This document shows, one piece after another, positions 1 to 64,000 of a stretch of DNA of 64,000 bases (position 1 is the stretch's first letter; the number at the start of each line of letters is the position of its first letter). The translations under genes were made by a program, and so were the position numbers. A model generated the notes under the pieces. The model did no database searches, had not been told where the DNA came from, and was given only the letters and a program-made list of their open reading frames with translations. Source of the stretch: Bacillota bacterium (GTDB taxonomy: Bacteria; Bacillota; Clostridia; Christensenellales; UMGS416); assembly GCA_023421955.1 (NCBI GenBank), contig JAEZSE010000018.1, positions 7,337 to 71,336 on the forward strand, written 5' to 3'.

Positions 1-689
1 AAACCTGCAAAATCGATGTAGTGACGCCCGCCCACATCGAGGTCACAAACCTCGTCTTGTCCAATACATACCCCAAGCCCAACGAATCCGTTACCGCCAA
101 GGTTACCGTGAAAAACAGCGGTGATCTGGCCGGCAGCTATACTGTGGTCCTGAATGTGAACGGCGCAGACGAGCAACAGCAATCCGTTACCGTAGAACCA
201 GGGAGTACGCTGGATGTGTCATTCTCGCTGACCAAATCAAAAGCGGGCAGTTACACGATCAAGTCCGGCGACAGCACCAAATCAATGCGTGTAGTCGTGA
301 TCACCAGGCCGAAGAACGGCACGTTCCTGATCTCAAGCGTAAAAGCCACCAACACGAACAGCAGACTTGGGTATATGCAGCTGTATAACAACTACAAGGA
401 TAAGGACGTCATGTTTGTGCTGGCGAGGAGGGATAACCCAAAGGTTGCTGTACTGGCGGTATATGTGCGCGCTGGGCAGAACGTTATGCGCTTCTACGTA
501 AAGAACACAAGCGATTACATTGGCTACTATACCTGCGGCGGAAGTTTCGACTCTTCCTCCAGGCGATTCTTGTACAGCGCAGAGTATTATAAATATCCAG
601 ACAGCGTGGATTTTGACTATTACTGGTACACCTTCTATATGCCAAACAAGGGATACACCAAAATAGATGCAACCCAATTCCCGAAATAG
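1..689 (+). CDS. CARDB-like repeat surface protein, 5' end truncated by the window edge (paralog of the next gene)
   Basis: Reading frame is open from nt 3 to the window start, so the reported GTG at 21 is only the first start-like codon. The C-terminal ~120 aa align with the C-terminal domain of the 760..2109 product (VVVITRP...YVRAG...Y..GGS.DS motif). One CARDB-like beta-sandwich repeat is present. Confidence 0.5.
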   Translation, partial: TCKIDVVTPAHIEVTNLVLSNTYPKPNESVTAKVTVKNSGDLAGSYTVVLNVNGADEQQQSVTVEPGSTLDVSFSLTKSKAGSYTIKSGDSTKSMRVVVITRPKNGTFLISSVKATNTNSRLGYMQLYNNYKDKDVMFVLARRDNPKVAVLAVYVRAGQNVMRFYVKNTSDYIGYYTCGGSFDSSSRRFLYSAEYYKYPDSVDFDYYWYTFYMPNKGYTKIDATQFPK

Positions 690-759
690 GTATGATGTCA
701 ATGGCACTGCGCTGACCGCGTAGTGCCATTGCTCTAACTTCTGATCAAGGAGAGCAGGA

Positions 760-2109
760 TTGATGGTAACAAATTCACCAAAACAAAAGGGATTCTTTGC
801 AAAGAACTGGGGCTGGCTGCTGGCAGTGGGTCTGGTGCTTGGCTTGCTGATTCTGGCTGGATTGGGCACCGGCGCCTATTTTCTGCTGAGGAGCAATGTT
901 CAAGCCAATACCATTGCCATCTCGATGGATAAACCGGAACTGGGAAAGCCGTTTTCCGCAAAGGTTGAACTGGAAAACAAGGGGATCCTCAGTGCAAAAG
1001 ACTATCATGCCGTGTTGCTGGTGGACGGTGAGGAAATCGACACGGAAGACCTGACGCTGGAATCCAAGGATCCCCAGTCGGTCACCTTTGACATTAAGGG
1101 GCTTCCTGCCGGCAAACATAAGGCCAGCATTGGCGGTGTTGATAAGGAGTTTACTGTTTATCGCCCCGCCGAGCTGAAGCTGACAGGATTCACGCTGAGC
1201 GCAGAGAAGCTTATGGTTGGCGAATCGGTGAAGGTCACAGCGACGATAAAGAATATGGGTGAGCTCCCCGGGGAGTACAGCGGAGAACTGACGCTGGACG
1301 GCGGTAAACTGGAAGTGCTGAAGACCACCGTGGAGGCCGGCCAGGAGCAGGTGCTGGAAGCGGAGTTCACGATGGAGGAACGCGGCAATCACACCTTTGC
1401 GCTTGAAGGAGAAAACAAGGCTGTGACTGTGATCGCCCCGGCCAATGTGGAGGTGACGGGCCTCAAACTCTCCAAGACTTATCCGAAACCAAAGGAAGCC
1501 ATTACCGCCACAGTGACCGTGGAAAATGATGGAGACATGCCGGGCAAATACAAGGTGGTACTAAACATAAACGGCAAAGCCGCCCAGGAGAAGGAAGTCA
1601 CCGTGGAAGCCAACAGCACGCAGAGTGTGGTATTCAGGGTATCGCAGGCAAAAGCCGGCAGATACACCGTTGCCGTGGGGGGCTTCTCAGAATCCATGCG
1701 TGTGGTTGTCATCACAAGGCCGGCAAACGGCGCGCTCCTAGTGAAAAAGGTGAACAGCGGTTATGGACGCTTGACGTTGAAGAACGGCTACAGTGACAGC
1801 GATGCGATCTTCATCCTGGCAAGCACATCCAGCCCCAAAGTGCCTCTGCTCACTGTTTATGTGCGCGCAGGAGCCACGACACCCAAGATCAAGGTTAAGG
1901 ACGGAACCTACTTGGTATATTACTCCATCGGCGGCAGCTATGACTCGGCATCCAAGAAGTTTATTTCAGAACCGAAGTATGGCCGTTTTGAGGATTCAAT
2001 CAAGTTCACAACCACGCGAACAACCTATTCGGTGTGGACGGTATCAATCGGTGTATCCGGTGGCAACGCTGGCTCGATCGGGCTTGGAGAAGATGATTTC
2101 CCACAATGA
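760..2109 (+). CDS. membrane-anchored protein with three CARDB-like repeats and a conserved C-terminal domain
   Basis: RBS AGGAGAG before the ATG. N-terminal TM helix (WGWLLAVGLVLGLLILAGLG). Three ~110-aa repeats each ending in a GxY(T/K) strand. C-terminal domain is shared with the upstream paralog. Confidence 0.55.
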   Translation: MMVTNSPKQKGFFAKNWGWLLAVGLVLGLLILAGLGTGAYFLLRSNVQANTIAISMDKPELGKPFSAKVELENKGILSAKDYHAVLLVDGEEIDTEDLTLESKDPQSVTFDIKGLPAGKHKASIGGVDKEFTVYRPAELKLTGFTLSAEKLMVGESVKVTATIKNMGELPGEYSGELTLDGGKLEVLKTTVEAGQEQVLEAEFTMEERGNHTFALEGENKAVTVIAPANVEVTGLKLSKTYPKPKEAITATVTVENDGDMPGKYKVVLNINGKAAQEKEVTVEANSTQSVVFRVSQAKAGRYTVAVGGFSESMRVVVITRPANGALLVKKVNSGYGRLTLKNGYSDSDAIFILASTSSPKVPLLTVYVRAGATTPKIKVKDGTYLVYYSIGGSYDSASKKFISEPKYGRFEDSIKFTTTRTTYSVWTVSIGVSGGNAGSIGLGEDDFPQ

Positions 2110-2146
2110 GATATCAACATCGATGACCTGAACAAAATGGAGTCAA

Positions 2147-2187
2147 CAAGCCTTCCGCTTCAAGGGCAACGGAAGGCTTGTTTTATT
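2147..2187 (+). terminator. rho-independent terminator
   Basis: caagccttccg / cggaaggcttg stem followed by TTTTATT. Confidence 0.5.
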
Positions 2188-2398
2188 CGCCGTGAATACA
2201 TGAGATATGTAACATTACCGCAATAATTCTATAGGTTCTTTGTGCTAAAGGCACAATTTATACAAAGTTATTTCTGTTATTCTTATAAAGGCAATTTCCA
2301 GAATAGTGTAATATAATTGATTGCGGTTATGGATATTGTTGTGCCAATGACAATTCATAATGGTTGATTTATGAAATAAACAGCAAAGGCAGTTACTC

Positions 2399-3889
2399 AT
2401 GAAAGAATTTTTCACCAAGAAAAGAATCATCCTGGGCTCCATCGTGGTTGTTGTGCTTCTGTTGATTGGCGGTGGCGTTTGGGCCGTCACAACCTGGCAT
2501 AACATCACCAACGATCAGATGGGGCTTTTCGACCAAACCCCCTCCCCAACCGAAGATACGATTACTGACGAACCAACGGAGGATCCGACCAACGACCTCA
2601 CAGAGGAACCGACGGAGGAACTCACCGAGGAGCCAACAGAGGAACCCACAGAGGAACCGACACCAACACCTACGCTCAGCCCCTACGACGAGCTGGCAAG
2701 CCAGGCTGACAGCTCCATCATGAAAGATACTCTCAATGTGCTGCTGATTGGCGTGGATTATTCCACGGAGCGTGTAGGCAACACCAAGCAATACGTAAAC
2801 AAGGACTTTAACTCTGACGTGATGCTGGTGCTGGCCATAAACTTTAAGCAGAAAAAGGTGGATATGATCTCCCTGCCGAGAGACAGTTATGCAAAAATCG
2901 CCAACTTGACCGGTGTGTACAAAATGAACTTCGCGCTCGAAGCCGGCGGTGGCATGAATAACAAAGGGTTTATGAACGTGTGCAAGAGCGCCCAGGTGAT
3001 GCTCGGCAACATCCCTGTGAACTACTACATCGCAGTGACTATGCCGGTGGTAAAAGAACTCACCGACGCAATCGGCGGTGTGGATTATGATATGGACATC
3101 GACTTTTCCATTCAAGGCCGGCATTATAAAAAGGGAAAGCAGCACATGAACGGGCAGGGTGTGCTGGACTATTGTCGCATCCGCAAGGGTGACATCAAAT
3201 CCTCAGAAGCTGGTGACCTGCACCGTGTGGACCGTCAGAAAAGGATGTTGCTGACCGTTTTTAAAAAACTGCAAAATGAATCAACAATACTTGATGTGCC
3301 CAAGATGCTGCTGTCAATGCAGGGTAAGGTGTTCACCAACATGAACTTTGAACAGCTTGCCGCCCTTGCCGTGTTCGGCAAGGATCTGGATCAGAAAAAG
3401 ATCACGCTGCGCACGATGCCCGGCTCCTATAACTATGGCATTTTCAACCGTAACTATGTGATCATCGACCAGGCAAAGCGCGTGAAGCTGATCAAGGATG
3501 TCTACGGCGTGACCGTGAAGCAGCAAAGCAAGTACTCAGCCGCCAATGCAAGGATGTATTGGGCATGGCTGCAAGGCGAGGCGTGGATCGAGGAAATCAA
3601 GAGCATCATGACCGCAGATGCGAAACTGACGGCCGATAAGAAAAAGCTGAACAATCAAACCTATATTGACCGCACAAATGCGGCAATGGCAACGCTGCAA
3701 TCCAAGCTGAAGAAATACACCTCCAAAGCCAAGGGATCAGGCGGTGTCAAGATGTCAGAGACGGAAGACCTGGAGGCGGCGCTGAAGAACTTCTATGACA
3801 ACGCCTACATGATGTGTTACAAAGCCGGTATCCGGGCTGACTGGGATGTGGCCGTCTACACCAGGGGCGAGCCGCGCATGAAGGAATAG
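2399..3889 (+). CDS. LytR-CpsA-Psr (LCP) family cell-wall polymer transferase
   Basis: N-terminal TM helix and an acidic TEEPTEE linker. LCP core: LNVLLIGVDYS, DVMLVLAINFKQKKVDMISLPRDSY, EAGGG. Confidence 0.85.
   Translation: MKEFFTKKRIILGSIVVVVLLLIGGGVWAVTTWHNITNDQMGLFDQTPSPTEDTITDEPTEDPTNDLTEEPTEELTEEPTEEPTEEPTPTPTLSPYDELASQADSSIMKDTLNVLLIGVDYSTERVGNTKQYVNKDFNSDVMLVLAINFKQKKVDMISLPRDSYAKIANLTGVYKMNFALEAGGGMNNKGFMNVCKSAQVMLGNIPVNYYIAVTMPVVKELTDAIGGVDYDMDIDFSIQGRHYKKGKQHMNGQGVLDYCRIRKGDIKSSEAGDLHRVDRQKRMLLTVFKKLQNESTILDVPKMLLSMQGKVFTNMNFEQLAALAVFGKDLDQKKITLRTMPGSYNYGIFNRNYVIIDQAKRVKLIKDVYGVTVKQQSKYSAANARMYWAWLQGEAWIEEIKSIMTADAKLTADKKKLNNQTYIDRTNAAMATLQSKLKKYTSKAKGSGGVKMSETEDLEAALKNFYDNAYMMCYKAGIRADWDVAVYTRGEPRMKE
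2567..2680 (+). repeat. imperfect tandem nucleotide repeat encoding the (T)EEPTEE linker
   Basis: Repeated gaggaaccgac(a/g) units inside the LCP coding sequence. Confidence 0.45.
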
Positions 3890-4130
3890 TCGGAGAAATT
3901 TCAGGATTCAACGAATACATAGCACTCAACAGCCCCCATGGACTCGCGCCGTGGGGGTTCTTCATATGCCGATGTGGTCATGTCATCAACTTGCTGCTGA
4001 TTATGGTTCAATCCTTGTGATCTTTGGCTCAAGCCACATTTACCACAAAAAGATCTAAGCCCTCAGAAAGATATGTCATCCCCGCATTGCACCGTCCAGC
4101 GCAAGGCATACTATTGTCGGTGATGGTAAT

Positions 4131-4808
4131 ATGATTGAGCTTGCGGATGTCTACAAGACCTATAACATGGGCGGAGAAAAAATCAACGCACTGGACGGTG
4201 TGAACCTACGGATTGACAAAGGGGAGTTTGTGGCGATCATCGGGCCTTCGGGAAGCGGGAAATCCACACTGATGAACGTAATCGGATGCCTGGACAGCCC
4301 GTCTACAGGGCGCTACCTGCTGGGCGGCAGAGAGGTCTCCAGCTTGAGCGGAGACGCCCTGGCTGACGTGCGCAGTCGGGAACTGGGTTTTGTGTTTCAG
4401 GGTTTCAACCTGCTGCACAAACTGGACGCGCTGCACAATGTGGAATTGCCGCTGGTCTACCAAAACGTGAGTTGGGAGGAGCGAAGGGATCGGGCTACGG
4501 CAGCACTCACACGAATGGGCTTGGCTTCACGGCTGCATCACAAGCCCAGCCAGCTTTCCGGCGGGCAGCAGCAGCGGGTTGCCATCGCCCGGGCGCTGGT
4601 CACCGAACCCTCCCTCATCCTGGCTGATGAACCCACAGGCAATCTGGACAGCCACACCGGCATGGAAGTGCTTTGCCTTTTGAAAGCGCTGCATCGGCAG
4701 GGCAACACCGTGGTGTTGATCACCCATGACCGCAGCGTGGCCGACGCCGCGTGCCGCCGTGTGACCATACAGGACGGCAGGATCGTGGGGGACGAGAAGG
4801 TTTCTTAG
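4131..4808 (+). CDS. ABC transporter ATP-binding protein (MacB/LolD/FtsE-like), no adjacent permease
   Basis: Walker A GPSGSGKST, signature LSGGQQQRVAIARAL, Walker B ILADEPTGNLD, FVFQ.FNLL motif. Confidence 0.85.
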   Translation: MIELADVYKTYNMGGEKINALDGVNLRIDKGEFVAIIGPSGSGKSTLMNVIGCLDSPSTGRYLLGGREVSSLSGDALADVRSRELGFVFQGFNLLHKLDALHNVELPLVYQNVSWEERRDRATAALTRMGLASRLHHKPSQLSGGQQQRVAIARALVTEPSLILADEPTGNLDSHTGMEVLCLLKALHRQGNTVVLITHDRSVADAACRRVTIQDGRIVGDEKVS

Positions 4809-4843
4809 CCCATCAGCAAAGGCATACCGAACAATTGTTGAAA

Positions 4844-4872
4844 GGGGGCGCCAGCCAGGCGCCCCCTCTTTC
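4844..4872. terminator. bidirectional intrinsic terminator
   Basis: gggggcgcc / gcgccccc stem followed by a T-tract. Confidence 0.5.
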
Positions 4873-5808
4873 TTACTTGATTGACACATTGATCTCAACC
4901 AAACCCGTGCTGATGTCATGCACCTCATAATCCGGCGTGCCAGCCAGCTCCAGACCTGATCCGGGAAGCCATACACCGTCGATGTAATCATAGGGGGACA
5001 TACCAATATCCTCGCCGTTCAATGTGTTTGCCTTGGGGTCATGGACGAAGACAGCATATTTGGCACGCGGGATTTCCTTTTTGGCCATGCCATCAAGAGG
5101 CACCCCTGAAGACTCCACACAGAACCAGTAAGTATAGGCAATGTCATCGTCATCCTTGCTCAAATCCTCCGGGAGGTAATCGTAGGCAGCATAAAAAAGA
5201 TGGGGGTTCACACGACCTGGGATGCCTTGGGCCATCTCGATAAACGCCTTTTGCGTTTTGGCGATCAAGCCTTGGCGTAGGTTGTCACCCTGTGTCATGC
5301 GCCGGGAAATGCCGGTTAAAGATTTGGGATCCTTTAAAACAATACTTGGGGTCATAATTGGTTCTCCTTCTTTCCTCATACGGATGATGTTGATTTTCTC
5401 GAAGAGACATGGTTGTGCGCCGCACTTACGAAACTCAGAGGGCGGCTGCCCCCAGGCAGCCCGAAATGCCCGCGTGAATGCTTCGTGGGATTCAAAGCCA
5501 TAAGCCAGGGCGATCGTGAGGATATCGTCGCGCGCCGTCATCAGATCGACCATCGCCTGGCTCAACCGCCTTCTTCGCAGGTAGCCCGCTGCGGAACACC
5601 CGGCCACCACTGTAAACACACGGTGGAATTGAGCAACAGAGTATCCGGCCCGAGATGCAATCTGCTCCAGCGTAATGTCGCCTTTCAAGTTGGCTTCCAT
5701 AAATTCAATTGCTTTCTGGAGGTTATCATAGGTTCCCATGGCGCATTCCCTCTCTTCGGCCATATCATACCGCATGGGGAAGCTTGCCCGCTTGATTTTT
5801 TTCATCAT
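4873..5808 (-). CDS. AraC-family regulator with a GyrI-like effector-binding domain
   Basis: N-terminal AraC HTH (ITLEQIASRAGYSVAQFHRVF...) and a C-terminal GyrI-like fold. Confidence 0.75.
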   Translation of the reverse strand: MMKKIKRASFPMRYDMAEERECAMGTYDNLQKAIEFMEANLKGDITLEQIASRAGYSVAQFHRVFTVVAGCSAAGYLRRRRLSQAMVDLMTARDDILTIALAYGFESHEAFTRAFRAAWGQPPSEFRKCGAQPCLFEKINIIRMRKEGEPIMTPSIVLKDPKSLTGISRRMTQGDNLRQGLIAKTQKAFIEMAQGIPGRVNPHLFYAAYDYLPEDLSKDDDDIAYTYWFCVESSGVPLDGMAKKEIPRAKYAVFVHDPKANTLNGEDIGMSPYDYIDGVWLPGSGLELAGTPDYEVHDISTGLVEINVSIK

Positions 5809-5892
5809 CTTCTATACAGCAGCTGCAAAGACCCAGGGCAAGAGCCATTGTATTCATCGCTGCCCCGGCATATACTGGTAGCAGCATGAGCA

Positions 5893-6678
5893 TTGGTGGA
5901 TAAAGCAATGAAACGACCGACGATCAGCCCCATTGATAACCCGCTTGCCCGTGAATTCCTGCTGGAAGGCGACCGGCGTGGCATACTGCTAATCCATGGC
6001 TTCACCGCCACACCCTCGCAAATGCGCCCGCTGGGCGAGGCGTTGCATCGGGAGGGCTACACGGTGCTGGGCGTGCTGCTGCCAGGGCACGGCACCACAG
6101 TGGAAGACATGGAGAGGCAAAACTGGTCTGTCTGGCTGAAAGCCTGCCGCGACAGCTTCAACACATTGGCCAAGCGTTGTAACGAGATCTCCGTGGCCGG
6201 CCTTTCCATGGGCGGCATCCTGGCGCTGATCCTGGCCAGCGAGTTGCCGGTAAAGGCTGCCGTCTCCATTGCAGCACCCTTGCGCCTGCAAAACATCCTG
6301 GCAAAGTACTCCTGGCTGCTTGGCGTGTTTGTGCGCTATCAGGGCTGGCCGGAGGATCCGGAAAAAGATACAAAAGAGCGGGAAAACGCTTATCACATTG
6401 GGTACCCCGTCACACCTGTGCGCAAGGTGCCAGATCTGCTTCGGCTGGCACACATGGCCGAACGGGGTCTGCCCGCCATTCGTTGCCCACTGCTGGTTGT
6501 GCAGCCAAGAAAAGATGACACCGTGCGGCTGGATAGCCCCGATCTGATCCTGAAAGGGGCGGTCAATTCACCATATAGAAAGATGTTATGGCTGGAAAAC
6601 TCCCGGCATGTGTGCACCGTGGAGCCGGAGTTTGATCTATTGTTTGGCGAAATCAGCGAGTTCTTGCGGGATTCATGA
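5893..6678 (+). CDS. alpha/beta hydrolase (carboxylesterase / lysophospholipase-like)
   Basis: HGFT oxyanion region and GLSMGG nucleophile elbow; ~260 aa. Confidence 0.7.
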   Translation: MVDKAMKRPTISPIDNPLAREFLLEGDRRGILLIHGFTATPSQMRPLGEALHREGYTVLGVLLPGHGTTVEDMERQNWSVWLKACRDSFNTLAKRCNEISVAGLSMGGILALILASELPVKAAVSIAAPLRLQNILAKYSWLLGVFVRYQGWPEDPEKDTKERENAYHIGYPVTPVRKVPDLLRLAHMAERGLPAIRCPLLVVQPRKDDTVRLDSPDLILKGAVNSPYRKMLWLENSRHVCTVEPEFDLLFGEISEFLRDS

Positions 6679-6693
6679 GAAGATGGGAGCCCT

Positions 6694-7452
6694 TCACCCC
6701 ATCTTCTCTTTCAGCTTCCGCACTTGTTCCAGGATCTTCGGGATGCTTTCTTCCATCATATCACGATAGAAACCCTCATACTCATAGGTCAGCGCTTCGA
6801 TGGATTTACTGGCAATATCGCCGGCATATTTCTTCAGAAGGTCAAAGCTCTTTTCATAGGCGTGAAAGGAATGGGCCGTGTGTGTATAGGTGCCCACGGC
6901 CACGCCCAGATCATTCGCAATCTTGCACTGCAAAGAAATGAATGCGAAGGCGTTCATAAAAGCAGCTTGCACAGCATCATTGCTGCGCATCATCACCATC
7001 ATATGAAGCGCCCCATCGCGGATCATGAACTGCATTGACTGCAGGCAAGCCGGGTGTTCGTTGTTGCTGTCAACCTCAAAATCCCGGATGTTCATCACGG
7101 CCCGGCGGGAAAAGGGATTGCGCCTGAGCTCATCATAAAGGAAGGGCAATTGCCGTGCAAAGCGGTCATGGTAGGTGTATTCCCAGCAGCTGCCCTCACC
7201 GATCTTAAAGTCCAAGATGCCATCGAGGATCTCCATTTTGTATTGCTGCAATTCATAATGGCCACCGCAAAATAACCGGCTGACCATGGGCTCAGCGGCA
7301 GCCTGCTCCACAAAGAAGGTCATACCGGTTTCCTTCATTGTGGTGTTATAATCCGGGCATGGCAGCACATCGCCTTGCTCTTCCAGGATCGTCAGGGCTT
7401 GGTGGTATGCCTCCGGTAGTGTTTTGCCACGGGCATAAAAATGCTGGTGCAT
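6694..7452 (-). CDS. divergent thymidylate synthase-family protein (TS fold, dUMP-type Asn retained)
   Basis: Start chosen at MHQHF, 8 nt after GGGAGGG. Aligns to the ThyA core: SRRAVMN, HPACLQSMQF (PCH..FQFYV region, Cys retained), RSNDAVQAAFMNAFAF (RS.D...FN.ASY). Otherwise very divergent from canonical ThyA. Confidence 0.6.
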   Translation of the reverse strand: MHQHFYARGKTLPEAYHQALTILEEQGDVLPCPDYNTTMKETGMTFFVEQAAAEPMVSRLFCGGHYELQQYKMEILDGILDFKIGEGSCWEYTYHDRFARQLPFLYDELRRNPFSRRAVMNIRDFEVDSNNEHPACLQSMQFMIRDGALHMMVMMRSNDAVQAAFMNAFAFISLQCKIANDLGVAVGTYTHTAHSFHAYEKSFDLLKKYAGDIASKSIEALTYEYEGFYRDMMEESIPKILEQVRKLKEKMG

Positions 7453-7533
7453 GGTCAATTTCCCTCCCCTGTGCAATCTGTGGTATGGGCTCATTCTATC
7501 AGAATTTCGGTGAACATCCAATGTTCGGAACAC

Positions 7534-7574
7534 AAAAAACGCCCCTCATCAGGAAGAATCCCAATGAGGGGCGT
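7534..7574 (-). terminator. rho-independent terminator for the L,D-transpeptidase gene
   Basis: acgcccctcat / atgaggggcgt 11-bp stem with a U-tract on the minus strand. Confidence 0.6.
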
Positions 7575-7583
7575 TTGCTCTTG

Positions 7584-9098
7584 CTATTCGATCACCATCA
7601 CCGAGCCGGACCCGACCTTGAACCACTGCCACATAAACTTGGCGTGGCTGGAGTAATTGCGCACGCACATGTGCGATTCTGGCCGGACACCCAGGAAAGT
7701 ACCGTAGCTCTCACTGACAAGCGACCCCGGCATCACCAACTTGCTTTCACCGGTGACAGGGTCTGTGGTGTAGGAAACACCCCTGGGGAGGCCATGCAGG
7801 TAAGCCCCGCCGGTGAAGCGCACGGCATACGGAGCATACCCTTCGAACTTCATTTCTCCAGCGACGGGATCATACCCATCGGCCAGATACCAGAACTCGC
7901 CGATGCCGTATTTACCCGCCTTTTTCTTTTCAATGGCCATAAAGTCACCCACAGGCGTGGGGTCGGAATAACCGCCGGTTTTCCCGGTGGAAACAAAGCA
8001 GAAGGACACAATCGCCCAGTGACCGTTGATAAACTCAAAGGTCATGATGTTCTGGTTTTTGCGGTCCACCACCGCCACCTGGGTCAGCGACTTGATCTGG
8101 TCGGTTTTGGTGCCATAGATAAACCTTGAGGGGATGTAGCGCACCTCATCAAATGACGGGATATACACCTGCATAAAGTCGCCTTTGGTGCCGAGCATCT
8201 GGCAAATTGTGCCGTCCGGAGCGTAACGAAATGAGGAGTTTTTGTCCGCTGCCAGATAGGCCGGTGCCGCCTGGTCACGGAGATTGCCGAAGGAGTCAAC
8301 ATCCTTCTTGTTTGGCATCAGCGGCGGCTTTCCATTCCTGTTTTTATAATTGCTCACGCGCACGGTGCCTTCCTGATCGGTCACCTTTTTCAACGCTTGA
8401 ATCCGGTCGAATGCCTTCTTGACCTGAAAAGACTTAGGCGTGCCAGCCAATGCCGGGATGTAGCCCACGGCACCGCCGTCAGCGACACGCACACGGTACC
8501 AGTCAGACTTGCCGTCAGACCCCTTCACCTGGGCGAGCAGCTCATATCGCTGCGCAAGCTTGACGCTTTTCAAAGACCTCGCACCAGTACTGGGAAGTGC
8601 GCGGATGGCGGAGGATTTCAACACCACAAAGTAATTGAGGTATGCCGGATACTTGGTATATTTCAAAGACTTTTTCAGCCCCTCAGGCAGTGTGGTTGTG
8701 AAATATCTGGTCACCTTCACGTCGGAGCGGTCCCCATCATTCCACGGACCTTTCGGCACCGGCGTGGCGGTGGGTGCGGGCGTGGGTGTCGGCTTCGGCG
8801 TCGGGATAGGTGTTGGCTCCTCAGTGGGGGCTACCGTGGGCGTCGGCTCCTCAGTGGGCGTCGGCTCCTCAGTAGGCGTTTCGGTCGCCTCTGGCGTAGC
8901 TGTAACATCAACCTCTGGAGTAGCGGAGGACTCCGCCGGCCTTGCCGAAGGACTTTCCGTTACGATGTCGCTGGTCTGTTGTGGCGGAGCGGTGGGCAGC
9001 TGGAAGCTGTCACATCCAGCCAATGGCAACACGGCAAAAGCCAAAGCGGTGAAGAGGAGTATTGTTTGCTTCATGCTTCTTAATAACTTCATTTGCAT
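7584..9098 (-). CDS. lipoprotein with a YkuD-type L,D-transpeptidase domain and a Pro/Thr-rich linker
   Basis: Lipobox LPLAGC, long PT-rich linker, C-terminal YkuD domain containing the ...SHMCVRN... region. Confidence 0.7.
   Translation of the reverse strand: MQMKLLRSMKQTILLFTALAFAVLPLAGCDSFQLPTAPPQQTSDIVTESPSARPAESSATPEVDVTATPEATETPTEEPTPTEEPTPTVAPTEEPTPIPTPKPTPTPAPTATPVPKGPWNDGDRSDVKVTRYFTTTLPEGLKKSLKYTKYPAYLNYFVVLKSSAIRALPSTGARSLKSVKLAQRYELLAQVKGSDGKSDWYRVRVADGGAVGYIPALAGTPKSFQVKKAFDRIQALKKVTDQEGTVRVSNYKNRNGKPPLMPNKKDVDSFGNLRDQAAPAYLAADKNSSFRYAPDGTICQMLGTKGDFMQVYIPSFDEVRYIPSRFIYGTKTDQIKSLTQVAVVDRKNQNIMTFEFINGHWAIVSFCFVSTGKTGGYSDPTPVGDFMAIEKKKAGKYGIGEFWYLADGYDPVAGEMKFEGYAPYAVRFTGGAYLHGLPRGVSYTTDPVTGESKLVMPGSLVSESYGTFLGVRPESHMCVRNYSSHAKFMWQWFKVGSGSVMVIE
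8815..8880 (-). repeat. 18-nt tandem repeat (ggctcctcagtgggcgtc-like, ~3 copies) encoding TEEPTPT linker units
   Basis: Direct repeats visible within the Ldt linker coding region. Confidence 0.45.
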
Positions 9099-9411
9099 CC
9101 CCGGTCAGCAATGATTCGTGTATACGATCAAAATATATTCTAACACGGTTGGGCTTACCTGTGAATGCTGAAAAAGAGCGCTATTTAAATTTTACGCACA
9201 CTTTTCAATAAATGAGGACATCCGCATTTGGGCATCCACCTGTAATCGTCTATTGCTCAGACGGCAAAAGATGCCCGATGGTTCCCTCACTGCTCGTTTG
9301 CCCGAATCAATACTATGCCGCGCGAGTTTGCAAATCCGGGCTTTGGATATCATATGAATATGATTCGTTTGCAACCTATGGCAGGATTCCGATTGATCCG
9401 GAGGTGATCGC

Positions 9412-10485
9412 ATGAAGGCACTGAAGATCATCGCCACAGTGGTTTTGGCAACATTGCTGTTTTGCGCCATGCTGACAGCGGAAGCTATCGCCCTGGTGCG
9501 ATTCACCGTTTTAGAGCCGGAGTTTTATGGTCAGGATGGCCTGCAAGCCTATCTGGTTATCAGTGACGCGGTGGTGGAAAAGATGGCCGACGCGGTGCTG
9601 GAACGTGCGCCGTCCATCGTGCTCAGAACCGGAGACCGGCAGGAGGCCCACCGCCTGGCCATCAATGCCCTGCCACCCGAACAGGTCGCAAAGATGCTGG
9701 AGGAGAGCGGGCAGGACATTGCCCGATATATTTTTTATGGCGGAAATCTGCCGGTGCTGAAGGGCTCAAAAGAGTTTGCTCAAGGCATGAACGATGTGGT
9801 GAGCAATCTGCTGATGGACGGTGTGTGGGAACTTCTGCCGGACAAACCAAACTTTCCAGCCTTCATGCCCTTCACACCGGAATGGAACTTGAGTTACGGC
9901 CAAGGCCTGGAAGATGCTCTTTGGCCGGTGCGGCATTATGCCGGCCTAACAGACTACGCGTTCTGGCTGGCGCTCGCCGCCATTACGCTCTTTCTTGGGC
10001 TCATTTATCTGCTCTGGATCCGCCAGAGAAAAGGGTTCTATGCCACGCTGGCGGCGGTGCTTGCGCTCAATGGCCTGCTGGCGGCGGCCGGGGCAGTATG
10101 CGCGTCTTATCTTTCTACGGATCTTGCGAGCGAGGCGGCGCGCTATTACCCGGTGAGCCTGGCAGCGGAGCTTTTCGGCCAAAGCTGGATATCCCTGTTC
10201 AAGGCAGTCCTGATGCCCTTTCGTGACATTCTCTTTTGGGCAGCGGTTGCGATCATTTCGTTGACAGTGGCTGCCGCTACATTAGGCATCGAGCGGGTCT
10301 GGCAGCCTTGGCCCTGGAAGGCGCTCCCGCCACAAAGCCCGGCTCTGCCGATGCTGAAGCAACGTAACAGTAAGGTCACCAAGCCGGACACCGTGCGCAA
10401 TGGAAGCCGGGCAAAACGGAGAGGCGACCGAAGAAAAGGGCCCAGACACGCGGGAAAGCCAGCAAGCACGCCAGCCACACGCTGA
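9412..10485 (+). CDS. polytopic membrane protein of unknown function with a basic C-terminal tail
   Basis: Signal/TM at the N-terminus, several further TM helices, Arg/Lys-rich C-terminus. Confidence 0.5.
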   Translation: MKALKIIATVVLATLLFCAMLTAEAIALVRFTVLEPEFYGQDGLQAYLVISDAVVEKMADAVLERAPSIVLRTGDRQEAHRLAINALPPEQVAKMLEESGQDIARYIFYGGNLPVLKGSKEFAQGMNDVVSNLLMDGVWELLPDKPNFPAFMPFTPEWNLSYGQGLEDALWPVRHYAGLTDYAFWLALAAITLFLGLIYLLWIRQRKGFYATLAAVLALNGLLAAAGAVCASYLSTDLASEAARYYPVSLAAELFGQSWISLFKAVLMPFRDILFWAAVAIISLTVAAATLGIERVWQPWPWKALPPQSPALPMLKQRNSKVTKPDTVRNGSRAKRRGDRRKGPRHAGKPASTPATR

Positions 10486-10494
10486 CCGAAAAGC

Positions 10495-11523
10495 CTATTT
10501 AGTGATCAACTCTTTGATCGCGTTTACCACTGTGTCGATGTCAGGGCGGGTCACGTCATGGTTGGTCACAAACCGGTATTGCCCCGGCCCGCCATTGATC
10601 TTGATCCCGCGCTCCAGCAAGCCCTTTACGAGAGCTTCTCCAGTGATAACCGGCTCACTGAGGGTGATAAACACCATATTGATATCCAGGCAATCTCTGT
10701 TTACTTCAACGCCCACAATCTCTTCCAACCTGCCAGCCAGATAGCGGGCATTCGCGTGGTCATCGGCGAGTCTCTCCACCATATGGCGGAGAGCATGAAG
10801 CCCCGCCGCGCAGAGCACACCCACCTGGCGCATGCCGCCGCCCATGAGCTTGCGGCAGCGCCGCGCCCGCTCGATAAACGCCCTGTTTCCCACAACCACA
10901 GAACCCACCGGCGCGCAGAGGCCCTTGGAAAGGCACACCATCACCGAATCGGCGCAGGCAGCCAGCTCTCGGGCCGGCACACCGAGTGACAATGCGGCGT
11001 TGAACAGGCGCGCGCCATCCAGATGCACAGGGATCTTGTGGGCGTCTGCCAGAGCCTTCACAGCTCGCATGCTCTCCAGCCCGATCACCATGCCGTTAGA
11101 GCGGGCGTTTTCCAGGCAGATGAGGCCAGTGCGTGGCTCATGGATGTCATCACTGCGGATGCGGGCTGCCACCTGGCTTATGTCAATGGTTCGGCCATCC
11201 ACCTGAAAGCCCCGTGTCTGCACGGAGGAGAGCACCGCGGCGGCACCGGCCTCATGCCAGAGGATGTGGCAGCTGTCATCCAGCAAAATCTCGTCGCCCC
11301 GGCGAGTGTGGGCCATCACCGAAACCTGGTTGCCGAAGGTGCCGCTGGGCACGAAAAGGCCAGCCTCCTTGCCCAGCAGCTCTGCGGCCGCCTGTTCGAG
11401 TTCAGCCGCCGTGGGGTCGTCGCCATATACGTCGTCACCCACCGGTGCTGATGCCATCAGGCGGCGCATCTCCTCAGTGGGCTGGGTCACTGTATCGCTG
11501 CGCAAATCGATATATCTCATCTT
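10495..11523 (-). CDS. ltaE: low-specificity L-threonine aldolase
   Basis: Start at [12 protein letters not shown] with GGAGG 8 nt upstream. Motifs [27 protein letters not shown] (beta-eliminating lyase fold). Confidence 0.8.
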
Positions 11524-11613
11524 TAAACCTCCAATAGGCTTATCACAGATTCCCATGATAAGCCCCTCCATCAAGTCTGACAAGTATACGGTATGAATTT
11601 GGTAATGTGCCCC

Positions 11614-12405
11614 TCAACTTTTCGCCCTGCAATACCGGATGTATTCCAGGCAATACTCATCCAGCCCCGCCACGGCCTCCGCCGCCGCGATGGCCTGCGT
11701 AAGCGCCTGGTCGGAAGGATCAAGAATGGCGGCGTTGAGACCAGCGGCCACCGCCGCGATGAGAAACGCGCTGTTGATCGCCTTGCGCTGGGGCAGCCCG
11801 AAGGAAACATTGGAAAGCCCGCACACAATGGTAACCTCCGGGAACCTGGCACGGATGAGACCAATCGCCCTGAGCGTGACAGCGGCGGACTCATAGTTGG
11901 CGGCAAGGGCTTCGGCCAGCGGGTCCAGCCATACCTTGCTCTGCGGGATGCCGTGTACGGCCAGACCCTCCAGCGCCCGTTCCGCCGCTTCCAACCTGCC
12001 CTCGGCGGTGGTTGGGATGCCGGAAGCACCCATGCACAGCGCCACGACGGAAGCCTTTTGCTGCACCAGCAGAGGCGCCACCGCCGCGATGCGGGCAGGA
12101 TCAGCCGTCACGGAATTGACAACAGCACGGCCCACCGTGTCCGCAGCAAGCGCCGCAGCCACAGCAGCAGGGTTTGGTGAGTCAATCATGAGACGCGCCC
12201 CGGTGGCCTGTTGCACGGTGCGCACAGCCCAGGCCAGCAGCTCCGGTTCCTCGGAGAGGAACACCGAAGCGTTCAGGTCCAAAAGGTCTGCACCGGCATC
12301 CAGTTGCTTTTGTGCCAGCGCCGCCAGGCCTTCCCCGTCGCGTTTTGCCAGTAATTCCCTGGTGGCGGGAATGGAACTATTCAATTTCTCACCGACTCGA
12401 ATCAT
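11614..12405 (-). CDS. stand-alone pterin-binding (DHPS-like) methyltetrahydrofolate methyltransferase domain protein (MetH pterin module / AcsE-MeTr-like)
   Basis: Start MIRVGEKLNSS after AGGAGGAAG. Overlaps the upstream gene by 17 nt. GEKLN motif of pterin-binding domains. No cobalamin-binding domain. Confidence 0.65.
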   Translation of the reverse strand: MIRVGEKLNSSIPATRELLAKRDGEGLAALAQKQLDAGADLLDLNASVFLSEEPELLAWAVRTVQQATGARLMIDSPNPAAVAAALAADTVGRAVVNSVTADPARIAAVAPLLVQQKASVVALCMGASGIPTTAEGRLEAAERALEGLAVHGIPQSKVWLDPLAEALAANYESAAVTLRAIGLIRARFPEVTIVCGLSNVSFGLPQRKAINSAFLIAAVAAGLNAAILDPSDQALTQAIAAAEAVAGLDEYCLEYIRYCRAKS

Positions 12406-14158
12406 CGATCTTCCTCCTGAGTTCACGAATCAAACTTGCTGCAAGCCGGTAGCGGTTCACCGGCGTGATAACATAATATCCATCCACAAGTGGCATGATC
12501 CCATCTGCTGCCTCCAGGGCCAGTTGGAGACCCAACTGCTCACCCTGCTCGCGGTCAAGGCCCCGGAAACGCTCCACCACATCGTCGGGAATGCGCATGC
12601 CCGGCACCTCATTGGCGAGGAACACAGCGTTGCGGTGGCTGACCACCGGCAAAAGGCCGGTGAGCACCTTGGCATCCAGAGAATCTCTGGCCCGGCGCAA
12701 GGCTTCCACCGATTCCGGGGAAAACAGCGGCTGTGTGAGGAAAAAGCTCACGCCGCTGTTTACCTTGCGCTCGGCTTTGATGAGCTCCGCCCCAAGGTTG
12801 GGGGCGTTCACATTGAGCGCCGCGCCGATCACAAAGGGATCGCCGGCAAAAAGCGTTTCGTTGAGGCTCTTCACATAACCGGCCATCACGGCGGAGTTGG
12901 AGTTGTAAACACCTTTTACCTCGCTGCGATCCGCCTGTGCAATCGGGTCGCCGGTGATGATCAGCACATTGCGGACCCCCTCAATGTGCAACGAGATGAG
13001 CAGCGACTTGATCGCGTTCAGGTTACGGTCGCGGCAGGCGATATGTGGCAGCACCAGGCAGCCGCAGCGCCGGGAGATCAGCGAGGCCGTCATGGAGCTG
13101 TCCGCACGAACGCGGGCCAGCGGGTTGTCAGCCACGGTGATGGCGTCCGCCCCGGCCCGGGCTAGCGCCGCAGCGCCTTCCAACACCCTGGAGATGGCGG
13201 TGTCATTGGGCGGATCGGCCTCGGCAGCAATGGCTTTGCCACCCTGCTTAAGCTTCTCCCAGAAGGGATTGGCCAAAGGAGCAGTGTAACCCTGCTGGTG
13301 GGCGCGGTGGGTTTGCCGCGCATAAGGCTCCGCCGGCCCCCGCAACAGCGCCGACGCTGCTGCGATGTGCCTAGGCGTGGTGCCGCAGCATCCACCCAGG
13401 GTCTCGACACCCAACTCGCGAAATCGCTCCAGCTTACCGGCGAAATACTCCGGGCTGTTGGAATAGACAGTGCGCCCACCGGAAAGCATCGGGTAGCCGC
13501 CGTTGGGCATCGCCGACATGGGCTTGGTGGATGGGCCCAGCCCGGTCATATATTCCAACAGGTACATCGGGCCGGACAGGCAGTTGAAGCCCCAGGCATC
13601 CACCGCCCCCTCCTTCTCCATCGCCCGCTTGATCTCGCGGCCGGGCACGCCCAGCCGTGAGTAACCATCTGGTGCCACAGCATATTGGGCCAGCACAAAG
13701 GCATCTTGCGCCTTGCTTTTCAGATATCGTGCAGCAGTGCGCACGCTGTCCGGCTCGCCGAACGTCTCAAACACAAAGTGTTTCGCACCCAAAGCCAGAA
13801 AGAGATCCACAATCGCTTCATACTCCCGCGCCGCATCCTCCACCGCAAGGCCCGGGATCGGCCCAATATCTGCGAAGACCAGCGTCCTGCCGGCAGAGGC
13901 CTCCTGCGCCAGCTTCCAGCCGGCCTCAATCACAGCCCGCACTTCGGCCATGCCGCACTCCAGCATGGCCGTGTTTGCCCCGAAGGTGTTGGTGCGGATG
14001 GCGCCGGCACCTGCCTCGATGTATTCCCGGTGGATGCGCAACACAACGCCAGGCTCCTCCAGGTTGGCCATCTCGCAATTGCCTTTTGCGCTGCTTCGCA
14101 GCTCGGCAAAATAGGTGCCCATGGCGCCGTCAAACAGCAGGGGCTTTTGATCGGGCAT
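12389..14158 (-). CDS. yitJ: bifunctional homocysteine S-methyltransferase / 5,10-methylenetetrahydrofolate reductase (YitJ-like)
   Basis: N-terminal Hcy-binding domain (LLFDGAMGT, GGCCGTTP) fused to a C-terminal MetF-like MTHFR domain. Confidence 0.8.
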   Translation of the reverse strand: MPDQKPLLFDGAMGTYFAELRSSAKGNCEMANLEEPGVVLRIHREYIEAGAGAIRTNTFGANTAMLECGMAEVRAVIEAGWKLAQEASAGRTLVFADIGPIPGLAVEDAAREYEAIVDLFLALGAKHFVFETFGEPDSVRTAARYLKSKAQDAFVLAQYAVAPDGYSRLGVPGREIKRAMEKEGAVDAWGFNCLSGPMYLLEYMTGLGPSTKPMSAMPNGGYPMLSGGRTVYSNSPEYFAGKLERFRELGVETLGGCCGTTPRHIAAASALLRGPAEPYARQTHRAHQQGYTAPLANPFWEKLKQGGKAIAAEADPPNDTAISRVLEGAAALARAGADAITVADNPLARVRADSSMTASLISRRCGCLVLPHIACRDRNLNAIKSLLISLHIEGVRNVLIITGDPIAQADRSEVKGVYNSNSAVMAGYVKSLNETLFAGDPFVIGAALNVNAPNLGAELIKAERKVNSGVSFFLTQPLFSPESVEALRRARDSLDAKVLTGLLPVVSHRNAVFLANEVPGMRIPDDVVERFRGLDREQGEQLGLQLALEAADGIMPLVDGYYVITPVNRYRLAASLIRELRRKIDDSSR

Positions 14159-14256
14159 TTCGATACCTCGTCAGGCACAAGGACTAAAGGAAGCCCTTGG
14201 ATTTCGCAATAATATATCACGAAAAGCAAAATATTACAAATCAGATCCCTGCAACA

Positions 14257-15363
14257 CTAGTCCAGAACATAAGGCAAAAACGGTTCTTTCATCAGCGCCG
14301 GGCGATCCACCGTGGATGCGATTTTAACAAATGCCTCTGAGTTCCCGGACTGCTCAATCGCCTTCATTACTTCGAGCACATGCAGAATCAATTCACCGCT
14401 GGCCCTAGGCCTTCGCCCCTTTTCAATCGCTGAAGCCTGGTCGGCAAGACCCAATCCGTGAACATGCTTGGGATATGGAAACAACAACGGCATCTCAAGG
14501 AATTCTCCCCGGTCTGGTTGAAGAATCGATACTGGACCGCCATAAGCGCTCATCCTCAACGCACCCTGTGTGCCATAAATCATCATTTGATTCTGCAACC
14601 CGGCGCAGGAGTCAAAACCCGTGATGATGCTGGCAGTCACGCCGTTCTCAAACCGCAGGAGCCCCATGATCTGGGTGGGTGTTTCCACCTGGATTTTTGT
14701 GCCAAACAACGGCTGGGAGGTAATGATACGTTCTGCAAACGCCATGGAGCACATCCCCGCAACCGATGCGACACTACCAAACACATTGATCAAAGCTGTA
14801 AGAGGGTAAACTCCCATATCCATCATCGGCCCGCCGCCCTCCCGGTAGAAAAAAGCCGGATTCTTGTGCCACGCCTCATGCCCTCGCAGCATCACCGACA
14901 CCGTAGCACCTGTAACTTTACCGATCCAGCCGTCATCAACAAGCTTCCGCAGGGTTTGATATCCTGCAGTAAGAAATGTATCCGGTGCCCCGCAAATGGT
15001 CAGGTGTTTGTTTCTGGCAGTCTCGAGCAAAACACGGCCCTGCTCCAGGGTCGCAGCCATCGCTTTCTCAGTATAGACGTGCTTTCCAGCCTCCAGGCAC
15101 TTCAGCGAGAGCGCAAAGTGTTCCTGCGGCGGGGTGAGGTTCAACACGATACTGGTGGAAGGATCGTGGAGTAACTCCTCCAGTGTGCCATACACCCTGG
15201 GAATTCCATAGCGCTCCGCCTGCGCTCTGGCGCGCTCCTCAGTCCGGCTATAGATTCCAACAACAGATATCTCCGAATACAATTGGGTCAGGTTCTTGAG
15301 ATATACATCCGAAATATCTCCAGCCCCGATCACTGCGATTCTTGTGATTGACATCGTATCCAC
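14257..15363 (-). CDS. Gfo/Idh/MocA family NAD(P)-dependent oxidoreductase
   Basis: N-terminal Rossmann motif IAVIGAGDIS and EKAMAA motif. Confidence 0.8.
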   Translation of the reverse strand: MDTMSITRIAVIGAGDISDVYLKNLTQLYSEISVVGIYSRTEERARAQAERYGIPRVYGTLEELLHDPSTSIVLNLTPPQEHFALSLKCLEAGKHVYTEKAMAATLEQGRVLLETARNKHLTICGAPDTFLTAGYQTLRKLVDDGWIGKVTGATVSVMLRGHEAWHKNPAFFYREGGGPMMDMGVYPLTALINVFGSVASVAGMCSMAFAERIITSQPLFGTKIQVETPTQIMGLLRFENGVTASIITGFDSCAGLQNQMMIYGTQGALRMSAYGGPVSILQPDRGEFLEMPLLFPYPKHVHGLGLADQASAIEKGRRPRASGELILHVLEVMKAIEQSGNSEAFVKIASTVDRPALMKEPFLPYVLD

Positions 15364-15377
15364 TCCTGCTTATCGTA

Positions 15378-15818
15378 TTAGGCCAACAGTGTATAGGAGA
15401 ATAAAAAAGCTCGCTTTTCGAAGCCTAGCTTTTGATAAAACGCGTGGGCGCTTTCTCTCGGAAAGCCCGAATCCAATTCCACACGCTTTAAGCCGTCGCG
15501 CCTGGCATTCTCAATAACATGCTCCAATAATGATGTGCCAAGGCCTCGCCCACGGAATGCTTCGTCCACAACCATTGCATAGATATATGCAATTTGCCCT
15601 TCTTGCCAAAGGTTGTTTACTACCGCGTAAGCGCAGAAACCAACAATCCTTCCTTCGGTGACCACACAAAACAACTCATCACTCCCAGACTCAGCGCCAC
15701 GTACAAACACAGAACGCAGAGCGACTCTGTCAATGGACTTGATGGGCCAAAGCTGTTCGAACAGTGGTTAAACCGCATCGAAATCCTGTGGTTCTGTAGT
15801 TCGTATGATAAAATCCAT
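15378..15818 (-). pseudogene. GNAT N-acetyltransferase interrupted by an in-frame TAA at codon 17
   Basis: ATG at 15818 with GGGAGAG RBS encodes MDFIIRTTEPQDFDAV, then TAA at 15768-15770. The same frame continues into the 15378..15710 ORF, which carries the GNAT core RGRGLGTSLL. Confidence 0.55.
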
Positions 15819-16006
15819 TGCAGCACTCTCCCACCTATTTCTTCTGTGAATCATATCCGGTATACAGCAAAAAGGACGGAATGTCTATTCATAAATCAGA
15901 GGCCAGCAGGTACATGAAAAGTGGAAGTGCGAATAATTATTGACAAACAATAATCAAGGAAGTATACTCCGAATATAATTATTGCAAAACAATAATCGAG
16001 GCGCAC

Positions 16007-17011
16007 ATGAAACGAAAAACTCTTTGGTTTCTCCTGGCAGCAGAAGCAGCGCTCTGCATATTACTGCAATTGTTGAAAGCCTCCTTCGCCAGCATCTATA
16101 CAACCACCCTAGCCTTCCCCTTCGAGCAGATCGGGTTGGGGCTGCGGGCGCTGTCGCTTTCCGGCTGGGCAGGCAACGCCGCTGCCGTTACCCTTTATGC
16201 TGCGATCTGCCTTACCCCTCTGGTCTATATGGCTGTGCGGACGAGACAAAGAAGATTGCAACGGGAAGACTGGCTGCTGGTAGCTCTCAGTGCGGCGCTG
16301 TTTGGCGTGCTGTATCTGATGATTAATCCATCGCTCATCGCCTGGTTGTTTGGCAGCTCCGCAGCCATTCCCGTTGGCAAGGCGGTGCTCAGCGGAACCA
16401 TCTACTCGGTGGTTGTGGCTTATGCAGTGCTGATATTGCTGCGGCTGTTTTCCGGCGGAAACACAAGCCTGCTGTTCCGGTATCTGGCGGCGATGCTGGC
16501 GCTGCTGGGCGCGCTGTTTGTTTATCTGGCTTTCGGCTCGTGCTTCGGCAATCTGCTGGATTCCTTTGTGTCTCTCCAAGCAGGAAACGCTGGCAGCGAA
16601 CTGCTGCAAGGCACATTCGGCGAACCCTTGGGCGGGCGTCAACTCGGTTTGAGCTATTGTTTCCTGATAATTCAATTCATGTTGAATGCGCTGCCCTATG
16701 TGCTGGATGTGTTCATCATCTTTGCTGCCCTGCGGCTATTGGATGAACTCAGGGCAGATCGCTACTCGGCTGCAAGTGTGGCGGCAGCCAGCCGCCTGTC
16801 AAGGCTGTGCGGAATGGCTCTGGCAGCTACAGCGATTGCATCACTCGCCTTCAACCTGCTGCAATTGCTGTTTGCCAAAGCGCTGCTGGTGATCAACAGC
16901 ACCGTGCAGATCCCGCTTACCTCCCTCGCCTTTGTGCTGGCCGTGCTGCTTCTGGCCCGGTTTGTGTCAGAGAACAAGCAGCTCAAAGACGACAACGACA
17001 TGTTTATCTGA
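16007..17011 (+). CDS. integral membrane protein (DUF2975-like), first gene of a membrane/HTH/lipoprotein operon
   Basis: 8-10 predicted TM helices. Followed 10 nt later by a YozG-like HTH gene, the usual DUF2975 partner. Confidence 0.45.
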   Translation: MKRKTLWFLLAAEAALCILLQLLKASFASIYTTTLAFPFEQIGLGLRALSLSGWAGNAAAVTLYAAICLTPLVYMAVRTRQRRLQREDWLLVALSAALFGVLYLMINPSLIAWLFGSSAAIPVGKAVLSGTIYSVVVAYAVLILLRLFSGGNTSLLFRYLAAMLALLGALFVYLAFGSCFGNLLDSFVSLQAGNAGSELLQGTFGEPLGGRQLGLSYCFLIIQFMLNALPYVLDVFIIFAALRLLDELRADRYSAASVAAASRLSRLCGMALAATAIASLAFNLLQLLFAKALLVINSTVQIPLTSLAFVLAVLLLARFVSENKQLKDDNDMFI

Positions 17012-17021
17012 GAGGTGAAAA

Positions 17022-17249
17022 ATGGCGATACGCGTTCACCTTGAGGATGTGCTGAAGGCTCGGGGGATGACCTCCAAGGAGCTTTGCGCGCTGGTGGGCA
17101 TCACCGAGGCAAACCTCTCCATCCTGCGCAGCGGCAAGGCCAAAGGCGTGCGGTTCGGCACGATCAACAAAATCTGCTGGCACCTGGGCTGCGATGTGGG
17201 TGATATCTTGAAATTTGACGGAAACCTGGGGGAAGATGATGATGAATAA
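17022..17249 (+). CDS. small XRE/Cro-type HTH transcriptional regulator (YozG-like)
   Basis: LSILRSGKAKGVRFGTINKICWHLGCDVGDIL motif; 75 aa. Confidence 0.75.
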   Translation: MAIRVHLEDVLKARGMTSKELCALVGITEANLSILRSGKAKGVRFGTINKICWHLGCDVGDILKFDGNLGEDDDE

Positions 17250-18216
17250 ACGGAGCATAGCTATTATCAGCCTGGTGATACTGATGATCCTCGCTCTGGC
17301 AGGCTGCCAGCTGGCTCAGCCCGACACCGGCACAGCAGCCGGAGAGGACAGGCTGATCGGTGTGCTGGTGACGACGGAATATCTGGATTTGTTTGATACA
17401 GAAGCCTATTTGAATGACCACCTGACGATCCGAAGCAATGGCGAGATCAACATCGACGGTGACCGCAGCAAATATCAAGGCCGACTGTATGCCAAGCTGG
17501 TCAAGATGACGCACACAAACGATGATGCAGGCGAAAAATTTGAAACTAAGCAGTACGCTTTTACAGACATGAAGGGATTTTCATATTTTGTCACGAAGAT
17601 CCCCTCCACGGAAGAGCACAGCAATTATACAGCAACAAGCTCTGATGATTCATTCAGCGACGGGAAGACCGCCATCAACGCAGGCGAAACAAACTATAGC
17701 CTGAGCCTGGAAGGCACACTATTCGTCTCGGCACTGGAAGGAGAACGCACCTACTATTTTAACCCGGTCTATCAGTGTGACGACGGCAGTGTGTACGCCA
17801 CCACCGGCAGCGGCCTTAGCAGCAGCGCAGATCAGGGGGACGGCGCAACCATGTCACAAACAATGGAGTCCAAACTAACAACAACAGTGAATGGTCAGAC
17901 CAAGGAGTACAATACATCCATTAAGATTACGATCCAAGTGATGAATCCGCCAGGCAAGATCGTGGTATACCAAATGGACCAAAACAACGCCATCCTTGCC
18001 CGCACCGAGTATGCACCAGGCAAGCTCCCGAAGACAATCGCATCGGATCAAAACACGGAATACATCCTGGTAGAGACGCACACAGCCGGCCCCGAAGGCA
18101 AAGCACAAGTCTCCCGAACACTGTTTGAGAAGGGCAAGCAATCTCTGGACACCTTCTATTGCCGGGAAGACGGCGTGTGCGTGAAGCAATGGACGCAGCT
18201 GGATTGGGCAAAGTAA
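17236..18216 (+). CDS. lipoprotein of unknown function
   Basis: MMMNKRSIAIISLVILMILALAGCQ lipobox. The start overlaps the end of the HTH gene (GATGATGATGAATAA). Confidence 0.5.
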   Translation: MMMNKRSIAIISLVILMILALAGCQLAQPDTGTAAGEDRLIGVLVTTEYLDLFDTEAYLNDHLTIRSNGEINIDGDRSKYQGRLYAKLVKMTHTNDDAGEKFETKQYAFTDMKGFSYFVTKIPSTEEHSNYTATSSDDSFSDGKTAINAGETNYSLSLEGTLFVSALEGERTYYFNPVYQCDDGSVYATTGSGLSSSADQGDGATMSQTMESKLTTTVNGQTKEYNTSIKITIQVMNPPGKIVVYQMDQNNAILARTEYAPGKLPKTIASDQNTEYILVETHTAGPEGKAQVSRTLFEKGKQSLDTFYCREDGVCVKQWTQLDWAK

Positions 18217-18235
18217 TTTACCCATGATAAACAAA

Positions 18236-18266
18236 CGGCGGCTACAATCATGCAGCCGCCGCTTTG
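18236..18266. terminator. bidirectional intrinsic terminator
   Basis: cggcggct / agccgccg stem with T-rich flanks on both strands, between convergent genes. Confidence 0.45.
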
Positions 18267-18288
18267 TACAACCATAGAATGATAAGGA

Positions 18289-19773
18289 TCAGTTGAAATC
18301 CACAGGGAACTTATTAATCCTGGGCTCCTGCCACCAGTAGTTTTGAGAATAAGTCCAGTCCAGCTTTTCCTTGAAAGCTACCAGCTTGGCAAACGCCGTG
18401 GCCTTGGCCTTCAGGTCTTTCTTGGCAATTGTCAGTGTGCGGTTATCACCGCTCTTCATGGACAACGAGGCTGCCTCCCATGCTTTCTGCGCCTTTATAA
18501 AGGATGCCTTCAACTCATCATATGATTTCCGCTCCTCATCGGTAAACCCTGCCTGATTGTTCTCATAAGCATCGACAAGTTTTTTTGCCGTGTTCACATA
18601 CACAATACCGTCAAAACCATAACTCATGAGCCAATGGGCATATTTTTCAGAGCACCGCACCTGCTCAGGCACATCAACGCCGTAGACATCCTTAATTAGC
18701 TTTTGGCGTTTCTCCTGATCGGTAAAGCACCAACGCCACCGGCAAGCATCAGCCGACGGCCCCACCATGGAGTGCATACCGATTTTGGCCGGGTCAATGG
18801 ATTTGGCGAAATTGACCAACGCGATCGTCTGCTCCAGGTTTGTGTTCGTATAGACTTCATCTCTTGCTGTGTTGATCAAATCCGGCACCATGGAGAGCTT
18901 GCCTTTTTCCTTCAATTGCTTGAAAATGGCGATCATCATATCCTTCTGCCGGTTGATGCGGTTGAGGTCACCCGGCGCCGGACCGACCTTTCGGACACGG
19001 ACATAATACAACACATCAGCTCCGGACATGTGCTGCATACCCTTCTTCCTGGCGCGGCTGTAGGCTCGGTCTTCCACCGCATAGTCCACACCACCGATGG
19101 CATTCACCATCTTCACCAGTGCGTTGAAATCCACCGCGTAATAATAATCCACCGGGATGCCGCCCAGCATATATTCCGCGCCTTTGCACACATTCAAAAA
19201 ACCGGCGCCGTCTTTCGCCACAAAGCCCCCGCCCACATTGAATGTTGCGTTGATCTTGTATACGCCGTCCATCAGCTGCGGGTTGTGAATGAATGTGTCT
19301 CGCGGCAGCGAAATGAGATCCACCTTTTTCTCCTTGAAATTGATTGCCACGATCATCTGCACATCGGCATGAGGATCTGTGCCTTGGCTTGCGGCCGTAC
19401 CTTTGTTGTTGCCATCCACACCATACCTTCGATCAATACCGATCAGGAGAATGTTCACGATGTCTTTGCTTTCCGTTATGCCGGGTGTGGGTTCTACAGT
19501 GGGCTCAATAGTCGGCGTTGCAGTCGCCTCGGCGCTGACTGCGCCTGCCGATGTTTTGAGCTCCGGTGTGGGTGTAGTCACTGCCGTGGGGCTTGCCAGC
19601 AACGCCGGATCCATTGTGGAATGGACAAAGAGGTCTTCCGGTTGATAAAGGATCTGATATGCCTTAACCCCGCCGACTGCCAGCAGCACCAAAGCTACGG
19701 CAAGAATGCTCAGCAAGATGATGCGTTTGCGGCTCATTTTCGGCTTAACGTTTGGTTCATTACTGTTATCCAT
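18289..19773 (-). CDS. LCP family protein (second paralog)
   Basis: VNILLIGIDRR, DVQMIVAINFKEKKVDLISLPRDTF, NVGGG. N-terminal TM helix and a PT-rich linker. Confidence 0.85.
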   Translation of the reverse strand: MDNSNEPNVKPKMSRKRIILLSILAVALVLLAVGGVKAYQILYQPEDLFVHSTMDPALLASPTAVTTPTPELKTSAGAVSAEATATPTIEPTVEPTPGITESKDIVNILLIGIDRRYGVDGNNKGTAASQGTDPHADVQMIVAINFKEKKVDLISLPRDTFIHNPQLMDGVYKINATFNVGGGFVAKDGAGFLNVCKGAEYMLGGIPVDYYYAVDFNALVKMVNAIGGVDYAVEDRAYSRARKKGMQHMSGADVLYYVRVRKVGPAPGDLNRINRQKDMMIAIFKQLKEKGKLSMVPDLINTARDEVYTNTNLEQTIALVNFAKSIDPAKIGMHSMVGPSADACRWRWCFTDQEKRQKLIKDVYGVDVPEQVRCSEKYAHWLMSYGFDGIVYVNTAKKLVDAYENNQAGFTDEERKSYDELKASFIKAQKAWEAASLSMKSGDNRTLTIAKKDLKAKATAFAKLVAFKEKLDWTYSQNYWWQEPRINKFPVDFN

Positions 19774-19840
19774 CGTACAACTCCCGATCTATTGAATGAG
19801 TAATCGTATTTTAGCATATTTTGGTGAATGTTTACCATAC

Positions 19841-19882
19841 CGTGAAACAAAAGAAAGCCCTAGAGAGCTTAATCTCTAGGGC
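19841..19882 (-). terminator. terminator of the tRNA operon
   Basis: gccctagagag / tctctagggc hairpin followed by a U-tract on the minus strand. Confidence 0.5.
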
Positions 19883-19888
19883 CAATTA

Positions 19889-27401: not shown

Positions 27402-28517
27402 ATGGGCTACTTGGGCAAAGAGATCCCGAAGCTGGGGTTTGGGTTGATGCGGCTGCCGATGGCCGGTGGAGAAATTGACCTTGAGCAAGTCAAGCAGATG
27501 GTTGACCGGTTCATGGCGGAGGGCTTCACCTACTTCGATACTGCTTACGTATATCACGGAGGAAAATCAGAGGTGGCGGCGCGCGAGGCGCTGGTCAAGC
27601 GGTATCCCAGAGAAGCTTACCAACTGGCCACCAAGCTGCCGGTTTGGATGGCAAACAAACCCGAAGACCTGCAGCCCCTGTTTGACACGCAGTTGGAACG
27701 CACAGGGGCCGGCTACATCGACTATTACCTGCTGCACGCGCTGGATCGAGACAGGATTGAGCATCTGGAAAAAATCGGCGCATGGGAGTTTGGCCGCAGG
27801 CTGAAGGAGCGGGGGTTGATCCGTCACCTGGGCTTTTCCTTCCACGATGAAGCAAAATACTTGAACGAGCTGCTCACCAGCCACCCGGAAGCAGAGTTTG
27901 TGCAGCTCCAGATCAACTATGCGGACTGGGAAGATGACAAGGTGCAGTCCCGGCTGTGCTACGAGGTCGCCCGCAAGCACAATAAACCAGTTATCATCAT
28001 GGAGCCGCTTAAGGGCGGGGCGCTTGCGGCGATGGGTCCGGAGGTGCAGGCACTACTCAAGGCTGCCCGGCCAAATGCCTCAGTGGCATCCTGGGCCTTG
28101 CGCTTCTCGGCGTCACTGGATGGCATCATCACGGTGCTGAGCGGCATGTCCAACACAGAGCAGATGAATGACAACCTGGCCACAATGACGCAGTTTCAAC
28201 CGTTGAGCGCAGAAGACCGGGCTGTGATCGCGCAGGCGCTTGACGAGCTGAAGAAGGTGCCCACTGTGCCGTGCACAGCCTGCCGCTATTGCACCGACGA
28301 CTGCCCGCAGAAGATCAATATCCCCGGTGTGTTCGATGCCTACAACAATTACCTGCGCTATCAGAACGCCGATGGCGCAAAAGGCAATTACCGCTGGGCG
28401 GTCGGCAGCGGCGGAAAGGCTTCCACTTGCATCGCCTGCGGCGCGTGCGAAGGCCATTGCCCGCAACACATCCCGATCATCAGCCGCCTGGTAGATGCGG
28501 CAAAGATATTGGAATAA
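27402..28517 (+). CDS. aldo/keto reductase fused to a C-terminal 4Fe-4S ferredoxin domain
   Basis: AKR TIM-barrel motifs (GFGLMRLP, GGK..) followed by CTACRYCTDDCP and CIACGACEGHCP. Confidence 0.8.
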   Translation: MGYLGKEIPKLGFGLMRLPMAGGEIDLEQVKQMVDRFMAEGFTYFDTAYVYHGGKSEVAAREALVKRYPREAYQLATKLPVWMANKPEDLQPLFDTQLERTGAGYIDYYLLHALDRDRIEHLEKIGAWEFGRRLKERGLIRHLGFSFHDEAKYLNELLTSHPEAEFVQLQINYADWEDDKVQSRLCYEVARKHNKPVIIMEPLKGGALAAMGPEVQALLKAARPNASVASWALRFSASLDGIITVLSGMSNTEQMNDNLATMTQFQPLSAEDRAVIAQALDELKKVPTVPCTACRYCTDDCPQKINIPGVFDAYNNYLRYQNADGAKGNYRWAVGSGGKASTCIACGACEGHCPQHIPIISRLVDAAKILE

Positions 28518-28547
28518 CTGCATTACAAGGCATTAAGCACCATATGA

Positions 28548-28585
28548 GACCTCCCGCCCATCCACGGTGCGGGAGGCCTTTTTTG
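28548..28585 (+). terminator. rho-independent terminator
   Basis: cctcccgc / gcgggagg stem followed by TTTTTT. Confidence 0.55.
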
Positions 28586-28655
28586 TTGGAGCTGCCGTTT
28601 TACACCATCGCGAGAATCTGATAGAATCCAAGGATCAATTAACAAGGGGATAAGT

Positions 28656-28757
28656 ATGAACATTTCGATACTGGTCATCGCATTGGGGGCAGTTGCCGCC
28701 CTGATTTGTGTGGGAGCGGCTGTGGTGATTGTGTTTGTGGTCAACAAAAAGAAGTGA
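28656..28757 (+). CDS. candidate 33-aa single-TM peptide
   Basis: AGGGGA RBS. MNISILVIALGAVAALICVGAAVVIVFVVNKKK. Confidence 0.3.
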   Translation: MNISILVIALGAVAALICVGAAVVIVFVVNKKK

Positions 28758-28974
28758 GCACCTCGCAGGCAGAAAATGGTCATCAGCAACCCACCGCAAG
28801 GGCCAGGTGGTGGGTTTTCTATCCTATTCCGGAGGCGCTCGCAGTTTCACATCTCGCACTAGCACTCATATGATATAGCAGAAGGACCATGCGGGTATAT
28901 CGCGGATGATGATCAGTCTCCATATCACCATACCCGGGGAGCCTTCGAAATCATAAGGCAAGGTGAGGAAAATG

Positions 28975-29448
28975 GCATACTACTCCCGCGATGATCACCC
29001 TGAATCTTACAGGAAAGATGCACAAAAGGTTGCCTTGAATGCTTCAACTGGCGGTGCAGGCCCATTGCCGGTCATCACAACGCTGCTGGCTGACCCGATC
29101 AATGTGGTGTCCGTTGGGATTGACACCTCCGAATTCAGGAGGCCGGATATCCTGTTGACATTCACAGGCATCGTCAATCTGCCGTTGGGCATATCGGTCA
29201 CACTGAACTTCCAGATCTTCCGCTCGACAGATGATGGCGCAGCGCCCGTGGGCTCCACCTACACGTTCTCCACATTGGTCAACGTGCTGGAATCGGAAGC
29301 GTTCTCGTTCCAGTTCTTTGACACGAACCTGGAGCCCAACAACTACACCTACACGGTGCAATTGAACACCAACTCCATCATCGACATCACCCCAGGACTG
29401 ACCATCACCAACGCGACGCTGAGCGCACTGGCTGTGGATCGTGCCTGA
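28975..29448 (+). CDS. hypothetical beta-rich protein
   Basis: GGTGAGGAAA RBS. No TM helix or signal peptide. No family assignable from sequence alone. Confidence 0.45.
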   Translation, partial: AYYSRDDHPESYRKDAQKVALNASTGGAGPLPVITTLLADPINVVSVGIDTSEFRRPDILLTFTGIVNLPLGISVTLNFQIFRSTDDGAAPVGSTYTFSTLVNVLESEAFSFQFFDTNLEPNNYTYTVQLNTNSIIDITPGLTITNATLSALAVDRA

Positions 29449-29743
29449 AGAGAGCTCGTTCAGCCCTTGAGCAGGTTGCCTGCCCAAGGGTATACATAAT
29501 AACACCATCGACAAATCATTGAATCGCCTTTTATGGATTATTCCCATTGGAACATCGTATCTCCATTCTGAGCAGACGCATGTTACTGCAACATAAACAA
29601 TAACAAAAAGAGATACAAGCCCATCAAGGCACCTGTTTTGTAGCATTTGCTGAGATCAGCAGAAGATCAGAGACCAAATAGAGACCAAAACTTACCCATC
29701 AAAACGCAAAAACCCTAAGAACCGCATGATTCCTAGGGTTTTT

Positions 29744-29820
29744 TGGCGTGCCCGAAAGGATTCGAACCTTCGACCTCTTGATTCGTAGTCAAGCACTCTA
29801 TCCAGCTGAGCTACGGGCAC
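29744..29820 (-). tRNA. tRNA-Arg(ACG)
   Basis: Anticodon loop CTACGAA, acceptor GTGCCCG / CGGGCAC, CCA. Hairpin terminator downstream. Confidence 0.9.
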
Positions 29821-29950
29821 ATGCCATATTGCTGTGATAGTATACGGCATCAGGCTGGGTTTGTCAATCATTTTGCAACATGATCAAAATGTTCAAAACT
29901 TATCACGAAACCAATGAGCTTGAGTTTGGTATAATAATCCAACTGAGTAG

Positions 29951-30652
29951 TTGGAGGCCACAATTAGCATCATTGCATTCACAGGAGCAGGCATCTCAGC
30001 CGCCTCAGGCATCCCCACCTTCGAGGAGTTGGGCGAAGGTTTCCGCAGGAGCTTGAGCCGCAATGTATTCCTGGCAGATCCGGACAGTTTTTACAACAAC
30101 GTCCTGAAGTTGAAGCATGCCTGCGAAAAAGCAATGCCAAACCCGGCCCACCTGGCATTAGCCCAACATGGCGTGCCGGTAATCACAATGAACATTGACG
30201 GCCTGCACCGCCGGGCAGGCACCACTGATCTCATTGAAATCCATGGCAGCATGGAATCCGTGCACTGCTCAAGGTGCCATTCCGAATATCCATTTTCACA
30301 GGTAGAACAGGGTAGCCGGTGTCCCGCTTGCGGTGGTCTGTTGCTTCATGACATCGTGCTGTATGAAGACCAAATTCCGCGGCTTCATGAAGCGCTGGCG
30401 CTGGTGGAAGGGCCGGGGCTGGCCGCGTCCTGCAGCCGGCTGGCCGCATCCTTTGGATGCTGCTCGCCTATGCAACCTAGCTGCTCTCCCATACATCCAG
30501 GAACACTACTTGTGATCGGTACGAGCTTCTATACTTCCACGGCGAGCTACATTGTAGATCACGCCAGGGCAGCCAGGCAAGAGATTGTGATCATCAACGA
30601 AAAGGCGGAAACCGAAGTCCCCGCCTTTTTAAACAGTCGCTTACCCAAATAA
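29951..30652 (+). CDS. Sir2-family NAD-dependent protein deacylase (CobB-like) with a Cys/Pro/Ser-rich insertion
   Basis: FTGAGISAASGIPTF, NIDGLHRRAG, IEIHGS, Zn ribbon CSRC...CPACGG. Non-ATG start: TTG at 29951, or ATT/ATC after the GGAGG at 29953. Confidence 0.7.
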   Translation: MEATISIIAFTGAGISAASGIPTFEELGEGFRRSLSRNVFLADPDSFYNNVLKLKHACEKAMPNPAHLALAQHGVPVITMNIDGLHRRAGTTDLIEIHGSMESVHCSRCHSEYPFSQVEQGSRCPACGGLLLHDIVLYEDQIPRLHEALALVEGPGLAASCSRLAASFGCCSPMQPSCSPIHPGTLLVIGTSFYTSTASYIVDHARAARQEIVIINEKAETEVPAFLNSRLPK

Positions 30653-30662
30653 CCAAGCCCGG

Positions 30663-33600
30663 TTAAGGTTTTGCGTACACCACTGCGGACCATGGCCCGT
30701 ACACCTTTGTGCTGCCCTCCAGGCGGTATGCGCGCACCATGTAGTAGTAGACCCTTCCAGTTGTAAGCTTCGTATTGGTGTAGTACAGCGAAGATGTCGC
30801 TGCTACCAGTGTATAAGTGCCGGCGGAAGATGTGCTGCGCCACAACTCATACTTTGTGGCACCACCGATAGCACCCCAGGTTACCTTGATGCTGGTGGAG
30901 CTGGCACGGGCTGCATTTACGGAACCAGGTGCCCCAATGACCGTCTTTACCGAGACCACAGCGGAGAACGCGCCGTAGATTTTGACATTGCTCTCCAGAT
31001 GGTAGCACCGCACCTTGTAATAATAAGGTGAACCGGTCCTGAGGCCCGTATTGATATAGCTGGCAGAAGTGGCAGTGCCCACGAGTGCATAGCTACCAGA
31101 GCTGGAAGTGGCGCGATAGACCTCATACCGCGTTGCCCCACTCACTGCGCCCCAACTCACCTTGGCGCTGTTGTAGGAAGACGCGGCAGCCTTCACAGAA
31201 TAGGGTGCAGCCGGGATTGGGCGGGTGGAGACCACGGCGGAAAATGCACTATAAACCTTTGCAGCATTGTAGGAGCGCACCTTGAAGTAGTAATACTTCC
31301 CGGTCACTAAGCCGGTGCTGGAATATGCCGGCGCGGTCACGGCGCCTTTCAGCGTCCATGGCCCGGCGCTGGATGTGGCGTAATAGACTTGGTATCCCGC
31401 CGCGCCGGGCACAGCGTTCCATGTGACTTTGATGCTGGTATAGGAAGCGGAAGCGGCCTTGACAGAAGCCGGCATCGTAGAAACCCACTTGGCATAGAGG
31501 GTGATGTCTGCTGTAACCTTTTCGGTGGAGAAAATCCATGCATTGGTGCAGGAGGCTTCCTTGTACCAGCCCTGGAAGACATAGCCTGCGCGGGTTGGGG
31601 GCGTGGGCGCGGTGATGGTGGCGTTGTATTGGGCGGTCTTGGGGGCAACGGCGGTGCCGCCCTGGGGGTTGAAGGTGACGGTGTGGGTGTTGATGGTCCA
31701 TTTGGCGTAGAGGGTGTGGTCGCTTGCGGTCGTGACAGTTGTCGTACTGGTGACTAAAATCCCACCGGAGGGCTGTGTATACCAGCCGGCAAAGGAAAAA
31801 CCAGTGCGGTTCGGTGTTGGAAGAGTGCCATAATCATGCTCATATGACACCATAATATCTTCGCAAGGCGATCCTTCCTGTGAATCGAATGAAATTGTAT
31901 AGGTGTTAGTCGTCCATTTGGCGTAGAGGGTAATGTTTGTGGTTATGACATCGTTGACAAAATCCCATTGATTACCAGCCGAGCAGGTAGAATCCTTATA
32001 CCAGCCGGAGAATGAATAGCCGGTTAGTGATGGATCAGGTGATGGCTTTACAACTGTGGTGTTATAGTTCACGATTTGGTTCATGACATAATTTCCGTAT
32101 ACGATGAAACGCACTGTAAAGCTCGCAAACTCCCTGTTTACATGAATAATGAACGATTTTCTGATAGAGCTATCAGCAGATACTACTTCAACGCTGACGT
32201 CGTTATTGCCATACGCAAGGTTACTGACGGTGCATTGCGCCTCGTTAGCCAACGGTTCGCCATTGACGGTAATAGAAGCATACCTGTCTTCAGGACGAAT
32301 CGTAAACCTGATCGAGGTAACGGCGCTCCCGACCGTCAGGGTATACTCCGATATGCCCGGACTAAAAGAGGGGGATAGTGTTCCCGAAGCCGGTTCAAGG
32401 GCAGCCAGCGAGGCCGTGTCGGGCAACTGGTATTTCTTCGCTTCGACTGTTTTATCGGCATGGAATATTAATGTATATGGTACACCGTTTATGAACGTCA
32501 GACCATAACCTGTCATATCTCCTTCGTTGGCCAGCAAAGCAGAACCATATTCCACCCATTGCCCGTCGTTCAGCAATAAAACTTCGAGCATGGACGAATC
32601 CGTTACCTCATGGTGTGTATAATACAAACCGCCGTCCCAGCTGATAAAATTACCGGTCAACCCGCCACCCGGCAATGCAACCGTGCCGTACAGGTCCTCC
32701 CAGCTCCCGCCGCTGTATACGGTGATGTGTCGATCCACAGCATAATCGTCCAACGAATTAAAATATAGCAACTCTGTGTAATCCAAGCAAGGGGAGCCCT
32801 GATAGGAAAACAGGGAAATCACGCTTCTGCCCTTTGCCGTGATCACCGGCTCCCCGACGCTAACCCAGTGACCGTTGTCCAGTCTTTTCACCGAAATACT
32901 GTAGTTTTCTGTGGGCGAATATGAGGAACCGGACGTTTTTACATAGGCGACATAAAGCATTCCGTTTATCACGGCGAGATCGCTGCCCAGGGAGTACTCC
33001 GTAACCGCTTCACCAACAGTTTGCCATGTTGATCCGTTATATGCTTTTACAATCAGGTTTCTGTTCGAATCTTCGCGGCTGACGTAAGATACATACAACA
33101 CGCCATCTTGTGTTGCTGTGGAAACATACGCATCACGCGAAGTGCCTATGCTTGCACCGCCAGTTAACGACCATATGCCGCCGCTGTATTTCAACACCCG
33201 AAGTTTACTCGGCGTATTGGGAAGGCCATCGTCATCATCTGTAAATGCGACCGTCGGCACGCCGTCGAATTCGATCAAGCTGAAATCCGTTGCGCTCCGG
33301 TAAAGTGATTTATCCGGATCGATGGATTGCCACTCACCCGCCTTGTTCCGTTGAATGTGCAATGTACCCAAACTATCTCGATACACAAAATAAAGAGAAT
33401 CGCCAAATACAGAAAATCCACTGCCCATTACAGTCTGTTGTATACGGGCGGTAGTCCCAACGGATTGCCATGATCCCGGCGCCCTTTTTACCATGATCGT
33501 GTACACCAGCGTTGCGGTGCCATCTGCAGAACGAACTTCCAGGCGGATGGTGTTCTCTCCTGTTTGAAGCGGCACCTCGCAAGGCTGCGCATTGACGGCA

Positions 33601-36062
33601 GCGCCGCCATTAACGGTGAAGCTGGCGGCAGAGTCAGATAGCTGCGCAGCCACCATCACGCTGTCGATACGGTAATCCACGGCGTAGGCATGGTAATCCA
33701 GCGTATCTGGATGGAATGCCTTGCGCAATGTCAGCGAGCTTACGGCCAAGGATTCCAGCGTGGCATCCGCAGGCCGCGTCACCCTGAGCCTGTATTCTGT
33801 GTGACTCGTGCCATCCGATGAGTATACATCGACAGTCACATGGGTATCGCCCGGTGCAACAGGAAACGTCACCCATTGGCCCCGCGTCACACCGATACCA
33901 TTCACCGATACGGCGGCATAGCGGTCCGTTGCCGTGGCAAGGAGTTTGAGGCTGTCCATCCAGCGCGGCACCGTAACGGAGTACTCATTATCGCCTTCCG
34001 CAATTGGGATGCTCTTGGAATAGGACAGGTCCGGCTCTCCGTTCGCCAACAGCAAGCCGGTCAGGGAGTTGTCGTCGGTTTTCTGAAGCTTGTAAACACC
34101 AAGCTTATCGTCGTTGTTTATATTGGCAAGATAAAGTATATCACTGGAAAATTGATACTTGATCATCCCAAACGGAATATTGATCGATGGGATATCGATA
34201 TTTGACCAACTATCCCCAACAAGTTTGGCCAGCCCGAGCTTCACATCAGCGTTGTATTTTATGTGCGGAACACCGTCAACCAAATACAGGAAAATGTTAT
34301 GCCCAAATGAAACAGGATATCTTAGTTCTTGCCAAGAACCGCTTTGATAACGCAGAAATGAGCTAGCTGCCCGAGCCTGGTTCGTCACGGAAAAATAGAT
34401 TCTGCCCTGGGCCACAACATATGAATTGAGTATGAAGCCCTGTGGTGCATCGCAAACCTCCTGCCATTGGTTGTCTTCCAGACGCAAGATATGCACCTGG
34501 TATGTTAGCACGGTTTCTTCTGTAACAACTGTGGAATAAGCATAATACAGTTCATCCCCTGCCTCCGTCAACGCATTTCCAAATCCGGGTTCAAAGGCGT
34601 CGCCTCCAAACGGCGACCAGGCTCCATCCTGCAAAACATAGGTCTCAATGACTCCGGCGGCAGTCGTATTGTCATCGGTATAAACAGTTTGCGCAAAATA
34701 GACTTTGCCCTCATGCTTTGCCATCGTCAGTACCCTGGCAAACCCACCGCCTTGGATCGGAGAACCGACAGTGACCCAGTTCGGCGCCTCGTACTTCATG
34801 ATTGTGGACCGGCCGGCTGTGTTGGGATTCCGATCCACGTCGTCTACAAACGCAACGTAAAGCTCCCCATCTAGCATCCACAGTGTGATCTTGCTGGCAC
34901 AGCCAGTCGAAATCCCCCTTTTATCCAAGAAGACCCATTGAGACCCATCCCACTGCATCACTGACAGCTTCCACAATTGATCCTTTCCGTCGTTGAACGC
35001 AACATATGGCGTTCTGCCGTCCACAAGCATGTAATGATCAGATAATTCGCCGCCGGTGATGTTGTCTGAACCAATATTCTGTAATATGAAGGTCGAATAA
35101 TAGGCATTGATCGTATAGACACGGATAGAGCCGTTCTCAGCCGTCACTTCAATCATCACAGTCAGCTTGTTGTCGACGAGTTCCAGAGCACCAGACGGCT
35201 GGCCGCTTTCCGTTGGTGCGCCGTTAATCTTGATTGAAGCCGTATCGTCTGCCGCAGTTGCCGTAATGGTGAATTTTTTGCTTTCGACCAGCTCAAGCTT
35301 GTATTCTGTATCGTTGACGTTGGGTAGCTTAGTTAAGGTGCCTGTGCTTGCTACAAGTGAACTCAGATTGTTATTTGTACTGGGTGGCATGGGCAGCCAT
35401 GTGAGCGCAATCGTATAAGTTCGAGAGTTAACGCCGTCCTCTGCAATTACCTCTATCACAATTTCTGTATCGTCGCGAGACAATGGAACTCTTTGTGTCA
35501 TATGTGGCGGTTGCGCAATTGCTCCGTTAATCCTGACCGTCGCATTGTAGTCGTATCTGGATGCCATGATTTCGATGAACTCTACGTATTGGCTTTGCAG
35601 TGAATATTCGAAGACGTCAGGATCAAAAACTGGCGAAATGGAGACATCGGGAGAATACAATGCATGGAGTCTCGCGTCGTGACCTGCCGGTAGTTTATCG
35701 ATCTGCAGCGTATACTCCGTGATATTCCCTGATAAATCTGAAGCTTTTACCATTATTGTCGTCGAATCGGGCTGCAGTTGAATCGGGCCATATTTCACGC
35801 CGCGATCCACTGCAACGTCATTAATGGTAATTGCAATTCCATCCGCAGCCTCTGCCTGGATGAATATCTCATCTCGGCTGTATGGTACGGACATGGTGTA
35901 GCTCGTGGTGCTACCGGGAACATCATACCGGCTATCTCCGGCGAATACTGTCCAGGAGGTTAAAGAGGCAATGCCTTCTGCCGATACTGAACGCAACATA
36001 CAAATGGATAATACAACATTGATAAAAAGGATAACTGATATTTTACCGGCGAGCTTGAACAT
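30663..36062 (-). CDS. 1799-aa secreted modular surface protein
   Basis: Signal peptide MFKLAGKISVILFINVVLSICMLRSVSA. Six cadherin-like beta-sandwich domains. Three GWY...LYAKW Listeria-Bacteroides (Flg_new) repeats. Four C-terminal fibronectin type III domains. Confidence 0.8.
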   Translation of the reverse strand: MFKLAGKISVILFINVVLSICMLRSVSAEGIASLTSWTVFAGDSRYDVPGSTTSYTMSVPYSRDEIFIQAEAADGIAITINDVAVDRGVKYGPIQLQPDSTTIMVKASDLSGNITEYTLQIDKLPAGHDARLHALYSPDVSISPVFDPDVFEYSLQSQYVEFIEIMASRYDYNATVRINGAIAQPPHMTQRVPLSRDDTEIVIEVIAEDGVNSRTYTIALTWLPMPPSTNNNLSSLVASTGTLTKLPNVNDTEYKLELVESKKFTITATAADDTASIKINGAPTESGQPSGALELVDNKLTVMIEVTAENGSIRVYTINAYYSTFILQNIGSDNITGGELSDHYMLVDGRTPYVAFNDGKDQLWKLSVMQWDGSQWVFLDKRGISTGCASKITLWMLDGELYVAFVDDVDRNPNTAGRSTIMKYEAPNWVTVGSPIQGGGFARVLTMAKHEGKVYFAQTVYTDDNTTAAGVIETYVLQDGAWSPFGGDAFEPGFGNALTEAGDELYYAYSTVVTEETVLTYQVHILRLEDNQWQEVCDAPQGFILNSYVVAQGRIYFSVTNQARAASSFLRYQSGSWQELRYPVSFGHNIFLYLVDGVPHIKYNADVKLGLAKLVGDSWSNIDIPSINIPFGMIKYQFSSDILYLANINNDDKLGVYKLQKTDDNSLTGLLLANGEPDLSYSKSIPIAEGDNEYSVTVPRWMDSLKLLATATDRYAAVSVNGIGVTRGQWVTFPVAPGDTHVTVDVYSSDGTSHTEYRLRVTRPADATLESLAVSSLTLRKAFHPDTLDYHAYAVDYRIDSVMVAAQLSDSAASFTVNGGAAVNAQPCEVPLQTGENTIRLEVRSADGTATLVYTIMVKRAPGSWQSVGTTARIQQTVMGSGFSVFGDSLYFVYRDSLGTLHIQRNKAGEWQSIDPDKSLYRSATDFSLIEFDGVPTVAFTDDDDGLPNTPSKLRVLKYSGGIWSLTGGASIGTSRDAYVSTATQDGVLYVSYVSREDSNRNLIVKAYNGSTWQTVGEAVTEYSLGSDLAVINGMLYVAYVKTSGSSYSPTENYSISVKRLDNGHWVSVGEPVITAKGRSVISLFSYQGSPCLDYTELLYFNSLDDYAVDRHITVYSGGSWEDLYGTVALPGGGLTGNFISWDGGLYYTHHEVTDSSMLEVLLLNDGQWVEYGSALLANEGDMTGYGLTFINGVPYTLIFHADKTVEAKKYQLPDTASLAALEPASGTLSPSFSPGISEYTLTVGSAVTSIRFTIRPEDRYASITVNGEPLANEAQCTVSNLAYGNNDVSVEVVSADSSIRKSFIIHVNREFASFTVRFIVYGNYVMNQIVNYNTTVVKPSPDPSLTGYSFSGWYKDSTCSAGNQWDFVNDVITTNITLYAKWTTNTYTISFDSQEGSPCEDIMVSYEHDYGTLPTPNRTGFSFAGWYTQPSGGILVTSTTTVTTASDHTLYAKWTINTHTVTFNPQGGTAVAPKTAQYNATITAPTPPTRAGYVFQGWYKEASCTNAWIFSTEKVTADITLYAKWVSTMPASVKAASASYTSIKVTWNAVPGAAGYQVYYATSSAGPWTLKGAVTAPAYSSTGLVTGKYYYFKVRSYNAAKVYSAFSAVVSTRPIPAAPYSVKAAASSYNSAKVSWGAVSGATRYEVYRATSSSGSYALVGTATSASYINTGLRTGSPYYYKVRCYHLESNVKIYGAFSAVVSVKTVIGAPGSVNAARASSTSIKVTWGAIGGATKYELWRSTSSAGTYTLVAATSSLYYTNTKLTTGRVYYYMVRAYRLEGSTKVYGPWSAVVYAKP

Positions 36063-36295
36063 ATAATTGCTCCCATATCCATAGTCCAAAAGATAAAAAA
36101 CATACCGAAATAATTATATACTATCAGCAATAATTTCACAAGCACCATAATCGTTCACACAACCCCGCTCGGTCATTTCAACCCCCATCTCCGACACTTC
36201 AACCACAATATATTCTAAAATCATGCAGGAATTTCTATGATGGTATCAAAATATAGTAGGAAGTGATTGGCCAATCCAATCCGAGGAGGCGACAC

Positions 36296-38344
36296 ATGGG
36301 AGACATGATCTATTTGGTTTATGCCGCGATCGGCATTCTGGGGCTATGGTTTCTTTTATACTTTTCCGGCATCCGCTACATCCCCAACAACAAGGTGGGT
36401 ATCGTGGAAAAGCGTTACTCCACCAAAGGCAGCCTGAAGGAGCAGATCATCGCTCTGAACGGCGAGGCCGGCTTCCAGCCGGATGTGCTGCGCGGCGGCA
36501 TCTGCTTTGTGCCCCGGTTCATCCGCAAGGTGTATTTGGTGCCGCTGGTGAATATTCCCCAGGGCGAACTGGGTTACGTGTTCGCCCGTGACGGCAAGCC
36601 GCTGGAAAACGGCCAGACTTTGGGCAAAATCGTGCCGGAAGGCAGAAACTTCCAGTCAGTGCGCGGTTTTCTGACTGGCGGCGGCCAGAAGGGCCCGCAA
36701 CGCGGCATGCTGAGAGAAGGAACCTACGCCTTCAACCTGGCGCAGTTTGTGGTATTCACCAAGACACAGATCCATTACCTGCCGCTCAACCTGCCCGGTG
36801 AGCGCAATGACTTCACACTGATTGCACAGGACCTCTTTAAGAGAAAAGCCTACCAGCCCGTTGTGATTGACGGCAACTCCGACGCCATGGGGATCGTAAC
36901 AGTGCATGACGGCCCCACGCTGGCCACCGGTGAAATCATCGCGGCCAACGTATCTACAGGTGACCCAGCCACAGACCACAACAGTTTCCAGGACCCAGAA
37001 CGGTTCCTGGCCCTGGGCGGGCGAAGGGGCCGTCAGCATCAGGTGTTGGTGGAGGGCACCTACTTCATCAACGGCCTGTTTGCCACGGTGGAGATGCACC
37101 CCAAGACCACGATCAACGTGGGTGAGGTGGGCGTCGTAAACAGCTTCGTGGGCCCGGAGGGCCGCGACCTCTCCGGCGAAAGCTACAAGCATGGCGAGCT
37201 GGTGGAACAGGGCCACAAAGGCGTGTGGAAAGAGACGCTGCGCCCTGGCAAATACGCCTTTAACACCTATGCCGGCGCGGTGTTTGCCGTGCCTACCACC
37301 AACATCATCCTTAAGTGGATCCGCAATCAGCAGGGAGCCCACGGGTTTGACGCAAACCTCGCGGAAGTGACGCTCATCACGATGGACGCCTTCGAGCCCA
37401 CGCTGCCGCTGTCTGTCGTGATCCACATCAACTACACCGAGGCACCGCTGGTGATCCAGCGCTTCGGCGACATCCGAAAGCTCGTGGAACAGACCCTGGA
37501 CCCGATGGTGGCTGCCTACTTCAAGAACATAGGCCAGACCAAGACCTTGATCCAGCTGATCCAGGAGCGCAAGGAGATCCAGGAGAAGGCCGCTGTGGAG
37601 ATGCGCGAGAAATTTGCGCAGTACAACCTGAACTTGATCGAGGTGCTGATCGGCACACCGGGCAGCTCCAAGACCGACGGCCGCATCGAGACGATCCTCA
37701 GCCAGTTGCAGGACCGACAGATCGCCGATGAGCAGAAAACCACCTATGAGAGGCAGCGGCAGACAGCCATTGTCAAGCAGGGTTTGGTGGAGGCGCAGGC
37801 CAAGAGCGACATGCAGAAGAACCTGACGGAATCGGCCATCAATATTGAGCTGCAGAACAACCAGGGCCTGGCCGACCTCCGCAAGGCCGAACAGCAGGCC
37901 AACGTGATCCAGACCACAGCCCGGGCAGAAGCAGCCAAGACCGAGATCGCCGCAGGGGCGGAAGCCAAGCGCGTGCGGCTCACCTCTGAGGCCGAGGCCA
38001 ACCGCGTGGAGATGCTGGCCAACGCCGAAGCCACGAAAATCACAGCCACCGGCGCTGCCGAGGCTGGCAAGATCCAGGCAGTCGGCCTGGCAGAAGCTGA
38101 GGCGATCCGCAAGCAGGTGGAGTCCTACGGCTCCACCGGCGAATACATCCAGCTGCAGAGCGTGAAGGCATTCACCGGTGCGCTGAGCAGCTACCAGGGC
38201 GATCTGGTGCCGAAGACACAGTTCTCCGTGGGTGGAGGCGACGGCAAGCCCGCAAACCTTGCCGAGGTCTTCATGGCTCAGCTGATCGCGATGAATGGTG
38301 GTAAGCTTCCCGGCGGGCAGGCCGATCCGGAAAAGTCTGAATAG
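36296..38344 (+). CDS. flotillin-like SPFH (Band 7) domain protein
   Basis: GAGGAGG RBS. N-terminal TM helix, SPFH core, C-terminal Ala/Glu-rich coiled coil (LAEAEAIRKQVESYG). Confidence 0.75.
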   Translation: MGDMIYLVYAAIGILGLWFLLYFSGIRYIPNNKVGIVEKRYSTKGSLKEQIIALNGEAGFQPDVLRGGICFVPRFIRKVYLVPLVNIPQGELGYVFARDGKPLENGQTLGKIVPEGRNFQSVRGFLTGGGQKGPQRGMLREGTYAFNLAQFVVFTKTQIHYLPLNLPGERNDFTLIAQDLFKRKAYQPVVIDGNSDAMGIVTVHDGPTLATGEIIAANVSTGDPATDHNSFQDPERFLALGGRRGRQHQVLVEGTYFINGLFATVEMHPKTTINVGEVGVVNSFVGPEGRDLSGESYKHGELVEQGHKGVWKETLRPGKYAFNTYAGAVFAVPTTNIILKWIRNQQGAHGFDANLAEVTLITMDAFEPTLPLSVVIHINYTEAPLVIQRFGDIRKLVEQTLDPMVAAYFKNIGQTKTLIQLIQERKEIQEKAAVEMREKFAQYNLNLIEVLIGTPGSSKTDGRIETILSQLQDRQIADEQKTTYERQRQTAIVKQGLVEAQAKSDMQKNLTESAINIELQNNQGLADLRKAEQQANVIQTTARAEAAKTEIAAGAEAKRVRLTSEAEANRVEMLANAEATKITATGAAEAGKIQAVGLAEAEAIRKQVESYGSTGEYIQLQSVKAFTGALSSYQGDLVPKTQFSVGGGDGKPANLAEVFMAQLIAMNGGKLPGGQADPEKSE

Positions 38345-38351
38345 GGAGCAT

Positions 38352-38391
38352 CGCCAAAATGAAACAAGCCCCCGGCAAATCTGCCGGGGGC
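38352..38391. terminator. bidirectional terminator
   Basis: gcccccggca / tgccgggggc stem with T-rich flanks. Confidence 0.45.
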
Positions 38392-38424
38392 TTACAACTC
38401 CTTTCGGAGGTAAGTTGTTTTCCA

Positions 38425-38871
38425 TTAGCTCCAATACGTATAAACCTTTACTAGCCCCGAATCAAAGTCAATCACCGCCTCGGCATACATGGCCCCGCCG
38501 CCGGGCTCGATTGCAAAATTCTTTATGCCTTCCATCTCCACGCCGGCATCCCTGAGGCCGGGCGATGCTTCCACCCAGTCCTTCAGGTCATCTTCCGGCA
38601 AAACGAAGCTGGCCCGAAACGCTCGCGTAAAAGGACCGCCTTCTGTTGAAATGGTAAACTGCTCCTTGGAATCAGGGACCGGGGCAAGCCTGGCCCACTC
38701 CTGCGTGCATTCCAGCATGCTTGCCTGAGCCGACGGATCCTGATTGTTTCGGTCGTTGGATGGGGCAAGGATCTGGATTATGTTGAAAGCGGTATATGCG
38801 GCAAAGGAAATGACGAGACCGCCGATCACACAGGCGGCGATGATCAGTATCGTGTTACGGCGGTATTTCAT
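38425..38871 (-). CDS. membrane-anchored hypothetical protein
   Basis: Start MKYRRNTILIIAACVIGGLVISF (single TM helix) followed by an extracytoplasmic domain. Confidence 0.45.
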   Translation of the reverse strand: MKYRRNTILIIAACVIGGLVISFAAYTAFNIIQILAPSNDRNNQDPSAQASMLECTQEWARLAPVPDSKEQFTISTEGGPFTRAFRASFVLPEDDLKDWVEASPGLRDAGVEMEGIKNFAIEPGGGAMYAEAVIDFDSGLVKVYTYWS

Positions 38872-39017
38872 TTGTTCCCCCAATGAATTCGATTCGTTAT
38901 TCAAAATCAAGACACATGTAGGCTCCTTGCCGATTAGTTGTGGACACTACTCCTCTGTCTATCCTATTGCGATAATACTTCTAACCAATACCCCCGTCAA
39001 GGAAAATTGCATACTTG

Positions 39018-40193
39018 TCAATCCAGATAGTGCCCCCTGATCCTCTCCAACGCCGCCTCATCCCCTGCCAGCGCGGCCTCAATGTCATCCAGGCTTCGCG
39101 CCTTCAGCGGCAAAGGCAGCCTCGCCACCGGTAGCTGGGCAAAGAGCATTTTCTCGATCTCGCCCTGTGGCATAGCGTCATCGGCAAGGGCGACCACCGG
39201 CAGGGAGCATACCTTGTTGGCCACGTCGGATTGCACGCCTTTGGACAGCAGCGCCGCCACAAACGCGGTTGCCGCAGCGTTTTTCGTCTCACTTTCAGAG
39301 CGCACCACAGCAGCAAACTGCACCGACAGGCAGGGCCGCAGGCCGTTGGGCCAGGGCAGAGCCGCATAATCAAATGCCTTGTTTTTGGAAGCCAACCGGC
39401 CCATCAATGCCGTCTCCCATTGGCTGCACAACAACACCGCGCACCGCCTGGCGGAATAGACTGACCGGGCCTGATCAATGCTCATGCGGAACGCCTTGTC
39501 CGGCAGCAAGTTCTTTTCCTTAAAAACAGCCAATGATATACCATCCAGTGCCAGGGACTCAAACAGTGGTGCTGCACCGGCTATCGCCATCCCTGGCTTT
39601 TTGCGCCGGCCAGTGGCGGCTGACTGAGCATATGCCAGTAACGCATCGGCAGTCCATGTTGTGTCATTCACCGGCGGCTCCACGCCAACGGCGCGGCCCA
39701 CCTCATTGTTGGTGAGCACCAGTTGCCCACCAGCCATCCAGGGCACAGCACGGGAGTCTGCAGAGAAGAGCCTCGCGAACGGGCTTGACAGCGGCGGAAG
39801 AGCAGCGGAATTGAAATCCAGCAACAGCTCTCCATCAATGCCCGCCCATCCGTCGGGGAAGGAGACCACATCGGGCAATTCTCCGGCAGCAAGACGCTGG
39901 GCGAACTGCTCCGCCGTCACGTTTTCCGCTTCCACAAACACGCCGATATTGGCCTTCTCAAAGCGCCGGGCAGCTCCTTGCAGCAGGTTGGTGCGGCTGT
40001 AACTGCCCACTCGCCAATCGTTCACCTGCCAGACCTTCAACACACCCTGGTAGGGGGATTGCCTTGGGCTCAAAAACCTCACCTCATCATAGGGCTTCAG
40101 TTTACCGGGGAACAGGAACACGCCAGCCACCACTATGCCGCCCAGCAGTATGGTAAAGAGGATTGGTTTGACGAACTGCCTGAATTGATGCAT
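39018..40193 (-). CDS. membrane-anchored extracytoplasmic protein of unknown function
   Basis: Start MHQFRQFVKPILFTILLGGIVVAGVFLF. ~360-aa soluble domain. Confidence 0.45.
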   Translation of the reverse strand: MHQFRQFVKPILFTILLGGIVVAGVFLFPGKLKPYDEVRFLSPRQSPYQGVLKVWQVNDWRVGSYSRTNLLQGAARRFEKANIGVFVEAENVTAEQFAQRLAAGELPDVVSFPDGWAGIDGELLLDFNSAALPPLSSPFARLFSADSRAVPWMAGGQLVLTNNEVGRAVGVEPPVNDTTWTADALLAYAQSAATGRRKKPGMAIAGAAPLFESLALDGISLAVFKEKNLLPDKAFRMSIDQARSVYSARRCAVLLCSQWETALMGRLASKNKAFDYAALPWPNGLRPCLSVQFAAVVRSESETKNAAATAFVAALLSKGVQSDVANKVCSLPVVALADDAMPQGEIEKMLFAQLPVARLPLPLKARSLDDIEAALAGDEAALERIRGHYLD

Positions 40194-40482
40194 ACGGTTC
40201 ACCCGTATATATCTATTCAGCCGGCAGTAGTTCCTATTCAACAGACATGTTATGGGCAATACAGAATGGAGCAACAATTCATGCCTTCATGATATCGATA
40301 GATATTAGGCGCTTCGGTGATATGTTGTATCATGGATATAGCACGATGAAAGGGAGAAATTGAAAAATGATCTATGCCGAGCACATGGCATATAGCTGAA
40401 AGGTGACAGAGCCCCGCCCCACAGGGGCAAGCAGATTCAATCTCAAAACGCAAACTTCAGCTCATTGAACCTCACCGTGTCA

Positions 40483-41253
40483 TCAGGCCTGGCCATTCCC
40501 GACCAAGGGCGCAACGCTTGGCTTTTTGTAAAAGTACAATGCAAGCCCCATAACAAGGATAAGGAGCGCGATGAATTGCGACGTGGACAGGAACGCGATG
40601 CTGCCGCGATTGTCATTGCGCAAAAACTCAATCAAGAAGCGCCCCACACTGTAGAGGACAAGATAAGCCGCGCCGGTCTTTCCATCCGGACGGTTTTTCC
40701 TTGCATGAAGAAGCAGCAGCAAAGCGATTGTAAAGTCCCCCACGCTCGAGAAAAGCTGCGTCGGGATAAGCTGCACACCGCCGGGCGCAAGGCTGCCATC
40801 GGGAAATGTGACACCATACCAGGCGTCGGTTTCACGGCCGTAGCAGCAGCCCGCAAGAAAGCACCCGATCCGTCCGAACCCCTGCGCCAGCGCCACCGAC
40901 GGAACCAGAAGGTCGAGATATTTCAGGAAAGAGACCTTTTTAACACGGCAGTAGAGCATCGCCGCGACCACGCCCCCAACGATGCCCCCATAAACCACAA
41001 ACCCGCTGCCGGATAGAAATTCCCAGGGATTATCTAGAAATGAATAGAAATTGATCAGGCAGTAAAGAAGCTTTGCGCCAAAAAAGCCCGACAAAAGCGC
41101 TACTATACCGATGCCATAAATCATGTTCTCGTCCAGCCCCTTTTTAGGGGAGCGGAGCACAGCCAGAATCACGGCCAGGATCACGCCGACTGCGATCATC
41201 AGCCCATAGCCATGCATCGTTACGGGGCCAATCGAGAACAGATTGTTGTACAT
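40483..41253 (-). CDS. lgt: prolipoprotein diacylglyceryl transferase
   Basis: GFGRIGCFLAGCCYG signature and 7 TM helices. Confidence 0.9.
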   Translation of the reverse strand: MYNNLFSIGPVTMHGYGLMIAVGVILAVILAVLRSPKKGLDENMIYGIGIVALLSGFFGAKLLYCLINFYSFLDNPWEFLSGSGFVVYGGIVGGVVAAMLYCRVKKVSFLKYLDLLVPSVALAQGFGRIGCFLAGCCYGRETDAWYGVTFPDGSLAPGGVQLIPTQLFSSVGDFTIALLLLLHARKNRPDGKTGAAYLVLYSVGRFLIEFLRNDNRGSIAFLSTSQFIALLILVMGLALYFYKKPSVAPLVGNGQA

Positions 41254-41276
41254 CGCAATATCCTTCTAGTTCCGGC

Positions 41277-42542
41277 TTAGTCCCAAAACTCAAACTCCAA
41301 CTCATTGAGCCTCACAGTATCATCATGCTTGGCCCCCATCTCCCGGAGCTTCTCAATGATCCCGGTTTCATACAGCCTGCGCTCAAAAAACTGCATGCTC
41401 GTGCTGTCGGAGAAATTCGTGGAGTCGATGATCTTGGTGATCAGCGGTCCGGTCACCACGTAGACATCATCCTCCATGTCCACGGTGTAGTCGTTGTTGG
41501 GCAGCGACTCCAGTTCCTCCATCTCCTCGTGGAACACCTCCACCGGAGGCAGATCGGCCAGCTTTTTGGCCACGGCGCGCATCAGCTCCAACAAGCCCTG
41601 GTTGGTGGCGGCGGAAACCGGATACACCTCATAGCCCTGCGCTTTGCAGTGGTTGGTGAGTTCCTCCAGATAAACCTCCGCGTCGGGCAGGTCAGTCTTG
41701 TTGGCAGCCACGATCTGCGGGCGGCCGGCCAACACGGCGCTGTAAAGCCTCAATTCCTTGTTGATCTGCTCAAAGTCCTGCACAGGGTCGCGGTCCTCAC
41801 TGCCGGAGGCATCGATCACATGCACCAGAAGCCTGGTGCGCTCCACATGCCGGAGGAAGTCGTGCCCCAGGCCTGCGCCTTCGTGGGCGTTTTCGATGAG
41901 GCCGGGGATGTCTGCCACCAAAAAGCTCTTACCATCCACCTCGGCCACGCCCAAATTGGGCGACAGAGTGGTGAAGTGGTAGTTGGCGATCTTCGGGCGG
42001 GCGCGGGTGACCACCGAAAGCATTGTGGACTTGCCCACGTTGGGGAAGCCCACCAGGCCCACGTCGGCGATGGTTTTCAGCTCCAGCGATACCTCATAGC
42101 CCTTGGTTTTCTGGCCCGGCTGGGCGAAGTTGGGGGCCTGACGGGTGGGTGTGGCATAGTGCACGTTGCCCCAGCCGCCACGGCCTCCCCGCAGCACCAT
42201 ACGGCGCTCACCGGGCACATACATATCGGCCACCACGCGGCCGGACTCCATCTCGCGTATCACGGTGCCCACCGGCACTTTGATGATGAGGTCTTCCCCA
42301 TCCTTGCCAAAGCACTTGTTGGCGCCGCCAGGTTCCCCATCCACTGCCTCATACTTCCGCTGATAGCGGAAGTCCAGAAGCGTTCGCATGCCGGGGTCGG
42401 CCTCAAACACAATGCTGCCGCCGCGGCCGCCGTCGCCGCCGTCCGGGCCGCCCTTTTGCACCATCGCCGAGCGGTGGAAAGACACCTTGCCGTTGCCGCC
42501 GTCGCCGGATTTGATGAGGATTTTCGCGGTATCTACAAACAT
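41277..42542 (-). CDS. obg: GTPase Obg/CgtA
   Basis: MFVDTAKI...SGDGGNG Obg-fold, G-domain GFPNVGKST, C-terminal OCT domain. Confidence 0.9.
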   Translation of the reverse strand: MFVDTAKILIKSGDGGNGKVSFHRSAMVQKGGPDGGDGGRGGSIVFEADPGMRTLLDFRYQRKYEAVDGEPGGANKCFGKDGEDLIIKVPVGTVIREMESGRVVADMYVPGERRMVLRGGRGGWGNVHYATPTRQAPNFAQPGQKTKGYEVSLELKTIADVGLVGFPNVGKSTMLSVVTRARPKIANYHFTTLSPNLGVAEVDGKSFLVADIPGLIENAHEGAGLGHDFLRHVERTRLLVHVIDASGSEDRDPVQDFEQINKELRLYSAVLAGRPQIVAANKTDLPDAEVYLEELTNHCKAQGYEVYPVSAATNQGLLELMRAVAKKLADLPPVEVFHEEMEELESLPNNDYTVDMEDDVYVVTGPLITKIIDSTNFSDSTSMQFFERRLYETGIIEKLREMGAKHDDTVRLNELEFEFWD

Positions 42543-42691
42543 TTTGCTCTCACTTCATGGGCCGATTGTTCTGACCCTAGTATTGGTTATCGCTTCATAT
42601 GACATGTAGGGGTTCATGATTTGAACCCCTACTGAATTCGGATAATTATACCATATTACGAGAGATAGAGTAAGAGTTCATGCTATGCAGC

Positions 42692-42720
42692 ATGACAAGT
42701 ATACAAATTACTGTTATAAT
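42692..42720 (+). promoter_or_regulatory. sigma-70-like promoter (ATGACA, 17 nt, TGtTATAAT) for the AT-rich gene
   Basis: Extended -10 element with near-consensus spacing. Confidence 0.45.
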
Positions 42721-42767
42721 GATCACATGTCATAAATATGCGAATTTCGTCAGTGAAAGGTAGCATC

Positions 42768-43412
42768 ATGTTTGCAGTGAACACCTATGAAGAGATCGAA
42801 AAAATCGAACGTGCGATAAATGAAATGCATATTGTAATACTGTTATTTGTACGTCCAAGTCTGCGTGGTGCTCAAGAAATAATTGACGAGTTTAACTACA
42901 TTCATCACAATTCAGAAAAGTTTTGTTCGATTTACTCAGTAGGATATACAAATGATCCATCTCTTGCCAACAACAACGAGCACAAACGAGTAACCGGTAC
43001 AAATGGAGCAGATTGGTATTTCAATGATCAAAAATTTATTGAATTCAAAAACAGTCTTGAACGCAGACTTAATTGGAAATACTCAGGTGAGATCGAATTA
43101 CTAGTATTGCAAAGCAACCCGAACGGACACCACATACTTAACTTTCAAAACTATGTAGCGATTGATGTAAACTACGGAATTAAACACGATTATATTGATT
43201 CGTTCCCGAGACTCATGGAATCTATAATCCGAAATTCACGCTCCGAAGTTACAGCATCGTCAGTGATTAATAAAGTAAGTAATTCTCGCCTAAGTATAAG
43301 GAGTGTTATTCAAGAAACGATCAGCGAATGCAAAAAGATCCCTACACCAGTGAAAAAGATTCTTAAGGATCACCTATTCTATTTATCATCTACACACATA
43401 CCTGGAAGATGA
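42768..43412 (+). CDS. AT-rich orphan gene (214 aa) inserted between obg and nfnAB
   Basis: GC ~38% against ~59% in flanking DNA. Own promoter, RBS GAAAGG and downstream hairpin. Opposite strand to both neighbours. No recognisable family. Confidence 0.5.
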   Translation: MFAVNTYEEIEKIERAINEMHIVILLFVRPSLRGAQEIIDEFNYIHHNSEKFCSIYSVGYTNDPSLANNNEHKRVTGTNGADWYFNDQKFIEFKNSLERRLNWKYSGEIELLVLQSNPNGHHILNFQNYVAIDVNYGIKHDYIDSFPRLMESIIRNSRSEVTASSVINKVSNSRLSIRSVIQETISECKKIPTPVKKILKDHLFYLSSTHIPGR

Positions 43413-43474
43413 CAATATCAAAAGCAATATTCCCCAACTATAATTCATGTAATCAAGTCACGCATAAGTAACAA

Positions 43475-43503
43475 CCCCTCTTCCATGGTTTTTGGAAGAG
43501 GGG
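43475..43503. terminator. bidirectional hairpin terminator
   Basis: cccctcttcc / ggaagagggg 10-bp stem. Confidence 0.5.
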
Positions 43504-43537
43504 CTTACGTTTGTACTATAGAAAGAAAATCAAGTAA

Positions 43538-44917
43538 TTATTCCGACAACCTCTTATGGATTGCCGCCGCCGCCTTCTTGCCGGCGCCCATCGCCAAAAT
43601 CACCGTGGCAGCGCCGGTAACAGCGTCACCGCCGGCATACACGCCCGGCAGGCTGGTCTCGCCGGTCTCCTCCGCCACAACGATGCCGCCCCATTTCTGG
43701 ATCTGGATGCGGGGCTCGCTGTTGGTGAGCGCCGGGTTGGGGCGGGTGCCGATGGCAATGACCACCACGTCGCAATCCATCGTGAACTCGCTGCCCTCGA
43801 TAGGCTTCACGCCCCGGCGGCCACTGCTGTCCGGCTCGCCCAGCGCCATTTTCACGCACTTGAGGCCGGTTACAAAGCCGTCTTGCCCCAGCACCTCGAT
43901 GGGGTTGGTGAGCATATCGAAGATGATGCCCTCCTCCTCGGCGTGCACGACCTCTTCGGCACGGGCAGGCATTTCTGTGCGGGACCGGCGGTAGACGATG
44001 TGCACCTCTTCGGCTCCCATACGGAGCGCGCAGCGGGCGGCGTCCATCGCCACGTTGCCGCCGCCGACCACGGCCACCCTGCGGCCCTTTTTCACCGGTG
44101 TGGCGGCGTCGGGCTGATATGCCTTCATCAGGTTGATGCGGGTCAAAAACTCATTGGCGGAATAAACACCGATCAGGTTTTCACCGGGGATCTTCATAAA
44201 CTGCGGCAGCCCAGCCCCGGAGCCGATGAACACGGCCTGGAAGCCTTCTTCCTCCAGCAGTTGGTCAATGGGTGTGCCATAGCCCACGGCCACGTTGGTC
44301 TCCAGCTTCACACCCAGCTCTTTGAGGCCGGCGATTTCGTCAGCCACGATGCTCTTGGGCAGGCGGAACTCGGGGATGCCATAGACCAGCACGCCGCCGG
44401 GCGTATGCAGCGCCTCAAAGATTGTCACATCATAACCAAGCCGCGCCAGATCGCCTGCGCAGGTGAGGCCGGCGGGGCCTGAGCCCACCACGGCCACCTT
44501 TTTGCCGTTGGGCGCTTCCTTATGCAGATCCTTCAAACTGGCCTTTCGGGCGAAATCGGCGGCGAAGCGCTCCAGGTTGCCGATGGCGATGGGCCGGCCG
44601 GCTTTCTGGAACACGCACAGCTTTTCGCACTGCTCCTCCTGCGGGCACACACGGCCGCAAACACCTGGCAGGCTGTTGGTGCTGGTGATCACTTCATATG
44701 CCTTGTCAAAATCACCGGCCTTGATGTGGCTGATGAACTGGGGGATCGGCACGCTCACCGGGCAACCGGCCACGCAGCCGGGCTTTTTGCAGTTGATGCA
44801 GCGCTCGGCCTCAGCCATTGCCTGCTCGTCGGTATAACCCAGCGCAACTTCGTCAAAGCAGCGGGCACGCTCCATCGCGTCCCGTGCGTCCATATGCATC
44901 CGTTCTTTCATCGCCAT
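43538..44917 (-). CDS. nfnB: NfnB, NADPH-dependent GltD-like subunit of NADH-dependent reduced ferredoxin:NADP oxidoreductase
   Basis: N-terminal Cys clusters (CINCKKPGCVAGCP, CGRVCPQEEQCEKLC), FAD and NADPH Rossmann motifs. Start is 1 nt after the nfnA stop. Confidence 0.8.
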   Translation of the reverse strand: MAMKERMHMDARDAMERARCFDEVALGYTDEQAMAEAERCINCKKPGCVAGCPVSVPIPQFISHIKAGDFDKAYEVITSTNSLPGVCGRVCPQEEQCEKLCVFQKAGRPIAIGNLERFAADFARKASLKDLHKEAPNGKKVAVVGSGPAGLTCAGDLARLGYDVTIFEALHTPGGVLVYGIPEFRLPKSIVADEIAGLKELGVKLETNVAVGYGTPIDQLLEEEGFQAVFIGSGAGLPQFMKIPGENLIGVYSANEFLTRINLMKAYQPDAATPVKKGRRVAVVGGGNVAMDAARCALRMGAEEVHIVYRRSRTEMPARAEEVVHAEEEGIIFDMLTNPIEVLGQDGFVTGLKCVKMALGEPDSSGRRGVKPIEGSEFTMDCDVVVIAIGTRPNPALTNSEPRIQIQKWGGIVVAEETGETSLPGVYAGGDAVTGAATVILAMGAGKKAAAAIHKRLSE

Positions 44918-44918
44918 C

Positions 44919-45764
44919 TCAACCACCCACCTTGCAGGCATGCCGCTCGTTGGCTGCCTTTTCTTCTCCGCGATAGGCGGTCAGCCGCTTCATCGCTTCG
45001 TCAAAATCCACCTGGTGGGCATCAAACTCCGGGCCGTCCACGCAGGCATATTTGGCCTCGCCGCCCACACTGATGCGGCAGCCGCCGCACATGCCGGTGC
45101 CATCCACCATGATGGGGTTCATGCTGGCCCAGGTCTTCACACCGTATTCCTTGGTCATCCTGCTCACGAACTTCATCATGATCACTGGCCCGATCGTGAT
45201 CACCTCGTCATAGTGCTCTGCTTCCAACAGCTCGCGCAAGACGTCGGTGACCAGGCCCTTGCGGCCCCTGGTGCCGTCATCAGTGGTGATGAACAGCCGG
45301 TTGCACACGGCACGGACTTCGTCCTCCAGGATGATCAAATCCGCACTGCGGGCGCCGATGATCACGTCTACATCCACGCCGCGCTCATAAAGCGCCTTCA
45401 CCTCCGGATAAACCACGGCCACACCCACGCCACCGCCCACGCACAGCACATGGCCGTGGTCAGGGAGCTCAGCCGGCTTGCCCAGCGGGCCTAAAAAGTC
45501 CAGCAACGCCTGGCCGGGCTCCATCGAAGCCAGCAGTCTGGTGGCGTGGCCCACAGCCTGGAAAATAATCGTAACTATTCCTTTTTCATGATCCACATCG
45601 GCCATTGTGAGCGGGAAACGCTCGCCTTGCTCATTCACACGAATCATAACAAATTGGCCTGGTTGGGCGCGCCTGGCAGCGCGGGGGGCCAGAATATCCA
45701 TGCGGTAAGTATCAGGGCCGATCTGGTTTTTGGTGAGAATCTGATACAAGGGGGTTACCTCCAT
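44919..45764 (-). CDS. nfnA: NfnA, ferredoxin-NADP reductase-like small subunit
   Basis: PyrK-like FAD/NAD-binding fold with a C-terminal Cys cluster (CGGCRISVGGEAKYACVDGP). Confidence 0.8.
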   Translation of the reverse strand: MEVTPLYQILTKNQIGPDTYRMDILAPRAARRAQPGQFVMIRVNEQGERFPLTMADVDHEKGIVTIIFQAVGHATRLLASMEPGQALLDFLGPLGKPAELPDHGHVLCVGGGVGVAVVYPEVKALYERGVDVDVIIGARSADLIILEDEVRAVCNRLFITTDDGTRGRKGLVTDVLRELLEAEHYDEVITIGPVIMMKFVSRMTKEYGVKTWASMNPIMVDGTGMCGGCRISVGGEAKYACVDGPEFDAHQVDFDEAMKRLTAYRGEEKAANERHACKVGG

Positions 45765-45974
45765 GTGGTATTTATAAGTCTGGATGTATTATAACACGGT
45801 GAAATGGAATGTGAAAAACAATATGTATTGGAAATTGACAAATCGGTATCACCTAGACAAAAAAGAGGAAGAGAATCTCACAAGAATCACACGAACTGCA
45901 TTTCCAAATAACTACGCAATGCAGAAAAGGCCAGGTAAACACCCAGCCCTCATCCTATCGAACTAATACTTCTA

Positions 45975-46379
45975 TCACGCCTGCCCGCTCGCCCTGATGT
46001 GCCTGCCAATCTCCGCATCCTGCCGGCTGATATGATTCACCAGCCAATTGGACACCGTCATCGCAATCATCGTGCTGGAAGCCGTGGTGACTCCGTTCTT
46101 CTCAATGTCCGCCGTCATCTCCTTCACTGTTTCCAAAAACTCCTTGTGCAGCTTGCGGTGCTCCTGGTATTTCGGGTAATTGCAGCGCACCTGGATAGCT
46201 TCCTCGTCACGGAAATGGTTCACCACATAGCTGGACAGAAACGCCAGCACCTTCAGCGTTTCCTCCCTGCCGTTTTCGCTACGCAAAGCGGCGAAAAACT
46301 TGTTCACCCGGTTGATCAGCTCCTTGTGCTGATTGTCGATCGTATCCACACCGACGGAGAGATTATCTGCCCATTCCAT
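45975..46379 (-). CDS. bacteriohemerythrin
   Basis: MEWADNLSVGVDTIDNQHK start and H/E/D iron ligand pattern (HF..EE, H...H). Confidence 0.8.
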   Translation of the reverse strand: MEWADNLSVGVDTIDNQHKELINRVNKFFAALRSENGREETLKVLAFLSSYVVNHFRDEEAIQVRCNYPKYQEHRKLHKEFLETVKEMTADIEKNGVTTASSTMIAMTVSNWLVNHISRQDAEIGRHIRASGQA

Positions 46380-46489
46380 ACATTCCACTCCAAAGTTGAA
46401 TTCTACCTATAAATGCCCGCAGGTCATACCTCTGAAACAAATCAAAGGCCGGGCTCCCTTCGGTGCCCGGCCTTCCATGGTGCATTTGA

Positions 46490-48400
46490 TCAGTATTTGC
46501 CAAACTCCCTGTCGTTCAGCGCAATGCCCGGCTTACGGGAAGCACGGCCCGTGCCGATGGCCTTGACCTCACCTTTGGGCTGGAAGGAAGCACGCTGCCC
46601 GCCGGCCACAGACTGGCCCCGCAGGCTGAAGCGCCCAACCATGCCCATCAGCAGCGTGGCCTGGCTGGAGAGCTGCTCGCTGGCAGCGGCGCTCTCCTCG
46701 GCGGTGGCAGAGTTGGTCTGGGTAACCTGGCTGACCTGCTCGATGCCCTTATTGACCTGGGCCACGGCGGTGGCCTGCTCGTTGGATGCGCTGGCGATGC
46801 CGCCCACCAGCTCGGTAGCTTTTTCCACGCCGTCTACGATCCTGGTGAGCGCCTCGGCGGTGCCGTTGGCGATCTTGGTGCCGGCCTTCACCTTTTTGAT
46901 TGACTCTTCTATGAGGGCAGTGGTCTCTTTGGCGGCTCCGGCACTGCGCTGCGCGAGGTTGCGCACTTCTTCCGCCACCACAGCGAAGCCCTTGCCGTGC
47001 TGGCCGGCGCGAGCGGCCTCTACGGCGGCGTTCAGGGCCAGCAGGTTGGTCTGGAAGGCGATCTCGTCGATCACCTTAATGATCTTGGAAATGCTGGACG
47101 AGGCATCGTTGATCTCGCCCATCGCCTTCTGCAGCTCCTTCATGCGGTCATTGCCGTCCACCGCGTTGTCACGGGCAGCCACGGCCAGGGTGCTGGCCTC
47201 ACCGGCGTTGAATGCGTTCTGACGGGTCTGCCCGGCGATCTCGGAAAGAGATGCATTGAGCTGCTCGATGGCGCCGGCCTGCTCCGTGGCACCCTGCGAG
47301 AGCGCCTGGCTGCCGGAAGCTACCTGGCGGGTGCCGGAGGCCACTTGCTCAGCGGCGTTGTTGATGTCGCTCAGTGTCTGATTCAATGTATCCAACACAC
47401 TGTTGATTGATTGAGACAGGTTTGCAAAGGACCCCTGATACCCGTCACTCATGCCGGCGGTGAAATCGTTGGAGGCCATGGCCTCCAGCACACCGCGGGC
47501 CTCGTTGAGCGGCGCAGCAATCGCATCGATGATGCTATTGATACCGTCAATCAGCTGGCCGTATTTGCCCTCATAACGGCTGGCGTCCACACGGACATCA
47601 AGATTGCCGCTCACCGCCTGCTCGGTGAGCAGATTGGCGTCGTTGATCAGGCTGTTCAAAGTGTTCTTGGTCTTGATGATAGCTGGAACCATCAAATCGT
47701 TATCGCTGCGGGCACCGGACTGCTCAAACTCCTCGAGCTTCGACCAGTCGCCCCGGGCAAGGTCAACAAACACGTTTTGGATGCTAATCATGTGGTCAAT
47801 CGTGGTATTGACAGCCCGTGCCAACACCTTCATGTCGCCGGTATATGTGCCGCTGAGGCGCTCGGTGAGGTCATTGTTGGAAAGGTTCATGAGCACCGAG
47901 ATGGATTCATCTACCGGCGCGATGATGGCTTCGAGCGCCGTATTAAAGCTTTCAATGATCTTGCCGTATTCACCCTGGTGCTGCGAAGCATCCACGCGAA
48001 TGGCCAGCTTGCCAGCCAACAAAGAGCTTGCCAGCATGTTTGTGTCAGCCAGCAGGCGGTTCATCGCGTCTGCCATATTCTTGCAGGCTGCGGCCAGCTG
48101 CCCAACCTCATCCCGCCCTTTCACTTCCACCTGCACATCCATGTCGCCGGCGGCAAGCTTATTGGCCACAGTAACCAATTCGCTCATCGGTTTGCTGATG
48201 CCCCGGGCCACCAGTTGTGACAGCACAATGGAAACTACAAGGGAAGCCGCGCCAAAGCCAATCAGCAGCCCCATCCACAGATCTTTGTGGTCGGGGTCAT
48301 TCATACCATTGAAACCAAAAGCGGCCACAGCAACGGTAAACAACGTCACAATTCCAAAGGATAGAAACAATTTCCGGAAGATTCTCATATTTCTAAACAT
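46490..48400 (-). CDS. methyl-accepting chemotaxis protein with multiple HAMP repeats
   Basis: Two N-terminal TM helices, HAMP array, MA signalling domain ([20 protein letters not shown]). Confidence 0.85.
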
Positions 48401-48533
48401 ATGCCAGTCCCTTTCGTAGAAAGTTGATTGATGGGAATTTGTGCATATTTTACATATGCCCCTCATTCTGGCATTCAAACACACAATTGTGATTAATCTG
48501 GCAATAATTATGAACAAGTTTCCTTTGGAGAAA

Positions 48534-50168
48534 CTATTCCATACGAAGTGCGTAAACAGCCGGGATCACATCCGGCAGGAACAGATAGGCGTCCCCAAAG
48601 TCATATGCTGGCAGTGAAACAGCCAACGGATCTTCCGGAGAGGGAGTGCCGGAGGGGCTGGGCAACGGGGTTTGCGTCGGGCCGGGCGTAGGTGATTCAG
48701 AGGGCGTTGGGCTTGGGATGCCGTCCGCCGGATTGTATACAATCACCTCTCCGGTGGCAGGATAGTAGCTTTCATGTTGCTTGACGCGGTTGAACTCTTC
48801 GCCGTCCATCAGATAAAGCTTGTAAGTGCTATAATACTGACCGTCGCGGGCCTTGTTGGTTTCCGTGGTGCCGCGGGTAACGGCTTCGCTGGGCACATAG
48901 CGGGGCGGGCCTGCGGGAGCGGGCACCGTTTTGGTGCGATCCGACTTCAGCTCAATCGTCAAGCCCTTTTCCAGCGGCACGCCATATATTTCGCCATAGA
49001 GCTTGTAGGTCCCCTTTTCCACAGCCACATACAGGATGATCAACACAGGATCTTCCTTGCTGTTGCGGATCTTCAGGTCCAGGTTGGGCCAGTTCACCGT
49101 GGCGTCCTCACCGGCTTTCATATAGGCAGACTTCAGCGTGTGATTGGTGCGCTCCGTGATTTCCATGTCTGCCCGCACGGCCACATTCCAGAGTGTGCCT
49201 GACACCTGGCATACGCCACCGGCCAGACCGTTGTCCGTTACGCCGCCGTTGATCACATGGGCTACCTGGTAGCCCTTGTCCGCAGTGCGCTGGCCGGTCG
49301 CTTCATTGAAGCTCAACACCTCTCCCGGCGCAAGGATTCTGCCGCTGATGGCGGCGCTGGCAATTGTAATGTTGGCAAGCCGGGGCTTGGAGTGGTCCTT
49401 GATCACCGAATACCAGCGGCGAACCAGCTTCATACGCTCCTGCAGGTCAACGAGCTTCACCGAGGCTTCCACCGGCTGCAGCTCCAGTGGCACAGTGCCG
49501 AAAGCACGGTTCACAAACGCGTCGCGTACAGCGGCCCACAGTGCGTCGGCGTCCACATGCTCGCCGGGCACGTCGGCAGAAAAACTCAGGCGCTCGCCGT
49601 CCGGCTTGGTCACATCATAACCCAGATAAGCGGCATCCACCGGCGCTTTTTCGTAGGGCAGCGCCAGGTCCCTGACCCGCTGCTCCAATGCCGAAGGATC
49701 GATTTGTATGGTGGTGTTCAGGTTCACCGGCACCTGTTTCAACTGCTCAATGGCTGCCAGCCGTTCGGCGTCGCTGCCCTCACGCCCCTGCCGCCATGCC
49801 TCATCCAGCACAGTCTCAGTATCAAATGTATAGCTTGTTTCAGACACACCAAACTGCCATCGCTGCCCATCTTTTTCCACCGTCACGAAATTGGCTTCCA
49901 CCATCTGCCGCTGCTTGGCTTCCACACGGCTGCGGGCATCCTGCCTGGTCAGGCCAGCCAGAGGCAGTTCATCCACAAAAACGCCTTCGTGAAACGTATC
50001 ACTGTTTAATATTCTGCGCTCTCCCGGCGTGATGAGCGCCGTCCAGCCCATCAGATAGGCCAGCAGGAACCCACCCAGCGCAAGCACAACGGCCGACAGC
50101 GCGATGATCATCACCGCCATACGGGATAAGCCCTTTTTGCCGTCGCTGTTTTGCCAGAACCGATTCAT
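48534..50168 (-). CDS. VanW-domain protein (paralog 1)
   Basis: N-terminal TM helix, PG-binding-like region, VanW motif [17 protein letters not shown]-rich C-terminus. Confidence 0.75.
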
Positions 50169-50365
50169 GGAGCACCTCGCACAGATTCTTTCGGCTTTAG
50201 TATTCCATGGCTCGGTGAATTTCGAGTTGGTAATTTTTATGCTCGATATTCACAACAGAATGGGTATCCCCACACAATATCGTTGAGACTCTCACAAATC
50301 TACGGGATGCATAAAACAAAAAAAACAGCACCTGCCAATGCGGCAGGTGCTGACTGAGGCCATGC

Positions 50366-52045
50366 TTAAGTGCTGCTTTCCGTAGTAGGGGCTGGAGACT
50401 CGGTTGGGGCTGGCGTCGCCGTGTGGGTGGGAGATGGCTTGGGCGTATTGGGCGCCTCGGTGGGTGGAAGCGTGGCATCCGGCGTGGGTGAAGCGCTGGG
50501 CGTGTCGGTGGGCACAGCGTCTTCCTTGTAGTAGGCTAGCACGTTGCAGTCGGCGGGGTAGGTGTCAGTATAGAGCTTCTTTACCCGCTCCTTTTTGCCG
50601 TCCTTGGTGACCTTCACCAGATACACGTCCACCACATAGCCGTTATGAGCAGGGATCAACTCCGTAGTGCCAGGCTTCACTGCACTGCTGGGCCTCTTAT
50701 CGGTTCTATTCTTGTTACCCGGGATTGTTTTTACCGTAACGCCTTCCAGGGCATAAGTGACTCCCTCCGGGTCGGGTACGCCGTAGAACTTGGCGTGCAT
50801 GCGGTAGTCGTAACCAGACCGCTTGCTGTCGTAATCATAATAGGCAATGATTAGGATCGGCTTGTCGCTGATGTTCTTGAACTTCAGATCCTTGTTTGGA
50901 AAATCCACTGTGGCGTCAGTGCCCTTAGACATGTAACCAGACACCAGCGAATGGTGATTGCGCTCCAAAATCTCAATGCGTTCCGGCCCGCAGGCGATCG
51001 CCGCATTATACAGCGCGCTGGAGACCTGGCACACGCCGCCCGCAAGGCCCACGTCTTCAATGCCGTTGGCATCCACCGGTGCTTTTTGATAGCCCTTGGC
51101 CGCCGTGCGCTCGCCAGTGGATTGATTGAAAGAGAGCGTCTCTCCGGGCATCAGGATTTTGCCGTTCACAGTGGCGCTGGCAAGCTCGATGTTCTTGCGG
51201 CGCTGTTTTGTGTAGTTCTTGATGTTGGACTCAAACTCACCGATCAACTGCATCTCACCCTGCAGGCTGGCCAGCGTGACTGCTGCCGGCAGCGGCACCA
51301 CCTGCATTTCAACTGTGCCAAAGGCACGGGTCTCAAAGGCCGTCTTCACAGCGGCCCACAGCGCGTTGGCATCCACCTGCTCACCGGGGGTGTCCGGCGT
51401 GAACACCAGCCGCTCGCCTTCGGGCTTCGTCATGTCGTATTTCACGAAGGTGGCATCCACAGCAGCCTTGGTGTAGGGCGTGGTAAGATCACGCACTTTC
51501 TGTTCCAGAGCGCTGGGATCAATCGTGGCAGTGGTCACAAGCTTGACCGGCGTAGTCTTCATGAGCTCAATGGCAGCCAACCGCTCCTCATCGGTGCCCT
51601 CGCGGCCCTGCTTCCACGCCTCATCCAGGATCGCGTCCGTATCAAAGAGATAGGCAGTTTCCGCCATGCCAAGCTGCAGTGCAGTTTGACCGTCCTTGGT
51701 GATCATGACCGAACTGGCGGCCACGTATTCCTGCTGTTTGGCTTCAACCTGCTGCTTGGCCTGATCCCTGGTCAAGCCTGCCAGTGCAATATCATCTACA
51801 TATACGCCTTCGAAAAACGTATCGCTATCCACTACAGCGCTGCCAGTGTTGGTCGCCGTTGGGCTGACGCCGGGTTGATTGCCGCCACCGCCGGGTTTTA
51901 ACAGCGCCAGCACGCCGGCAGTCACGCCGATCAGCAGCACAAGTACCACCGCCAGTGCAAGGATACCCGGCTTCTTCGCCTTCCTGCGATGGTTTCCCGA
52001 GCTGCCAGAGCTATAATTTTTTGATCTGTAGGTCCGATTCATCAA
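50366..52045 (-). CDS. VanW-domain protein (paralog 2)
   Basis: [15 protein letters not shown] and the same architecture as paralog 1. Confidence 0.75.
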   Translation of the reverse strand: MMNRTYRSKNYSSGSSGNHRRKAKKPGILALAVVLVLLIGVTAGVLALLKPGGGGNQPGVSPTATNTGSAVVDSDTFFEGVYVDDIALAGLTRDQAKQQVEAKQQEYVAASSVMITKDGQTALQLGMAETAYLFDTDAILDEAWKQGREGTDEERLAAIELMKTTPVKLVTTATIDPSALEQKVRDLTTPYTKAAVDATFVKYDMTKPEGERLVFTPDTPGEQVDANALWAAVKTAFETRAFGTVEMQVVPLPAAVTLASLQGEMQLIGEFESNIKNYTKQRRKNIELASATVNGKILMPGETLSFNQSTGERTAAKGYQKAPVDANGIEDVGLAGGVCQVSSALYNAAIACGPERIEILERNHHSLVSGYMSKGTDATVDFPNKDLKFKNISDKPILIIAYYDYDSKRSGYDYRMHAKFYGVPDPEGVTYALEGVTVKTIPGNKNRTDKRPSSAVKPGTTELIPAHNGYVVDVYLVKVTKDGKKERVKKLYTDTYPADCNVLAYYKEDAVPTDTPSASPTPDATLPPTEAPNTPKPSPTHTATPAPTESPAPTTESST

Positions 52046-52219
52046 ACTTTTCCTCCGATTTGAAGTTCCACCCGAGCTGGCTCTATCTTAGTATTCCACG
52101 ATTGCACATTTCTATATATGATAACTGAACCGATGCCGTGTGTAAAGATTTTCCGCTCAACTCATTAATCCCGGAGTACTTAAGCGATATGTGCCTGCGC
52201 AAGACACTATTTTCCGAAT

Positions 52220-52852
52220 TCAATTTCCTTTTCTGAGTTCTCCCAAGCGATAAGTCAGAGCCATCAGTCCGTCGGTGAGCTGGGCGTTTTCCACAACCAC
52301 CCCTTCTATGACGATCTCAACTGGTGCAAAGTTCCAAATGGCCCGTACTCCCGCTTTTACAAGCCTGCCCGCCAGGGAGCGGGCGGCGGCAGCCGGCACG
52401 GCCAACACGGCAATGTCTACCGCCTGGTCCCCGATCACATCCTCCAGCGTGTCGATGGAGTGCACTTGGTTACCACCCACCGTTTTGCCCACAAGCGCCG
52501 GGTTGGCGTCAAACAGCGCCAGGATGTGATAACCAGCCGAGGCAAATTGCGTATAGTTGGAAAGCGCCTGGCCAATGTTGCCCGCACCCAGGATAATCAT
52601 ATTGTATTCTTTGTCGATGCCCAGGATCTCGGCTACATGGCGCATCAGTTCGCTCACATTATAGCCATAACCCTGCTGGCCGAAGCCTCCGAAGCAACTC
52701 AGGTCCTGACGAATCTGTGATGCGGTAAGGTTCATGATGCGGCTCAAGGCCAGCGATGAGATCCTTTCCACGCCGTCCTGCTGCAAGGAGCTCAACTGTC
52801 TGTAGTATCGGGGAAGGCGGCGAATGACTGCGTCGGATACCTTCTGCGCCAT
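52220..52852 (-). CDS. rex: redox-sensing transcriptional repressor Rex
   Basis: AGGAGGAG RBS. Winged-helix IRRLPRYYR plus Rossmann GAGNIG. Confidence 0.85.
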   Translation of the reverse strand: MAQKVSDAVIRRLPRYYRQLSSLQQDGVERISSLALSRIMNLTASQIRQDLSCFGGFGQQGYGYNVSELMRHVAEILGIDKEYNMIILGAGNIGQALSNYTQFASAGYHILALFDANPALVGKTVGGNQVHSIDTLEDVIGDQAVDIAVLAVPAAAARSLAGRLVKAGVRAIWNFAPVEIVIEGVVVENAQLTDGLMALTYRLGELRKGN

Positions 52853-53149
52853 TGGGGCTCCTCCTGTTCTTATCAATGATCAATATATCAAAACAGTTTG
52901 TTAAAAAAACAACAATCTCTTTTGATCATCATACCACCGTTTGCCAGGATAGGCAACAATCTGCATAAAAGCACAGTTTGTTGCAACAGAAACCCCAGCA
53001 TATCAACTGAACCGATATCACAATTTATTCTCTATGGCAATCATTACATTGGAAAATACCATCGCATTCGTTTGAATTTCTAATTGTTTGGTGTTAACAT
53101 ATGCATCACAAACGGAAACGACATGCTTCCGTATAAGACAAAGGAGGGA

Positions 53150-53746
53150 AACATGAAGCGTATCAACAAACTTTTGATTGTGTTGTCTGTGCTGATGGTA
53201 GCAGCGATGGCCATCATGCCTGTCGCGCTAGCCGCCCCAGCCAGTAGGGTTACTTACTACAACCGTTACGGATACAGAAGTGCGCCAAGTTCATATCGGA
53301 GCACATCCTTTGCATCCGGAAACACAACCAGCCCGACCACTTCGTCCTCAGCATCTTCTGTGTCTTCCGCGTCTTCGCTGGAAAGCAGGATGATCAGCCT
53401 GATCAACGAGGACCGGGCTGCGGAAGGCTTGAATCCGCTCCGTGCGGACAGCTCCTTGCGCGCAGGTGCCATGAAGCACAGCCAGGACATGGCGGCAAAC
53501 AACTTCTTCTCGCACACCTCACCCACCTATGGCACCTTCTCCGAAAGGGCCAAAGCATCGGGTGCCAGTGTGTCGGCGGAGAACCTGTCATTGAACGGCT
53601 CTGTGGAACGGGCGCACGCGAGCCTCATGGGCTCGGCCGGGCATCGGGCGAACATCATGAACTCCAACTACACCCGCGTGGGCATCGGCATCGTATACAG
53701 CTCACAAAAGGGAGGATATTACATCACGCAGTGGTTCGGCAGATAA
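53150..53746 (+). CDS. secreted CAP/SCP (PR-1-like, YkwD-type) domain protein
   Basis: Signal peptide, then HSQDMAANNFFSHTSP...GHRANIL-type CAP motifs. Confidence 0.75.
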   Translation, partial: NMKRINKLLIVLSVLMVAAMAIMPVALAAPASRVTYYNRYGYRSAPSSYRSTSFASGNTTSPTTSSSASSVSSASSLESRMISLINEDRAAEGLNPLRADSSLRAGAMKHSQDMAANNFFSHTSPTYGTFSERAKASGASVSAENLSLNGSVERAHASLMGSAGHRANIMNSNYTRVGIGIVYSSQKGGYYITQWFGR

Positions 53747-53768
53747 CACAATCAAAATACAACGCTAA

Positions 53769-53796
53769 GGCGCACCCGAGACGGGTGCGCCTTTTC
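53769..53796 (+). terminator. rho-independent terminator
   Basis: ggcgcacccg / cgggtgcgcc stem followed by TTTT. Confidence 0.5.
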
Positions 53797-53931
53797 CATC
53801 GCGCTGATAATCCCTGGCAACAGGTGTAGCCACTACAAAACATCATCGCAACTGCATTGACCAGGATTCTCAAATGTATTATATTGGTGCAAGTTTTGCA
53901 TCAAACCAATCGTTTAAAGGCGGAGATAATG

Positions 53932-54840
53932 TATAAAGGAAAACAAAACAAGCTGCCCTGGCTTTTGCTGTTCTTTGGAATCATTTGCATCTCCATATCA
54001 GCATTCTTTGTTAAGAAAGCTCATGTGAATGGCATATCGGTTTCATTTTATCGGGTCTTCTTTGCATTTCTGTTCATATTGCCATTCTATATCCGGGTAA
54101 AAAGCAAAGATATGAAGTTGAAAGGAATCTGCCTATCCTTGCTGGGCGGCATGTTTTTCGCATTTGAATTGGTGTTTTGGAATACGGCTGTCCTAATCTC
54201 CAACACAACATTTCCAACCCTGATCGTCAATCTTTCCTCGGTATGGGTCGGGATAGGGGCAATGATACTATTCAAGGAGAAGCTAACCCGCTTCCATTGG
54301 ACAGGCAATCTGACTGCGATTCTTGGGGTAGCAGTGATCATCGGGATCAATAATGTCATCCATATGAAAATCGATACCGGATTTGTGTTCTCCATTATCG
54401 CAAGCATATTCCTTGCTCTGTATATTTTATCAGTAAAAGAAGTCAGGCAGAAGAACAGCACAATCCAAGTGGTCTTTTTCACTTTCTTAGGGTGTACCAT
54501 TACACTATTGATTTGCTGCATTTTTACGGGCAGTGCATTATATGGTTTCGCTCCGTCATCTTGGGTCTACTTGCTATGCCTGGGCCTAATCACACAGGTT
54601 GGGGGATATTTCTCCATCAATTATGCTCTCGGATTTATTGATTCGTCCAAAGTTTCAATACTCACATTATTTCAACCGATACTTACCGCTGTGTTTGCCG
54701 TGATCGCCCTGAATGAAGAATTTACGGTTTACCATATCATCGGCGGAGCCCTGGTGCTGGCAGGACTTGCTTTTGCATTGCTGGTTAAAGATAATGGTCA
54801 TACCCTGAAATCAGCACAAAAAAATGATCACATGCGGTAG
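53932..54840 (+). CDS. EamA/DMT-family transporter
   Basis: 10 TM helices in two EamA repeats. Confidence 0.75.
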   Translation, partial: YKGKQNKLPWLLLFFGIICISISAFFVKKAHVNGISVSFYRVFFAFLFILPFYIRVKSKDMKLKGICLSLLGGMFFAFELVFWNTAVLISNTTFPTLIVNLSSVWVGIGAMILFKEKLTRFHWTGNLTAILGVAVIIGINNVIHMKIDTGFVFSIIASIFLALYILSVKEVRQKNSTIQVVFFTFLGCTITLLICCIFTGSALYGFAPSSWVYLLCLGLITQVGGYFSINYALGFIDSSKVSILTLFQPILTAVFAVIALNEEFTVYHIIGGALVLAGLAFALLVKDNGHTLKSAQKNDHMR

Positions 54841-54871
54841 GATATGGACTCGACCTCCTCATATGAATCCC

Positions 54872-55492
54872 TCAGCTTCTTTCGTGCAACCAGGCTCTCA
54901 CTGCCGCAACCGTTTCGTCCATCGCAATGCCGGTGGTGTCCAACAACGATATGGCCGGGTTGGTGCGCCCGGCGTTTTCTTTCAGCCACCGGTTGAACTG
55001 CACATGGTTGCGGATATTTTCCTCACCGCCTGAGCCTCTCCACTGCGGGCGAGCTTTCAACCGCGCGGCCAGCACATCATCGTCGCAGACCAATGCAAGA
55101 TAGTGCAGAGCAGAAAAATACCGCCGCTCCACACAAGGCTCAAACTGCTCCGGCACGGCGCAGCCGCACAGCACCACCGATTTGCCAGCCTGCGAAATGT
55201 TTTTACATACCCGAAGCCACATCTCACGATATTGCCGGTAGTCCGGCCCCTGGTTTGCATACTCGTTTTGCCAGAGGATATCACTTTCCATCACGACCAC
55301 GTTATCGGTGCGTTGTGCAAGCTCCAGGCACACCGATGATTTGCCCGCACCGCTGGCACCGGTAATCACAAACAACGGCAGCTGCCGGAAGAGGTGCCTG
55401 TGGCCGCACTCCGGGCAGATCGCGAAGGGCCCATCGGGGTCTATGGATTTTTCAGCGTGGTAACTGCCGCAGCGAGCGCAGGTGTTGAACAT
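54872..55492 (-). CDS. P-loop NTPase/kinase-like protein with an N-terminal zinc ribbon
   Basis: CARCG...CPECG ribbon, then Walker A ITGASGAGKSS. Confidence 0.5.
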   Translation of the reverse strand: MFNTCARCGSYHAEKSIDPDGPFAICPECGHRHLFRQLPLFVITGASGAGKSSVCLELAQRTDNVVVMESDILWQNEYANQGPDYRQYREMWLRVCKNISQAGKSVVLCGCAVPEQFEPCVERRYFSALHYLALVCDDDVLAARLKARPQWRGSGGEENIRNHVQFNRWLKENAGRTNPAISLLDTTGIAMDETVAAVRAWLHERS

Positions 55493-55618
55493 CCCGTTTC
55501 CTCACTTTTTGTTATTTAGTGCTACAGACATACTATATCACAATGGAAACCGATCTCCTTTCCCTTTTCACAATCTCCTCATTCCTGTATAATCACCCTG
55601 TCTGCACAGGAGTATCAC

Positions 55619-57532
55619 ATGATTCAAATCACATTGGATAAAGTTGCCAAACACTACGGCGTGGACACCGTGATCCAGGACGTGAGCCTTGCCATACAAA
55701 CGGGCCAGCGCCTGGGGCTCGTGGGCGCCAATGGCGCGGGCAAGACCACGATCTTGAAGATGATCACCGGCGAGCTTGCGCCGGATGAAGGCGCGGTGCG
55801 CAAGCCCGACGGCCTGAAAATCGGCTATCTGGCGCAGGAGAGCATGTCCGTGCCCGGCGGAACGCCATGGGAGGAGATGCTGACGGTCTTCGAGGAGGTC
55901 TTCCGCATCGAGGAACGGCTGCGGCAGCTCGAGCACGACATGGGCGAGCTGCACGGCGACCAGGCGGCGTTCGCCCGGCTTTCCGAAGAATATGACAAAC
56001 TGACTTTGAAATTTGAACAGGGCAACGGCTATGGTTACAAAAGCGCCATCCTTGGCGTGCTGAAGGGCCTGGGCTTCACAGAGGAGCAAATATACCGAAG
56101 AGCGAGCACGCTCTCAGGCGGGCAGCAATCGCGCCTTGCCCTGGCCAAGCTGCTGCTGCGCAAGCCCGATATCCTTCTGCTGGACGAACCCACCAACCAT
56201 CTGGATATCCAATCCACCGCCTGGCTGGAGGAATACATCCACGATTTCCCCAACACGGTGATCGTGGTCTCCCATGACCGTTACTTCCTGGACGCCGTGT
56301 GCGATTCCATTGCCGAAGTGGCGCTGACGCGACTCACACTTTATCAGGGCAACTTCACCGAATACATGATCCAGCGTGAGGAACGGATCAATTTGCAGCA
56401 GAAGGCCTATGAGCTGAACCGCCGCGAGATCCAGCGCCACGAGGAAATCATCCGCCGCTACAAGCAATACAACCGGGAAAAGAGCCTGAAGGCCGCCCAC
56501 AGCTGGGAAAAGAAACTCGCCCGGCTTGATCGTGTGGACAAGGTGCGTAACGAAGCCACCGTCAGTTTCAGTTTTGATACGGTTCGCCGCACCGGCGGCG
56601 ACGTGCTGCTGGCGCAGGGGTTATCAAAGAGCTTTGGGCCGGTGAAGCTGTTTGAGGGCATGGACCTGCACATCAAAGCCGGCGACCGCGTGGGCATCGT
56701 GGGCCGCAACGGCATCGGCAAGACCACGCTGCTGCGCATCCTGATGGGCGAGCTCAAGCAGGATGGCGGCCACTACTATTGGGGCACCGGCGTACAGCCG
56801 GGCTATTATGACCAGAAGCAGCAGGGCCTGAGCCCAGAAAAAACGGTAATCGATGAGGTATGGGACACCTACCGCACGCTAGAACCCCAGCAGATCCGTG
56901 ACACACTGGCGGCATTCCTCTTTCGCGGCGACGACATCAACAAGCGCATCGCCGACATCTCCGGCGGCGAGCGGGGGCGCGTGGCGCTGATCAAGCTGCT
57001 GCTGGGGAAATACAACGTGCTGCTGCTGGACGAGCCCACCAACCACCTGGACACCAACAGCTGCCAGGTGCTGGAAGACGCATTGCTCGATTTTGACGGC
57101 ACGCTCTTGTTCGTGTCCCACGACCGCTACTTCATCAACCGTGTGGCGACCCGGGTTCTGGAGATGCGCGATGACGGTGTGACCGACTACCCCGGCAACT
57201 GGGACGAATACCTGCTGCACAAGGCAGCGGAAAAGAACCAGAAGGACGTGGAGGAAGACGACGGCCTAACCCGCACTGAGCGCAAGAAGCAGGACAAGCT
57301 TTCCCGCCAGGCGGAGGCCGATCTACGGGATCGCAAACGGGCTGTGAAAGCACTTGAAGAGCAGGTGACCAAAGTGGAGGCGGAGATCGCCGCGCTGGAA
57401 CAACGGCTCAGCGATCCGGCGGGCTTATCCCCCGCAGACATCGAAAAGCTTTCGCGGGAACACGATGATAAGAAGAAGGCCTGTGACGAGTTGCTTGTGA
57501 AATGGGAAGAAGCGCTGGAGGCACTGGGCTGA
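55619..57532 (+). CDS. ABC-F family ATPase (tandem ABC domains, C-terminal coiled coil)
   Basis: Two Walker A / signature / Walker B sets and a charged coiled-coil tail. Confidence 0.85.
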   Translation: MIQITLDKVAKHYGVDTVIQDVSLAIQTGQRLGLVGANGAGKTTILKMITGELAPDEGAVRKPDGLKIGYLAQESMSVPGGTPWEEMLTVFEEVFRIEERLRQLEHDMGELHGDQAAFARLSEEYDKLTLKFEQGNGYGYKSAILGVLKGLGFTEEQIYRRASTLSGGQQSRLALAKLLLRKPDILLLDEPTNHLDIQSTAWLEEYIHDFPNTVIVVSHDRYFLDAVCDSIAEVALTRLTLYQGNFTEYMIQREERINLQQKAYELNRREIQRHEEIIRRYKQYNREKSLKAAHSWEKKLARLDRVDKVRNEATVSFSFDTVRRTGGDVLLAQGLSKSFGPVKLFEGMDLHIKAGDRVGIVGRNGIGKTTLLRILMGELKQDGGHYYWGTGVQPGYYDQKQQGLSPEKTVIDEVWDTYRTLEPQQIRDTLAAFLFRGDDINKRIADISGGERGRVALIKLLLGKYNVLLLDEPTNHLDTNSCQVLEDALLDFDGTLLFVSHDRYFINRVATRVLEMRDDGVTDYPGNWDEYLLHKAAEKNQKDVEEDDGLTRTERKKQDKLSRQAEADLRDRKRAVKALEEQVTKVEAEIAALEQRLSDPAGLSPADIEKLSREHDDKKKACDELLVKWEEALEALG

Positions 57533-57605
57533 CAGAGAAATTCTTCCAAAATAATAGTTGCATCATGCAATTGTTTTGTGTTACAATCAATTCAGGAGGG
57601 GTTCC

Positions 57606-58073
57606 ATGGAGCACGAAGGACAGCACAAACTGTTGCGGGAGCTGGCCGGCGCACTGATCGGCAAGCTGCGCCTGCTGGAAGACAACACCCTCTCCTGCTG
57701 CGGCGTCACGCTGGCGCAATGCCAGACGCTGGTGGAGATTGGCCGGGCAGGCACCCTGAGCCTGGGCGAGCTGAGCGCCCGGATGAACCTGGACAACAGC
57801 ACGATGAGCCGGACGGTGAATAACCTGGTGACAGCCGGCCTGTGTGAACGCACCGAAGACCGGCAGGACCGGCGCTATCTGGCAATCAGGCTGACGGAAA
57901 GCGGTGCGGAGCTTTATCAATCGGTGGATTCGGGTATGGACGGGTATTACGAAGCAATCTTCGACGCCCTGCCCGAGGAAAAGCGCGCTCAGGTGCTGGA
58001 GAGCATGGCGCTGCTGATGAAAGCAGTCGTTACCTCCGAAATCTGTGGCGCAGGGGGGTGCAGTAATGAATGA
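57606..58073 (+). CDS. MarR-family regulator with a vicinal Cys pair
   Basis: CAGGAGGGG RBS. Winged helix ...LSLGELSARMNLDNSTMSRTVNNLV..., Cys cluster SCCGVTLAQC, C-terminal CGAGGC. Confidence 0.7.
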   Translation: MEHEGQHKLLRELAGALIGKLRLLEDNTLSCCGVTLAQCQTLVEIGRAGTLSLGELSARMNLDNSTMSRTVNNLVTAGLCERTEDRQDRRYLAIRLTESGAELYQSVDSGMDGYYEAIFDALPEEKRAQVLESMALLMKAVVTSEICGAGGCSNE

Positions 58074-58440
58074 TATTCTGCTGTATGCCGGATCAGCAAT
58101 TGTCATGCTTTGGGGCATTGCCCACATCATCCCAACCGCTGCCGTAGTGCGTACCTTTGGCAATATTTCCGCTGAGAGCAAACAGCTGATCACGATGGAA
58201 TGGATCGCCGAGGGCATCGCATTACTCTTCATCGGGTTGGTCGTGTTTCTGGCAACAGTTGCAGGCAGCCCGGGCAACCCCGTATCACAGCTGATTTGCT
58301 GGGCGGCAGCGGCAGCATCATTAGCCATCGCGATACTCGCGCTGTTTACCGGGGCTAGAACGAGCATGATCCCGGTCAAGATCTGCCCGGCAGTCATGAC
58401 CGTGGCGGCGCTATTGATGGTGCTGGGAAATTTGCTATAG
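58066..58440 (+). CDS. small 4-TM membrane protein, overlaps the marR stop by 8 nt
   Basis: Hydrophobic 124-aa product; GGGGG RBS located inside the marR coding sequence. Confidence 0.45.
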   Translation: MNDILLYAGSAIVMLWGIAHIIPTAAVVRTFGNISAESKQLITMEWIAEGIALLFIGLVVFLATVAGSPGNPVSQLICWAAAAASLAIAILALFTGARTSMIPVKICPAVMTVAALLMVLGNLL

Positions 58441-58568
58441 CCCGATCACAATCTCGGTGCCATTATGAACAGGCACATTTTTTGAGCTCATATAATTGCA
58501 TATTGCAACAATTGTTATATGCAGTTAAATAAAAGAGAAACGGCTTAAGCCGTGAAAGGAGAAACAAC

Positions 58569-59363
58569 ATGACCACCATTCGGGATGAAGTTAAGAAACA
58601 CTACGGGGAAATTGCCGCCAAGGCCAACCGGGCCGGCTGCTGCTCAGCAGGATCCGGGGCGAGCGCAGCGGGGAAGCTGTATGGCGGAGAAGACCTGAGC
58701 GCACTGCCAAGCCAGGCGGTGCAAAACTCCTTGGGCTGCGCAAACCCGCTGGTGTTCGCCGGGCTCAAGCCAGGCGAAACGGTGCTGGACCTGGGCAGCG
58801 GCGGAGGAATCGACGTGCTGATCTCCTCCAGGTATGTAGGCGAAACAGGCAAGGTGTATGGCCTGGACATGACCGATGAAATGCTAAAGCTGGCCAATGC
58901 CAACAAAGCCAGGATGGGCGCAAACAACGTGGAATTCCTGAAGGGCTATATTGAGGACATCCCGCTGCCGGACGGCACTGTGGATGTGGTGATGTCCAAC
59001 TGCGTGATCAACCTATCGGAAGACAAGCCGAAGGCGCTGGCGGAAGCCTACCGGGTGCTGAAACCGGGCGGCCGGTTCGCGGTGGCCGACATCGTCGCGG
59101 TAAAACCCTGCCCCGACAGCATCCGCCAGCAGGTCGCCCTGTGGTTCAGCTGCATTTCCGGAGCGCTGGAGGTCAAAGAGTATTCCCGGCTGCTGCAGGA
59201 AGCCGGTTTCCATGATGTATCTGTGGAGCCCGTGCACCTGTATACCAGCGACGTGATTGAGCGGGAGGTTATCGGCAACTCTAGGAAATACGCAAAATAC
59301 CGAAGCCTGGTAAGCGAAGCTGACGGCGTATTCGCAGGCGCATTGATCAAGGCTGTCAAGTAA
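58569..59363 (+). CDS. arsM: arsenite S-adenosylmethionine methyltransferase
   Basis: VKKHYGEIA, SAM motif VLDLGSGGGID, conserved Cys positions (CC near the N-terminus, LGCANP, SNCVINL, FSCISGA). Confidence 0.8.
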   Translation: MTTIRDEVKKHYGEIAAKANRAGCCSAGSGASAAGKLYGGEDLSALPSQAVQNSLGCANPLVFAGLKPGETVLDLGSGGGIDVLISSRYVGETGKVYGLDMTDEMLKLANANKARMGANNVEFLKGYIEDIPLPDGTVDVVMSNCVINLSEDKPKALAEAYRVLKPGGRFAVADIVAVKPCPDSIRQQVALWFSCISGALEVKEYSRLLQEAGFHDVSVEPVHLYTSDVIEREVIGNSRKYAKYRSLVSEADGVFAGALIKAVK

Positions 59364-59501
59364 CCCCCTGCCGCACCCGGCTCCATCAAAACGCTGGAGC
59401 CGGGCCGGCTGCTGCTCAAGAATCATTTCATAAAGCATCATAACGTGGTACTATATGCAGATGGACCAGCCACCGCAGGCGGACTTAAGGAGGCACGCAG
59501 C

Positions 59502-60035
59502 TTGACCGCTATCGAAGCCATCTACGCCCGCCGGTCGATCCGCAAATACGAGGATCGCCCCGTGGAAAAGGAAAAACTCATGGAGCTCTGCAGCCTGGGT
59601 GCGGCAGCCCCCTCGGCCACCAACAAACGCCCCTGGGCCTTCGTGATCGTGGATGAACCGGCGCAAATGAAAAAACTTGCCTCCGCCACAATGTTTGGAA
59701 AGTTCGGAGCGCCGGCAGCCATCGTGGTGTGCGGAGACCTCCGCCGTTTGGTGCCGTTCGGAAAAGGCTTCTGGATCCAGGATTGCTCCGCCGCGATGGA
59801 AAACATCCTGCTGGGCGCAACAGCAATGGGCCTTGGTTCCGTCTGGCTGGGTGTCACGCCGATCAAGCCCGCTGTGTGGGCGATGCGTCAGGCACTGAAG
59901 CTGCCCCGCCATATTGAGCCGTTGGGCGTGGCCTATCTGGGGTATCCGGCAGAAACCAGAGAACCCAGGACGCAGCTGGAGGACGGGATGGTTCAGTGGC
60001 AGCAGTGGGACCAAAACGATCAGGAGGACGAATGA
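59502..60035 (+). CDS. nitroreductase-family flavoprotein
   Basis: TTG start 8 nt after AAGGAGG. IEAIYARRSIRKY motif. Confidence 0.65.
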   Translation: MTAIEAIYARRSIRKYEDRPVEKEKLMELCSLGAAAPSATNKRPWAFVIVDEPAQMKKLASATMFGKFGAPAAIVVCGDLRRLVPFGKGFWIQDCSAAMENILLGATAMGLGSVWLGVTPIKPAVWAMRQALKLPRHIEPLGVAYLGYPAETREPRTQLEDGMVQWQQWDQNDQEDE

Positions 60036-61156
60036 ACATCTCAAAAACCGACGCATTGCTCTGGTTCGACCATTTCTCACAACTGGGTGAGGACGAAGAA
60101 CTGAGCGCAATGCAAGAGGAAATTGCATACGCAGCTTTCGCACAGATCGAGGCGGTGGTTGATCGCAGAAACGACGAGCTGCTATCTCAAATCAAAGGGC
60201 TGAAAACCCTGGAGAACAGAACCTATTATGTCGGCATCGAGGAGAAATTCCCGCAGGGATGCCGCTCCTGCCTGTTGGGCACAGGCCTCAGCGCCATCCG
60301 CAAGACAAACAAGTGCAACCTGAACTGCAAGTTCTGCTATGATTTCGGCCAGCACGGACATATCCCACCAGTGGGCGAAGGCATGTGGGAAATCGGCGGA
60401 ACCAAATTCTACGAAAGGGATCTCGAGTTGCTCCTTTCGATCCACAGCAAGCCCACAGGGATTTCCTATGTCTATCTGGAACCCTTCCTGGAGATAGAAA
60501 AATATTACTCAATCGTGCGAAAATTCCGTGAGGCGCAGGTTCATCAGCACCTCTACACCAACGGAACATTGGCCACGGAGGAAACCTTACGGGCGTTGGG
60601 CGAGGCGGGCCTTGATGAGATCCGGTTCAACCTGGGGGCGTCCAATTGCGCGGACCGGGTGATTGAAAACATTAGGATTGCCAAGAGGCACATCCCCAGC
60701 GTCGGTATTGAAACACCGATGACGCCGGAGTTTTATGAAGCGTTTTTGCGGAAGAAGCAAGCAATTCTGCAAACGGGGCTGGATTTCATCAATTGCGCCG
60801 AGCTGCATTTGAACGAGAACAACATCGGCAACTATTTCGGGGAAAACCTATATCTGTGCAGGCAGGGCTACATATCGCCCATATGGAGCAGAGAGCTCAC
60901 TTTGAAGCTGATGAAACTAGCCGATGAGGAGCAATGGGAGCTGGCTGTCCATGATTGCGCCAACCGCACCAAATTTGCCAGAGGGCTAAACCTCAGCGCC
61001 AAAGAGGGCAAATGGTTTGGGGCCAGCAATTATGCCTGTGAGTTTTCCAGGATCCCATACGAAGCATTCCTTCCAATCCTGAATGACGACAGTTTCAGGT
61101 TCTTAAGCGAGGAAGCATTGCCGGCTGGCTACGCGCCACCATCGCTCAATCTCTGA
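60032..61156 (+). CDS. radical SAM enzyme of unknown function, translationally coupled to the nitroreductase gene
   Basis: ATGA overlap with the upstream stop codon. CNLNCKFCYD CX3CX2C motif ~100 aa from the N-terminus. RBS CAGGAGG. Confidence 0.65.
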   Translation: MNISKTDALLWFDHFSQLGEDEELSAMQEEIAYAAFAQIEAVVDRRNDELLSQIKGLKTLENRTYYVGIEEKFPQGCRSCLLGTGLSAIRKTNKCNLNCKFCYDFGQHGHIPPVGEGMWEIGGTKFYERDLELLLSIHSKPTGISYVYLEPFLEIEKYYSIVRKFREAQVHQHLYTNGTLATEETLRALGEAGLDEIRFNLGASNCADRVIENIRIAKRHIPSVGIETPMTPEFYEAFLRKKQAILQTGLDFINCAELHLNENNIGNYFGENLYLCRQGYISPIWSRELTLKLMKLADEEQWELAVHDCANRTKFARGLNLSAKEGKWFGASNYACEFSRIPYEAFLPILNDDSFRFLSEEALPAGYAPPSLNL

Positions 61157-61157
61157 G

Positions 61158-61745
61158 CTACATCACAAACGCCCCGACCACCCCTGCCAGGATTGTGATC
61201 AGCACTGGGTCCACCTTGAATTTCTCCGCCGAGAAATATGCTGCGACGGCGATCAGGATCGCAGGCAAGCTCACGATGCTGCCCAACTGCGGCAAGATGG
61301 CACTGTGACTGGCAATCAAGGATTTCACAGCCTCACTGCTGAAGATCGATGTGTCTGCAAAGAACACAAAGGCCGTCGCGATCATACCCACTGTGGCAGG
61401 CCGTATCCCGCCCAACACCGCTTGAATGGGGCCGTTGGTCTTGAATTTCTGAATGAAGTGAGCCACGGCAATGATGATGACAAATGCCGGCAGCGACACT
61501 GCGATGGTTGCCACCACTGCGCCCCAAATGCCTTGTGACTGAAAGCCCACATAAGTGGCGGCGTTTACGGCGATGGGGCCTGGCGTCATCTGCGACAACC
61601 CCACCAGATTGGAAAACTCCGTGGGATCCATCAAACCGAAATTCTGGATTTCCTGATAAATCAGCGGCAGCATCGCGTAGCCACCGCCAAAACTGAACAG
61701 CCCAAGCTTGAAAAACACATAAAACAATTGCAGCAGTTTAAGCAT
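61158..61745 (-). CDS. chrA: chromate transporter ChrA, short-chain half 2
   Basis: FSFGGGYAMLPL CHR motif and 6 TM helices. Confidence 0.75.
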   Translation of the reverse strand: MLKLLQLFYVFFKLGLFSFGGGYAMLPLIYQEIQNFGLMDPTEFSNLVGLSQMTPGPIAVNAATYVGFQSQGIWGAVVATIAVSLPAFVIIIAVAHFIQKFKTNGPIQAVLGGIRPATVGMIATAFVFFADTSIFSSEAVKSLIASHSAILPQLGSIVSLPAILIAVAAYFSAEKFKVDPVLITILAGVVGAFVM

Positions 61746-62295
61746 GCTTCCTGACCCTCCCATAAGCATACACGACAAGGCCGATCAGGGCGCCCATCAG
61801 GATTGCATACATGGCGCTGACGCTGAAAAACACAATGATGATGAAAGACACTGCAGCGATAGCAATGTCCAACTTGCTCTTCACAGCCTTTTTGCCCAAG
61901 TTGATGGCGGCACGCAGGATCAACGCAGCCGAGGCAGCCCGGATGCCTGCGAACACCTTATCCACCACAGGGTTGCCGGCTAACGAAGAAAGCAAGGTCA
62001 ACACCAACAGGATTGACAGAAACGCAGGCAGCACCGTGCCCAGCGACGCGCTCACCGCACCGGCGAATCCGGACACGCGATAGCCCACATAAATGGATGC
62101 GTTGATCGCAATCACACCTGGCATCGATTGCGAGATCGCGAAGACATCGATGATCTCCTCCTCCGAAATCCACTTGCGACGATCCACAATTTCCTTATGG
62201 ATCACCGGCAGCATTGCCATGCCGCCGCCAAATGTAAAGGTGCCGATCTTCAGGAACACCAGGAACATCTCGGCCAACCGCCGCAGTTTTTGCAT
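61738..62295 (-). CDS. chrA: chromate transporter ChrA, short-chain half 1
   Basis: FTFGGGMAMLPV CHR motif. 8-nt overlap with the partner gene. Confidence 0.75.
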   Translation of the reverse strand: MQKLRRLAEMFLVFLKIGTFTFGGGMAMLPVIHKEIVDRRKWISEEEIIDVFAISQSMPGVIAINASIYVGYRVSGFAGAVSASLGTVLPAFLSILLVLTLLSSLAGNPVVDKVFAGIRAASAALILRAAINLGKKAVKSKLDIAIAAVSFIIIVFFSVSAMYAILMGALIGLVVYAYGRVRKHA

Positions 62296-62515
62296 GCAAA
62301 CACCCAACTTTCCTTAACAACCTTACCATGACCGCGACAGCGGGCTTTATACGCCCATTTGGCGGGGGTAACCGCTTGCACTGTAGCTGAACCAAGCCGC
62401 CCTGTCAAGCCGGTATCTCCATGGAAGTGCCTTTCGGCAATGAGCCTTTGCGATTCTCCGCATGAAAAGAGAGGCCGGCTTGGTGCCGCCCTCCCATACA
62501 GTTATGTTATCAGGC

Positions 62516-63700
62516 CTAAAGTCTCTGCGCTTGGATCAGGCCCCTCCCCTCCAGGTTTTGCTGGCCGGTAACCTGGCTGGCACTTTTCATGAGCTGACTT
62601 TTGATGATATCCGGCGTCCAATCGGGGTGCTTCTGATAAAGCAACGCGCAGACCCCTGCCACCAGCGGCGTGGAGACCGACGTGCCGGACATGACCGTGT
62701 AATTGTTTCTGAGCTTGTTCTGCTTGCTGCCGGGCTGATACTCCTTGTCTGTATTGGTTGATACAATGTTGACGCCGGGTGCCACCACGTCGGGCTTGGC
62801 CTTGAAGCGGACAGGGCCCCGGCTGCTGAAATCCGGGATGGTGTCGTCGGAAAGATCTACAGTGCGTTTGTCGTCCACCGAGCCCACCGTCAAAATGACC
62901 GGGCTGATGCCGGGCACCGTGATCGTGGAGGGCTCCGGTCCTTCGTTGCCGGCGGCAGCCACCACGGTGATGCCGCGCTTCCACAGCGCCTCCACACCGC
63001 GCACCATCGCATCATCGCGCCGAAGGTCTCCGGCAAAGGTGCCCAGCGACATGGAGACCACCTTGATGTTGTATTTGGAGTAATTGTCAGCCACCCATTG
63101 CAGCGCGGATAGCACGTCGGAAGATCTGCCGTTCCCCATCTCGTCCATCACCTTGACGGCGATGAGGTGGGCGTCGGGGGCGATGCCCTTGTAGACGCCG
63201 TTGGAGGCATACCCGCTGCCAGCCGCCACGCCGGACACAAATGTGCCGTGGCCGTTGTCGTCATAAGGCGACGTTTTGCCGTTGACGATGTCCAGGAAGG
63301 CGGCAATCCTGTTCCTGGGCATCGTAAAATCAGGGTGGGGGTATATCCCCGTATCCAGCACCGCGATCCCCACATCCTGGCCGGTGATGCCTGCCTTGTG
63401 CAGCACATCCACCTGCACCGCCTGTGAGGCGATCCTCATCTGGGCCTTGATATCCAGATCAGCCGCGATATATTTCACCTGCTTCTGCCCCGCCAGCTTG
63501 TTGAGCTGGCTAAAGGGGAATTCCACCACATAACCCTCAATCAGCGGAATCTCGGCAGAAACTTTGACGCCCATGTGGTCCAGCAGCGGCTTGATCTTTT
63601 GATACTCATTGGCATACAGAATCACACGGCATGGCTCATCGGCAGCCACTTTGACGGTATTGCGCACCGCCGGGTCGATTTTTCGGTTAAACGTCCTCAT
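62516..63700 (-). CDS. subtilisin-like S8 serine peptidase (no signal peptide, probably intracellular) with an N-terminal I9-like propeptide
   Basis: Catalytic triad motifs DTGI, HGTFVSGVAAG, GTSVSTPLVAG. Confidence 0.8.
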   Translation of the reverse strand: MRTFNRKIDPAVRNTVKVAADEPCRVILYANEYQKIKPLLDHMGVKVSAEIPLIEGYVVEFPFSQLNKLAGQKQVKYIAADLDIKAQMRIASQAVQVDVLHKAGITGQDVGIAVLDTGIYPHPDFTMPRNRIAAFLDIVNGKTSPYDDNGHGTFVSGVAAGSGYASNGVYKGIAPDAHLIAVKVMDEMGNGRSSDVLSALQWVADNYSKYNIKVVSMSLGTFAGDLRRDDAMVRGVEALWKRGITVVAAAGNEGPEPSTITVPGISPVILTVGSVDDKRTVDLSDDTIPDFSSRGPVRFKAKPDVVAPGVNIVSTNTDKEYQPGSKQNKLRNNYTVMSGTSVSTPLVAGVCALLYQKHPDWTPDIIKSQLMKSASQVTGQQNLEGRGLIQAQRL

Positions 63701-63811
63701 ACATGCTCACCTCGCAACAGGTCGAGGGAAATCCCTCGCAAGCCCCCTTTCCTTCCCGTGGAAGGATCTGGCGCTATGTAATGGGCTTTGGCAAGAGGTG
63801 AGCGAAGCCTG

Positions 63812-64000
63812 TCAGCCCTGGCGCAGATACTTCACCAGATCATCCAGTTTCTTCTGTTGGTCGCGGCTCAGCACAGGCTTGAGGGTGTTGGCAAAGGTGT
63901 CCAGCTCCTTGCCCTTGAGTTTTTCAGCCACGTCCTTGTTGAGTTTCATGCGGTCCAGCTCACGCATAATATCAGGCAGGTCCTTATCCTTGTATTGGCC
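63812..64000 (-). CDS. 3' end of a gene that continues beyond the window
   Basis: Open frame to the window edge, ending ...LDDLVKYLRQG, stop at 63812. Confidence 0.3.
   Translation of the reverse strand, partial: GQYKDKDLPDIMRELDRMKLNKDVAEKLKGKELDTFANTLKPVLSRDQQKKLDDLVKYLRQG

What the first reader, a model, noticed from the sequence alone, without database searches (positions are those of the whole stretch)
42600..43510. Single AT-rich orphan gene with its own promoter and terminator, between obg and nfnAB
A ~0.9-kb stretch of ~38% GC in a ~59% GC chromosome carries one gene (214 aa) on the opposite strand to both conserved neighbours. It has a near-consensus extended -10 promoter (ATGACA, 17 nt, TGtTATAAT) and flanking perfect hairpins (11-bp stem at 42628-42654; 10-bp stem at 43475-43503). 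The protein has no motif I can place. It starts with a helix followed by a hydrophobic beta-strand (HIVILLF) and helix, as in flavodoxin-like, TIR or SLOG nucleotide-binding folds. The compositional and positional signature is that of a recently acquired gene, plausibly a defence, immunity or abortive-infection factor.
Basis: seen in the sequence. Interest (0 to 1): 0.55.

Follow-up and report, generated by a model that had tools for sequence, protein, structure and literature searches.

The report
Acquired orphan gene, redox-dead thioredoxin fold
A single foreign, AT-rich gene has replaced the spacer between two housekeeping genes; it encodes an uncharacterised thioredoxin-shaped protein whose relatives sit inside restriction-modification operons and on mobile elements, which makes it a candidate (unproven) new anti-phage or anti-mobile-DNA gene.

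Summary
The gene is real. It is a 214-aa CDS at 42768-43412 (+), with GC 36% and GC3 33%, against 79-80% GC3 in obg and nfnB. This is the lowest-GC 900 bp of the window. The promoter ATGACA-17-TGtTATAAT is confirmed.

Two sister genomes (flanks 92% and 88% nt identical) keep nfnA-nfnB-obg-lgt but lack the gene, so it was gained by this lineage.

The real one is at 42606-42632, and it is the conserved host obg mRNA leader, not part of the insert. The insert replaced obg's promoter and supplies a new one, TGgTATAAT on the - strand.

The family has no fixed partner gene. In 8 of 45 species it lies between hsdS and hsdR of type I R-M operons. In 5 of 45 it lies beside Septu. It is also cargo of an integrative element and an ICE. 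It is absent from phages. Rare distant relatives are fused to CHAT proteases.

Most likely it is a self-contained defence or conflict gene. Its function is untested.

The parts
42768..43412 (+). CDS of the orphan protein (214 aa plus stop). It has an N-terminal redox-inactive thioredoxin-like domain (about residues 1-140) and a C-terminal helical tail carrying the conserved motif CKKIPxPVKxIxKDRLFY.
42692..42720 (+). Sigma-70-type promoter of the orphan gene: ATGACA, 17 nt, TGtTATAAT (extended -10).
   Evidence: 11 of 12 matches, TG present. It lies inside the inserted AT-rich DNA. Transcription was not tested.
42755..42760 (+). Ribosome-binding site GAAAGG, 7 nt before the ATG at 42768.
   Evidence: Read directly from the sequence.
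42637..43538 (.). The foreign or replaced segment (about 0.9 kb, 35.6% GC). It stands in place of the 257 nt (L058) or 151 nt (L060) of the sister genomes' spacers that lie between the two points where homology to the window ends. The left limit could lie as far in as about 42655, and the right limit anywhere in 43413-43538.
   Evidence: BLASTN of the window against L058 and L060: homology stops at 43539 and resumes at 42636. Alignments. GC.
42645..42653 (-). Putative replacement promoter for obg (TGgTATAAT, extended -10), back-to-back with the orphan gene's promoter. It sits 12 nt upstream of the obg leader hairpin, where the sister genomes have TGcTATACT 9 nt upstream.
   Evidence: Sequence and alignment. 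This is inferred: it was not reported by the consensus scan because the -35 is weak.
42606..42632 (-). Perfect 11-bp stem-loop at the 5' end of the obg leader. It is a host feature, not part of the insert.
   Evidence: I3. Conserved in L058-L061, which lack the orphan gene. Unique in the window. The leader fold has z = -3.4. No Rfam match.
43475..43503 (.). GC-rich 11-bp hairpin between the convergent 3' ends of the orphan gene and nfnB. It looks like a bidirectional intrinsic terminator.
   Evidence: z -3.8 on the + strand, -4.3 on the - strand. Each sister genome has a different, non-alignable hairpin after nfnB, so the origin (host or insert) is undecided.

Best explanation
This is a single-gene cassette gained by horizontal transfer.

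SHOWN:
- About 0.9 kb of 36%-GC DNA replaced the nfnB-obg spacer of this lineage, including the ancestral obg promoter.
- It carries one well-conserved protein gene with a near-consensus extended -10 promoter.
- The protein belongs to an undescribed family of about 210-aa cytoplasmic proteins. The N-terminal ~140 residues adopt a thioredoxin-like fold that lacks the CxxC redox motif. A conserved helical C-terminal tail follows.
- The family has no obligatory partner gene and moves between unrelated genomic contexts in Clostridia and Erysipelotrichia. It recurs between hsdS and hsdR of type I R-M operons, directly after Septu (ptuA-ptuB), and as cargo of an integrase-bearing mobilisable element and of an ICE.
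- It was not found in phage genomes.

INFERRED:
- It is a self-contained defence or conflict gene, acting against phage or other mobile DNA.
- The redox-dead thioredoxin domain probably works as a binding (sensor) module for an invader-derived protein or small ligand. Non-catalytic PDI b'/ERp27/Dim1-type thioredoxin domains work this way.
- The conserved C-terminal tail would provide the output, by oligomerisation or by engaging a host target. In rare distant relatives the output is a fused CHAT caspase-like protease.
- The insert also provides a back-to-back promoter (TGgTATAAT) that keeps the essential obg expressed.
For: Gene and signals.

Foreign composition: the lowest-GC 900-bp windows of the 64 kb all fall here; GC3 0.335 against 0.79-0.80 in the neighbours.

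Empty site: L058 and L060 have nfnA-nfnB-obg-lgt with only a 352-nt or 245-nt spacer. Homology to the window ends exactly at the nfnB stop and 4 nt beyond the obg leader hairpin.

Family:
- 207 clusters at E <= 0.01, 50-73% identical, all about 212 aa.
- 346 representative clusters at 50% identity in the wider superfamily.
- No Pfam, NCBIfam, PHROG or PADLOC hit and no PDB sequence relative.

Fold:
- AF2 pLDDT 77, pTM 0.78, with secondary structure in the order b-a-b-a-b-(hairpin)-a-b-b-a.
- Best Foldseek hit is the non-catalytic PDILT b' domain.
- The only cysteines are C53 and C187. C53 is not conserved in the superfamily.

Context:
- No conserved neighbour: 92 of 129 flanking proteins are singletons.
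- Embedded on the same strand between hsdS and hsdR in L026, L027, L028, L034 (where it is the sole embedded gene), L036 and L053, and on the partial contigs L032 and L055. That is 8 of 45 species.
- Co-embedded with AbiJ_NTD4/PDC-S32 and with KAP-NTPase/PDC-S20.
- Directly after PtuA-PtuB in L025, and near PtuA in L044 and L050-L052.
- Outermost gene of an integrase/AAA_25 element found at four or more different insertion sites.
- ICE cargo between a BglII R-M system and a HATPase_c_3 protein.

Absent from 50,697 phage records and from a pattern scan of IMG/VR.

CHAT fusions P0211 and P0197. P0211 lies next to a stand-alone CHAT gene.

'Guilt-by-embedding' in type I R-M has experimental precedent (bioRxiv 10.1101/2024.01.29.577857; PMC11411939).
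Against: - No functional data of any kind exist for any member.
- The window's own copy is not near any defence or mobility gene.
- About 70% of the species-level loci show no recognised defence gene within two genes. Some are plainly housekeeping neighbourhoods, and three lie beside a two-component system.
- Few polar residues are invariant across the superfamily (H46, S86, E98, E151), so neither a catalytic nor a sensor role can be read from the sequence.
- The C-terminal tail is modelled with low confidence (pLDDT 53-71).
- The CHAT fusion is seen in only 2 of 99 superfamily members scanned.
- The sensor-plus-tail mechanism is an analogy, not a result.
Confidence: 0.5

Rival explanations
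1. It is an orphan immunity protein: a cytoplasmic binder that neutralises a bacteriocin or a polymorphic or contact-dependent toxin made by competitors. It would be kept as a stand-alone, horizontally spread immunity gene.
For: - It is a stand-alone, nomadic gene of about 210 aa with no partner.
- The fold resembles non-catalytic, protein-binding thioredoxin domains.
- Three loci place it beside a CPBP/Rce1-like protease or ABC exporters together with an OmpR-type two-component system. That neighbourhood is typical of peptide-toxin immunity or resistance (L018, L020, L022).
Against: - No match to any Pfam immunity (Imm) family.
- No toxin gene was recognised as a neighbour.
- Repeated same-strand embedding inside type I R-M operons, placement after Septu, and fusion to CHAT proteases are not expected of immunity genes.
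Confidence: 0.15
2. It is neutral or selfish mobile-element cargo with a non-defence role, for example an element-maintenance, regulatory or stress-related factor. It hitch-hiked into the nfnB-obg spacer, and its neighbourhood with defence genes only reflects shared residence in variable genomic regions.
For: - Most loci have no recognisable defence neighbour.
- It occurs at the end of an IME next to the integrase and excisionase-like HTH_17 genes.
- It occurs in islands of unknown function in Clostridium and Pseudoalteromonas.
- The window's copy has no defence context.
Against: - Strong purifying selection on the full length across hundreds of lineages.
- It persists as a lone gene with its own strong promoter, with no mobility gene nearby.
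- 8 of 45 species have it inside a type I R-M operon, far above what a random accessory gene would show. The background expectation here is my own estimate, not a computed control.
Confidence: 0.2
3. It is a thioredoxin-superfamily enzyme that uses non-thiol chemistry (as in ArsC-, GST- or peroxiredoxin-like variations) and provides a metabolic or detoxification trait.
For: - Thioredoxin-like fold.
- By secondary-structure register, several conserved residues lie around the canonical active-site region: R29-P30 after strand 2, and W103-x-Y105-S106-G107 before strand 4.
Against: - No CxxC, and no conserved cysteine, in the superfamily.
- R29 is not conserved in the distant branch.
- No similarity to any catalytic thioredoxin-fold Pfam family, even at E <= 10.
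- No recurrent metabolic operon context.
Confidence: 0.1
4. It is not a functional gene: a decaying remnant or a chance ORF in AT-rich junk DNA.
For: There is no expression evidence. The gene is isolated, with no mobility gene beside it.
Against: - The intact ORF is the same length as more than 200 homologues, with 30 invariant and 37 nearly invariant columns.
- Good RBS and promoter.
- Confident fold prediction.
Confidence: 0.03

Closest known systems
'Guilt-by-embedding' phage-defence candidates (HEC and PDC systems of Payne et al. 2024, bioRxiv 10.1101/2024.01.29.577857), e.g. PDC-S32 (AbiJ_NTD4) and PDC-S20 (KAP NTPase)
   Same: Homologues of the window's gene occupy the same kind of position: same strand, between hsdS and hsdR of type I R-M operons. 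In several loci they sit side by side with PDC-S32 or PDC-S20 genes. They have no mobility or housekeeping annotation.
   Different: The family matches none of the 5027 PADLOC v2 models, which include the 145 PDCs. No member has been tested. The window's copy is not embedded in anything.
PrrC anticodon nuclease in the EcoprrI type I R-M locus, and TgvAB in Vibrio cholerae VPI-2 (PMC11411939)
   Same: These are precedents for an independent defence function encoded by genes nested inside a type I R-M operon (PrrC is noted as almost exclusively embedded).
   Different: There is no sequence or domain relationship: no ABC-ATPase or nuclease domain and no GmrSD domain. Unlike PrrC, most members of this family are not embedded.
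Non-catalytic thioredoxin-like domains (PDI/PDILT b', ERp27, Wind/ERp29, spliceosomal Dim1/Dim2)
   Different: Sequence identity is 8-14%, there is no detectable sequence homology, and those proteins are eukaryotic ER or spliceosome proteins. This family has an extra beta-hairpin (residues 73-85) and a conserved helical tail of about 70 aa.
CHAT (caspase-like) protease effectors of prokaryotic conflict systems
   Same: Two distant superfamily members carry the same N-terminal domain fused to a CHAT domain. One of them (P0211) lies next to a second, stand-alone CHAT gene. This ties the domain to a recognised class of conflict-system effector.
   Different: The window's protein has no CHAT domain. 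The fusion is rare, 2 of 99 members scanned.

Membership tests
Thioredoxin-fold superfamily (structural class) | b1-a1-b2-a2-b3-a3-b4-b5-a4 topology with a mixed central sheet | tested here: met
Thioredoxin, glutaredoxin or PDI a-domain (redox-active families) | CxxC (or CxxS) motif at the N-terminus of helix 2, and a sequence match to a thioredoxin-type Pfam model | tested here: not met
   The segment after strand 2 reads VRPSL. The only cysteines are C53 and C187, and neither is conserved superfamily-wide. No thioredoxin-family Pfam hit even at E <= 10.
Any catalogued anti-phage defence protein (PADLOC-DB v2.0.0) | Significant match to a defence-system HMM | tested here: not met
   0 families at E <= 10.
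Defence candidate by 'guilt-by-embedding' (criteria of Payne et al. 2024) | Family members nested on the same strand inside a multi-gene defence system, and not mobilome or housekeeping | tested here: met
   Met for homologues in L026, L027, L028, L034, L036 and L053 (hsdM-hsdS-...-X-...-hsdR, all on the + strand). No Pfam annotation. Not met for the window's own copy.
Defence candidate by 'guilt-by-embedding' (criteria of Payne et al. 2024) | Experimentally shown protection against phage | not testable with these tools
   Needs plaque assays.
Horizontally acquired genomic islet | Deviant composition, plus absence from the orthologous site of close relatives | tested here: met
   GC 36% against 54% for the window and 60-65% for the flanks; GC3 0.335 against 0.79-0.80. 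Empty site in L058 and L060.
Horizontally acquired genomic islet | Recognisable insertion machinery or scars (integrase, transposase, terminal repeats, target duplication) | tested here: not met
   No mobility gene lies between obg and nfnB. There are no flanking direct or inverted repeats beyond chance-level 9-10-mers. Nucleotide similarity to homologues is confined to the CDS.
Phage-encoded (anti-defence or superinfection-exclusion) gene | Presence in phage or prophage genomes | tested here: not met
   No tblastn hit in 50,697 phage records. No confirmed hit in IMG/VR. Only a noise-level PHROG match, E 0.14.
Toxin-antitoxin or abortive-infection toxin | Adjacent antitoxin partner, or toxicity on expression | tested here: inconclusive
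   No conserved neighbour and no conserved small ORF in the insert. Toxicity cannot be tested here.

The most novel reading that the evidence does not exclude
The gene is a founding member of a previously unrecognised single-protein immune family. It would be built on a redox-dead thioredoxin fold acting as sensor. In Firmicutes it is deployed alone. Across wider bacterial lineages the same domain is occasionally wired to CHAT caspase-like proteases. If so, the thioredoxin fold would be a new sensor scaffold in prokaryotic immunity.
Probability: 0.3. Interest if true: 0.7.

Novelty: new variant of a known kind. Interest (0 to 1): 0.45.

Why it matters
If the defence reading is right, this adds a compact (about 210 aa), partner-less immune gene with a fold not so far linked to phage defence. 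It is common in gut Clostridia, a group poorly covered by current defence catalogues. That may be why it is missing from PADLOC, although it sits in the same R-M-embedded slots as catalogued candidates. The CHAT fusions offer a handle on how the domain signals.

Independently of function, the locus is a clean, base-pair-resolved example of a single-gene gain that overwrote the promoter of an essential gene (obg) and supplied a replacement.

If the defence reading is wrong, this is an ordinary orphan accessory gene.

Tried and rejected
- Profile searches of the protein against Pfam, NCBIfam, PHROGs and PADLOC gave only noise: SepF E 0.16, KaiB E 0.15, phrog_14564 E 0.14. My first four calls used a wrong frame and failed.
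- A superfamily profile against PDB sequences gave nothing below E 0.25.
- Pfam on 99 superfamily members gave only CHAT, in 2 members.
- AFDB50 Foldseek was unavailable. Foldseek against PDB and BFVD gave generic thioredoxins only, none at E <= 1e-3.
- Rfam on 42300-43700 gave no hit.
- I looked for a conserved partner gene and found none.
- I looked for conserved non-coding flanks or a donor sequence. Nucleotide similarity to homologues is restricted to the CDS and is at most 72%.
- I looked for terminal repeats or target duplications and found only chance-level 9-10-mers.
- I looked for strain-level presence/absence. All contigs with an identical Obg carry the gene, and the Obg 90% cluster has one member. 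The polymorphism is therefore shown only at sister-species level.
- An exact look-up of the NfnB ORF failed, probably because the called start differs.
- A third large protein search with the distant-branch profile returned only 19 unannotated proteins of about 205-310 aa.
- Literature searches for a thioredoxin-like defence domain or a CHAT-thioredoxin link found nothing relevant.
- Rejected ideas: TIR, SLOG or flavodoxin fold; an IS200-like HUH transposase (no HUH motif; the consensus is YIHYNS); an integron cassette (no attC-like element, and the upstream hairpin is host sequence); a REP-like repeat (the hairpin is unique in the window).
Full report
**1. What is in the sequence**

Between obg (41277-42542, - strand) and nfnB (43538-44941, - strand) lies a single + strand ORF.
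- The mechanical ORF starts at 42738. All homologues begin MF[AS]..., so the real start is the ATG at 42768. This gives 214 aa, with the stop included at 43412.
- An RBS, GAAAGG, lies 7 nt upstream of that ATG.
- The five lowest-GC 900-bp windows of the 64 kb all overlap this region. The window mean is 54.4% (sd 4.6), and the flanking genes are 60-65%.
- GC3 is 0.335, against 0.80 for obg and 0.79 for nfnB.
- The promoter ATGACA-17-TGtTATAAT is at 42692-42720, matching 11 of 12 positions.
- Promoter-like and terminator-like sites are not more frequent here than in shuffles. These signals count through their quality and position only.

**2. The hairpins**

The downstream hairpin (43475-43503) is real.
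- It has an 11-bp perfect stem and terminator-like tails on both strands.
- Fold z-scores are -3.8 and -4.3.

There is none at 42628-42654. The perfect 11-bp stem-loop is at 42606-42632.

**3. Empty site in sister genomes**

The Obg protein has no relative above 90% identity other than P0272 (97%) and P0273 (95%).
- Their contigs are L058 (GCA_023435705.1) and L060. Both keep hemerythrin-nfnA-nfnB-obg-lgt.
- nfnB and obg are separated there by only 352 nt and 245 nt, and there is no gene between them.
- BLASTN shows 92% (L058) and 88% (L060) nucleotide identity across nfnAB and across obg-lgt.
- Homology stops exactly at the nfnB stop codon (window 43539) and resumes at 42636.
- So about 0.9 kb (42637-43538) stands in place of 257 nt (L058) or 151 nt (L060) of spacer.

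The stem-loop at 42606-42632 and the 65 nt from it to the obg ATG are conserved in L058-L061.
- The element is unique in the window.
- It is absent from a more distant relative (L062, Obg 86%).
- It has no Rfam match.
- It is therefore the 5' leader of the host obg mRNA, not part of the foreign DNA.

The sister genomes share an obg promoter, TTCCAG-17-TGcTATACT, 9 nt upstream of that hairpin.
- In the window this is replaced by insert DNA carrying TGgTATAAT (- strand, 42653-42645), 12 nt upstream of the hairpin.
- The insert thus appears to supply divergent, back-to-back promoters, one for its own gene and one for the essential obg. This is inferred, not measured.

After nfnB, each of the three genomes has a different, non-alignable hairpin. 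Whether the 43475-43503 terminator came with the insert cannot be decided.

No integrase, transposase, terminal repeat or target duplication marks the insert. Nucleotide similarity to homologous loci is confined to the CDS and is at most 72%. The donor and the insertion mechanism are unknown.

All four contigs with an identical Obg carry the gene. The polymorphism is therefore shown at sister-species level, not strain level.

**4. The protein**

No significant match was found.
- Pfam, NCBIfam, PHROGs and PADLOC gave nothing.
- A 99-sequence superfamily profile found nothing in PDB sequences.
- Pfam scanned on all 99 members found only CHAT, in two of them.

The family is large.
- There are 207 clusters at E <= 0.01, of which the best 120 are 51-100% identical to the query. 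They are mostly about 207-230 aa and come from Clostridia and Erysipelotrichia: Faecalispora, Lachnospiraceae, Oscillospiraceae, Anaerovoracaceae, Breznakia and Absicoccus.
- There are 30 invariant and 37 nearly invariant columns among 43 sequences.
- An exhaustive HMMER search found 346 representative clusters at E <= 1e-3.
- These include a distant branch of about 240-255 aa with the same full-length architecture plus an N-terminal insertion of about 40 aa.

The AlphaFold2 model has mean pLDDT 77 and pTM 0.78.
- Secondary structure runs b-a-b-a-b-(beta-hairpin)-a-b-b-a, followed by three helices of lower confidence.
- The best Foldseek hit is the non-catalytic PDILT b' domain. No Foldseek hit reaches E 1e-3.
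- After strand 2, where thioredoxins carry WCGPC, the family has VRPS. This rests on secondary-structure register and is an inference.
- The only cysteines are C53 and C187, and C53 is not conserved in the wider superfamily.
- Residues invariant or nearly invariant across the superfamily are mostly aromatic or Gly/Pro (P30, G59, Y60, W83, W103, Y105, G107), plus H46, S86, E98 and E151.

It is a redox-dead thioredoxin fold. It is not TIR, SLOG or flavodoxin-like.

**5. Genomic contexts of relatives**

In 45 species-representative genomes there is no conserved partner. Of 129 proteins within two genes, 92 are singletons by BLASTP clustering.

Type I R-M embedding:
- hsdM-hsdS-...-X-...-hsdR, all on one strand, in L026, L027, L028, L034 (X is the only embedded gene), L036 and L053.
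- The partial contigs L032 and L055 show the same pattern, giving 8 of 45 species.
- Co-embedded genes are an AbiJ_NTD4 protein (PADLOC PDC-S32) and a KAP NTPase (PDC-S20).

Septu:
- ptuA-ptuB-X in L025.
- PtuA lies within about 1-2.6 kb in L044 and L050-L052.

Mobile elements:
- P0101 (138 contigs) is the outermost gene of an integrase/HTH_17/AAA_25/NikA element found with four or more different left flanks.
- P0002 is ICE cargo between a BglII R-M system and a HATPase_c_3 protein.
- Integrases lie within 6 kb in five further species.

Non-defence settings also occur:
- L018, L020 and L022 lie beside an OmpR-type regulator and kinase, with ABC exporters or a CPBP protease.
- P0004 and P0264 lie among housekeeping genes.
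- A Clostridium block of unknown genes appears with two different left flanks.
- A Pseudoalteromonas array lies beside an integrase and an IS91.

The gene's GC is below that of its flanks in many hosts (e.g. 0.37 against 0.60 in L029) and equal to it in others (L012-L014, L018, L020, L022).

The family is absent from 50,697 phage genomes, and a pattern scan of IMG/VR gave no confirmed hit.

Two distant members (P0211, P0197) carry the domain N-terminal to a CHAT caspase-like protease. P0211 follows a stand-alone CHAT gene.

**6. Interpretation**

Shown:
- A real, expressed-looking, horizontally gained single gene.
- Membership of an undescribed thioredoxin-fold family.
- A nomadic family that is MGE-borne and repeatedly nested in or beside defence systems.

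Inferred:
- A defence or conflict function. The inference follows the 'guilt-by-embedding' logic, for which Payne et al. confirmed seven systems experimentally. They also note that more than half of R-M-embedded genes remain unexplained. TgvAB is a second precedent.
- A random gene should fall inside a type I R-M operon far less than 1% of the time. That is my own estimate, and no control was computed. The observed rate is 13-18% of species.

Mechanism, by analogy only:
- The thioredoxin-like domain acts as a non-catalytic binding or sensor module.
- The conserved C-terminal tail (CKKIPxPVKxIxKDRLFY; invariant K189, D201, F204) acts as the output.
- CHAT replaces or extends that output in the fusions.

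I put about 0.5 on the defence or conflict role and about 0.2 on this particular mechanism.

Rivals:
- Orphan immunity protein against peptide or polymorphic toxins (0.15).
- Non-defence MGE cargo (0.2).
- Non-thiol thioredoxin-fold enzyme (0.1).
- Non-functional ORF (0.03).

**7. Comparison and novelty**

The family is not a member of any catalogued defence family, nor of any redox-active thioredoxin family. Structurally it resembles the non-catalytic PDI b'/ERp27/Dim1 domains. In genomic position it resembles PADLOC's embedded PDC candidates and PrrC. As a kind (a single-gene accessory or defence candidate in variable regions) it is familiar. As a protein family and fold in that role it appears undescribed. 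I therefore rate it 'new variant of a known kind', with moderate interest until a phenotype is shown.

Noticed in passing
window 42543-42632 (- strand); L058 5909-6000; L060 5910-6002: The obg mRNA leader begins with a perfect 11-bp stem-loop (GTAGGGGTTCA-N5-TGAACCCCTAC) followed by about 65 conserved nt. It is conserved in genomes with Obg >= 95% identical and absent in L062 (86%). It is unique in the window and has no Rfam match. It may be a 5' stabiliser or a regulatory element of an essential GTPase gene.
   Followed up: partly
window 42598-42607 and 42725-42734: A perfect 10-nt inverted repeat (TATGACATGT / ACATGTCATA) brackets both divergent promoters. One arm is in conserved host leader DNA and the other is in the insert, just after the orphan gene's -10. 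It could be an operator pair or chance; other perfect 10-mers occur in the same 1.1 kb.
   Followed up: no
window ~36000-41253 versus L058 7290-13266 and L060 7291-13266: Synteny breaks again just beyond lgt. The window has an SBP_bac_1 protein, a 161-aa protein and a Band_7 protein. The sister genomes have Mem_trans or a bPH protein, followed by yhbY, an Mrr_cat protein, nadD, an HD protein and rsfS. This is a second variable spot, or a rearrangement, next to the obg-lgt pair.
   Followed up: no
L018, L020, L022 (family gene at ~10001-10650): In three species (Pygmaiobacter massiliensis, an uncultured Clostridium, Enterocloster citroniae) the family gene is immediately followed by, or faces, an OmpR-type response regulator and a histidine kinase. 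It is preceded by ABC exporters or a CPBP/Rce1-like protease, and its GC equals the host's. This context looks like peptide-toxin sensing or immunity rather than phage defence.
   Followed up: partly
proteins P0123, P0129, P0133 (database sequences): These are chimeric ORFs. P0123 has family residues 1-197 joined to the C-terminal third of a HerA ATPase. P0129 has RepA_N joined to family residues 52-207. P0133 has an unrelated C-terminus. They are either recombination within the gene or assembly or gene-calling artefacts.
   Followed up: no
L064 4432-7674; L065 278-3520: A three-gene operon: a 219-aa unknown protein, a stand-alone CHAT protease (255 or 279 aa), and the 557-aa protein with the thioredoxin-like family domain fused to CHAT. 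It sits beside a DnaJ-domain gene on the opposite strand and a trypsin/PDZ protease gene on the same strand. This may be a multi-protease conflict system.
   Followed up: no
L067-L071 7001-14627: In Clostridium, the distant homologue P0405 heads a conserved block: 60 aa, 45 aa, DUF6998, 154 aa, 256 aa and a protein of about 1460 aa with no Pfam hit. The block occurs with two different left flanks, either aromatic-amino-acid genes or a serine-recombinase/ImmA element. It behaves as a mobile island of unknown function.
   Followed up: no
L063 (Pseudoalteromonas pPBSW1 264030-272023): The only plasmid-collection hit (32% identity) lies in a same-strand array of small unrelated genes next to a tyrosine recombinase, an IS91 transposase and another transposase. 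The layout is reminiscent of a cassette array.
   Followed up: no
window 54001-55000, 2001-3000, 15001-16000: Other 1-kb stretches with lower GC (0.45-0.48, against a mean of 0.54). None is as extreme as the orphan gene, and none was examined.
   Followed up: no

What the first reader, a model, noticed from the sequence alone, without database searches (positions are those of the whole stretch)
57606..61156. arsM / nitroreductase / radical-SAM cassette behind a Cys-bearing MarR: candidate organo-metalloid biosynthesis or detoxification module
ArsM (SAM motif plus conserved Cys set) is followed by a nitroreductase-family flavoprotein whose stop overlaps (ATGA) the start of a radical-SAM enzyme (CNLNCKFC). 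Translational coupling implies a functional pair. Upstream sit a MarR regulator with an SCCGVTLAQC Cys cluster and an overlapping small membrane protein. Split chrA genes converge downstream. Radical-SAM partners of ArsM are known for arsenosugar (ArsS) and arsinothricin (ArsL) pathways in other phyla. This rSAM has a different layout (~100-aa N-terminal domain before the cluster), so it may define a distinct anaerobic organoarsenical, or related metalloid, transformation. The MarR may be a thiol-based sensor replacing ArsR here.
Basis: inference. Interest (0 to 1): 0.7.

Follow-up and report, generated by a model that had tools for sequence, protein, structure and literature searches.

The report
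Arsenic-methylation cassette beside unrelated radical-SAM gene
The genes are real, but the conserved unit is an arsenite-sensing MarR repressor with the arsenic methyltransferase ArsM, while the nitroreductase is a resident backbone gene and the radical-SAM gene is a widespread orphan that landed next to it, so no new organoarsenic pathway is indicated.

Summary

The proposed arsM/NTR/rSAM triad fails its own refutation test.
- In 80 genomes carrying this rSAM (70-88% identical), NTR is adjacent only in the two closest relatives. Those two lack MarR and ArsM, as does a third close relative (L172).
- The other 78 genomes show no conserved neighbourhood.
- NTR orthologues show NTR is the constant backbone gene. 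The MarR-membrane-ArsM cassette and the rSAM are each present or absent independently, and only this window has both.
- The ATGA coupling comes from a 7-residue NTR tail found only where the rSAM follows.

The real module is MarR plus ArsM.
- The MarR belongs to a clade with an invariant CC pair, a third nearby Cys, and usually a C-terminal Cys.
- ArsM lies directly downstream in 26 of 62 informative loci and hgcAB in 9.
- A palindrome, TTGCA-N3-TGCAA, sits before both marR and arsM.
- This matches the published As(III)/Sb(III)-responsive MarR_ars subfamily.

The rSAM's function remains unknown. Overall this is a new member of a known kind, of modest interest.

The parts
57558..57570 (.). Operator-like palindrome O1 (TTGCATCATGCAA), 36 nt upstream of the marR start codon
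   Evidence: It is one of only two matches to TTGCANNNTGCAA in the 64 kb window, even when 1 mismatch is allowed. The same motif (<=1 mismatch) lies within 200 nt upstream of MarR homologues in 36 of 75 loci, against 3.1% of background windows. It is also present upstream of marR in L163, L166, L169 and L170.
57606..58073 (+). MarR-family repressor of the Cys-rich, MarR_ars-like clade. Cys31, Cys32, Cys39, Cys148 and Cys153 are candidate metalloid ligands.
   Evidence: Pfam MarR_2/MarR match. Alignment A1 shows the CC pair invariant, the third Cys in at least 90% of sequences, and a C-terminal CC in most.
58066..58440 (+). 124-aa membrane protein with about 4 TM helices and unknown function, translationally overlapped with marR. 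It carries a conserved (V/I)K(I/L)CP motif.
   Evidence: No Pfam or NCBIfam family matches. Orthologues at 47-66% identity follow MarR in L166, L169, L170 and L094.
58496..58508 (.). Operator-like palindrome O2 (TTGCATATTGCAA), 61 nt upstream of the arsM start codon
   Evidence: This is the second and last match in the window. An equivalent second site lies in the memb-arsM spacer of L166.
58569..59363 (+). ArsM, a short (264 aa) As(III) S-adenosylmethionine methyltransferase
   Evidence: NF008823 scores 300.6 bits against a cutoff of 263. It falls far below the cutoffs of the arsinothricin-type ArsM model (142.5 vs 500) and the arsenosugar-type model (115.7 vs 400). It aligns to solved ArsM structures with the conserved Cys motifs.
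59370..59409 (+). GC-rich hairpin just after arsM with no U tract. It may act as an mRNA stabiliser or a weak terminator.
   Evidence: Folding gives dG -28.2 kcal/mol with z = -3.05. The terminator scan did not call it on the + strand.
59502..60035 (+). Nitroreductase-family flavoprotein (177 aa). This is the conserved backbone gene of the locus, and its last 7 codons are an extension created by the rSAM junction.
   Evidence: PF00881 match. Orthologues occur with or without ArsM and with or without the rSAM. The C-terminal extension appears only in the rSAM-linked copies.
60032..61156 (+). Orphan radical-SAM enzyme of unknown function (374 aa). It has an N-terminal helical domain, a CxxC at residues 77-80, the cluster motif C95-x3-C99-x2-C102, and four further invariant Cys.
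   Evidence: PF04055 match. More than 3000 homologues are 70-78% identical across Clostridia and Negativicutes. There is no conserved neighbourhood. Structure searches give only generic rSAM cores.
61158..61745 (-). Short-chain CHR (chromate transporter family) protein, second gene of the pair
   Evidence: PF02417 E=5.7e-47.
61738..62268 (-). Short-chain CHR (chromate transporter family) protein, first gene of the pair
   Evidence: PF02417 E=1.4e-51. The pair is conserved next to NTR in L163, L167, L169, L170 and L172.

Best explanation
The region is a composite of independent pieces, not one pathway.

**1. marR-memb-arsM (57558-59363): an arsenite-inducible arsenic-methylation cassette.** Inferred mechanism, by analogy with the characterised AdMarR_ars:
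- The MarR dimer binds the TTGCA-N3-TGCAA palindromes in front of marR and arsM and represses both.
- As(III), and possibly Sb(III), MAs(III) or Hg(II), binds the Cys31/Cys32 pair plus a third thiol (Cys39 or a C-terminal Cys).
- This releases the repressor, and ArsM then methylates As(III) using SAM.

The co-translated 4-TM protein is a clade-specific accessory of unknown role.

**2. The nitroreductase is a resident backbone gene of this bacterial lineage.** The cassette sits upstream of it. It may be co-transcribed by read-through, but it does not depend on ArsM.

**3. The rSAM is a highly conserved, usually free-standing gene of unknown function.** It was inserted directly behind NTR in the common ancestor of a small subclade. 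NTR now reads through the rSAM's ribosome-binding site, which produces the ATGA overlap.

**4. The chrA pair is an ordinary two-gene short-chain chromate-transporter unit.**

**Shown here:** gene identities, phyletic independence of the parts, operator enrichment, and the origin of the junction.
**Inferred:** ligand binding, repression, and transcript structure.
For: **Gene identities:**

**Independence of the parts**
- Of 80 rSAM loci, only L001 and L002 have NTR, and they lack MarR and ArsM.
- Synteny with L001 and L002 breaks exactly at 57528-59501, where they carry a lipoprotein-like ORF instead.
- L172 (NTR 91%, rSAM 89%) has the same arrangement as L001.
- L167 has NTR, the chrA pair and S8, with neither ArsM nor the rSAM.
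- L166, L163, L169 and L170 have MarR-(memb)-ArsM-NTR without the rSAM.
- rSAM neighbours elsewhere are heterogeneous.

**MarR-ArsM as the real unit**
- In 62 loci with at least 900 nt downstream of MarR, ArsM is directly downstream in 26, HgcA in 9 and an ArsN1-like GNAT in 5.
- 46 of the 62 have an ars or hgc gene in the flank.
- The rSAM appears in 0 of 80 loci and NTR in 1 of 80.

**Operator:**

**Cys conservation:**

**Published precedent for the mechanism:**

**Junction origin**
- The 7-residue NTR tail occurs only in rSAM-linked copies.
- It is encoded by the AGGAGG-containing sequence before the rSAM ATG.
- AGGAGGA is the enriched motif upstream of rSAM genes in other genomes.

**ArsM pathway type:** this ArsM falls well below the cutoffs of the pathway-specific ArsM models that pair with rSAM enzymes.
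Against: - Within the close MarR clade, every locus with ArsM also has NTR next downstream (5 of 5). In L169 and L170 the arsM stop overlaps the NTR start. A functional ArsM-NTR link in this lineage therefore cannot be excluded.
- The hairpin after arsM has no U tract. In this window arsM, NTR and the rSAM could be one As-inducible transcript.
- The rSAM's substrate is unknown, so a role in metalloid chemistry cannot be formally ruled out.
- The promoter proposed for NTR-rSAM in the 138-nt spacer was seen by eye only and was not called by the scan.
Confidence: 0.75

Rival explanations
1. ArsM, the nitroreductase and the rSAM act together under MarR control to make or detoxify a novel organo-metalloid compound, analogous to ArsM/ArsS or ArsM/ArsL.
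For: The genes are adjacent on the same strand. There is an ATGA overlap between NTR and the rSAM. No canonical terminator separates arsM from NTR. The rSAM function is unknown.
Against: - Only this window combines all three genes. The rSAM and the ArsM cassette assort independently across relatives.
- 78 of 80 rSAM loci have neither partner.
- 0 of 80 MarR-clade loci have the rSAM.
- There is no similarity to ArsS or ArsL models.
- The ArsM is of the generic type, not the arsinothricin or arsenosugar type.
- No operator precedes NTR-rSAM.
- The overlap is a by-product of insertion.
Confidence: 0.05
2. ArsM and the nitroreductase form a functional pair in this lineage. The flavoprotein would process an arsenical, for example by redox cycling of methylarsenicals or reduction of nitro-aromatic arsenicals. 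The rSAM would be unrelated.
For: ArsM is followed by an NTR orthologue in the window, L163, L166, L169 and L170. There is a 4-nt stop/start overlap in L169 and L170. Flavoproteins are known members of ars clusters (ArsH, ArsV).
Against: - NTR orthologues at 62-93% identity occur without ArsM in L001, L002, L172, L167, L173, L174 and another contig.
- 29 more distant MarR-ArsM loci lack NTR.
- The shared ABC-F...NTR...chrA...S8 backbone suggests positional inheritance rather than function.
Confidence: 0.15
3. The nitroreductase and the rSAM are a functional pair, with the flavoprotein serving for example as electron donor or co-substrate processor for the rSAM enzyme. ArsM would be unrelated.
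For: The 4-nt overlap is kept in four genomes: the window, L001, L002 and L172.
Against: The pairing is confined to one shallow subclade. The other 78 rSAM loci have no nitroreductase neighbour. NTR orthologues are mostly without the rSAM. The overlap arose through a C-terminal NTR extension across the rSAM's ribosome-binding site.
Confidence: 0.05

Closest known systems
MarR_ars subfamily (AdMarR_ars of Achromobacter deleyi As-55; Yu et al., bioRxiv 10.1101/2021.08.12.456183)
   Same: - MarR fold.
- A vicinal Cys pair in the N-terminal third plus a C-terminal Cys, with nearly the same spacing (Cys36/37 to 157 versus Cys31/32 to 148/153).
- Location in ars gene clusters.
- Sites at both its own promoter and the target-gene promoter. 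The paper shows EMSA binding to the marR and arsV promoters; here there are two identical-type palindromes.
   Different: - The targets here are arsM, and in sister loci hgcAB or an ArsN1-like GNAT. The paper discusses arsV, arsN and arsP and does not mention arsM, hgc or an operator sequence.
- The hosts are anaerobic Bacillota.
- There is an extra near-invariant Cys39 and usually a C-terminal CC doublet.
ArsR-regulated arsM or hgcAB clusters (for example arsR1-linked arsM-acr3 in Paraclostridium bifermentans EML, PMC11653729; ArsR-like regulator of hgcAB in P. mercurii ND132 as summarised in PMC10349881)
   Same: A thiol-based metalloid-responsive repressor is placed directly upstream of a metal(loid) methylation gene. 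ars and hgc genes are co-located.
   Different: The regulator here belongs to the MarR family, not ArsR/SmtB. This window additionally has a separate arsR-acr3-arsC-hgcA-hgcB cluster 33 kb away.
ArsM/ArsS (arsenosugar) and ArsM/ArsL (arsinothricin) radical-SAM pathways
   Same: An arsM gene lies within two genes of an rSAM gene.
   Different: - The rSAM has no detectable similarity to those families beyond the CX3CX2C core.
- The ArsM scores far below the cutoffs of the pathway-specific ArsM models.
- The adjacency is not conserved.
Short-chain CHR pairs (B. subtilis ChrA/ChrB, formerly YwrB/YwrA; from my own knowledge of the CHR superfamily)
   Same: Two adjacent, overlapping genes of about 180-195 aa each, both with a single Chromate_transp domain.
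   Different: Scores are below the NCBIfam equivalog cutoffs for the Bacillus ChrA and ChrB models. The substrate was not tested.

Membership tests
ArsM (arsenite S-adenosylmethionine methyltransferase) | Whole-protein match to the curated ArsM model above its cutoff | tested here: met
   NF008823 scores 300.6 bits against a cutoff of 263.
ArsM (arsenite S-adenosylmethionine methyltransferase) | SAM-binding motif and the conserved cysteines that bind As(III) (N-terminal Cys, GCxNP Cys, SNCVINL Cys, CxxGAL Cys) | tested here: met
   The alignment to CrArsM 5evj shows VLDLGSGGG, GCANP/GCGNP, SNCVINLS and C-I-S-GAL/C-L-A-GAL in register. Cys24/25 align at the N-terminal Cys position.
ArsM (arsenite S-adenosylmethionine methyltransferase) | Methylation of As(III) in vitro or in vivo | not testable with these tools
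   This requires an enzyme assay or As speciation.
MarR_ars subfamily | MarR winged-helix fold | tested here: met
   PF12802 E=8.6e-14 and PF01047 E=5.1e-13.
MarR_ars subfamily | Three conserved cysteines: a vicinal pair near residue 36/37 and a C-terminal Cys near residue 157 | tested here: met
   Cys31/Cys32 are invariant in 26 homologues. A C-terminal Cys or CC is present in most, and the window protein has Cys148 and Cys153.
MarR_ars subfamily | Encoded within or next to arsenic-resistance or transformation genes | tested here: met
   46 of 62 informative loci have ars or hgc genes in the flank, and ArsM is directly downstream in 26.
MarR_ars subfamily | Sequence clustering with AdMarR_ars in a phylogeny | not tested
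MarR_ars subfamily | DNA binding relieved by As(III)/Sb(III) | not testable with these tools
   This needs EMSA or a reporter assay. Only the candidate operators were found.
ArsS / ArsL type radical-SAM partners of ArsM | Sequence membership in the ArsS or ArsL families | tested here: not met
   No such model is listed for the rSAM even at E<=10. The best hits are generic rSAM cores at 25 bits or less. That NCBIfam holds ArsS and ArsL models rests on my own knowledge.
ArsS / ArsL type radical-SAM partners of ArsM | Conserved genomic linkage of the rSAM gene with arsM | tested here: not met
   Only 1 of 80 rSAM loci (L033) has a distant ArsM-like gene (42% identity), on the opposite strand. 0 of 80 MarR/ArsM-clade loci have the rSAM.
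Glycyl-radical enzyme activases (PFL-AE family) | Match to PFL-AE/GRE-activase models and a glycyl-radical enzyme neighbour | tested here: not met
Radical SAM superfamily | CX3CX2C cluster motif and partial TIM-barrel core | tested here: met
Nitroreductase family (PF00881) | Pfam match above the gathering score | tested here: met
   87.8 bits against 23.5. The closest solved structures are uncharacterised NAD(P)H nitroreductases.

The most novel reading that the evidence does not exclude
In this one lineage, the orphan rSAM was inserted directly behind the nitroreductase. No U-tract terminator follows arsM. NTR-rSAM may therefore be under read-through from the As(III)-inducible arsM promoter, so ArsM, the flavoprotein and the rSAM would be co-expressed and could act together on methylarsenicals, as a recently assembled organoarsenical pathway.

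A second, better-supported reading goes beyond the finding. The same Cys-rich MarR clade may be a shared sensor controlling both arsenic methylation (arsM) and mercury methylation (hgcAB) in anaerobic Bacillota. I rate that at about 0.5 probability and about 0.5 interest.
Probability: 0.05. Interest if true: 0.7.

Novelty: new member of a known kind. Interest (0 to 1): 0.3.

Why it matters
The result removes a tempting but unsupported pathway hypothesis. It shows how two independent gene gains around a resident gene can mimic an operon, even down to a start/stop overlap.

On the positive side, it extends the recently described MarR_ars regulators to anaerobic Bacillota and to arsM. In sister loci it extends them to hgcAB and ArsN1-like genes. 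It also supplies a candidate operator, TTGCA-N3-T(G/A)CAA. Regulation of anaerobic arsenic methylation and of hgcAB is poorly understood, so this gives a concrete regulator-operator pair to test.

It also flags a very highly conserved, uncharacterised radical-SAM family present in cultured Clostridium, Sporomusa and Anaeromusa strains.

Tried and rejected
- **rSAM identity by sequence.** NCBIfam at E<=10 gave only generic rSAM cores. PDB sequence search gave only chance IMPDH hits. PADLOC gave a weak pVip core match of 24.7 bits.
- **rSAM function from context.** Neighbour clustering in 80 loci found no conserved partner. Pfam on 60 close same-strand neighbours gave a heterogeneous mix. No Rfam element was found. 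No enriched upstream motif was found except the Shine-Dalgarno sequence.
- **Distant relatives.** Relatives at 37-43% identity are sometimes fused to YcaO, TPR or NTP_transf_5 domains. These are too distant to transfer a function.
- **Literature.** No paper links arsM, radical SAM and nitroreductase. COG2108 has no informative literature.
- **Composition.** The rSAM's GC (0.519) is slightly below that of NTR and ArsM (about 0.60). This is only weakly suggestive of foreign origin.
- **Promoter and terminator scan.** Nothing beyond chance was found in 57400-61400.


Full report
**1. What is there**

- An ABC-F ATPase ends at 57532.
- MarR follows at 57606-58073 (155 aa, containing SCCGVTLAQC and a C-terminal CGAGGC).
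- A 124-aa membrane protein lies at 58066-58440. It overlaps the MarR stop by 8 nt and has about 4 TM helices.
- ArsM lies at 58569-59363. NF008823 scores 300.6 bits against a cutoff of 263.
- A nitroreductase-family protein (NTR) follows. Its likely start is TTG at 59502, preceded by AAGGAGG.
- A 374-aa radical-SAM protein (rSAM) lies at 60032-61156. Its ATG overlaps the NTR stop as ATGA.
- Two overlapping Chromate_transp genes lie on the minus strand (61158-61745 and 61738-62268), followed by an S8 peptidase.

ArsM aligns to solved ArsM structures with the SAM motif and the conserved cysteine motifs in register. The window matches an ENA wetland-type metagenome scaffold. The closest genomes are uncultured Bacillota MAGs.

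**2. Test of the triad from the rSAM side**

The rSAM family is very large and unusually conserved.
- More than 3000 homologues were found. Most are 374 aa and 75-78% identical across Clostridium, Caloramator, Lutispora, Anaeromusa, Sporomusa and others.
- In a library clustered at 50% identity, these copies collapse to essentially one cluster. The next relatives are only 37-43% identical.

I fetched 80 genome loci and searched them with all the window proteins.
- NTR is adjacent only in L001 and L002, the two closest relatives. Neither has MarR, the membrane protein or ArsM.
- Only one locus (L033) has a distant ArsM-like gene, on the opposite strand.
- Clustering of all neighbouring ORFs found no conserved partner.
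- The rSAM is usually separated from its neighbours by 50-500 nt.
- The close same-strand neighbours are a mix of MFS transporters, methyltransferases, GNATs, HD proteins and others.

**3. Where synteny breaks**

Nucleotide alignment with L001 and L002 is continuous through ABC-F up to 57527. It resumes at 59502 in L001 and 59486 in L002, which is the NTR start. In between, the relatives carry a lipoprotein-like ORF of about 366 aa with no Pfam match. L172 (NTR 91%, rSAM 89%) has the same arrangement. MarR-memb-ArsM is therefore a replaceable cassette, and NTR-rSAM exists without it.

**4. Test from the NTR side**

NTR orthologues show that NTR is the constant gene.

| Locus | NTR identity | Arrangement |
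|---|---|---|
| L167 | 78% | RraB-like, NTR, chrA pair, S8; no ArsM, no rSAM |
| L166 | 74% | ABC-F, MarR, memb, ArsM, NTR, peptidase S66; no rSAM |
| L169/L170 | 70% | arsR, arsC, acr3, hgcA, hgcB, MarR, memb, ArsM, NTR, chrA pair; arsM stop overlaps NTR start; no rSAM |
| L163 | 69% | MarR, ArsM, NTR, chrA pair; no rSAM |
| L173/L174 | 62% | NTR stands in unrelated contexts |
| one further contig | 73% | NTR stands in an unrelated context |

The ArsM cassette and the rSAM are each present or absent independently around a resident NTR gene. Only the window has both.

**5. Origin of the ATGA coupling**

NTR copies followed by the rSAM (window, L172, L001, L002) carry a 7-residue C-terminal extension, such as QNDQEDE or QNNREDK. 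NTR copies without the rSAM lack it and end at ...WQxW(E/K/D) or directly after the final W.

In the window this tail is encoded by ...CAGGAGGACGAATGA. That sequence is the rSAM's Shine-Dalgarno region and start codon. AGGAGGA is the motif enriched upstream of rSAM genes elsewhere. The overlap is best explained as NTR reading through into an inserted gene's ribosome-binding site, not as an old functional pairing.

**6. The real conserved module**

MarR homologues (about 400, at 45-66% identity) share an invariant CC pair, a third Cys seven residues later in at least 90% of sequences, and usually a C-terminal CC.

I examined 80 metagenome loci. Of these, 62 have at least 900 nt downstream of MarR. 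In those 62, the directly downstream gene is:
- a full-length ArsM orthologue in 26;
- HgcA in 9;
- an ArsN1-like GNAT in 5.

Of the 62 loci, 46 have ars or hgc genes in the flank (arsR, acr3, arsC, arsA, hgcB). HgcA and HgcB score above NCBIfam cutoffs. The GNAT scores 135.9 bits on ArsN1a, below its cutoff of 170. None of the 80 loci has the rSAM.

**7. Operator**

TTGCA-N3-TGCAA occurs exactly twice in the 64 kb window, even when one mismatch is allowed. One copy is 36 nt before marR and the other 61 nt before arsM.

The motif (<=1 mismatch, mostly TTGCA-N3-T(G/A)CAA) lies within 200 nt upstream of MarR homologues in 36 of 75 loci, against 3.1% of background windows. These include loci where hgcA is the downstream gene (L085, L087, L104, L149).

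It is present before marR in L163, L166, L169 and L170. L166 also has a copy in its memb-arsM spacer. It is absent near NTR in the ArsM-less loci. No copy precedes NTR-rSAM in the window.

**8. Comparison with the literature**

A 2021 preprint defines MarR_ars.
- AdMarR_ars of Achromobacter represses marR and arsV.
- It binds both promoters and is released by As(III) or Sb(III).
- It depends on Cys36, Cys37 and Cys157.

The Cys pattern, the spacing, the ars context and the two-promoter arrangement all fit the MarR here. The paper does not mention arsM, hgc or an operator sequence. MarR-family genes upstream of hgcA have been noted only in passing elsewhere. I found no paper linking arsM, radical SAM and nitroreductase.

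**9. The rSAM itself**

- It has an N-terminal helical domain, CxxC at residues 77-80, the cluster motif at 95-102, and invariant Cys206, 255, 309 and 336.
- No curated family matches, and no ArsS, ArsL or PFL-AE model is listed.
- There is no solved relative by sequence.
- The AF2 model (pTM 0.80) matches only generic rSAM cores.
- Distant relatives are sometimes fused to YcaO, TPR or a nucleotidyltransferase domain.

Its function remains unknown. Nothing ties it to arsenic.

**10. Verdict**

The MarR-as-metalloid-sensor idea holds. The triad pathway does not.
- The region is an As(III)-responsive MarR_ars-type arsM cassette placed next to a backbone nitroreductase and an independently acquired orphan rSAM.
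- Two residual uncertainties remain. ArsM and NTR may be functionally linked in this lineage (about 0.15). NTR-rSAM may be co-transcribed with arsM in this particular genome.
- Novelty: a new member of a known kind. Interest: 0.3.

Noticed in passing
window 21439-25086 (minus strand): The window carries a second metalloid cluster: arsR (24721-25086), acr3 (23650-24708), arsC (23214-23624), hgcA (21736-22980) and hgcB (21439-21723). HgcA, HgcB and Acr3 score above NCBIfam cutoffs. This organism is therefore a candidate methylator of both mercury and arsenic. In relative L169 the same genes are contiguous with MarR-memb-ArsM-NTR.
   Followed up: partly
L085, L087, L104, L130, L131, L134, L135, L149, L152 (metagenome loci): The same Cys-rich MarR clade lies directly upstream of hgcA-hgcB in at least 9 loci. 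Several of these have an exact TTGCA-N3-TGCAA site before marR. This suggests a MarR-type regulator of mercury-methylation genes in Bacillota.
   Followed up: partly
L088, L115, L116, L122, L126, L127, L133, L137, L140 and others: An ArsN1-like GNAT acetyltransferase (ArsN1a model 135.9 bits, below the cutoff of 170) commonly follows ArsM in MarR-ArsM loci, in 17 loci in total. In some loci it follows MarR directly.
   Followed up: partly
window 60032-61156; L001-L080: The rSAM family is 70-78% identical across Clostridia and Negativicutes. It also appears in Calditrichales and Solirubrobacterales assemblies, always in different contexts. This suggests very strong constraint, horizontal spread, or both. 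Relatives at 37-43% identity are fused to YcaO, TPR or NTP_transf_5 domains.
   Followed up: partly
window 60012-60035; L172, L001, L002: NTR has a 7-residue C-terminal extension only in genomes where the rSAM follows. The extension is encoded by the rSAM's ribosome-binding region, and this is the origin of the ATGA overlap.
   Followed up: yes
L001 6243-7403, L002 6302-7402, L172 805-1866: A lipoprotein-like ORF of about 353-386 aa with no Pfam match occupies the exact place of MarR-memb-ArsM in the closest relatives.
   Followed up: no
window 58066-58440; L166 1104-1481; L169 3770-4144; L094 1074-1475: The small 4-TM protein coupled to MarR has no family assignment. It keeps a (V/I)K(I/L)CP motif with a single conserved Cys, and it occurs only in the closest MarR clade plus L094.
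   Followed up: partly
window 55619-57532: The upstream ABC-F protein scores above the cutoff of the NCBIfam 'ribosomal protection-like ABC-F' model (518.7 bits against 380). It is a possible antibiotic-resistance-type ABC-F and is part of the conserved backbone.
   Followed up: no
L033 5868-6536 (minus strand): This is the only one of 80 rSAM loci with an ArsM-like methyltransferase nearby (42% identity). The gene lies about 1.5 kb upstream of the rSAM on the opposite strand and is probably a coincidence.
   Followed up: no
window 58540-58553: A small perfect hairpin (ACGGCTTAAGCCGT) lies between operator O2 and the arsM ribosome-binding site. The scan flagged it as terminator-like on the minus strand only.
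   Followed up: no
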